NCBI RefSeq assembly: GCF_035084215.1
Contig: NC_090356.1
Coordinates: forward strand, 17,980,001-18,044,000
DNA length: 64,000 nucleotides
Reading direction: 5' to 3'
From: Heptranchias perlo
Taxonomy: Eukaryota
Shown: one piece after another, positions 1 through 64,000 of the stretch
Layout of the letters: each line of letters starts with the position of its first letter
How positions within the stretch are numbered: position 1 is the first letter of the stretch
Notes under the pieces: generated by a model
Told to the model about the DNA's origin: nothing
Database searches by the model: none
The model's input: only the letters and a program-made list of their open reading frames with translations
Translations under genes and position numbers: made by a program

Positions 1-341
1 AAATTTAAATATTCTTCCTCCCCAAAAAGATGTTTTGTTTGTATGTATGAACAGAGTTGTATTAATGCTGGTTAGTACACTAATTATGCATTGAACAGTC
101 ATCCACACATTAAAATACATTCAATGATTAATCTGCATCCAACAGCCTCCACTACACTTCACAAATCTGATACAAATTTCTATGAGCTGCAATAGAAATA
201 TACAACCAGGAAGCCAGCAGCTGATCAGTACTCAGTGATAATTAATTCCTTTTAAAACCAGAGCACTGAGCTGTTTGAGATTTTTCAAAGTGAATAACAC
301 CAAGATGACAGCCCATATCGTCAGTCCATAATACGAAATGG

Positions 342-449
342 TTACTTCTTCTTAAAAAAGTAAAGTCGTTTGCGAAGGAAGTTGAAGGAACCAGGGATTT
401 GCTTGTACTTTCCTTGAGCTTTCTCATTTTCTGAAATGCTTTTCGTCAC
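342..449 (-). CDS. CASP9: CASP9 exon 9 coding part ([35 protein letters not shown])
   Basis: YKQxPGxFNFLRKxLxF terminal caspase motif; acceptor ttttcag|GTG; TAA at 342-344. Confidence 0.94.
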   Translation of the reverse strand: MTKSISENEKAQGKYKQIPGSFNFLRKRLYFFKKK

Positions 450-3400
450 CTGAAAAACAGACAAATTCTGAACTACTTGCTCAAAATTCTCAACAGTACA
501 ACAAGAGGATGCACAGGCTTAGACGGTTCTGTATTGAAAATATACTGTTAAAAAGCCAAAATGCATGGCATCCTGAAACTGAGCCGTGGGAAGGTCTCAG
601 ATTTGATTCCTGGACTGTGCCGAGTTCCCTGATTGCAGCCCTGGTGGCAGGTGGGGTGCTGCAATTCAGCTCAGTGCTGCTGGATTAACATAGGGTCAAC
701 TGGTCAGGGCCCCTCCCCTAATCGCTTTCTGTGACCTGTGCCTGAAGTGCACCTATGTGGATGTTGGGCGAGGATAGGATCAGGCTCGACTGTGAAGCAT
801 CAAAGAGCCTGACAACACTCGCCAACACAGCTCCATACATGAAGAATGGCCACTCAGGCAAGGTGCCCAATACCTCTAAACCATATTCCAGCAAGATTAG
901 TACCTTCAAAAAAAGAACTAGCGAGAAAAAAAGAAAAAATTATCAGCCTACTGAACCTGTTCCTGTTGACGTTCCAGGTACAAACTACATTTCAACTAAC
1001 TGGTGTTGTTAATAGAATTTCAATAAAACTTAAACAGTCGGTGTATGAAATTTCCACACTGTGTCCACTTCAACTGTGAAAACATCCAGCAGTACAATTT
1101 ATAGATTTTGTCCTTCTAAACTTGGGCTGTGTCTGGAGAGGACAATTTGAGCTGTATAACATTTAAGTACTGGTAGGCATAGGTCTATCATATGTAGTGG
1201 TAACGATGGGAGCATTTTGAGGGAAAGGAGTATTGCATTAGAAGAGTATCATGTATGAAGAACAACTGCTCCCTATAACATAGGGAGGGACATGAGGGAC
1301 TCTAGTTACATGGATAGACTGGAGAAGCTGGGATTGTTCTCCTTGGAACAGAGAAGGTTGCGAGGAGATTTGATAGAGGTATTCAAAATCATGAAGGGTC
1401 TAGACAGAGTAGATAGAGAGAAACTCTTCCCATTGGCAGAAGGGTCAAGAACCAGAGGACATAGATTTAAGGTGATTGGCAAAAGAATCAAAGGTGATAT
1501 GAGGAAAAACTTTTTTTTAAAAAAACACAGCGAGTGGTTAGGATCTGGAATGTAGTGCCCAGCCTTCAGCAGGGAACTGGGTAAGTACTTGAAAGGAAAA
1601 AATTTGCAGGGCTACGGGGATAGGGCGGGGGAGTGGGACTAGCTGGATTGCTCTTGCATAAGCCGGCTTGGACTTGATGGGCCGAATGGCCTCCTTCCAT
1701 GCTATAACCTTTCTATGATTCTATTCTATATTGACACTAACATACCAAGTAAGTTTGATGAGAACAATGTACACTGATCAATTCAGAAACAGCTCTCTAG
1801 ATTTGCATTATCCACAAACTGCCAGCATTACTGGTGGCAACAGAGAGAGTTTCCCCCTTTCCAAATTGTTGTTTTGATTCAGAAGAAAAACTAGTTTAAA
1901 AAGCTAATTCCAGTTAACAAAGATCTGACACAGAGCTGAGGTGTTGTCGCTTGTGACAGGTAAATGTGAATTTTTAAGCAAGTGAATCACCAGAACCTGT
2001 GCCAACTACAATGCAGTTTTCAGGTGATGACCCCCAAGTGTTACGTCTCAACCAGTGGTATTGTGCTCAGTTTAAAATAAAACAACTCACCCTTGTTAGG
2101 AGTGTTACTAGATCATCTGAATGAGCATATTCACTGAAAACTTGCACTAGAGCGTTCATGTACCAAGATCCCGCATTTTTATCTCTCCAGGACACATAGC
2201 CTAAAGGAAGGGTTCAAAAACATCTAAATAACCCATTGCTACTTGTCATAATAAGAGAAAACAATCTTAAATCACTAATCTGTTTGTGCAGCCCCAGCAT
2301 TCAGTCAAGTTACACTCCCAATCACAGCCCACAATACAGTCACTGTGTAACTCTCAAAGTTGTGACTGCACATCCAAAACCCATCAAGTACTGGCCCAAT
2401 AGCTGAGTACAGCAGGACAACCCAGTATTATTGCTGTTCCCCAGTGTCTCAGCAATTGCAAGCTACTCAGTATGGTTCACTAACTATTACACATAATATA
2501 TATTATGAATATAATAGCAATATATTGTAACTAGAAAACAGCTGCAATAAGATAACTGCAAAAATAATAGATTTAAATGTATTTACAACCCTTTAATTAA
2601 ATTACCTGGTACAAATCAGGAAAGGACTAGGAACTTTAAGGATCATCACTGGGAATACATCAAATGTAAACGAGCACTAAATATTTAGGCTCCACACCAT
2701 AAGGGATACCCATCTGAGTAATACTGTGTTCTCTTCAATTTCCCTAACTTCCTTTCTAAACCACAATTTCCTTACAAATGTTATTTTTGGAAACTTAGTT
2801 TTTTTTCCCCATTAATATTATTTTTTCTTATAAGGTGGGTGTACAGCACAATCTTCTGCTGCTAATTGGTAAGAGATAGTAATCTCACTCAAAGAGGCTA
2901 CTAAGTTGACTGAAGTGGGAGATGGAAAATGTCACAGTGCTGTAGTCGGGGTGCCTGAACTGGAACGTGCTTAATTGCCCAACAATAATATTCATCATTT
3001 TGATAAGTACGAAAATCACAAGAAAGGAATAAAAATAGAACAGCAAAAATTATATAAACTGACATGCATACTTTAGTTAGCTGCTTGAGCCCTGAAAAAT
3101 GCAAGAGTGTTGACATTAACTTGGATGTGTACCTAACATGGATCACATCACTCGAGAGAGAGTAACTGGGCAAGTAAAGATACCTGGGAATGTAGAGTAT
3201 GAAACCAAGATGTCACTGGGGGTTGGCAAGCTCGATACTGCATCTGGCTCATCTTCTGCTCGACGTGGAGTAGCGTCTGTCTGCAAGCTAATGGTATCAT
3301 AGGGTATATCAGGAGCACTGTCCACCTCCTCAGCTGTCTCGAATCCTGTATCCTTCTGATCTGTAAGAATGAAAAAGTTTCACTTTAGTGCTGTGAAAGT

Positions 3401-6400
3401 ACACAAACCTGTATATTGTGTCCTTCAGCTAACTCAGATGCCGAGATCCTCGCAATACTGCACCGCTCTTCCCTTTCTCTCTGCAGTGTTGGACTTTCTC
3501 ACTCATGTTCTCTTTTACCCTCTTTCTCTGTCTCAATGCTGCACCGACCACTCTTTTCCAAGCAATGAGAGAAACAGAAGATCTTTTAGACAGAGACAAG
3601 TGAAACTGATAAAAAGCAGAAAGAGAAAAAGCACATAAGAAAAAAGGAGAGGATGAGGCAGGAGATGACCAAAGAGGTTGGGAGTAGTGAAAAGCAGCAA
3701 AGAATTTCAAAGGGAATTGGATAAGTTTTGAAAAAGGAGAATATAAAAGGATGTAGAGAAGGGCAAGGTAATGGGATTAAGTAGCTCAGGTTGAAGAACT
3801 AGCACCAGCATAACCATGATGGCCTCCTCCTGTACAATAATTTATATGATTCTATGAAAAAAAAAGGCAAGTGGTAATACAAATGCTATAAATTCAAAAC
3901 ATGTTTTCCCTGAATGCACACAATGGAGAATAAACCAAATATGGAAATAGGGTACCTTTCTTTAATTGTTCAGTTTTAGTGCCCATATTTTTTCCCCTCT
4001 TGGTGTGCTTGTAATGTGGAAGATGCATTAACAAGAGTAAAAAGGAACTGTCTGAATATGATACAAGAGGGCAGCACTAACCCAGTGACTTTACCATGTA
4101 ATTAATACTGGAGGTGCAACTGTAAATTTTGTAAAGTCGTACTATGTCAGGGGCTGTGTCTTTCAGGAGAGAAGCAGAATATATATGACTCCAGCCACTC
4201 GAGTCTTCCCCCAATCCCCACTGACTTCAGTATTACTAGGGCTCCTTGGTACCACACTCAGTCAAGTACTGCCTTGATGTCAATGGCAGTCACTCTCACC
4301 TCACCTCTGGAATTCAGCTCTTGTGTCCATGTTTGGGTCAAAGCTGAAATGAGGCCTAAAACAAAGTGGTCCTGGCGGAATCCAAACTGAACATCGGTGA
4401 GCAAGTTATTATTGAGTAAGTCCCACACTGTTGACAACTCCTTCCATCACTTTACCGATAATTGGGAGTAGGTTAATTGGGAGGTAATTTACCAAGTTGG
4501 TTTTGTCCTGCTTTTTGTGGACAGGACTTCCCTGGCCAATTTTCCACATTATTGGGTAGATGGCAGTGTTGGAGCTGTACTGGAACATCTTGGCTAGGGT
4601 TGGGGCTATTTCTGGAGCCACAGGTCTTCAGCACTAGAGCCGGGGGCCCGTACCCTTTGCTATAGCCAGTCAGTCACTTCTTGATGTCAGGTGCAGTGAA
4701 TAGAATTGGCTGAAGCCTGGCATCTGTGATGGTGGGGACCTCAGGAGCAGGTCGAGAAGGATCATCCACTGCACTTCCAGCTGAAGGTGGTTGCAAACAC
4801 TGTAGCCTTGTCTTTTGTACACACATGCTAGACTTTACCACTGTTGAGGATGGGGGCGTTCATGGACCCTTCTCCTCCCGTTAGTTGCTTAATTGTCCAC
4901 CACCATTCATGACTGGAGATGGGAGGGTTGCAGAGCTTTGACCTGATCTGTTGGTTGTGGGATTACATAGCTCTGCCCATAGCATGCAGCTTTCGCTGTT
5001 TAGCATATATGTAGTCCTTTGTTGTTGCTTCACCAGGTTGGCACCTCATTTTCAGGTTATGCCTTACGCTACCCCCGGCATGCTCTTCTGCACTCCTCTT
5101 TGAACCAGGAATGGTTATCTGACTTGATGGTGAAGCAGCGAGGGATAGACTGGGCCATGAGTTTACAAATTGTGGTGGTGTACAATTCCGCTGCCTACAG
5201 TCCCTCGTGGATGCCTAGTTTCGAGCTGCTGGATCCGATCTATCTCACTTAGCATGGTGGTAGTGCCACATGACATGATGGAGGGTGTCCTCAATGTGAA
5301 GTAAGGACATGGTCTGTACGAGGACTGTGCGGTGGCCACACCTACCAATGCTGTCGTGGACAGATGCACCTGCGACAATTAGATTGGTGAGGTCGAGGTC
5401 AAGCAGATTATTCCCTCGTGTTGGTTCTCTCACCACGTGTTGCAAGCTATGTCCTTCAGGACTCAGCCAGCTCGGTCAGTAGTGGTACTACCAAGCCATT
5501 ATTGGTGATGGACATTGAAGTCCCCCACGCAGAGTACATTCTGTGATGTTTAACATGGAGGAAGACTGATTTATCAGCTGAGGGAGATAGGTGGTAATCA
5601 GCAGGAGGTTTCCTTGCCCATGTTTGACCTGAAGCCACGAGACTTCATGGGGTCCAGAGTCATTGTTGAAGACTCCCAGGGCCAGTCCAGGACCGTATAC
5701 CACTGTGCCCCAGCTCTGGTAGGTCTGTCCTGCCAGTGGAACAGGACATGCCCAGGGATGGTGATGGAGGAGTCTGGGATGTTGGCTGATAATGACTAGG
5801 TCAGGCTGTTGCTTGACTAGTCTGTGGGACAGCTCTCCCAACTTTGGCACCAGTCCCCAGAAGTGAGGGCTTTACAGGGTCAACCGGGCTGAGTGTGCCT
5901 TTGTTGTGTCCTGATTTGCTGCCTAGGTCGCAGCTGAGTGGTCCTTCCCCTTTTATTCTTGTTATTCTTTGTAGCAATTGGATATAACAGTGGCTTGCTG
6001 GCCAGTTCAGAGGACAGTTAAGAGTCAACCACGTTGGTGTGGGTCTGGAGTCACATAAAGTCCAGAATGGGTAAGTACAGCAGGTTTGCTTCCCTAAAGG
6101 ACACCAGTGAACCAGTTGGGTTTTTACAACAATCTGACAGATTCATGGACACTTTTACTGATACTAGCCTTTTATCCCTAGATTGTTTTTATAAAACCGA
6201 ATTCAAATTCTCAATCTTTGATTCTGGTGGGATTTGAAATCACATTCTCTGGATTACTAATTCAGCAATATAACCACTACATTACTGTACCCCGATGGTA
6301 AATATTTTAGTGCTGATTTGAACACTGTTTCTAAGCCTGAGTTAAAGTACTAATCCATGCGAGCTTGGCAATAAGAGGATAACAGTGTACTCTAGAGATT

Positions 6401-9400
6401 CAAGCAAGAGACAGGACGGACTCTGGTTACTCTTACATAGCTGATTATTTGGATTAAATCTTGAGTATGGTAACTGGCCACTTAATTAAACGCCAATAGT
6501 AACTACATTGATTTATTTTTTAATGCCTCCAATAGGTAATCTATTTATATAACTCAGTAACAATTGTGGCACCTACCTCCGCCACAAGCCTGAATGAAGA
6601 ATAATTTGGGCTTTTCACGCAGTGTCGGGCTGTGCAAACCATCAAAGAAGCTGACAATACGCTGAACTGATACTGTGGGACCCCCATCCACTCCGTAAAC
6701 TGCACCAGGAAATTCTCTGTGTTGAGCCTGTGTACAGAAATACATCTATAGCTTTAAACATTATAACACCGCAATATGCATCCATACCTAGGAAATGCAG
6801 CTAATGTTAATGTTACTGAGGATAGGACTGAGGTACATCATTGGAGTGAGGAAGAAGAAGTTATACTCTGTATCTTACCCATGCTGTACCAGATCTGGCA
6901 GAGCTCGATGCTTCCAATAAGTGCATGAAATGGGAGAATATTCCATTTTCCAGCTCAAATATCCCTCAGAGCAACGAGCACAAAATTTCACACAAACACA
7001 AAGGGAAAAGAAAGGTTCTTGGTTCAAAAGGAGTAGTTGCTCTTACTCGTCAAATAAGGGGATACGCCACACACTAAAGGTACTTTATTTACACTGCCCA
7101 CTTCTCAGTTAGTGCATTTGATTTCTCTATTTCTAAGCACTTCCACACCATGCACCATTTACCAGCTGAGGGGACAATGCAGCTTAAGGCAGCTCCTTGG
7201 AGAAAGTACACAGGGACATACCATGGTGAACTGATCTCTGACTTTTTTGTACCAGTTTTGGTTGGAAATTTTGTCATGGACAAAGCTCCCCTCCATTCTC
7301 TCATCAACTTAAGCAGAGATTCACTAACAAGTATAACGAAAGCCTAGAGGAGTATAGAAAGTACAGGGATGACGTAAAAAAGGAAACAAGGAAAGCAAAA
7401 AGAGGACATGAAAAAATATTAGCTAGTAAGATTAAAGAAAACCCAAAGATGTTTTATTAGTACATTAAGAACAAGAGGATAGCTAAGGAAAAGGTGGGAC
7501 CTATCAGGGATGATAAGGGTAACTTGTGTGTAGAAGCAGAGGATGTGGGTAGGGTTTTAAATGAATATTTTGTCTCCGTATTCACAAAGGAAAGGGATGA
7601 TCCGGACGTAGTAGTTAAAGAGGAGAGGTGTGAAATATTGGATAATGTAAACATAATAAGAGAGGAAGTACAAGAGGGACTGGAATCCTTGAAAGTTAAT
7701 AAGTCACCAGGGCCGGATAGATTGTTTCCTAGGCTATTGAAGGAAGCCAGGGAGGAAATAACGGATGTTCTGAGGATCATTTTCCAATCCTCACTAGATA
7801 CAGGGAAGGTACCGGAGGACTGGAAGACTGCAAACGTAGTACCATTGTTTAAAAAGGGTACGAGGGAAAGGCCGAACAATTATAGGCCGATCAGTCTTAC
7901 CTTGGTGGTGGGCAAACTATTAGAATCAATACTGAGAGATAGGATAAACTGTCACTTGGAAAGGCATGGTTTAATCAGGGATAGTCAGCATAGATTTGTT
8001 CAGGGAAGGTCATGTCTTACAAATCTGATTAAATTCTTTGAGGAAGTGACAAGGAGGATTGATGAGGGTAGTGCAGTGGATGTTGTCTACATGGATTTTA
8101 GTAAGGCATTTGACAAGGTCCCACATGGCAGACTGGTCAGAAAGGTAAAATCCCATGGGATACAGGGGATGTGGCGAATTGGATCCAAAATTGGCTCAGT
8201 AACAGGAAACAAAGGGTAAAAGTCGATGGATGTCTTTGCGAATGGAAATCCGTTTCCAGTGGTGTACCACAGGGCTCAGTGTTGGGTCCCTTGCTGTTTG
8301 TGGTATATATTAATGATTTGGACTTGAATGTTGGGGGCATTGATTGGAAAATTTGCAGACGACACAAAAATTGGCCGTGTAGTTGATAGTGAAGAGGATA
8401 GCTGTAGTCTCCAAAAAATATCAATGGGTTGGTGGAGTACGCGGAAAAGTGGCAAATGGAGTTCAACCCGGAGAAGTGTGAGGTAATGCACTTAGGGAGG
8501 GCAAACAATAAAAGGGAATACGCAGTAAATGGGAATATATTGAGAGGGGTAGAGGAAGTGAGAGATCACTTGTGCACAGGTCCCTGAAGGTGGCAGTACA
8601 GGTAGATAAGGTTGTGAAGAAGGCATACGGAATGCTCTCCATTATTAGCCGAGGTATAGAATACAAAAGCAGGGATGTATTGATGGAACTGTATAAAACG
8701 CTGGTAAGGCCCCAGCTACAGGATTGTGCGCAGTTCTGGTCACCACATTACAGGAAGGACGTAATTGCTCTGGAGAGAGTGCAATTTACAGGAATGTTGC
8801 CAGGGCTTGAAAATTGCAGCTACGAGGAGAGATTGGATAGGCTGGGGTTGTTTTCCTTGGCGCAGAGGAGGCTGAGGGGAGACTTGATGAGTTGTACAAA
8901 ATTATCAGGGGCCCCGATAGAGTAAACAGGAAGTACCTGTTTCCCCAGCAGAGAGTTCAAGAACTAGAGGACATAGATTTAAGCTGATTGGCGGAAGGAT
9001 TAGAGGGGACATGAGGAAAAGCTTTTTTACCCAGATGGTGGCGGGTGTATGGAATTCGCTGCCCGAATTGGTGGTAGAGGCAGGGACCCTCAACTCTTTT
9101 AAAAGTACCTGGACCTGCACCTAAAGTGCTGTAAGCTGCACGGCTATGGACTGGGTGCTGGAAGATGGGATTAGAACGGACACCTGGTTGTTCTTCGAGC
9201 CGGCGCAGAAACGATGGGCCGAATGGCCCCCTTCTGTGCTGTATCTTTTCTATGGTTCTAAGTAGACAAAAAGCAGCATGCTCTTCCAAAACAGTTACCT
9301 CAGATCCATAGCAGCTGAAAGTTCAGAGTACAAGAGTTTGTACAGTACAAGTTTTAGCCCGTGGGTTTGAAAAAGACTACAGTGGTCATTTGGATTGTGT

Positions 9401-12400
9401 CAGTTGTGTTACTTACCACACTATGGAATGAAGAAAAATGGGCATTTTTTTTCATGTAAGTTCATCAGTTGTCATTTAACAATTTACATTTGTCAAAAGC
9501 ACTTTACAGTTTTCCCATTCCAGTTAAACAACAAAAATATAAAATTTTCCTTATAAATGTCAAGATTTTAAGGTGCTTTTATTCTATAGCCTTTTATAAT
9601 ACTGTTGAAATTTGAATTCAAAAATCAAACTGTCCTTACATCTCTTTTCAGTCATTCTAGAAGCTGTAGGGGTCTAATAAATGTCATCCACCAGCACTTG
9701 TCATCAATGGAAAAATAAGCAAAATAACTGCAAATAGTGGAAATCTGACATACAATCATGTTGGAAATACAAATCTAGTCAGCAACTAAAAAGAGAAAAG
9801 AACAATTTTCCCCAAGTGTTAACTTGTCCTTTCTCTTTGATGGATACGGACAAACCTACTGTGTAATTCCAGCATTTTCTGTTTTTGCTCAGTTCTCCCC
9901 AAATGTCTTGTGTTAGGGTTCACTGTACTGGACTTTGCCGGCGACTCTGTCCTTTGCAGCAATACTAAAGGAACTATATGACCTGCAGGTCTTTGGGAAA
10001 CCCAACATTTCCTCACCAGTGTAGCTGCTCAAAGGTTGTGCACAAACTTGTTTGTAAAATCCACCCATGGGCAGCACATCATAGACAGTGGTGTCAAATG
10101 TACATTTAGCACAGTCATTGTCATCACACAAGGCAAAGGTTTCCCAGTCAGGTTCACCAGGAACAGAATGGGAAAACTAGGATAGAAAAAGCAGAAAGAA
10201 AATGGTTGCTAGGTGACAGTAAAAGTTAAAAACAAAGAGAAAGACACCAAAACACACAAAATCAGAAGTAGAACAAAAAACAGGAAAATGGCACTCCTAT
10301 TGTTTAAATATTACTGATTCACAGGACTATATTATGCCATGCAGCTACTGTATCTATTCCTGAAGTCAGCACTGTGACTCACCAGACTACCATGCGAAAG
10401 AATAACTACAACACAACAGTCGAAATTCGAATGGTCCTTGCCAGCCAGGCTCTCCAGCTCCGTCTCCATCATCTGTCGGAGTGAAACACATAACAGAATG
10501 AGGAAGCACCAACAATCCATGATGCAACATTTGTTAAAATTAAGACTTTCACAAATCAAGTCACCAAGGGGAACATGGAGTCACAGTGTTGTCGTTCAGT
10601 TTCGCTACAGCAGGTGAAAAGTGATTGGGAGTCAAAAGAGAAAGAAACCCATAAGGCAGCAGGTCTCTCTAAGGGCTTGTACCACATACAGTTTCTGGTA
10701 TGGTTAAAGTCATTACATAAAGATTATGTCCAACTCCAAACTATTATGCAGAAGGGTCTGCCAAATTCTGGAGGTTAACAGCTAAGTTCTAGGAATAGAG
10801 ATTTTGCACAATACATGATTTGGTACAGGTACCATATCAGCTTTCCAGACTGAAGTTTGCTTCAATGAAAATGCGAGAGATTGTACAAGACTCTTAGTAA
10901 ATTTGGATGGGTATCTGTAACAGTGTGCGCGATGCATACAGTGGGGGAAATCGCTGTTTTGGTGGCCATGCTCAATAGTTCCCTTTCTCTGGTTCTTCAG
11001 AACACCTGTTAGTTCTGAACTACAGTTTTCTTATAATAGACCGAGCTATCCTTGCAATGTTGGGAATTCAGTCAAGGATTTGATCATCAATGTATCCTGA
11101 TAGGTGGTGTTGCAGGGCTGTGCTGCACTCTACAGGCACAATATGGGCTATAATGACTAATCAAAGGTTGTGTGTGGAAATACTCACTTGTTTGGTCAGA
11201 TTATTTTTAACAATAACCTCAAAGTGCAATTTCTGGAAGAGTTTTTGCACTTTTTCACAATCAATGTCAGAGCCTTCGCGACATCTCAAATCGCTGCTTG
11301 AATAGAAGTCCACATTGTTGATGATCAAACAACAGCCACAAGGATCAGCGACCATTTTATAAATCTAGAGGTAGGCAAAGGGAAAGATGAAATCCACAGA
11401 AACTGATACTGGTTCCTGAACAGATTCTGAATATGGAAATGCAATTTCCCCCCTAATACAGTCTCTTTTTGATAATTCAATGTTGTTTCTTAGCACTGAA
11501 AATTTTAAATGATCCAACAACTTAAATTAAGCACCATAAATCTAGAAAAGAGAAGACTGAGCGGTGACCTGATAGACCTCTTTAAAATTATGAAGAGGTT
11601 CGATAGGGTAGATGTAGAAATGATGTCTCCACTTGTAGGGGAGTCCAAAACTAGAGGTCATAAATATAAGATAGTCACAAATAAATCCAATAGGGAATTC
11701 AGGAGAAACTTTTTATTCAGAGAGTGGTTAGAATGTGGAACTCGCTACCACATGGAGTGGCTGAGGCGAATAGCATAGATGAATTTAATGGAAAACTAGA
11801 TAAGTACATGAGGGAGAAAGGAATAGAAGGATATGTTGATAGGGTGAGATAAAGTAAATAGAGTGAGAGGAGGCTCGTGTGGAGCATAGACACTGGCATA
11901 GACCGGTTGGGCCGAATGGCCTGTTTCTGTGCTGTAAATTCTATGTAATGCTAAGTAAATAACACAGCAAAGTGGAATTTGGTGATTTAAAAAAACAGAA
12001 TTACCAGATACGTTGAATTAAGCACTTTTGAATTAAGAGAAGTAGACTGTATCAGCACACAAATTGATGTCTTATTTTGTTGTTTTAAAAAATATCTTTT
12101 TTGAGAATGGGAAATCAAAGTGATGGATATCAGTGATGGGGAATGGAACACTCAAGATCTACCAGGTCAGGAACAGCAGGTGCAGGGAAGCAATTTAAAA
12201 ATCGATAGAATCTCATGTCCCAGGGTAAAAGAACTGCATGGTTACCAGCCAGTCCTCATTTTAAAATCTTAACAAAGTATAAATTCCATCCATGTGTGGG
12301 TACTTTGTTGGTTTGGGTTTGTATATACAGGGCTTCTGCATCAACTATATTAGCACAAATCCAACTTGGGACTGAATAATCCGCCACACCAGCCAAAATC

Positions 12401-15400
12401 CTATACAAAACCCAAGGAGTAAACAGCTCGTACAGACACTGTGAAATAAACACTCACCATGTCATCCTGTCGTTCTTCTGTAGTTATTTTTTTAGGAACA
12501 AAGAGATCAGTGTCTGAGCCTGAAATAGGAGGACAGAATATTGTGATACACCTCCCTCCATATAAACTCTCCTAGTCACATTCTCAGCCTCCTCCTCCTC
12601 CTCGGCCTCGCCATCTCACATGGTCTCATGCCATCTCCAACCATTTTCTTGTATCCCTCACCACCCACATACCCCATCCCCTTCCAATCCCACTTCCTTC
12701 TGCAGCCATCCCTGGAAAAAAACTCTTCTTCCAGTCAATTTACAACTGTACTTTCAAACTTCCAACTGCCTGGCCTTTGACCTTCCATCTGCCACAATAT
12801 TTCAGCAGTTGTCGATCTGCTTAATACTCCACCTTTTGATACCCTTATCCCCAGTAAAACCTTTACTCTCGCCCATCCTGATCACTTCCCCTGGTACAGC
12901 CCCATCTTCACTCCCTCAAGTCCAAGTGATGCAGATGTGAGTGACTTGCGCACAACTGGTTTAAGCATCCATCACAGGATCAGGCTTCACTCTCCTCAGC
13001 TAAAACTGCCCACTGGAGTGCATAGATAACCTCCGGCTTCTTTTCTCAATTAATAACTGTCTCCTGAAACACCCTTCCACTGTCCCCTCAAGCCTCGCCT
13101 CCTACAAGTGCTAGGAGCTCATGGACTGTCACTAAAGCGGACCATCCATTCAGCAACCTCCGCTACCTTCACCCCCAAAGCCAAACCTTCCCCCAGGTTT
13201 CCCCTGCCATGATCCTGCTTCTTCCTGAAGTTAGTCTCCTATCTCCCCCTCATGTGCTCTCCGAGCTGATTTTATCCATGTGTCCCACCTCCTGCTCCCT
13301 TGACCACATCCCAAGAAATAGCTGACTATTCAACTTCTCTTCCTGGCCCTAAAGCTAGCTGACATTGGAAGCGGTTTCCTCTCCATGGGTACCATTTCCC
13401 CTACTTTTCAAAACTGGCTCAAAACAACCACCCTTAATCCTTAGGTCCTTGCAAACTACCACACCAGCTCCAATTTCCATTTCCCCTCCAAAATCCTTGA
13501 ACTTGTTGCCTCAGGAATCCATGCCCATCTTTCCGACAAATTTGAATCTCTCCAATCAAGTTTCCACCCTGAAACAGCCTTAAACAGAGTCACAAAAGAC
13601 ATCCTCCGTGACTGAGGTGCATTGTCCCTTCTCGGCCTCTGCAGCTGTTGACACAGTCCTCACACTATCCTCCTCCAATGCCTCTCCTCTGTTGTGCAGC
13701 TCTGTGGGACTGCTGTCTCTTGATTCTTCTCTTACCTATCCAATGGTCGCCAGAGCATCTCCAGCAATGTCTTTCTTCCCATCCCCACACCACTGCCTCT
13801 GAAGTCCTGAGGTCTATCCCCTTCTCTTCCTCATCTACAAGTTGCTCCTTACCGACATGATCCAGACATGGGGTCAGCTTCCACACGTATGCTAATGACA
13901 CCCAGCTCTACCTTTCCACCACCTCTCTCGACCCTTCCACTGCCTCTGTGCTGTCGGATTGCCTTACCGATATCCAGTCACGAGCCGCAATTTCCTCCAA
14001 TTAAACACCGGGAGAAACAAAATCATCATTTTTGGTCACTGCCACTAACTCTGTACCCTTGCCAACGATTCCATTCCCTTCTCCAGCCAGTGTCTCAGGC
14101 TAAATCATACTGTTCACAAACTCTCTATTCTATTTGACCCTAAGCCGAGCTTCCGATCCTATATCCTTTGCCTGCTTCCACCTCTGTAACATTTTCTGCA
14201 ACTGGAGGCAGGCACTTACATCCATGCCTTTGTCACCTCTAGACTTGACTATTCCAATGCTCTCCTGGCCAGCCATCCATCTTCCACACTTTGTAAACTT
14301 CAGCTCATCCAAAACTCTGCTTCTCCTATTGTATCCCACACAGGTCCTGCTCACGTATCACTCTTGTTCTTGTTGACTTATATTGGCTCCCAGACCCTCA
14401 ATGCCTAAAATTTAAAATGCTCATCTTTGTGTTTAAATCCCTTCATGGCTTTGCCCCTCCCTATCGCTGTAACTTCCACCAGCCCTACAAGCTACACCCC
14501 CAGAACTCTCTTTTCCTCCGACTCAGCAGCTTGAGCATCCCCCCCCTCGCCACCCTACCGTTGGAGGCCGAGCCTTCAGTCCTCTAGGCCCCACACTCTG
14601 GAATTCCCTGGTCAAACACAATGGCTGGGACTCAGTCACAAGCTCTGTAGCTACAAACTGGTCCTGAAATGGACACTAAATAGTAGCCAGAACAGGGTTA
14701 AAGTAAATCCATTACCACCAAGCTACCAATTTCTTAAAGAAAACACAACCAGATTCCTTACATACATTGGACTGGGTGAGGAGTCCAGGTCTCCTGCTGT
14801 ACAGGTTTGTATCCTTTCCAGGGCTGGACTGGATTAACAGAGGTGGAAGAGCTGGTTTGGATGGAGAGCCCCTCTTTCAGTAAACCAACAAGCTCATGTT
14901 GCCCGGTTTCCTCCAGACTCTCCAAAAAAGCAGGGAATGCTCTTCTCCCACGAGTCTGCAGATCAATTACCAACCGACGGGCTTGGTCCCTGCGTGTGCC
15001 TGATTTCTACAGTCAAAAAAAATTCTGTGAACTACATTTTGACTATGATCATGTAAGTACGGTAATTTCAAACTAAGCAACATTTGTACATAGTCACAAT
15101 GTTAGCTGGCATTTGGTTTATTGAAATGTCTAATCTTCCAGAGTTCTATCATGTCAAAGAGAAACCAAAGACAGATTTCAGGCAGTAATAGGAAACAGTA
15201 GCCAAAATGTCTTGCAAAGCTTCAGCACATACAGAGTCCAGCTTACTACAACCTATATAAACCTTCAGATTCTGCAATTCTTATCCTAAACTGTGGCTGA
15301 CTAGGTCACAAACACGATGCTTTTCCACTCCCTCACTCTCCCGATTGTTCTCCTGTCTTCTTGGACACGTCCTGACTCAATATTGTCCCCACCAACAAAC

Positions 15401-16659
15401 ATGCAATTTTGACCGTGGAAAGCTTATTTGCTCTTCCCCTCCCCTAAGGACAATTGTGTCACCACGTTATAGCCCCATTTGAGATTAACTGATAGCACAG
15501 AGCGGGGGTTAAAAACAGGACCTTTATAATTTTTTGGCTCAGTACCACACGATGCAATGTATTTCCCCACAAAATATGATTTAAAAGCTATTTAAACATG
15601 TAGAGCTAGGTTTCATTTTCAACCCTGGAGTCTTTTGCATTTACAACGATGGAACAAAAATCACTACAGGGTTTGACCCTGGTACTCTGATATGCAATCG
15701 TGTCGAGCTTTAATATTCTGTCTCCGCGTTGGTTTTTGGCCAGAGATTCAAATTTAAGAGATGTGGAAAGTAGCTTCATAATGGAGGGCAGGACTGTGAA
15801 GGCACAAGAAAATAGATTTGTTTAGGTCTTACACATAAAGTAGTAAATATAGATGAGAAAATAGGGAAGAAACAAGGCAAGCAGGCAGAAGTTCTGAAAA
15901 CATTTTATTCAAACTGACTTGATTCTCTTGAAGCAATTAGACTTCCTGTATGTAAATTATTTTGTTGTACAGTATCAGTTGCAGTGCCTAATATTTGATA
16001 CAGCAGTGCACAAACAATTAATATGAACAGTTAATACACAGGCAGTTAATTATTGCAAGATCCAAACAGGAATGTTTCCCAAGCTATTTGGAGTGTGCGA
16101 CTGTATATCAAAACAGGTTCCGATCTTAAAGCAAAAATAAGTAACACTTACTATTTTTATGTAATTTGCCTAGCATTTGTTGTACTTCTTGCAGTTTTCA
16201 TATTAATTGCAATTTTTAAAATATATATATTTATTTTTCTTTGATACCATGCTGGGATTCCACAGGTGCCAGCTGACTGCAGGTGCCTCACCTGCCCAAG
16301 GGCCCATTCTCCATATAAGAGCCGAGACACGGACTGGGATATTCAACTGCGAGCAGCATCACAGTCGAGCCCAATTTCGCTCTTCGCCAGCACCCAGTTT
16401 GTGACACTCAGTCCCAGCGAGAGTCGGAGCATTTGGCTGGAGATGGAGGAGGAAAAACCTGACCGATTGACCCCGCTGACCTCCCTGCCCGGGACCCTCG
16501 CTGACCCGGATTCTCTCCCTTTCACACCTCGACTTCCTCTATCATGTCCTCGGTGAAAATTCCTTTCGCCACCAGAAAATCATAGAGAGGTTCGGGTCGC
16601 AGTTTTGTCACCAGTTCCACGCGATGTTTCTGGAGAAGTTTTCTCTGACACTCGTCCAT
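342..16659 (-). CDS. CASP9: Caspase-9, whole gene span (9 coding exons, 1248 nt, 415 aa)
   Basis: Assembled exons 16528-16659, 14766-15006, 12458-12519, 11188-11364, 10383-10472, 6577-6727, 3184-3360, 2091-2200, 342-449; all GT-AG with compatible phases. N-terminal CARD, catalytic SHG and QACGG (caspase-9 signature), linker cleavage sites, C-terminal [16 protein letters not shown]. Confidence 0.96.
575..915 (+). mobile_element. Degraded SINE-like repeat (window family B)
   Basis: Shares core motifs (…cctggtctgtgctgagtt…gatctcagc…; catgaagaatggccact…gcaaggt) with ~9 other copies in the window. Confidence 0.6.
1292..1730 (+). mobile_element. CR1-type LINE 3' fragment
   Basis: [29 protein letters not shown]…RTRGH C-terminal CR1 ORF2; 3'UTR gatgggccgaatggcctcct and (ttcta) tail. 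Confidence 0.88.
2091..2200 (-). CDS. CASP9: CASP9 exon 8 ([37 protein letters not shown])
   Basis: VSWR..GSWY caspase motif; 110 nt; tttag|GC, AGG|gtgagt. Confidence 0.95.
3184..3360 (-). CDS. CASP9: CASP9 exon 7 (intersubunit linker LQTD/ATPR and DEPD/AVSS; [16 protein letters not shown])
   Basis: [16 protein letters not shown] small-subunit motif; 177 nt; tacag|AT, CAG|gtatct. Confidence 0.95.
3700..3857 (+). mobile_element. CR1 3'UTR remnant
   Basis: ttcaaagggaattggataagt…ggcctcctcctgt…atgattctatga. Confidence 0.6.
4215..6290 (-). mobile_element. Degraded non-LTR retrotransposon (window family X; APE endonuclease to RT N-part), with frameshifts
   Basis: ORF pieces [17 protein letters not shown] (APE), [15 protein letters not shown]…PVHKKQDK…NYLPINLL (RT); nucleotide similarity to 34931-36878. 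Confidence 0.85.
6577..6727 (-). CDS. CASP9: CASP9 exon 6 ([15 protein letters not shown]...[12 protein letters not shown])
   Basis: Catalytic Cys motif QACGG; 151 nt; cag|GCT, GAG|gtaggt. Confidence 0.96.
7340..9262 (+). mobile_element. CR1-type LINE, 5'-truncated, RT domain with frameshifts
   Basis: KSPGPD…[16 protein letters not shown]…NYRPISL…[13 protein letters not shown]…[10 protein letters not shown]; CR1 3'UTR and ttctatggttcta tail. Confidence 0.93.
9718..9890. repeat. Degenerate inverted-repeat remnant resembling Penelope-like element termini
   Basis: aagcaaaataactgcaaat…ggaaatctga…ttggaaata followed by the reverse-oriented ttccagcattttctgtttttg. Confidence 0.4.
10383..10472 (-). 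CDS. CASP9: CASP9 exon 5 ([30 protein letters not shown])
   Basis: Catalytic His motif [11 protein letters not shown]; 90 nt; gacag|ATG, CTG|gtgagt. Confidence 0.95.
11188..11364 (-). CDS. CASP9: CASP9 exon 4 ([20 protein letters not shown]...[10 protein letters not shown]...NLTKQ)
   Basis: Caspase large-subunit start (CLIINN, RxGSxxD); 177 nt; ctctag|ATT, CAA|gtgagt. Confidence 0.95.
11540..11955 (+). mobile_element. CR1-type LINE 3' fragment
   Basis: [24 protein letters not shown]…KTRGHKYKI; ttgggccgaatggcctgtttctgtgctgta tail. Confidence 0.85.
12458..12519 (-). CDS. CASP9: CASP9 exon 3 (short linker exon, [21 protein letters not shown])
   Basis: tttcag|GC ... ATG|gtgagt, 62 nt, converts phase 1 to phase 0 as required; sequence itself poorly conserved. 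Confidence 0.8.
12930..14610 (+). mobile_element. Old L2-type LINE fragment
   Basis: C/T-rich degraded RT (…tatgctaatgacacccagctctac = YADDTQLY-like; …tttgtcacctctagacttgactattccaatg = [10 protein letters not shown]); L2-like 3' end ctctggaattccct. Confidence 0.75.
14766..15006 (-). CDS. CASP9: CASP9 exon 2 ([43 protein letters not shown]..., CARD C-half and linker)
   Basis: Acceptor tgtag|AAA; RRDQARxLxxDLxTRG caspase-9 CARD motif; donor AAT|gtatgt gives the phase 1 needed for exon 3. Confidence 0.92.
16528..16659 (-). CDS. CASP9: CASP9 exon 1 ([49 protein letters not shown]-half)
   Basis: ATG in aagATGG context at 16659, 132 nt, donor GAG|gtgtga; CARD sequence resembles caspase-9 MDEADRRLLRRCRLRLV... 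Confidence 0.92.
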
Positions 16660-16870
16660 CTTGACACAACTCCGAGCGAGCGAGCGGAGCGGAGCGACTC
16701 GAGCCGCTGGTCCGGCGCGCGACCTTCGACCCGCCTAAAATGGCGGCCGAAAGACTTCCGGGCCCCACTTTTTTCACAGCGATCTGGAGGAGTTTGAGTC
16801 TCCCGGCAGAGGCCTTGAGTCCTCCTGAAAGAGAGAGCGAGCAAAACATGACGGTAATGAGAGGAAAATA
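16660..16870. promoter_or_regulatory. CpG-rich CASP9 promoter/5'UTR with YY1 (AAAATGGCGG, 16737-16746) and ETS/GABPA (ACTTCCGG, 16754-16761) motifs
   Basis: High local CpG density (about 16320-16850) immediately upstream of the ATG; motifs read directly from the sequence. Confidence 0.7.
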
Positions 16871-16959
16871 ATATTGAAATACAAGCCAACTCCGAATACA
16901 GGCTTAGGACCAAGGTCATTGCTTTTACAAGGGCAAGGATGAGGAAGACCTGTCGGCTC

Positions 16960-18330
16960 ATCTTTAATTCATCCACCCAGACCAACCCTACATTCTTCGC
17001 ATTGCTGCATCTAGTTGTTTCTTAAATTATTCCAGACTTTCTGCCTCCACCACTCTGTTCCAAGTGTTGATCTCACTGCACGAAGAACTAACTCCTGATA
17101 TCGGTCCTAAAGTTTCCTTTTACTAGTTTGAATCTGTCTCCTTGTCCTCTTCCCATATTTTAAAGTAATATTCTGCATTAACCTTTTTCATACCATTCAC
17201 TATAAGATTACCTCTAATTTAGAGGCTGGAAGCCTATGTCTCTCCAGTCTTTCAGCCTCATTGCTTTTCTCTATATTCCCAAGCACTCAGTGATCAGAAC
17301 TGGACACAGTCCTCGAGGTGTGGTCTGACCAGAGCACTGTACAGTTTAACCATGACTTCCTCTGATTTGTTTTGATTACATGCTTCAATATTCTATTGGC
17401 TTTGTTCATTGTTGCTCTGCATGGCTGGACATGTTGAGTCCACTAAAACTGCTAATTCTCTTTCAACTTCATTCTTAGCTATTTTAACGTCATTCATGAA
17501 GTCTGTATGTTGCCCATATTTCCTTCCTCTGTGCAGCACTTTACACTTGTCTGCAATTATTTTTCTACCTTTTTTTCAGCCAACTCACACATTTTGTTTA
17601 TTCGTTTTCTAGTTTCTGAGTTGCTTGATTTGATTCCATTGCTCCTTTTAGATTTGATATTGTTGACAAATTTAATCAGTTTGCATTGAGGTTCTGAATC
17701 CAAGTCGTTGATGTACCCTAGAAACACCAGTGGTCCCAACGCGGAGCTCTGGGGCCCCTCAGTGCTTAGCCCCTCCCCCCACCTCTGACATTAGCCCTCT
17801 AACTTTCCAACCTCAGCCAGCTTCTTATCCATACTCAAGTTTTGCCCTGAACCTTCAGAGCTTTGAGCTTAATTAGTAATCTTTCGTGTGGAACTTTGTC
17901 CTTTGGAAGCCGAAGTACACAACTGTGGGATTACCACAATTACATAGAGTTGTCACTTCCTTTAAGAAATCAAGGGAATTGATCAGGCAGGATCTCCCCC
18001 ATCTTGAAGCTATATCAACTGCTGTTAACTAGGTGGTTGTTGTACAAATAATCCTCACGTTTACTCTTAATAATTAATTCCATGTTTTATGAAATTGTAG
18101 ACTAATGAGTCTGTAGTTGCCTCTGTCACCCTTGAATATGGGGAGGGAGGAAGCCTCCGAGAGCTTGTAGATTTCAAATAAAAATCATTGGACTATAACT
18201 TGGTGTTGTAAAATTGTTTACAATTGTCAACCCCAGTCCATCACCGGCATCTCCACATCTTGAATATGGGCACCACGTTAGCTTGTTTAATGTCTCCATT
18301 GTGTATTGACTTCCTCATAATTGTCGGTGT
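16960..18330 (-). mobile_element. Highly degraded CR1-type LINE (interrupted by a 116-bp insertion)
   Basis: Minus-strand MGPLVFLGYINDLDS…KFVNN (RT motifs), cagaactggacacagt…tgtggtctgacc. Confidence 0.65.
18143..18258 (+). mobile_element. Short 5'-truncated Penelope-like element fragment with 12-bp target-site duplication
   Basis: Flanked by direct repeats cttgaatatggg (18131-18142 and 18259-18270); body ggactataacttggtgttg…ccccagtccatcaccggcatctccacat resembles recalled elasmobranch Penelope termini. Confidence 0.65.
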
Positions 18331-18814
18331 CTTGAAAATCCATTCACTAGTTTCAGCACTAAATAACATCTATCCACGGGGATTTATTTGTTTAAGGCTT
18401 TTCTAGGACTTCCTTCTCACTTATATTGAAGTCTTGAATTATACCTTTGTACTTTCTTTTTGGGAGGATGTGTTTTGTGTCTTCCCTTGTGAATACTTTG
18501 AGGAAATAATGACACTGTATTAACTATCTTATGTTCATCCTCAATTTCAAGCCAATTTGCATATTTTAGTGTTCTTGCCTCTTCTCAACCAGTCCTCTGC
18601 TATTGCAATAATGGAAGAATTTTTTACTGTTACATTTTGCCTCTGCAGCAATGCTTTATTCTTGGTCTTTCAAACTCGGAATCAGTCCCAATACCTTACT
18701 GATCTGTATAGCTCAGCTACTGATCGGATAAGCTGCCCGAGCCATCGTATTTATTTAGTACCATGTAATTATTTTGAAGTGCAAATAAAAAGTTTCTTGA
18801 AGTTGTGACTATTG

Positions 18815-19000
18815 ACTCAGGTGATGGAAGCAGATTCATTAGTAACTTTTAAAAGGGAATTGGATATAGATTTGAAAAGGAAAAATTTGCAGGGCTATGG
18901 GAAAAGTGCAGGGGAGTGGCACCAATTGGATAACTCTTACAAAGAGCAGGCACAGGCACGATGGGCTGAATGGCCTCCTTCTGTGCTCGATGATTCTACG
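18815..19000 (+). mobile_element. CR1 3'UTR fragment
   Basis: aaatttgcagggctatggg…gatgggctgaatggcctccttctgtgct, same family as 1292-1730. Confidence 0.75.
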
Positions 19001-19129
19001 ACTGCATTATGTTACTCTACAGCCTGCCATTTGAAAACAAGGCTGATAAGGGACATTTGTACACAGTTCTGTTCAAGACCTTTGGTTTGGTGTCTCACCT
19101 CGCACAATGGTTTATTAAAATGTTGATAC

Positions 19130-19400
19130 CTGGGACTCCCCATTAGCTGAATGGTTAAGTCTGTATCTGTGAAGTACATAGACCAAGAAAGGTTACAGGT
19201 TCAATCCCAATCTGCTAAATTAGTTTATTTCAGATGGTGCAGCTGTAAGGGTTCTATAAATGGGATTAGCATGCCTGTAAAGGAAAATAGATAGGGTGCT
19301 AATTCCTGATTGCTATATAGCTTTCCCTACCTGAACTGCATAGGTGAGGACAAGATTGGGATGTACCTTGCAATTGAATAGCCTGCCGACATTTTACATT
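19130..19400 (+). mobile_element. Degraded SINE-like repeat (family B)
   Basis: tagctgaatggttaag…caggttcaatccc (A/B-box-like)…tgaatagcctgccgaca. Confidence 0.5.
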
Positions 19401-20459
19401 ACAACGGTTCAGTAGTCATCTCGAGACTGTGATGGGCCCACTGTCTTATTTTGTCCAGACCAATGATTACTATGACGTCTCCTAAAAGGAAGGCATCAGT
19501 AATAAAAAAAAAACACAGATGGGCCCAGTGTCAAACCTCCCAAAAAGGTTCACATATGAGACTGGCCAGTTGACTTGGGTGAGCTCCATTTGGCTGCTCA
19601 GCATGAGGCAGTGCCATGATTATGGATAGTGGAGAGGGGGAGCAAGGGGAACAGTGGGAAGAGGGAATAAACTGCACATGAACATAGATAACAAGCAAAA
19701 CAATAATTATAAATAAAGAAACTAAGAACCAGCAGTACAAGAGGGCAGCTACTCGATCCGTTCACGATGATTCCAGGGGAGGTTTCGGGGCCTGGCGCCG
19801 ATGAGAAATTCCATCCGAAGGTGGCTCAGCTCGGACAGGATTGCTCCACAAGCTTCAGCATCCTCAATACACCTAGTGGAGTCAGGGTCAAGTGCGACTT
19901 TTAGCTCCTGAGCTGCCTCTTTCTAATTTGGTATCATCTGTAAGTTTTGATCACTTTGTATTGAGTTTCTCAATCCAGGTCATGTTGTGATCCCAACACT
20001 GAACTTCAGGGACTCACTCACATAACACCCCGGAAAATTCTTCCTATCAAATACTTCCCTTGCTATTTTTCAAAATCGGAGAAATATAGAAACAGACATT
20101 TTTAAAATGTATTTTTGTACCATCTCAAAGACAAATCAACACATTAACCACTTTGTACAACTGTGTTGGTGAAACTTTGGGGTTATCGCCTGTCTGGTTT
20201 TGGACCTGTCTAGCAATTTCTAAATGTAAACTTGACATCCAAAGTCTGATTTTTAAAATAATATTTTAGTACATTATATTTTATGAACTGGAGACTTTAG
20301 TTATTAAGATTATTACAATTTCATATCAGTCTGGAAAATATCACAAATTAAACCATGACCTGCTATTCTGCTTCTGTTTGGTATTGACATGAAGGCATAG
20401 GAACACCAGACAGTACTTGCGTTCTCCGGGGACCCCTTTCACTGATGCAGCAGGCTGTA

Positions 20460-20694
20460 ATGACAAGTTGGCCGCTGCTGATTGGTTGGCTTCTGGAACT
20501 GGTCGTGGTTTATTTATAAATTGAAGGATTTTCGCGATTTAAAAACGCCGGAAATCGAAAACTAAAAATAAATAGTAAATTTATTATTATTAATAATAAT
20601 AATGGGGAGCTTGAGACGAGCAATGCGATGGCACGGTGGTTGCTAGGAGCGGTGGGGATTTCCGGTTCCGGTCTGTGTGGCGGTGGGTCTGGAG
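20460..20694 (+). promoter_or_regulatory. DDOST promoter/5'UTR: ERSE-like element (20467-20485), ETS-like CCGGAA/TTCCGG motifs, CpG island extending into exon 1
   Basis: GTTGG-N9-ATTGG (= CCAAT-N9-CCAAC on the minus strand); ccggaaat at ~20548; tttccggttccgg at ~20659. Confidence 0.6.
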
Positions 20695-38430
<17,736 letters not shown>

Positions 38431-39123
38431 GCTGGGATCGCAGAGTGTGTTACGTTCTCAGTATCTCCAATGCTGAGGATTTAAGTTTGTTTAGATTGGT
38501 GATCGATGGGTGCAAATTGTAGTCTTTTGTACTGGGAATGGGATTTTCCTGGAGCCCATACCATCTCGGGTGCAACTAGATTACAAATCCCATTTATTGT
38601 TGATCCCTCCGTTGATCAGAGGTTAGTTGTGTACTGCAGGTTACTGAAAGTGGGTGTATACGTTTTCCTTCTGGTGCTGATTGTTTAATCCATGTACTTA
38701 TTTTTATTTTCCTCTGGAAGATAAATATACTTTGTTAAAAAAAAAAGTTTAAAAGAACCATTTGTTCATCTTCCATTCAGAGGATAAAATCCATAATTTC
38801 CATAACTGGGTCAGATGATGGGGAAATATTCAAAAGTTCTTCACCTGTTTCAGTGACAGCTCCATAATACAAGAACAAGAAATGCTGGAAGGTTTTGTAT
38901 TGCCCATCACCAGTTCAGATCAAGAGTCTGTGAGTTAATTTAACCACTCAGTCTCTCTTCGGAGGGGGGATCTTACCCTTTGGCCGACGAGATTAAAATG
39001 AGCTGAGAGAAATGTCTTTTTAGATTTATGTAATGACATTTTTTTAATTTATATTTTCTCTCCCAACCTCTGCACCCACATTGATGTAACTTCTGCTCAA
39101 AATTTATTTTCCAGACCATCGGA

Positions 39124-39129
39124 AATAAA
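39124..39129 (+). terminator. Probable DDOST polyadenylation signal AATAAA (a second AATAAA lies at 39948-39953)
   Basis: AATAAA ~700 nt after the stop, followed by GT/T-rich downstream element (tattgttgtttccatttctttt). Confidence 0.6.
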
Positions 39130-39399
39130 ATTTAACATTCCATCTATTGTTGTTTCCATTTCTTTTTGCTTCCAATATGTTGTGTGGTCAGGTCCACTTG
39201 TATAAGTTTTGTCTCCCATAAGATGGCATCTTGGCGTCCAGCAAAACTACCCTGCCTTCTATCATTGCTAAATGCGTTCAGAGTGGCCTGCAGAGGGGTT
39301 TGCTTCTGGGAGGCAGATATGATGGTAACTATTTTTTATTTATTTTTGCACCCACTTTTGCTGGAGTGCAATACAGAAGGTGCCAGTCGGCCTCATACT

Positions 39400-39620
39400 T
39401 CACCCATGTGACCATTTGTCAGATATCAGCTGGGCAGTGAATGTCAGCAGGTTATTTGACCCCAGGGAGGATGGGAGATCATAATGGCTGGGCCCATTCT
39501 TGTTCTTCCCTTTCTGAGCCTTGGAAGTGCTGAGACCAATTTAATACCTGACTGACATCTTGGCTGAGAACACTAGTGGGGAATTGACCCTGGGACCACC
39601 TTTTCTGTATGGCTCAAGAT
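39400..39620 (-). mobile_element. Degraded SINE-like repeat (family B) between DDOST and DDI2
   Basis: cagtgaatgtcagcaggttatttgacc…gaattgaccctgggacc…tgtatggctca. Confidence 0.45.
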
Positions 39621-40309
39621 ACTGGATGGTTCAAAGTAAATTAAAGTAGAAAATGTACATTTTTTTTCATGTTGGCAAAAGCTTTTAAAATGTCGTACAG
39701 ATGCATGAAAAGCAGAATTACTGCTGATTAACTGATGTAGCACAGTGCATCTGCTTCAATTGTCTGTGCTTTGTGGTAAGTACTGGATGACAGGTTAACT
39801 TTATCTGTCACTTGAAAAGATTCATATTCACATAATATTGGATTCAATCCCAGCTGTATAGGTTGTGGTGCCTTTAGCTGTTGATTCAAAAGTAATTCAA
39901 TTTCTGGACAAACATCTTCAGGGAAAATTTGACAAAATGCTTCTTGAAATAAATACGTATTTAGACATAAGGGAATAATTCCTAAATAGTGTGAGTACCA
40001 AGAGGCTGCATTTCAGCAGGGGTTTAATTAACTGGGGGGGAAACTAAAGAATGCTGTCTACCCAAAACCAGGGGCAGTTGACAAACATTTGAGAATTTAA
40101 AAAAAAGTGTTGAAACAACAGGTGGTTTGTTTTTAGGATACTAATAGATTGTACTTATTTCTGAAAAGGGAAGATGCATTTTCATAAAGTCGCCATCATT
40201 GAAAATTGACTAGTAATTATAATTTGGAAAGTGTAAAGACTTTGGGTGATTATATAACGAGGAACTCAGTCTATTGCTGTTCATACTCAATCTGCTTCCA
40301 TTCTGTTAT

Positions 40310-40673
40310 ACCTCACCAAGATGGCCGTGTTATGGTGACGTACTCACGTGTCGCTGGTACTGCTTTGCGGCGGATGGTTTCAGACTGTTTTGCGACAGTG
40401 GCGAAAGCGGTTTGCGGCGGTGCGGTTGGGCGGGTTGTGCAGCGCGGAGTTGGTGTGTGTTTGAGCGGTCGGTCAGGTTTCGGTGCTGGGCCGCGGTCTG
40501 GTAGGCGATCAAGCCCCGAGTTTCGGTGCTGAGCCGCGGTCCAGGAGTCGTTCTGTGTCCGGGTTGCGGTGCTGGGCCCGGTCGGGAGTCGCTGTTGGTT
40601 CGGGTTCGGTGCTGGGCCGCCGTCCAGCAGTCGGTCAGGCCCTGGGGTTTGGCACTGGAAGCCGGTTGCCGCC
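40310..40673 (+). promoter_or_regulatory. DDI2 CpG-island promoter/5'UTR with YY1 (CAAGATGGCCG, ~40317), CRE half-site (TGACG, 40336) and E-box (CACGTG, 40345)
   Basis: Very GC/CpG-rich; GCCGCC Kozak context before the ATG at 40674. Confidence 0.7.
40478..40635 (+). repeat. Four degenerate ~40-43-bp GC-rich tandem units in the DDI2 5'UTR
   Basis: Core cggtgctg(g/a)gcc at 40481, 40524, 40567, 40607. Confidence 0.75.
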
Positions 40674-40811
40674 ATGTTGCTCACCATGTACTGTGTGCGG
40701 CGAGACTTGAGTGAGATCACCTTCACCCTGCAGGTGGACGGCGGCCTGGAGCTGGAGACTTTCCGGGTACTGTGCGAAATGGAGAGCGGCGTCCCCGCGG
40801 CCGAGAGCCAG
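40674..40811 (+). CDS. DDI2: DDI2 exon 1 ([49 protein letters not shown])
   Basis: 138 nt; close match to recalled vertebrate DDI2 N-terminus; CAG|gtgaga. Confidence 0.96.
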
Positions 40812-43800
40812 GTGAGAGCAGGAGGGACATGTACAGGCTTAAACCCCCGGACCCACCTCTATATACCGCCACACCCGGGTATATACCCCCCGCCACAATA
40901 TACACACCAGGACCCAACATGGTATACAATCATACCCGATCTGCGTAAACCTGCAGACCCAACTCTATATGCAACCACACCCACACACGGATATCAGATA
41001 AAGATACTATGATATGAACCCCGCATCTGAATCTGTCAACATGGGTATTCCCACTTGGTCCCACCTCTATATACGTCTGTAGACAGATATATGCTACAGA
41101 CCCAGAGCTATATACACAAGAGCACAAACACCAGGATATACATAAGTCTATACATAGGCAGATCTGCAGGCCATATATACACACCCACACACTGGCATCT
41201 AAACACTGGGGTGTATATCTTCTCCCCCCCCCCCCCCCAAATGAACTATTTACTCAAATAACACATATCTATACTTGAATATAAGCTTTGGGATATGTGG
41301 ACCTGGGCTGAACTCAATGCACTGCTATATCTGCATTTCACTACATATACACCCAGATATATACACGAGGGTATAAACTCTACAGCTGAGAGCATAAACA
41401 CAGGATATATACATCCGGAAACACTATCTGTAGTCATACGCACCTGCCTCCACCTACATTCGCACGTGAATATATTCCCACCAATCCAGATATTTACAGC
41501 CATATCCTCAGCTATGCCTGCACCTTGCTGTATACATTCCTAAACATGGATATATATATGTACTCGCATATCCAGATATATGCAACAGGAACCATATGCA
41601 GCCACAGCCTTAAATATAACTGCACCTGTCTATATATACATCCACACACGCATCTGTCATGCTTTTTAAAAAAAGATGATGAAAGAAAGCCAGTCTGACT
41701 CCTGAATGACCTGAGGATTTGCTGAGTAATCAGTATGTAACTGATTTCAAGAATGCTGAGCAACTGCACCTTGTGGACTTATAAGGATCTACATACCACT
41801 TTAGCAATAATATACTGTGTGTTACATAGTGTAACACTGAACTTTAGAAAGTAGAACATCCTTCATCTTACTGTGAACCATAGGAAATCCAGTAATATAG
41901 TAAATCAGCATACACAGATGTTATACTTTTTACAGATGCACAACAACCTTAACAACTGTGCTTCTGCATTGTGCTCAGAAGGAGCCTGAAACTCACCACA
42001 TTCCAACTTGCAAAGTTCTTTGATCAAACAACAATTAACGGCAATGCCATGAGACATTGTCTTTGTAAGAATTAGACTGTATGACCTTAAAAAGACACAG
42101 TTCCACCTTACCATCAGCATAATGTCATTGTGCATTGCACAGTATAGCACTCCTGCCCATTTAAAATAATGTATCATCTAACCTACCACGAGCAATTTAA
42201 TGAAGATCTGCTAATAAACAAGTATATAAGCAGATTTCCATGGTGTTGCTCACATTGAATTGGAGGATACATTTTATAATGATAAGAGATGTGCCATTTA
42301 ATGCACAATATATTTTTAGGGACACTGATTTATGGTGACTGAATAAGTCAAATCTTGCCTGTCAAATCAACACAGTGTGACAGGAACTAGGTTGACATAG
42401 GAAAGTCTGCTATATATGCAAGACTTTTAATATATTATAGCTATTTGCACTTCATTAGCTGAAATGTCAAATTCATAAATCAACAAGTAACAACTGAACA
42501 TGTACCAATTACCAAGCACGAATGAAAATCATCAATCATCATCAAACTATGGATCAAAAATTGGCAGTTAGTACCATAGAAATTACCGCACATAACACTG
42601 GTACTAGTTTTGTACTCTAATTCCATTTCCCCGCCCTTGTATCTTTTTATATACTTTTTTCAATACATCCCTTGAAACAGCTACTACTAAAAAGAGAGAA
42701 GCTGAACCAAAACTTAATCAAATCACTCCAAAAACATTATGAAGTTAGTCTGATTCCCCCAGCTGAAAGTTTACAGTTAAAAGTAACATAAACCCTTCAT
42801 ATTCATTGAGTTGCCTGTCCAGTGCTATAAATCTTTGGAAAACATGTTCTTGAAGAGGCACCCTGGAATGTTAATCTAGGTTATAGGCGCTATACAAATG
42901 CAATTAGTTGTTTCTGAAATAAAGCTGTGTCGCTTTAAGGCCAGAAAATCTCATTTCTATTAAATAAACTTGGTAGAGTTCATACAGAAATTAATTAAAA
43001 GGGTGTGGACAATCTGGCTCTGCTATTTTCTCTTGTCAGCGGAGTTTGTTAGTATATTCAAAATGACTGCTTTTGTGTTATACTTTTTTAAGTGCAGCAC
43101 AGAAATTTGACTGTGACAGATAGGAAATGTGTGCCAGACATACTATTTTTATTATGTTATCAGATTAGGTAGGCAGATCTTTTATAAACAGTCTTTATTT
43201 CACATACAACAAATAATTTAATTTGTATAATCACTGCACGATTGCACTTCATTAGCAATAATTTTTTAATGAAACAATGAGACCGTAGAATGTGTTTCCA
43301 CACTATGTACATGCCAGAGGGTAAGGGCCCTGCAGCTGAAAGTTAGGTAATACGCTACAGCTGACACAAATTGATGAATAATTTTACTGAGGTTATGTCA
43401 GAGGTATTGGATTCCAATGTCTGGTGATGCAGTTTCCACTTCAAATGGAATTGCTCAATGTTTCTGTTCACTGCCCACTTTTTCTCTCTTCTCCCATGTC
43501 CCCTCCATAAACTCTGGCCTATAACCTTGACAAAGAAAATACTTAAATACATTTTTACCAAATATATTGGATCACCATTCCTCTGAAAATGCTCTACTCA
43601 GTACAGAATGCGCGTATCAAAAATCAACTGCAGGACTCCTGCATGGCTGAGCTGATTAAAGGAGTGGGAAAGTCCAGGGCCAATACGAATTGTTCAAAGT
43701 ACATCCTCCCTTTATTTGAGAAAATAATGGTCTTACCTGAAATGTTTTTGACTTTTTAAAACATCAATATTACTACCAGAATGGAGACCCTCAAGTAGTA

Positions 43801-46800
43801 TCTCCCTCTGCTTGCTCCTTGCTAGGTTCCGCCTGTGAAATCAATCCGAATAGTGTGCCAGTACTCGTGGTTAACGTTCACAAATGAAGAACGGCACTTA
43901 GACAAGGTGTCAGAGGATGATCTGCCCACGTGGTTCATACCGTAGCAGGGAGAGGAGGAAAACATTAAAATTAAAAAACTTTCTCTTTGAGTTTCCAAAC
44001 ATATTCACAAATCTTTATACTTCCTATGTTATCGTGGCTCTTGACCAATTTCCACCATGGGGTAGTTGAGACTGTGGCTGACATGTCTGGGTGAGGTGTC
44101 TGCCAATGGCAGAATCATTGTATGTTAGTTAAATCTGAGTGCTTTTTCTGTGTTAGATAATCTTTGCGGAGAGGCCATTGACTGACAATCAGCTGACACT
44201 GGCAGCGTATGGACTGAAAGATGGTGATGTACTGGTGTTGCGACAGTTGGATAGACCGCCGGTACAGCCTAGTCTACCACTCCCAGGTGTAACAGGTGAG
44301 AGATCCTGTAGGAACAGTTCACCAGTAATTTTGCCAATAGTATTTGTGATTTGATTACCCATCTCACTTACAGGCCCTGTATACACATACTTGTAAATGT
44401 CCATCTTTGAATCCTCCCCTAACACTGTTGTGGCAGCAGAGAGAATTACAAGGGTGATTAATCCTTTTAAGGTGGTTTTGGTATAGGGGACTGTATGGTG
44501 TCAGGACATTAGTCATCCCTTTCCTGCATCCTAACTGAAAGAGGTTTGTACTTACTCATATAGCATGTTATCGTGTCTTTCAAATGCCTCAAAGTGCTTC
44601 AAGTACAGTTATTTTGAAGTGTAATCACTGTTATGCAGGCAGGCACGTCCCACAAACAGCAATGATATATTCTTTTGGTAATGTTGTTTGAGGGAGGACT
44701 CTTGGCCAGGATATCAGAAGAACTCCCTGCTCTTCTTTGAATTCTGCCAAGGGATCTTTAACATCCAGCTGAACCACTTGAACAGACATTTGTGTAACTA
44801 AGGGATAGCACCTCCAACAATGCAGCACTCCCTCAGTACTTACTGCACTGGAGTATAGCCTCGATTATGTTAAAAATAATATCAAAAGTTAGAGTTTGTT
44901 TGTAAAGCAATTGGTGCAATCTTGACACCTTTAATGAATCCTACTTTTTCAATTTAGAGGTGATTTGCTATTCCATAGATTTGTTTTAGATTGCAGGTGT
45001 CTTATGCAACTCAATATCTCCACCACCATGCTGCATCGAGCGTACTAATTCAGAATCCTAGTGGTATGCAGAGAATGTAGATGAAGAAATGTTGCATACA
45101 GACCAGAAAATTTTAGGTTTAGATCCCTGGTCTATGGCGATTTAGCATTACAGTTGGCTTTAGCAATCCTGGATTAGGGAGGACAAAATCAGCTAATTTT
45201 CCTGAAACAGCTTGTGGGCATCACTGTCTGACCTCATGCATAAATAATGGACACTTGGATGCAGTACTGGAGAGTGTTCAACGCTCGTGGAACCCTACTC
45301 TGCAGGGAGTCAATGCCTTCAGGAGAGGAGAGAAGGTTTGCAACAATCTTCGAAAAAAAGTCCATTGGAGCATTTTCTTCATTCTTCTAATGAGAGCATG
45401 CTCAACACAATGTCTGAACTAGACTATTCTTTATCCAGAGTTGTTACAGTTCACATATTGTGTACCACTTAATCACTTCAGGTTTGGAAATATTTTTGCA
45501 TTCTTTTGTACAGGTTGGGAAGGGAGAGTCCAATGGGTGGACCCCTGCTTTTATGATGTGCCGACATGAAAATATCGCTGTTAGTGATGGATTTATTGCC
45601 ATGGTACAGTACATGGAGGATGATTCTAGCTGAAGAATGAAGATCCTGCCAGGGGAATCTAACTTTCATGTGTTGACTCATTGTTCATACCTGTGGTACA
45701 GGCTCTACTCTTCAAAATGGCTTTGGTGTAGCTTGCTCACAAACTTGTTTTTTTTATTATTAATTCCAGAGGTATGAGTGGCTCTAAGTTTTCAATAGTA
45801 CACACTGTTTCTCAGCACTGGCAATAGTGCGGGGTTTACCTGTTGGTCATTGTATTTTTTATCTTGACATTTCTGTCTTTTCCCCTCCTTTAGGACTTCC
45901 TAGGATTGATTTCAGTGGTATCTCCGTGCCTGGATCATTGAGGCCCAGAATGCCTGAGTCTGGAGTAGCTCACCAGCAGCCACCAACGCCAACTCCCAGT
46001 AGCTCTACTGCTTCTCCTCCCCCTGTTCCACCTCCACACAGTTTGGAAAATAATCCTATGTTACTGCGGGACATGCTTCTGGCCAACCCACACGAGTTAT
46101 CGCTGTTGAAGGAGCGGAATCCTCCATTAGCTGAGGCGCTTCTTAGCGGAGATCTTGGTAAATATGGAGATTCTGTCTTGTTATTGATGCTGTTCTCCCT
46201 TCCATGTTTATACTGCTTCACTCCTATTTTTCAATTGTGTTACTTACTTGTATTGCCTTGTTCTCTCCTTTGACTCTGAATTTGCTGTAGAATATCTGTA
46301 TGGAATTCTTATTCAGCAGGGTGATGAGTTACTCACTGTGTAACTGTATGGGCTTTTGCTTACTAAACTGTTTAAATTGATTAAAATATTAGGAAATTGA
46401 ATTCAATCGTTTTATTTAATATAATGATCTAACCAATGAACCTAGTTAGAAAAAGATTTTCTAGATCAGCTTTGGGATTTCAATGTGCATTAGTTTCAGG
46501 CGGCTTGTACAATGCAGTCATGGCTCCTTAGAATCGTAGTCCTGTGGTTGCTGATGGACACGTTTAGGAATATAGGAGCAGGAATAGTCCATTCAGCCCC
46601 TTGAGTCTGTTTTATCATTCAGTTAGATCATGGCTGATCTGTATCTTAATTCCATCATCCTGCCTTGGTTCCTTAACCCTTAATACCCTTACCCAATAAA
46701 AATCTATCAATCTCAATTTTTAAATTTGCAAATGACCCCCAGCCTCAACAGTTTTTTGAGGGAGAGTGTTCCAGATTTCCACTACCCTTTGTGTGAAGAA

Positions 46801-49800
46801 GTGCTTCCTGACATTACCCCTGAACAGCCTAACTCTAATTTTAAGGTTATGCCCTCTTGTTCTGGACTGTCCCATCAGAAGAAATAGTTTCTCTCTATCT
46901 ACCCTATAAATTCCTTTAATCATCTTAAAACCTCAATTAGATCACCCCTCAATCGTCTATACTCAAGGGAATACAAGCCTAGTCTGTGCAATATAGCCTC
47001 ATAATTTAACTCTTTTATCCCCAATATCATTCTGGTGAATCTGCGCTGCACTGCCTCCAAGGCCAATACATCCTCCCTGAGATGCGGTGCCCAGAACTGA
47101 ATGCAGTACTCCAGAGGGGGTCTAACAGCTGTAACATAACATCCACCCCTTTCTATACCAGCTCTCTTCAGATAAAGGCCAACATTCCATTTGTCTTTTA
47201 AATTATTTTTTGTACCCGACCCCTGGCTTTTAGGGATTTCTGTACTTTGACCCTTAAATCTCTCTGCTCATCCACAGTTCCCAGCTTCTCACCATTTAGA
47301 AAATGCTCTGATCTATCTTTCTTGGGTCCAAAGTGGATGACTTCACACTTCCCCACATTGAACTCCATCTGCCATAGTTTTTCCCACTTTCTTAACCTAT
47401 CAATGTCCCTTTGCAACTTTCTGTTCCCATCGACACTAGTTACTGTGCCACCTAACTTGGTGTCGTCAGCAAACTTGGATATACAAGTTTTACCTGACTG
47501 GGGGAGGGTACACCATAGTGCAGGATGTTTAAGACGCTCAGCAGGATGTGCCATGCTGCTTAGAAGTGGGAGCAGGGGTGAGGGGGAGACTTATTGAAGT
47601 CAAGCTTAGGGATGAGTTTGTGATCTTTTATGTGCTTTATGATAAATGATAGTTCCTCACCCACCTCACTTCTTCACTATATACCGTCAAAACTATCATC
47701 TCAATTTTTTGTTGTAGAATACGATGGAAAATTGGGGAGAAAGGTTTTGCATAAATTGTTTGGTTATTTTCTACTTTCATTATTCACCAATTAAAAATAA
47801 GACTCGGACCCTTAACCAACGAGGATGAAAATTGACAAGTGGTAGCCGTGGCTCAGTGGTAGCACTCTTGCCTCTGAGTCAGAGGGTTGTGGATTCAAGT
47901 CCCGCTCCAGAGACTTGAGCACATAATCTAGGCTGACACTTCAGTCCAGAATTGTCGGAGGTGTCATCTTTCGGAAAAAACGTTAAGCTGAAGCCCCCTC
48001 CCCGCTTTCTCAAGGGGACGTAAAAGATCCCATGTCACTATTCGAAGAAGAGGAGGGCAGTTCTTCTGGTGTCCTGGCCAATATTTATCCCTCAATCTCT
48101 TAAAAAAAAGTTTATCTGGTCATTTATTGCTATTTGTGGGACCTTGCTACCGCTAATTAGCTGCTGCGTTTCCCTAAATTACGACAGTAACTAGATTTGA
48201 AAAAGTATTTAATTGGCTGTGAAGCCCTTTGGGACGTCCTGAGAAAGTGAAAGGCGCTTTATAAATGCAAGTTTGTTCTTTCTTTGATGGTCATGACAGA
48301 CACAAGAAATTTCATTATGGGCCACAAATGGCTAGTTGGATGAGTTGCCATAGGGCAGCCAGCAAAGAGTCAGTGCCTTCAAAAGAGGAAGAAAATTTGC
48401 ACAAAAACCAAGAAATGTCAGGTAAAATTCAACAGTACAGTCATGATGTGTGATAGCATTAGCTGAGAGCTCTCCTCACACCTCATGAAACAGAGGTAGG
48501 AAGTCTCCACATTATTAACTAGAATTGAGCCAAGTGTATGGCTGTGCTCATTACTGCTCAGTCCACTGCTGTTGTATATTACGCACTGTGTCAATGGTTA
48601 AGCAATCCTTTTGAGTTCAGTCTGTGCTATCTCTCCATAAGATAAGTTTATAAGGGTGCTACGAGAGCAGCAATTGGAACGAGCGCGTCGAGAACAGGAG
48701 AGGATCCGACTTCTGAATGCCGACCCCTTTGACCTGGAGGCACAGGCCAAAATTGAGGAAGACATCAGGTACAGAACAATTGCTGTTCAAGCTGTGGGTT
48801 TTCCTACTTAACGCAGGCTGCACACCAAAGTAACTCTTTGTATGAAGCACTTAGAGACATTCCGATGTTGATAAGGTGCTCTGTAATTGCAGGGATTTCT
48901 TTTCCTTCATTCCTTCCTATCTTCCACACACTTAGAACTCCTAAGATTGTCTGTATTGAGTGGCTTATGTGCGTATTCCTTTACTTCAAAATTCAGTCCC
49001 CTGCATTACGGAGAGGAAAATCGACTAGGGTTCCTGCTCCTGATTACTCTCCAGTGTCCCCTGCTGGAAAATGTGTAGATGTTGGGTGAGGACAGAATTA
49101 GGCTCAGCTGTGATGCACTCTACAGTTGAATAACCAACACACTCTGGGTTAACATATGAACCATGGCTATTTGAGCAAGGTACCAGAGAGTGATCAGAAC
49201 CCACGGAATCATACCCTGGCAAGCAAGCAAGTGCTGTCAGGCAAGGAGGGGAGAAAATTAGAAAGAAAAATATTTCTGAAGTATATTTGTGCTTACAGTG
49301 TTGCTGGAGTAGCGTTTGCCACATTAGTCCACTCCTAGGTCATTGATCATTTTTATTAATTATGCCCTAAATATTTTGTGCAAATTTTGCAACTCCACTT
49401 GTGAAATGGCTGGAGAGTTTTGTCCTTGCACTACGTGATTTTCCCAATCTCCCGCAACCAGTACTCCACTTGGCAGCACCCACAGTTGGTGTCAATTTAC
49501 CTGGGTGTGTGGAATTCTTGGATTGGTCAACCACTGCTTTCATGCTCACTCCATGTGTTTCACAGCACTTGTGATGGTGTTTTTGTAGCCTCTCAGTAGC
49601 ACCCCACATCCCTCACTCCTGTTGGGAATAACAGTAGACACAGGAAAGAGGTGGAAAAGGGTAGCTTTGACAGTGCAGTGCTAACTTTTGCCCTACACCT
49701 CAGATGACCTCTGCTGGCAACTTCTGTTTGGTGAGTGCCTAGATCTGGCCTGTAGTTGTGGTATTGGCTGGACTGCCTCCTTATTCTGTTGTCCTACTGA

Positions 49801-52800
49801 AGGATGCCTTTGTATTGTAGGCAGCAGAACATTGAGGAGAACATGACAATCGCAATGGAAGAATCACCAGAGAGCTTTGGTCAGGTGGTAATGCTCTACA
49901 TCAATTGCAAGGTTAATGGGAATCCAGTCAAAGCATTTGTGGATTCAGGTAGGTTCATATGTGCTAATATGACTAAATTATACATTGGATTCCGAGCTAA
50001 TTTGAAACAATAATTGCAATTGTAAAATCCTTGGTAGCAATGGAGCAGGCCGGGTGGGGGAGCAAATTGAGTAAAGTGGTGAAAGTGTAGGAAAAATATA
50101 TAATTGAATAATATCAAATGTACAAGATCCCTGTGTTTGACAACAGTACATGGGATCTATAGGTTTGGTGCACCATTATTCCATGTGTAACTGCTGTATT
50201 TGTTACGCATGTACACTGGCCACCCGCAGGTATCCTCCATACAGGACATTAAATACCTAATTGCTGCTTTGTCCACATATTCTCCATATACACATTAGTG
50301 CACAATCATTAATGCCTATTACTTATGTGACGGCCGTTCCATCTGTGTGTCCTGCAGACATTAATTTCACCATCACTACTTCCAAGACAAAACATTCCAC
50401 AGTGTTGGAGTAAATATTTAAATTGGAACCATCAAATTACCTTTAGGGCACATCAGCCATGACGTTGCATATGGGCATGATCTCTTTAGTTCAGTTTTGT
50501 GATCTAACAGTGCAATTGTGAACCCAAATGTGTTGATAAGTCTATACTGTCACTAATACAGGAGCACAGATGACAATCATGAGCCAGGCGTGCGCTGAGA
50601 GGTGCAACATCATGCGCTTGGTTGATAGGCGGTGGGCAGGGATCGCTAAAGGTGTTGGAACACAAAAAATCATTGGCAGAGTTCACTTGGGTGAGTAGTT
50701 ATAACATGACACCTATCTGATTTTTTTAGAATTACCAACAGGCTTTCATTACCATATCTGTAGTGCTATGAATTTTAAAGGGTTTGAGGAGATCACAAGC
50801 AGTTGTCTGCATATACAAACTACCATTCCTGCAGAGCTGACAGTGATGGATATGATGTGGTGGTGGGGTTGTGCCAGTTTTCTTCCCTCCTGTCCTAAAG
50901 ATGCTTAGTGGAGGGGGCTTTATCCGGCATCTTGCTATTTCTGATCTGTGTTGATCTGATGTAACATTTGAATGATGAAGTGTTCCAATACTGGCATTAA
51001 AAATGGAAGGAGGAAACGGAACCCAACCTGAAACGATACAGTGAAAGATAGCCAAAAAAAGTGTACTGGTCCTAGCCAAAAATATTATTTTTTGACCCCT
51101 GACCCTGGATGTGTACCTCTTTGTTCTGGGTTTAGTGACAGAACAGGAGTATCTCCCAACAGTTTCAGAGCAGTGTCATCAGCAACTGCAGAAAGCAAGG
51201 GGCTCTGTTGTTAGTAGTCACAGAAAGGGGTCCATGGGCCAAATCAAATACCTAGGCACAAAAATGGAAGGGGGTGGGTAGAAAGCATGGGGGTGTTTAG
51301 TTGTTGTTGGTTTTCAATTCAGCTGGCTTTAGTTGGTGTATTGTGTTGTACAGCCCAGGTTCAGATTGAAGGTGACTTCCTCCCCTGCTCCTTCTCCATC
51401 CTGGAGGACCAGCCAATGGATATGTTGCTCGGACTCGACATGCTCAAAAGGCATCAGGTAAGAGGCAATTCTAGGTAGTGGAGCCAAACTCACTGAGAGG
51501 GGGGATAGCGCAGTTCAAAATTGGGAGCTGATATCCCATGAAGCATCAGCACTGTTTGTGATCATACTGTGCCATTCACCCATTACTTAGAAGTCACAGG
51601 CTCCAGATGTAAACGCCAACAACAATTTCCTGCTGTGTGCTTCCCAACGGAATCCGGGTGGGCAGTTAAAATTGCCCATGGGACTTACCCACCGAGGTCC
51701 CACTCTCCACCCATAGGCTCCAATTTTAACCTGCTTTTCTGAGCAGGAACACCCACTGGAAACTGTCAGGTTTTTTCTTTAAATATGCAAATTGAGCTCC
51801 AATGCGTCATCGGGACCTGACCGTTATTTTAACCAGAGGTCTGCGCAGGGAAGCCTTTATCCTCCGGATCCCACAAAGAAAGTTTATGCCTCCCTTGCCA
51901 CAAGCTCTTCTTCTCTTTCCCAACCCTCCCCCTTCCCCCACCCCCCGATCCTGAGGCCCTCCCGAACCACCTCCTCATAAATTACCTGAGTCCCGGGGAC
52001 CGTTGTTTAGGTCCCCGGTGGCGGCCTCCTGCCACTCAACATTGTGCTCCCGCCCACTGGCCATCTGCTGCTTCCTGCTGGTTTTGGGCAGGAACCTGAC
52101 TGGGCCTATGCAGATGAGGCCTGGGAGTTAAAATCTTCTGGGCCGCTCACTGCCGAGGTTATGCCGATTTGTCGCCAGGATCGGCAACCGTCCGCATGAA
52201 TGCCGCCACGAGTTAAAATCAGGGCTTTAGTGTCCAGGCTCACATGAAGAATGCCGCTTAGGTGAGGTACTGGAGGGTGCCTGACATGAGAGAAATCCAT
52301 GACCCAGCAAGAGTCAGTGCTTTCACGAAAGGAGGAAAGTTTGGCAGAGAAAACCTCTCAAACCATTGTCCCAACCAGCAAAGACACAGAGAAACTAATT
52401 AACAGCCTGGGAGAGAGACCTGGAGTGAACTCTACCCGATGATGATTAAAAGCTCTTGCATAATAAGACAACTTTTTGTCTCATTTATAAAAAATTAACC
52501 CAATTCTGAAGATCTAGCTGTTTAGTTCACTGGTTATTTTAATTTCCATTGTTTGTAATTCTGTTGCTGTTTATTCCTGTCTGCTTGCAGTGTTCAATTG
52601 ACCTGAAGCGCAACGTGCTGGTTATCGGCACCACAGGAACAGAGACCCGCTTTTTACCTGAAGCAGAACTGCCAGAGTGTGCCAGGTTGGCATATGGTGT
52701 ACCACGAGATGATCTTCAGCCTGAGGAGCTGGCAGATGAGGAGCTGGCTGAGGCACTACACAGATCAGCAGAGGAATCTGGTAATTTGCTAAAAGTCTCT

Positions 52801-53836
52801 TGTTAGTAACAGAATTGTGTAAATATAGATTTAATTGTGGTGTGAAGAAATTTAAAATTTGGTGCCCCTGTGTGGGCCGCACGATTACTTAAGGAAGGAT
52901 GTCCCCTGTCCCCACCACCCAAATTCGTGTGCCGTTAGTCTACAGTAAAGGTTGCACATGATGGACTGTGGGTGATGTTCTGGTCCCATGATCCCTCAGT
53001 ATCAGGAAGGTAGGTAGAAGCTTTTTCTTTTCTGTCTTTTGCACATCCTACACAAACTTTGTTTGTGCCAGTCTTGTTCCTTTGACTTTATGAAGGCTGT
53101 TGCTTGGGTCTAATCCCACGGGCTCTGGCAGCCTCCCGTATCTCTTAAAATAGGCTAATTTTTGTGTAAGCCTAGACAGTTTACATTGGCAAGCCCTTTG
53201 ACCACGGAGGGTATCAGAGCTGAGGCCAATCCTGCTCTCATCTACTGACTACACGCAGGAATTCCAGCTGGAGGTACTGGATAGTGATCCGGAACAGGAA
53301 CCCAGGCTGATTTCCCCATGGAGGCCAATTTAAGTGCCCCTATTACAGCCGCAAATGAGATCTGCTGAATCAGCACAAACTGGAGATTGGACTTAGCACT
53401 GAGCCACATAGACTAGAAGGTGCTATGTCAGGCAGAGCCTTTAGCCATCTATAGTTAGACTCACATGGATTCACACTATCTACTAGGGGAAGTGTGGACC
53501 TGTTCTCTTCCCCACTCCATTTTGATATGTCTCAGTGTGCCTGTAACATTGTGTGTGTATTTATAATTAACGAGACAGCAATATCTCCACTCCACTGCTT
53601 TTTTGTTTTGGTCAGTCCAACCACCATCTGGAAGCTGGGTGTGCTAACAGAATGAATACTCTCTAATATTATCGCTCATACTTACACTGAGAGTGTTTGT
53701 GTGGAATGTTAACCTGTTTGATATCCATGGTGATTTGTAATAGTATATGCATGCTGCATGCCTCATTTGGCTAATTGAGTTTGCTGTTGTGGTTTGTTTT
53801 GGTTTTTTTATCCTAACAGGACGCCAGCATCACTGA
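40674..53836 (+). CDS. DDI2: Protein DDI1 homolog 2 (UBL-HDD-retroviral-like aspartic protease-UIM), canonical short isoform, 9 coding exons, 408 aa (411 aa with the downstream exon-2 donor)
   Basis: Exons 40674-40811, 44157-44286/44295, 45894-46157, 48642-48768, 49821-49948, 50562-50690, 51354-51457, 52591-52780, 53820-53836; catalytic [24 protein letters not shown]-like [16 protein letters not shown]. Confidence 0.96.
40830..41650. repeat. Low-complexity (AT/AC)-rich region with poly-C tract at the start of DDI2 intron 1
   Basis: Recurrent atatacac/gatatatac motifs; C-run at ~41224-41238. Confidence 0.55.
44157..44295 (+). CDS. DDI2: DDI2 exon 2 ([30 protein letters not shown]...); two possible donors (44286 or 44295)
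   Basis: UBL C-terminal half; gttag|ATA; donors CAG|gtgtaa and CAG|gtgaga, both phase 1. Confidence 0.92.
44545..44875 (-). mobile_element. DeuSINE (SacSINE1-like), head-truncated
   Basis: Homologous to 22520-22950 (cccacaaacagcaatga; gcagcactccctcagtact). Confidence 0.72.
45085..45330 (+). mobile_element. Degraded SINE-like repeat (family B)
   Basis: cagaccagaaa…atccctggtct…ggattagggagg…gagtcaatgccttcaggagagg. Confidence 0.5.
45894..46157 (+). CDS. DDI2: DDI2 exon 3 ([13 protein letters not shown]...[38 protein letters not shown])
   Basis: HDD-domain motif; 264 nt, phase 1-1. Confidence 0.95.
46565..47487 (-). mobile_element. CR1-type LINE 3' part
   Basis: [12 protein letters not shown]…[15 protein letters not shown]; DREKLF…RTRGHNLKI. 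Confidence 0.9.
47843..48285 (+). mobile_element. tRNA-derived DeuSINE (SacSINE1-like), near full length
   Basis: A box gtggctcagtggtag, B box ggattcaagtcc; Deu-domain core ggacgtaaaagatcccatg…gaagaagag…gtcctggccaatatttatccctcaa; tail aaaggcgctttataaatgcaagt. Confidence 0.85.
48642..48768 (+). CDS. DDI2: DDI2 exon 4 ([43 protein letters not shown])
   Basis: 127 nt; [17 protein letters not shown] motif. Confidence 0.95.
48990..49235 (+). mobile_element. Degraded SINE-like repeat (family B)
   Basis: gggttcctgctcctgat…gtgaggacagaattaggctcagctgtgatg…gcaaggtaccagag. Confidence 0.6.
49821..49948 (+). CDS. DDI2: DDI2 exon 5 ([42 protein letters not shown])
   Basis: 128 nt; contains the catalytic Asp (DSG). 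Confidence 0.97.
50562..50690 (+). CDS. DDI2: DDI2 exon 6 ([43 protein letters not shown])
   Basis: 129 nt; RVP domain; TGG|gtgagt. Confidence 0.97.
51354..51457 (+). CDS. DDI2: DDI2 exon 7 ([35 protein letters not shown])
   Basis: 104 nt; ends in phase 0, CAG|gtaaga. Confidence 0.97.
51640..52226. mobile_element. Possible non-autonomous DNA element (MITE-like), GC-rich, with imperfect attttaac/gttaaaat inverted termini
   Basis: aattttaacc at ~51722 and ~51826 versus gttaaaat at ~51665, ~52127, ~52212. Confidence 0.35.
52591..52780 (+). CDS. DDI2: DDI2 exon 8 ([36 protein letters not shown]...[16 protein letters not shown]; end of RVP + UIM)
   Basis: 190 nt, phase 0-1; gcag|TGT, CTG|gtaatt. 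Confidence 0.96.
53100..53410 (-). mobile_element. Degraded SINE-like repeat (family B) in DDI2 intron 8
   Basis: agcctagacagt…gatccggaacaggaaccc…gagatctgctgaatcagcacaaac. Confidence 0.55.
53820..53836 (+). CDS. DDI2: DDI2 exon 9 coding part (GRQHH*); the exon continues as UTR to a donor at 53880
   Basis: Acceptor ttttttatcctaacag|GA; resembles the recalled human C-terminus ERQKP*; donor CAG|gtattt 44 nt after the stop. Confidence 0.85.
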
Positions 53837-55166
53837 TGCATGTTGCACTTGTGCCGCCCCTGAAGATGATCACAGTCCAGGTATTTAATGTTCTTTTGCT
53901 TTTAAATAACTTAGAGTGCGGCACAACAGCCAAACATTCATACAGGAGATATTTGCGTTGAATTATATGCCCTGTTCCAATAATGTAACTTCTCATTTTC
54001 CTCTTCATGTACTGAAGATGAATAATGCCTTTTGCACTGGGCAGTAGGAGAGTCACTTTGAGTTGCACTCCCATTACTTTCAGTGAAAAACAAAATACTG
54101 AGGTGAGCTGTTCCTGTATCTCAATCATCCAACAGATTAAAGTGTTCCCAGCCATCTCCACATCAATGTTGTGGGGTTTCATTATCCTGAGCAGAAGTGG
54201 GACATTCCTACCTGAAAAATCACTAACAATCTTATCCCCCAATTCCCATATCATGTCACGAGTAAGTTCACTGTATAATATCTAGATACTACTTCAATTC
54301 TTGTTACTATACAATGTTTCACTATAAAGTGTACTTATCAGGGCTGAAGTTGTGAGTTAAGTTCACAATGCAGAGCCTTGTTAGAGATTAGGTCATTGAT
54401 AGGGAAGTGACAACACGACAGGGCTATAACACCATAATAGGGATATGTAATACTGTAGCCCACTTCTCGGACCTGCGCTCACCACTAGAGGCACTTGGTG
54501 CCTGCAGCAGAGCCTTGCAACTTTGGCTCAATTGTTTCTTGCTCATTCGTTCATCCTGGACAAACCTTAGGATAGACCCTTGGCCACTCCAGTAGTTTTA
54601 TGCCCTCTAAAGTTGTGATTTTTCCCTCACTCTGATCCTTTGTAAAAACTCAGACCACAGAATAGTCCCGTTTGTTGTTTTTTTTCCCCTCAGCAGCCAG
54701 GCCTTGTTTTCACAGAAGGAAAAGTTCTCAATCATTTCTGCTTTAGAAATGGCTGCTCCCAACCTGTGAAAGTTCAGCATTACCACTGACGTTTAGTGAC
54801 TTTCAGTACATTTTACAAATTAGGGGACGGATGCATGTCAGAAGTGGATAATATATATCCAGCAGCAGGCAGCTCGGGTTCAACCTATCTCCAGGACAGC
54901 CCAAACTCTGGAGAAATACAATACATTTCACTGGAGGATAAACATTTTGTACGCTGCAACATACACCATTGATGCTCCTGAGGTAGAGCTGTGTTGTGCT
55001 GCCAAGGATATCCGGTTCCACGGGTGTGAGTTGGATCCATAGCTCAAACCTTCCTGAGGATTTTATGGCAAAGTGGCTGCTTGAGGAAGGAAAGCTCCTG
55101 TCTACGGAACAGATTGAAGGAATGCTGGAATGTCAACAAAACCTCCCGAGGGGGCGGGAGGTTGGA

Positions 55167-55622
55167 GAAAGAAAGAGCTTTTATATAGTGCTTTTCACAA
55201 CCTAAGGATGCTCCAAAGCGCTTTACAACGAATGAAAGTGCTTTTGAAGTCTAGTCACTGTTGTACTGTAGGGAAACAAGGCAGCAAATTTGCACCAGCA
55301 AGGTCCCACAAACTATAATGAAATATTGACCAGATAACCTGTTTCTTAGTGATGTTGGTTGAGGGATAAATATTGTCCAGGACATCGGGGAGAACTCTCC
55401 GGTTCTTTGAATAGTGCCATAGGATCTTTTATGTCCACCTGAGAGGGCAGACAGGGCTTTGGTTTAACGTCTCAACCGAAAGACGGCACTTCTAATAGTG
55501 CAGCACTCCCTCAGTATTGCACTATGGTGTCAGCCTAGATTATGTGCTCAAGTCCCTGAAATGGGACTTGAACCCATGACCTTCTTACTCAGGTGAGAGT
55601 GCTACCACTGAGCCAAGGCTGA
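55167..55622 (-). mobile_element. DeuSINE (SacSINE1-like), near full length, in DDI2 intron 9
   Basis: gagagtgctaccactgagccaaggctg head; Deu core; tttatatagtgcttttcac tail. Confidence 0.83.
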
Positions 55623-55966
55623 GATCTTTGAAGAGACAACTAAAAGCAGCTAGCCACGTGTCCTCCAAAGGACACTGGGATTTAGGCTTCTTCTTTACTG
55701 TACTGCCGCTAGGGCTTGGATGGCCTTCATGATCAGCTTTGACATTAGGAGGCCACAAAACTAAATCACCTCCTCCAAAATTCTAGGCTTCCTGTCTGCT
55801 AGTGTGGCATATTTGAAACATATCTGTTCATTTGCACGGTTTTTCTGATTGATCAGTTGGATCCCAGTGAATGTTTCAATTTTTTTAACCTTTCTAACTC
55901 GATAAGAGTATTCTTTATTCACAAACTAACTGGGTATTCCATAAGCCCACCTGCTCACTGCAGTCT

Positions 55967-56382
55967 TCATAGAATAATAGAGCACAGAAGGAGGACATTT
56001 ACCCCAACGTGCCTGTGCCAGCTCTTTGAAAGAGCTATGTAATTAGTCCCACTCCCCTGCTCCTCCTCCATAGCCCTGCAAATTTTTCCTTTTCAAGTAT
56101 TTATCCAATTCATTTTTGAAAGTTACTATTGAATCTGCTTCCACCACCCTTTCAGGCACTGCATTCCTGATCATAACAACTTGCTGTGTAAAAAAAAGTT
56201 CTCCTCATCTCCCCTCTGATTCTTTTGCCAATTGTCTTACATCTGTGTTCTCCAGTTACCAACCCTCCTGCCAGTGAAAACAGTTTCTCCTTATTTACTC
56301 TTATCAAAACTCTTCCTAATTTTGAACACCTCTATTAAATTTCGCTTTAACCTCCTTTGCTCTAAGGAGAACAATCCCAGCT
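55967..56382 (-). mobile_element. CR1-type LINE 3' fragment
   Basis: catagaataatagagcacagaaggagg…catagccctgcaaattttt…ctctaaggagaacaatcccagc. Confidence 0.82.
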
Positions 56383-57106
56383 CACCAGTTGCTATATAAA
56401 GTTAGCACAGATGCATCAAGTTAACATGTTTTGAAAACTTTTGATTTAATGCCTGGTTTGTGGCTCCTTCAGTAGTCAAGAAATACATAAATCATCTGTA
56501 ACATTTTAGAAAACTTTTTATATTGTTTGCAGCATTACAAAGGAGTGATTACTGTGTGACACCCTAATAATAAGTAGTTTATGTACAATAACAAGGTGCA
56601 TTTTATAATAAGTGTTCCATAATCTAGTAATACATATTTCAGTGTGTGACTTTAAGGTCCAATATAGCTTCCACTTACCACATATACCGTCAGCTTTCAG
56701 GAAATGATGTCCTTGAGTAAGTTGGAGTAGTGTTGCTCGCTGACTACATGTAACTACGATTGAACTAAGCACCGTGCACTTGAACCCTCCTATTACAATG
56801 TCCTGGGTCAGTAGTTTTTGTTACCGGGGATCATCTTTTTTGAGGTCTGAGATCTCCAGGGACTATAATTGACTTCTGTTGTTTAACGAGAGGTCTTACT
56901 GAGGTTTAAACAAAGGAATTAAAATGTCATCTGTAAAAAGTGGTCATTGGCGTTGCTGTACCAGCAGCACGTGTACAACGCATAGAAACCATAGGACAAC
57001 AGAAGATAGCATTGGGACTGCTGTGTAATTTGGCTGTAAAATGGTTTGGAGTAAGATGTATGCATAGCTGTAATCTGGGATTCCATTTCCTTTTTCTTTG
57101 TTTTAG

Positions 57107-59160
57107 GAAAAGAAAATGGCAAAACTACCTCATTGGAAAGCCCTTCATTACCAGCACCTCATCATCTTCATCTCCCTCTTCCCATTACAAGAAGTGTCGT
57201 ATCTCAAGCCCCCCAAACCCAAAGTCAGTTGGACCGTTCGCTTTCCGTCCCTGCTAGCCTTCCTTCACAAAACCAGAACAAATCTGAATTTACAGGTGCA
57301 AAAAGCCTTCAGATCCCTGAATGCATGGAAATACAGGCAGAAAAACAGACACTGTTAGGACCTTTGGACAACCTGTTGACTCCTCTGTCCCCTCAGAGTC
57401 TGTCTGCTCCTTCTCAGGCGTCATTAGGAAAAAAGCACATACCACCGTATGAAAACATCCATAGCAGCTCACAAAACCCTTTGAAACATCCAACTTCAGA
57501 TACTGACTATGAGTCTCTGCCAAAACGTGTCTTGCCAGACATGAGTCCACATGAGGTTGGCATGGAAAAGAGTGATGTCACACAGGAAGACTATTCTCTT
57601 CTAAATGTAAGAACAAAACCCCAGCAGGAAAGCCTAGACAAAGAAAGTTCGGATTTGGAGGAGCCACCAATAAGAAAAGTTGGAGAGCTTTCTTCAACTG
57701 TACAACCAAATACTGATTCTGTATTTGATCTGGGTGTAGCTGACAGATCAATCCAAGCAGCCTCACCTGAACTGGGTTTTGGCAATGGTTCTTCTAACAT
57801 TGATGAAGTGCAGCAGCCCACTGAAACTGGAAAGGGGATTGATGATCCAGATATCCACCTGCAGCAAATCACTGAGCCATCAGACATGGATCTTGAAATA
57901 GATGAAAAAGATCTGTGTAGCTGTCAAAAGAAAATTGAAGCTGGTGAAAAACCATCATCTGATTCTTTAACTGGGAACATTGAGTTCTGTGATGCTGAAA
58001 TTGTAAACTCTACAGAGCAGCAGGTAGAGGAGATTAGACATGCAGGAGCAACAAGGACAGACAGCAGTGGTCAAAAGGAGGGGAAAGTCCATATTTCAGA
58101 TCAGGAATTTGAGGATGAACATTTAAGTTCAAACGTCTTCATTCCTCAGATGGATAGGCCAGTTAAGTTTACGAGCGGCTACACGAGAGAAAAGTCTGAT
58201 GTTGCCCTTGATGCTGATGAAAAGCATGAAGAGGTACATTTGTTTACTGAGATTAAACCGTCTTCCTATCAGCAGGATCAGGCATCAGACTCTGATCTGT
58301 ACGATTCACACCTCTCCCCTGTAGCTACTTTATTTGAACTGCATCGAGAGTTATTCACGTCTTGTCAGGGAGCTTCCTTGAAGATATCAGCCAATTCAGA
58401 GAACAACTGTCAGTCAGAAGTAACAAATCAGGAAGAACGTGTTCAACCAATGGAAGTGTCTGAAGAATGTTCAGATAGTGACGCCTTGAGCAGGATGTGT
58501 GTCAGTGCAGAACTGGAACCTGATAGTGTGGAAATGGAAAAAGAACCTTTGTTAACAGCTAATCCTGAAATTTTTTCTCAAAGAGACAACAGTGTGGAGT
58601 GCTGCAATATATTTACAGAAAAACTAACTTCAGATGTGACTCAAGATGAATCTGAGGAGGTTTTTGTACAAGAAACGAAGGATGAGGCTGCAGATTCTTT
58701 TATTCTTGTGTCCAAGGATCTAACAAATGAAATGGAAGTTTCCCCCGCTGAGGAATCGTTGGAAACCCAAGCATTATCAGTAAAGAGTAGGGTACATACA
58801 CCTGACACTACAGCAGCTGAAAGCAGCCAGATGTCTCAAAGTACTGAGACACATTTGCAGGTGATGATAGATAATGTAGTCTGTTCTTCAGAGGTCCCAG
58901 AGGTTTCAGCTGCTCCGATGATGTGGGAAGAGACCATGGAAGCAGACATAAATCAGCCTGATAGACATTCTTTGGATAGTTCTCTAGAACTGTGTCCTCC
59001 AGCTTTATCAACCCACACTTTCCCAGCTGCAAATGTTGAACGAATAAGAAGATCAGGATTTACTCAGCAAGAAGCAGTGGAGGCCCTTGAACGTTGTCAT
59101 GGCAATACAGATCTGGCTCTTCTGGTTCTCCTTGCCAGAAGAATTGTGGTTCCTGTCTGA
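57107..59160 (+). CDS. RSC1A1: RSC1A1-like (RS1) coding exon: long acidic Ser/Glu-rich disordered region plus C-terminal UBA; probably terminal exon of a long DDI2 isoform
   Basis: Open frame 57109-59160; C-terminus FPAANVERIRRSGFTQQEAVEALERCHGNTDLALLVLLARRIVVPV matches the recalled RSC1A1 UBA (…AGFTLQEALGALHRVGGNADLALLVLLAKNIVVPT); lies downstream of DDI2 as in mammals; strong acceptor tttttctttgttttag| at 57106. Confidence 0.9.
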
Positions 59161-60017
59161 AGCTGTCCAATTAGAGTCAGTAGGACAGTAATGAGCTGGC
59201 ACTGTTTAGACATCTGGGCCTACAAATGGGTGTATCTGTTACTCGAAAGAAAGCAAGTTTCAGTCAGAATCATTATTTTTGGATAGTGTTGGAAATAACC
59301 TGTTTTAACTGTTGATATCATCTGTCACTGGCAAAATGATTTTTGTGGTCAAGTTACAGCAACATTAGTATTCGTGTTTTCAGTGCCATTCTGGAGTTAT
59401 TAATCCACTCCACAATATTCAACGGTATCCCGTAACCCAACCAATACAAGTCTATTTAAATATCGGCCCTAAAGCTGTTTAGAATTATAACTGCCTACAA
59501 TTTTTAATTGAATATTCTCAAAGCTGGTTTGGAGCAGCAAGGAGAAGGAAGGACAAAAGTGGCAGGTTTGAATCCTTGGAAGATGATCTACGTGTACATA
59601 CAGTATTCATGGTGGAATCATGTTAGATTTACAATTTGTGCAAGGTCAGTAATTGTCTACATTAGATTTGGGGGTTTGTTTTGGTGTTAGGTTTAACCTT
59701 AGGGAGAATTGGAAAGTCTCTATCATGTTTCCTCCATAAAGATTAGAGTTCATGTATCTCACCTTCTGAGTACACAAATTTTTAGAATTCTTTTACTCTT
59801 TTATAGCCTTTGTCAAACCTGACACAGCAACACCACCTCTGCTGGACATTTGTCTTGTGAAATTGAGGCACATTCAGTATTCACAGTTGGCAAAAATTGT
59901 TTTACGAAGGTGTTTGTGCTATTTTTTTCTTAAGCGACAGTAGTGATGCTGCTGTAATCTTCAATGGCTGCTTAGTGCAACCTCTGGTCTTTGATTTTCT
60001 CTTTTTTTAAACCAAAT

Positions 60018-60023
60018 AATAAA
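60018..60023 (+). terminator. Probable polyadenylation signal for the DDI2/RSC1A1 transcript (AATAAA)
   Basis: AATAAA ~860 nt after the RSC1A1-frame stop, followed by GT-rich ggttttgtgtc. Confidence 0.55.
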
Positions 60024-60444
60024 AAAAAGTTATTGCCAAACAAAATACTGGTTTTGTGTCGACTGATGGTAATACTTAAGAAGCTATCTCTCTGAAGAAG
60101 GACAGAAGTTTGAACTGTTTCTTGCCTCTAAAAATTGATTTCAGCCAAAGGTGCACTGACGAAGGAGCACTTTAGTGAGTAGAGGGTGGCGGAAGGGAAC
60201 TATGCCGTAAGTAAACCTTGATTCCATACTGCCATAGAAACCTCTGAGGCTATTCAAGGCCATAGTCTGGAGTCTCTGAGTCAGAATTTCTTCTTAAAAG
60301 CTGTTCAAAAGAATTATGTTTCTTCATTTGGATTCTGTACATACCAGTTGGGATAAGCTGACCTTACTGACTGGGCGACTCACATCAGTGATGCTCTCTT
60401 ATGAGAAGGTTTTTGACACAGATTTTGCCAGGCATCCCTGATAG

Positions 60445-60812
60445 CCTAGTCGGTACCAAGCCATACAGACAAGTGGATTCCAGGTTCAATCGCTGGTTTC
60501 TGCCGAGTTTGCTGATCTTAACTGGGGCAACAGTTGGGATACTGCAACTGGCTTCAGTGATCCTAAGACTAGGAAGGAGAAAATTAGGTCGGGTTGCTGC
60601 TCCTGATCACTGTCCACTGAGCGTTGTTCAAAAGTGTATGTATGTGGACATCAAAATAGGATCCCACTTGTCTCTGATGGACTTCATAGTCCAGTAGCCT
60701 GCCTAAACTCACCTGTCCAGATCGCCACATGAAGAATGACCACATGGGTGTGGTACCGGAGAGCGTCTACCCCCTTGGATCTGTATTCCAGCAAATGTTT
60801 GTGCCTTCGAGG
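60445..60812 (+). mobile_element. SINE-like repeat (family B), comparatively well preserved
   Basis: ccaggttcaatcgctggtttctgccgagtttgctgatct…cacatgaagaatgaccac…gtaccggag. Confidence 0.65.
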
Positions 60813-60924
60813 AGTTATATTTCTTCATTGCATCCCTCACATTCACTTGGATAAGCCAAGCTTACCAATAGGGAGGATCACATGTGCTTTCTGATATAGA
60901 TTATGCTAATGGAACATCACCAAA

Positions 60925-61290
60925 GGGGTATGAGCTATAAGGAAAACCTAAGACAACTCAGTCTCCACAGTCTAGGGAGAAAATGGCTATGGGAGAACCC
61001 TCCTGAAGTACAAGAAATATTAAATGGCTTGGATAAGGTTAAAATAATGCTGCTTAATGGGACCAGAAGTCACAAATATAAATTAATGGAAAATAAATGT
61101 AAATCTAATAACAAAACAAACTTCTTCACACAAAGGGGAAAGGTTTCTGACAGTCCCAGGCCGGGAAGGAGAAACATATATTCTAGGTGGTTAAAACATA
61201 GCTGGATGCCAGGCTGGGACAGTTGAAGGCTGGAAGGGTGAGCTTTGGCCACATGTTTTTTTCTCATTCTTGACTATTCTTTTGTTCTTA
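60925..61290 (+). mobile_element. Highly degraded CR1 3' fragment
   Basis: MSYKENLRQLSLHSL…TRSHKYKL…NFFTQR. Confidence 0.55.
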
Positions 61291-62114
61291 TGACCTCTCA
61301 CCTGACACACATAAAGGTGCCTTCATCAATAACAGACTGTCATATTATTCTAGCCAGCTTGAGGTTTTCCTGAGAATTACTTTGGAAACTTGCCATTTCT
61401 TTTTAGTTTCTAAAGCTAACAAATAATAATGCTTTTGAAATATTACATGTCAATTTGAATACTGCTTTAAACATCAGTGAGGGTATTCACAATCTGGAAG
61501 AGAACCTTAATGATTCCAAAAAGACATGGTAAGTATACCCATCTAATATGCCTTAACCTCTATCTGAGAGATGGGAAGATTATCTATAGTGTGAGGGAAT
61601 GATCTTCAAAGATCATTGCACTAGATGGGATCAGCCAGGGAGAATTCAGAGTGAATCAGAATTAAACTTTTGTACCTACTATATTAAAGCTGAACAAGTC
61701 ATGCTCCTTCTAGGACTGATTCCCTGACATCTTGATATCAGTTAATACCAAACATCAGCTCTGTATCTCCATTTATTGGTCATAAGTTAGCTTTTGCATC
61801 AAAGACCCTAAGTTTCTCTGCACCAGTTTTTACTAGGCCACAAAGACCCAAATTGAATTTTTTAAAAATGCTAAGTGTCAAGTAGCTATTGTGATTTGGA
61901 GGTTGTCATGAATATCGAATGCCATTGACAGTTGGCTTCAGTGTCACCAAGTCATTAGTACCCTTGACAATGGCTTTTCTTGACCAATGCCATTGGTTGA
62001 CTCAGATTCATGAACAACATTGTTGATGTTATGATGCAGTCATTGATGTATTATAATGGTCATTGTGTATTAGGATTTGTCTTGGCTTGTCTGCATGTGA
62101 AATCAAGGACAACA

Positions 62115-63870
62115 CTAAAGATTTTTACAAATATATTAAGAGAAAGGGTGGCTAAGAGTAATGTGGGCCCCTTAATGACACATGCAGGTGATATTGTAAT
62201 TGGAAATCAGAAAATGGCAGACTTGCTAAATAGCTACTTTCTATCAGTCTTCACAATAGAGAATGAGGGATAAAATACCAGAGATACAAGGAAAAGTAAA
62301 AATAGGGGAGGAACTAACTAGATTCAATATAAATTTTTAAATGGTGATGGAGAAACTAATGAGATTAAAGATGGGCAAATCTCCAGGACCTGATGGTTTC
62401 CGCCCCAGGGTATTAAAAGAAGTAGGTGAGGAAATTGTTGATGCATTAGTCATGATCTTCCAAACCCAAAAGGAATTGTCCCTTTGGATTGGAAAATTGC
62501 CAATGTCACTCCACTATTTAAGAAGGGTAAGAGAGATATACTAGGAAATTATAGGCCTATTAGTCTAATGTCAGTTGTGGGGAAGTTACTAGAATCTGTT
62601 ATTAGGGGCAGAGTGACTGAGCATTTGGGCAAATATGAGCTGATCAGAGACAGTCAGCATGGATTTGTAAAGGGTACATCATGTCTAATGAACCGAGTTG
62701 AATTTTTTGAGGAGGTAACTAACGTGGTGGATAAAGGGGTGTCTATGGATGTTATTTATACGAACTTCCAGAAGGCACTGTACTAGGTTCCACATAAGAG
62801 ACTGTTAACAAAAATGAGAGTGCATGGAATTGGAGGCAACCTATTGGCTTAGATAGGGAATTGGTTAGGAGGTAGGAGACAGCGGGTAGGGATAATGGGT
62901 ATGTTCTCAAATTGGCAGGATGTGACTAGTGGTGTCCCCCAGGGATCTGTACTGGGGACGCAGCTTTTCACTATATTTATAAATGACTTGGATGAAGGAA
63001 TAGAGTGCTGTATATCTAAGTTTGATGACAACACGAAGTTAGATGGCACATTAAAAAGTGTAGATGGGAGCAGAAAGTTGCTAAGGGACACTGATAGATA
63101 AGTGAGTGGGCAAAACTTTGGCAGATGGATTTCAATGTGGGAAAGTGTGAGGTCATCCACTTTGGACCTAAGAAAGATAGATCCGAGTATTTTCCAAATG
63201 ACAAGAAGCTAGGAACTGGATGAGCAGAGAGATTATGGGGTCGAAGTACAGAAATCACCAAAAGCTAGTGGATAGGAACAAAAAATAATTTAAAAGGCTA
63301 ATGGATGTTGGCCTTTATCTCAAAAGAGCTGGTGTACAGGGGGGTGGAAGTTATATTACAGCTGTACAGAGCTCTGGTTAGACCCCATCTGGAGTACTGC
63401 ATTCATTTCTGGGCACTGCACCTCAGGAAGGTTGTATTGGCCAGAATGATTCCGGGGCTGAAAGAGTTAAGTTATGAGGACAGGTTACATGGACTAGGCT
63501 TCTGTTCCCTTGAATATGGAAGATTAAGGGGTGATCTAATTGAGGTGTTTAAGAATATTAAAGGATTTGTTGGGGTAGATATAGAGAAACTATTTCCTCT
63601 GATGGGAGAGTCCAGAACAAGGGGGCATAACTTTAAAATTAGAGCTGGGCATTCAGGATGATCTCAGAAAGCACCTCACACAATTCTCTCCCTCAAAAAG
63701 CTGATGAGGCTAGGTCAACGGAAAATTTCAAAACTGAGATTGATAGATTTGTGTATGGCAAGGGTATTAAGGGTTATGGAACCAAGGCGAGTAGCTGGAG
63801 TTAAGGTACAGATCAGCCATGATCCAATTGAATGGTTGAACAGGCTCGAGGACCTACTCCTGATCCTATT
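62115..63870 (+). mobile_element. CR1-type LINE, degraded RT domain and 3'UTR
   Basis: KSPGPDGFRPRVLKE, DWKIANVTPLFKKG…[16 protein letters not shown]…ISKFDD, LYRALVRPHLEYC. Confidence 0.9.
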
Positions 63871-64000
63871 GCTTTCGGCCTTGATTTTTCAGGAGTCCCA
63901 CCTCTGTTTTCAGGATCTCCTGGTGAAGTCTACAACTTTATTCAAGCAAATTTGGACACTGGGCACTCCCAAAGTAGCGCTTCTGGTAGACAGGTCAGTT

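Follow-up and report, generated by a model that had tools for sequence, protein, structure and literature searches.

RSC1A1 as a likely alternative last exon of DDI2 in Heptranchias perlo and other jawed vertebrates

The observations presented here suggest that the RSC1A1 reading frame of Heptranchias perlo is likely to be the expanded ancestral last exon of DDI2, lying in frame with exon 8, and that skipping of a 61-nt stop cassette (exon 9) would give rise to a long DDI2, probably as a minor form whose production RBFOX proteins are predicted to favour. With exon 9 skipped, the protein would comprise a UBL, an HDD, a protease, a UIM, a predicted disordered linker and a UBA; with exon 9 retained (the form seen in four runs), the frame stops at GRQHH and RSC1A1 becomes a 3-kb 3'UTR. 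It appears probable, moreover, that jawed vertebrates at large produce and translate the long mRNA.

Exon map and domains of the long product

On the plus strand of the 64-kb stretch of DNA analysed here (hereafter the window, whose positions are used throughout), coding exon 1 (40674..40811), situated in a stretch rich in CpG, carries the start codon and the UBL, exon 2 (44157..44295) offers alternative donors at 44286 and 44295, and exon 3 (45894..46157) encodes a linker and the beginning of the HDD, which continues in exon 4 (48642..48768). The protease domain extends through exon 5 (49821..49948, as far as catalytic Asp264), exon 6 (50562..50690) and exon 7 (51354..51457, with the 7-8 joint present in 4/4 runs) into exon 8 (52591..52780), where it ends and is succeeded by a UIM-like helix (LAEALHRS, 52744-52767) and a phase-1 donor (last base G52780, then GT). 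Exon 9 (53820..53880) is flanked by AG/GT and holds a TGA at 53834-53836. Exon 10, the RSC1A1 exon (57107..60040, acceptor AG at 57105-57106), is coding to 59160 when it follows exon 8 and 3'UTR when it follows exon 9; a poly(A) signal (AATAAA) lies at 60018..60023, and the main contigs stop at 60037-60045.

An earlier note on this DNA had claimed that the donor of exon 8 and the acceptor at 57106 share one frame and that their joining gives a product of 1087 aa: the scripted join of exons 1-8 and 10 is indeed an open frame (junction SAEES-G-KENGK), which reaches that length with the exon-2 donor 44286 and 1090 aa with donor 44295. Likewise confirmed were the stop imposed by exon 9 inclusion (GRQHH*, with the RSC1A1 frame becoming 3'UTR), the first in-frame ATG at 57325 (611 aa from there), its overlap by an out-of-frame ORF that begins at a strong ATG (80 codons, 57116..57358) and an acidic linker of about 640 aa (638 aa, 18.8% D+E, 7.2% K+R), while the ORF given there as 675 codons measures 701 codons from stop to stop, 683 of these beyond the junction residue. 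A base-composition estimate puts the chance of an RSC1A1 frame of this length at about 4e-19. The frame match taken alone is weak support, since a single acceptor is in frame 1 time in 3, and the weight of the case for an in-frame fusion comes from conservation rather than from this match.

The long protein belongs to the Ddi1/DDI2 family by its UBL (PF00240, 31.5 bits against a cut-off of 25.4; pLDDT >85), its HDD (PF24669, 100.1 bits) and its retroviral-type protease (PF09668, 177.1 bits, DSGA active site at 264). The structure model, in which the protease domain is unfolded (residues 247-335 with pLDDT <50, mean 48.9), was used for the UBL, the HDD, the helices and the UBA only. Between UIM and UBA the linker is predicted to be disordered, with a single conserved helix (A/T-L-x-ELH-x-L, 58321..58356) recognised by alignment and structure model, and the protein closes with a divergent UBA of three helices (59020..59157, residues 1047-1084) that ends in an LLAR-IVVP tail. 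In the Atlas it lies closest to UBA clusters, at 0.76-0.79, which provide a lead only (all matches <0.9).

Such a C-terminal tail might endow the dimeric protease with a ubiquitin-binding arm together with the localisation signals of RS1, for which we see somewhat less than an even chance. A tenable alternative, though not one we would bet on, accepts the long isoform as real and holds that the divergent UBA has ceased to bind ubiquitin and that the tail serves to localise the protein (Golgi, nucleus), to engage partners or to influence its stability. The shark UBA scores 19.7 and 18.9 bits with PF00627, under the Pfam cut-off of 22.4, Pfam finds no UBA in the long proteins of cattle or zebrafish, and the loop, MGF in canonical UBAs, reads SGF or AGF in long DDI2; yet the three-helix bundle is modelled with confidence (pLDDT >90), mean column identity over 32 species amounts to 0.73, and several invertebrate Ddi1 UBAs carry the same loop change. 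Further conserved motifs in the linker would also suit a non-binding tail, as would the placing of RS1 at the trans-Golgi network and its nuclear shuttling domain (in the available text of the review PMC7462918). This alternative concerns nothing but the final step, and the splicing model can accommodate it.

Conservation and expression of the long form

The supposition that long DDI2 models might already exist is borne out at this very locus, where the 1090-aa product (donor 44295) is letter-identical to the automated RefSeq model XP_067826621.1. Among 7997 scored candidates, 273 were DDI2 proteins of 721-2055 aa, and the 120 listed of these stem from chimaera, sharks, coelacanth, ray-finned fish, amphibians, reptiles, birds and mammals (monkeys included), nearly all being automated models that may copy one another and all coming from a search for longer proteins that lists in-frame cases only; the 1021-aa long form of cattle carries an NP_ accession (NP_001422309.1). 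Among 120 of 196 rows, no long form is assigned by name to human, great ape or Mus musculus (the members of the macaque clusters are not itemised). The UBA described above terminates 118 of the 120 listed proteins in a profile search (with a profile built from such proteins), which was used in place of a strict UBA pattern that caught 19/120.

In agreement with the isoform reading, the frame from exon 8 into the RSC1A1 acceptor, whose conservation the earlier note had proposed to examine, is kept across jawed vertebrates: the xTTS of the junction motif (KTTSLE, 57121..57138, which precedes the site of the RSC1A1 Met in mammals) lies 9 residues past the UIM serine in 95/120 listed proteins, 6 past it in 9 and elsewhere in 5, and is absent in 11. 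A second motif (LDRS.S.P, 57229..57252) recurs in loose form in 86/120. In an alignment of 32 proteins, T414 and S415 never vary (linker mean 0.28), while at the position of the mammalian start a Met is present in 12 and absent from 20, this shark having none at that place. Thus, conservation at the protein level appears to extend upstream of the supposed RSC1A1 start, and to exist without it. This supports RSC1A1 as an alternative 3' exon read in the frame of DDI2; the idea that mammalian RSC1A1 is a derived stand-alone gene stands only in part, since mammals also retain the in-frame fusion with DDI2.

The short form dominates the contigs. Main contigs from four shark-type runs (out of 24 listed, all guessed to be RNA; the four show spliced joints and carry no tissue labels) all include exon 9 (8-9-10), and no 8-10 joint occurs among the 15 joints listed (184 further joints exist, repeats dominate and contigs drop minor forms). 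Of the junctions that the earlier note wished to see, those of the short form are therefore present in 4/4 runs and the one of the long form is missing from the joints listed, so that the long form can be no more than a minor one in these runs. In the zebrafish cluster, three Logan-only long proteins of 914 aa stand on contigs of 2922, 3022 and 3589 nt, which we read as intron-less or spliced because their length leaves no room for introns.

The constant inclusion of exon 9 would also be expected if RSC1A1 were a gene of its own (with its own promoter, or translated by re-initiation on the DDI2 3'UTR) and the long models reflected occasional skipping and annotation copying without a useful protein. 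We judge this unlikely. It accords with the description of RS1 as a regulator of SGLT1 (available text of PMC7462918) and with low-depth contigs directly before the exon-10 acceptor in runs X1 and X2, contigs being unable to mark where transcripts start, but intron 9 contains no CpG island (observed/expected 0.17-0.36, against 0.94 at exon 1), invariant residues lie upstream of the start Met, itself missing in 20/32, and three short Logan contigs carry entire long ORFs. Re-initiation would be possible in mammals, in many of whose Logan contigs an exon-9 ATG is in frame with RSC1A1, yet the exon-9 ATG used varies by lineage, and in the shark the first in-frame ATG comes 218 nt into exon 10, shadowed by the strong out-of-frame one.

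Exon 9 and its candidate control by RBFOX

Three TGCATG hexamers, which we take to be RBFOX-type sites, lie at -72, -65 and +18 relative to exon 9 (a pair at 53748..53760 and a third inside the exon, directly past the stop, at 53837-53842). Falling within 95 nt, they form the sole such cluster among the 21 plus-strand sites of the window, and no TGCATG occurs less than 200 nt from exons 1-8. The cluster was matched by 6/1000 gene-wide and 41/5000 local shuffles, in a test chosen post hoc, once the motif had been noticed. The other reading frames of exon 9 yield peptides (MHV, DAC) that also appear in a ray, a catshark, rodents and monkeys, which implies the same hexamer there; the second intronic site appears not to be conserved in the stingray model. 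As a rule, cassette exons repressed by RBFOX carry UGCAUG inside the exon or just upstream. On the strength of this arrangement, RBFOX proteins bound upstream of and within exon 9 may repress it, which would make the long form more abundant in neurons, heart and muscle, a proposal that we rate evenly balanced.

We also considered exon 9 as a poison exon that triggers decay, and rejected it: decay generally requires a stop more than 50-55 nt before the last junction, the exon-9 stop ends 44 nt 5' of it, and the form with exon 9 dominates the contigs. Our literature search (RBFOX target tables and splicing atlases lie outside its coverage) returned no paper linking Ddi2, Rbfox2 and the exon, and neither Ddi2 nor Rsc1a1 occurs in the supplements of three papers; text matches to 'ddi2' in splicing papers were DOI strings and not the gene.

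Origin of the UBA and relation to known proteins

The UBA had been likened in the earlier note to that of Ddi1, and a resemblance is seen: PDB searches place the UBAs of yeast Ddi1 (2MR9) and Mud1 (1Z96) among the best UBA matches, although Ddi1 UBAs match weakly (E 0.011-0.074) and stand level with Ede1-type (YBL047C) and NUB1 UBAs. The tail is shared by 118/118 vertebrate UBAs and by 16/70 of non-vertebrate type; with the tail removed, 16/16 vertebrate UBAs score higher with the tail-less than with the tail-bearing Ddi1 set. (The UBA tree comprised 48 columns; its groups were set by presence of the tail, and it had no non-Ddi1 outgroup.) Of the non-vertebrate Ddi1 proteins with the tail, 8/16 already have a UIM-like motif ahead of the UBA, and the UIM therefore did not have to arise in vertebrates as a substitute. 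Furthermore, the models of the clam Mya arenaria include one 509-aa form with a UBA and four short forms, diverging directly after the UIM. Invertebrate Ddi1 proteins with a UIM and a UBA that bears the same tail, and clam long and short models that part at the same point, are new here.

Sivá 2016 had already traced the UBA to RSC1A1, yet as a separate inserted gene. That history, in which an unrelated RSC1A1 gene landed between the portions for protease and UBA and took over the latter, with the in-frame fusion as secondary read-through, we consider unlikely: it is the published view and none of the invertebrate Ddi1 proteins retrieved shows a 600-aa linker (UIM-to-UBA spacers of 17-64 aa, or about 90 aa in Mya), but linker and UBA occupy one unbroken exon, in frame with exon 8 and at a point matching the Mya branch, the UBA is found once in the shark's own genome and the UIM-like motif stands before the UBA in half of the tail-bearing non-vertebrate Ddi1 proteins.

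Vertebrate or human DDI2 is said to lack a UBA, and the long isoform goes unmentioned, in the available text of PMC4962041, PMC7369636 and PMC9062259, the last of which states as an open question how DDI2 finds ubiquitinated substrates without one. DDI2 cleaves NRF1, whereby proteasome levels are restored, and is under study as a myeloma drug target (as far as the available texts go). A conserved UBA-bearing isoform makes the question of substrate recognition testable with one extra construct; if the isoform reading is true, two gene literatures would merge, and long DDI2 or the 3'UTR of DDI2 would be a further target of RS1 antibodies, probes and knockouts. The long sequence (in RefSeq) and an origin of the UBA (proposed in 2016) were known; no paper on a fused DDI2-RSC1A1 isoform was found in our literature search, and the reading as an isoform, the motif evidence and the predicted switch are new, among them a junction motif whose conservation lies 5' of the RSC1A1 start codon of mammals and the three putative RBFOX-type sites at exon 9.

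Taken to its furthest, and at this extent rather doubtful, the hypothesis would be that vertebrate DDI2 never lost its UBA, that RSC1A1 is the swollen last exon of ancestral Ddi1, that the stop cassette, under RBFOX control, makes neurons and muscle turn to a long protease with a UBA and RS1 localisation signals, that the choice made here between forms with and without UBA may date to bilaterians (as the clam models hint), and that Rsc1a1-knockout phenotypes may partly represent loss of long DDI2.

In comparison with known systems, the RefSeq 'DDI1 homolog 2 isoform X1' models and bovine NP_001422309.1 are the same protein as the 8-10 product, and no account of their function, regulation or origin was found for these records. 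The short vertebrate DDI2 of the three articles named above corresponds to exons 1-9, a protein of 408/411 aa that has the DSGA active site and ends after the UIM. Mammalian RSC1A1/RS1 (PMC7462918) shares with shark long DDI2 the same exon, the same UBA and the same conserved helix (at position 352-355 in 3/4 mammalian proteins of 595-618 aa); it is described as a separate protein, whereas the shark frame lacks the mammalian start Met and is entered from DDI2 through splicing. The domain order of long DDI2 (UBL-HDD-RVP-UBA) is that of the shuttle proteases yeast Ddi1, S. pombe Mud1 and invertebrate Ddi1, and the invertebrate proteins also have a UIM-like motif and the tail LxA[KR]S in common with it; long DDI2 differs from the yeast and invertebrate proteins in the roughly 640 residues, predicted to be disordered, between UIM and UBA (against 17-90) and in a UBA that is divergent and splice-optional.

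Architecture of the long DDI2 form

Long DDI2, in which exons 1-8 are joined to exon 10, is a conserved, annotated and probably real isoform of a known family. DDI2 is complete in the window, spread over ten plus-strand exons (40674 to about 60040). The phase-1 end of exon 8 lies at 52780, and the short form terminates, at GRQHH, within exon 9 (53820-53880). The acceptor at 57106 enters an open frame of 701 codons (with a UBA-like domain at its end), whose first in-frame ATG, at 57325, is overlapped by an out-of-frame ORF of 80 codons that begins at a strong ATG (57116). The earlier note, which proposed that skipping exon 9 fuses the DDI2 protease to RSC1A1, had placed the exon 8 donor, exon 9, the acceptor and both ATGs correctly, as a re-reading of the window confirmed, and erred only in giving the RSC1A1 frame 675 codons. 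The 8->10 join yields 1087 or 1090 residues, depending on the choice of exon-2 donor: this exon ends in two GT donors 9 nt apart (44286 and 44295; plus or minus three residues), of which the RefSeq model takes 44295.

The 1090-residue join is letter-identical to XP_067826621.1 (P0001, "protein DDI1 homolog 2 isoform X1", Heptranchias perlo), so that the guess of pre-existing long models was borne out. The protein search found 273 DDI2 proteins of 721-2055 aa among 7997 scored candidates; those listed (120 of 273) extend from chimaera to monkeys, and 118 of the 120 have this UBA at the C-terminus. The cattle long form (NP_001422309.1, "isoform 2", 1021 aa) bears an NP_ accession, which denotes a curated record. 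Among the matches listed (120 of 196), which do not include the members of the macaque clusters, no long form carried the name of human, a great ape or Mus musculus. Some long models (P0030, P0055, P0103 and P0131) still contain a few residues encoded by the 3' portion of exon 9 (e.g. AGVGHRP), pointing to a putative acceptor inside this exon; its use would skirt the stop and provide another way of making the long form. In beaver and degu models (P0444, P0463) the RSC1A1 exon directly follows exon 6, so that the protease domain of this long form is cut short.

Within long DDI2, Pfam places UBL, HDD and protease above the cut-off and the UBA below it. In the structure model, which left the protease domain unfolded, residues 387-406 form the UIM helix, the linker is disordered except for one helix at 811-830, and the UBA is modelled with confidence as three helices (1047-1084). 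A conserved LDRS.S.P motif (57229-57252), which we take to resemble the 14-3-3 binding consensus, recurs in loose form in 86/120 listed long proteins. The linker helix is kept in all 32 aligned long proteins and corresponds to positions 352-355 in three RS1 proteins of mammals, presumably the position of the nuclear shuttling domain. The accessible part of PMC7462918 mentions this RS1 domain without residue numbers.

Upstream, DDI2 is adjoined head to tail by a DDOST/OST48-like gene (20647-38430, plus strand), whose exon 1 has a weak OST48_N match in Pfam and whose last exon we assume to be that of DDOST/OST48. Repeats occupy 7461-8925, 25074-26329, 34995-36889, 55113-56617 (inside intron 9, with very high contig depth) and 62001-63661, with several reverse-transcriptase-like frames in the ORF lists, presumably of LINE type. 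Several open frames of 103-137 codons overlap one another in a CpG-richer stretch (16245-17021), and the one frame tested there had no Pfam match.

Junction conservation and transcripts

As gene models can copy one another, we tested the conservation of the sequence itself in 32 long DDI2 proteins, hand-picked for spread. T414 and S415, just past the junction, are present in 32/32, and the four-residue block after the junction reaches a conservation of 0.87 (as compared to 0.28 for linker residues 481-1040). The frame conservation between exon 8 and RSC1A1, which the earlier note had singled out for checking, held among the listed vertebrate proteins: the junction motif lies 9 residues past the UIM serine in 95/120 (6 past in 9, elsewhere in 5, absent in 11). 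This motif is upstream of the Met where mammalian RSC1A1 models start, a column in which only 12 of the 32 aligned proteins have Met. Were RSC1A1 a stand-alone gene, the codons of the motif would be untranslated, and we consider junction conservation the strongest argument that the RSC1A1 frame is entered by splicing from DDI2. In many mammals (Logan proteins P0437-P0491) exon 9 contains ATGs in frame with RSC1A1, the ATG differing among primates, squirrels and mice; re-initiation from these on the short mRNA could give rise to a stand-alone RS1.

Four sequencing runs, whose RNA status is a guess (none being recorded as RNA), were compared over 51200-60200: X1 and X2 are one sample, with the stretch almost whole, and X5 and X9 other organisms. 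Joints 7>8, 8>9 and 9>10 occur in all four, and in X1, X5 and X9 a single contig of about 4.4-4.6 kb bears all three and ends at 60037-60045, just past AATAAA at 60018. DDI2 and RSC1A1 are so carried by a single transcript, and the exon-9 stop form dominates the four runs. Of the junctions that the earlier note had named, both stop-form joints were thus recovered, and the fusing 8>10 joint was absent among the 15 joints listed (with 184 more beyond the listing) from contigs, which lose minor forms. In the zebrafish cluster, three Logan-only 914-aa proteins (909-913/914 identity to the RefSeq long model, same junction) lie on contigs of 2922, 3022 and 3589 nt; judged by these lengths against a coding sequence of 2742 nt, the long form must be spliced there. 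Seven 408-aa members of this cluster have Logan records (among 15 of 18 members listed).

Ancestry of the UBA

Against solved structures, the shark UBA weakly matched the yeast Ddi1 UBA (second of 13, E 0.021, longest alignment), and a profile weakly matched two NUB1 chains first, followed by yeast Ddi1 and Mud1. A C-terminal UBA match was found in 70 of 128 Ddi1 representatives (mostly non-vertebrate), and the LxA[KR]S-type tail borne by 118/118 vertebrate UBAs was present in 16 of these 70 (priapulid, pseudoscorpion, crab and rotifer among them), half of which (8/16) also have a UIM-like motif ahead of the UBA. In Mya arenaria, five models are alike up to the UIM end and then diverge into one 509-aa UBA form and four short forms. 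The residues that come first past the branch point (G, D, E, A) share codons beginning with G, as a branch at a phase-1 intron would give (in one species, at the protein level). In the UBA phylogeny proposed by the earlier note, a 48-column tree (with tail-defined groups and no outgroup) set vertebrate and tail-bearing Ddi1 UBAs apart from tail-less ones (95/97), but with the tail removed 16/16 vertebrate UBAs scored better with the tail-less set. Descent of the vertebrate UBA from that of Ddi1 is likely, not proven.

A predicted exon 9 switch and the standing of the isoform

Three TGCATG hexamers fall within 95 nt at exon 9 (72 and 65 nt upstream, and one directly past the stop codon), forming the only such cluster among the 21 plus-strand sites in the window; none lies within 200 nt of exons 1-8. 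Shuffles matched the cluster in 6/1000 cases for the whole gene and 41/5000 locally, in a test devised after the motif had been seen. Models in which exon 9 is read in other frames contain one of three peptides: MHV (a stingray plus four rodent-type records), DAC (a catshark plus eight mammalian records) or MWC (five squirrel-type records). Overlaid, these peptides would place the same hexamer past the stop in lineages ranging from sharks to mammals, as read from protein models (the DNA being that of the window). RBFOX proteins, abundant in neurons and striated muscle, recognise UGCAUG and repress an exon when the site lies upstream of it or within it. The cluster is a likely splice switch, predicted from its motifs: RBFOX would repress exon 9, and its skipping would produce long DDI2 in neurons and striated muscle.

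According to the accessible part of Sivá et al. 2016 (PMC4962041), vertebrate Ddi1-like proteins lost their UBA through insertion of RSC1A1 into the locus, RSC1A1 taking the UBA over, and non-vertebrates have no UIM; that paper contains none of the strings "splic", "exon" and "read-through". The missing UBA of DDI2 is restated in the available portions of PMC9062259 and PMC7369636, neither of which contains the word "isoform", and RSC1 is unmentioned in what was available of the review PMC11012796. Of 10 listed papers in which both genes are named, only one deals with DDI2. No paper on a fused DDI2-RSC1A1 isoform was found in the literature searched (subscription journals and most supplements lying outside it), and the long isoform is apparently undescribed. 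Records of the long sequence and of the UBA's origin already exist, and the long form is unseen in this species' contigs; the novelty lies in a regulatory prediction that can be tested and in a different reading of RSC1A1.
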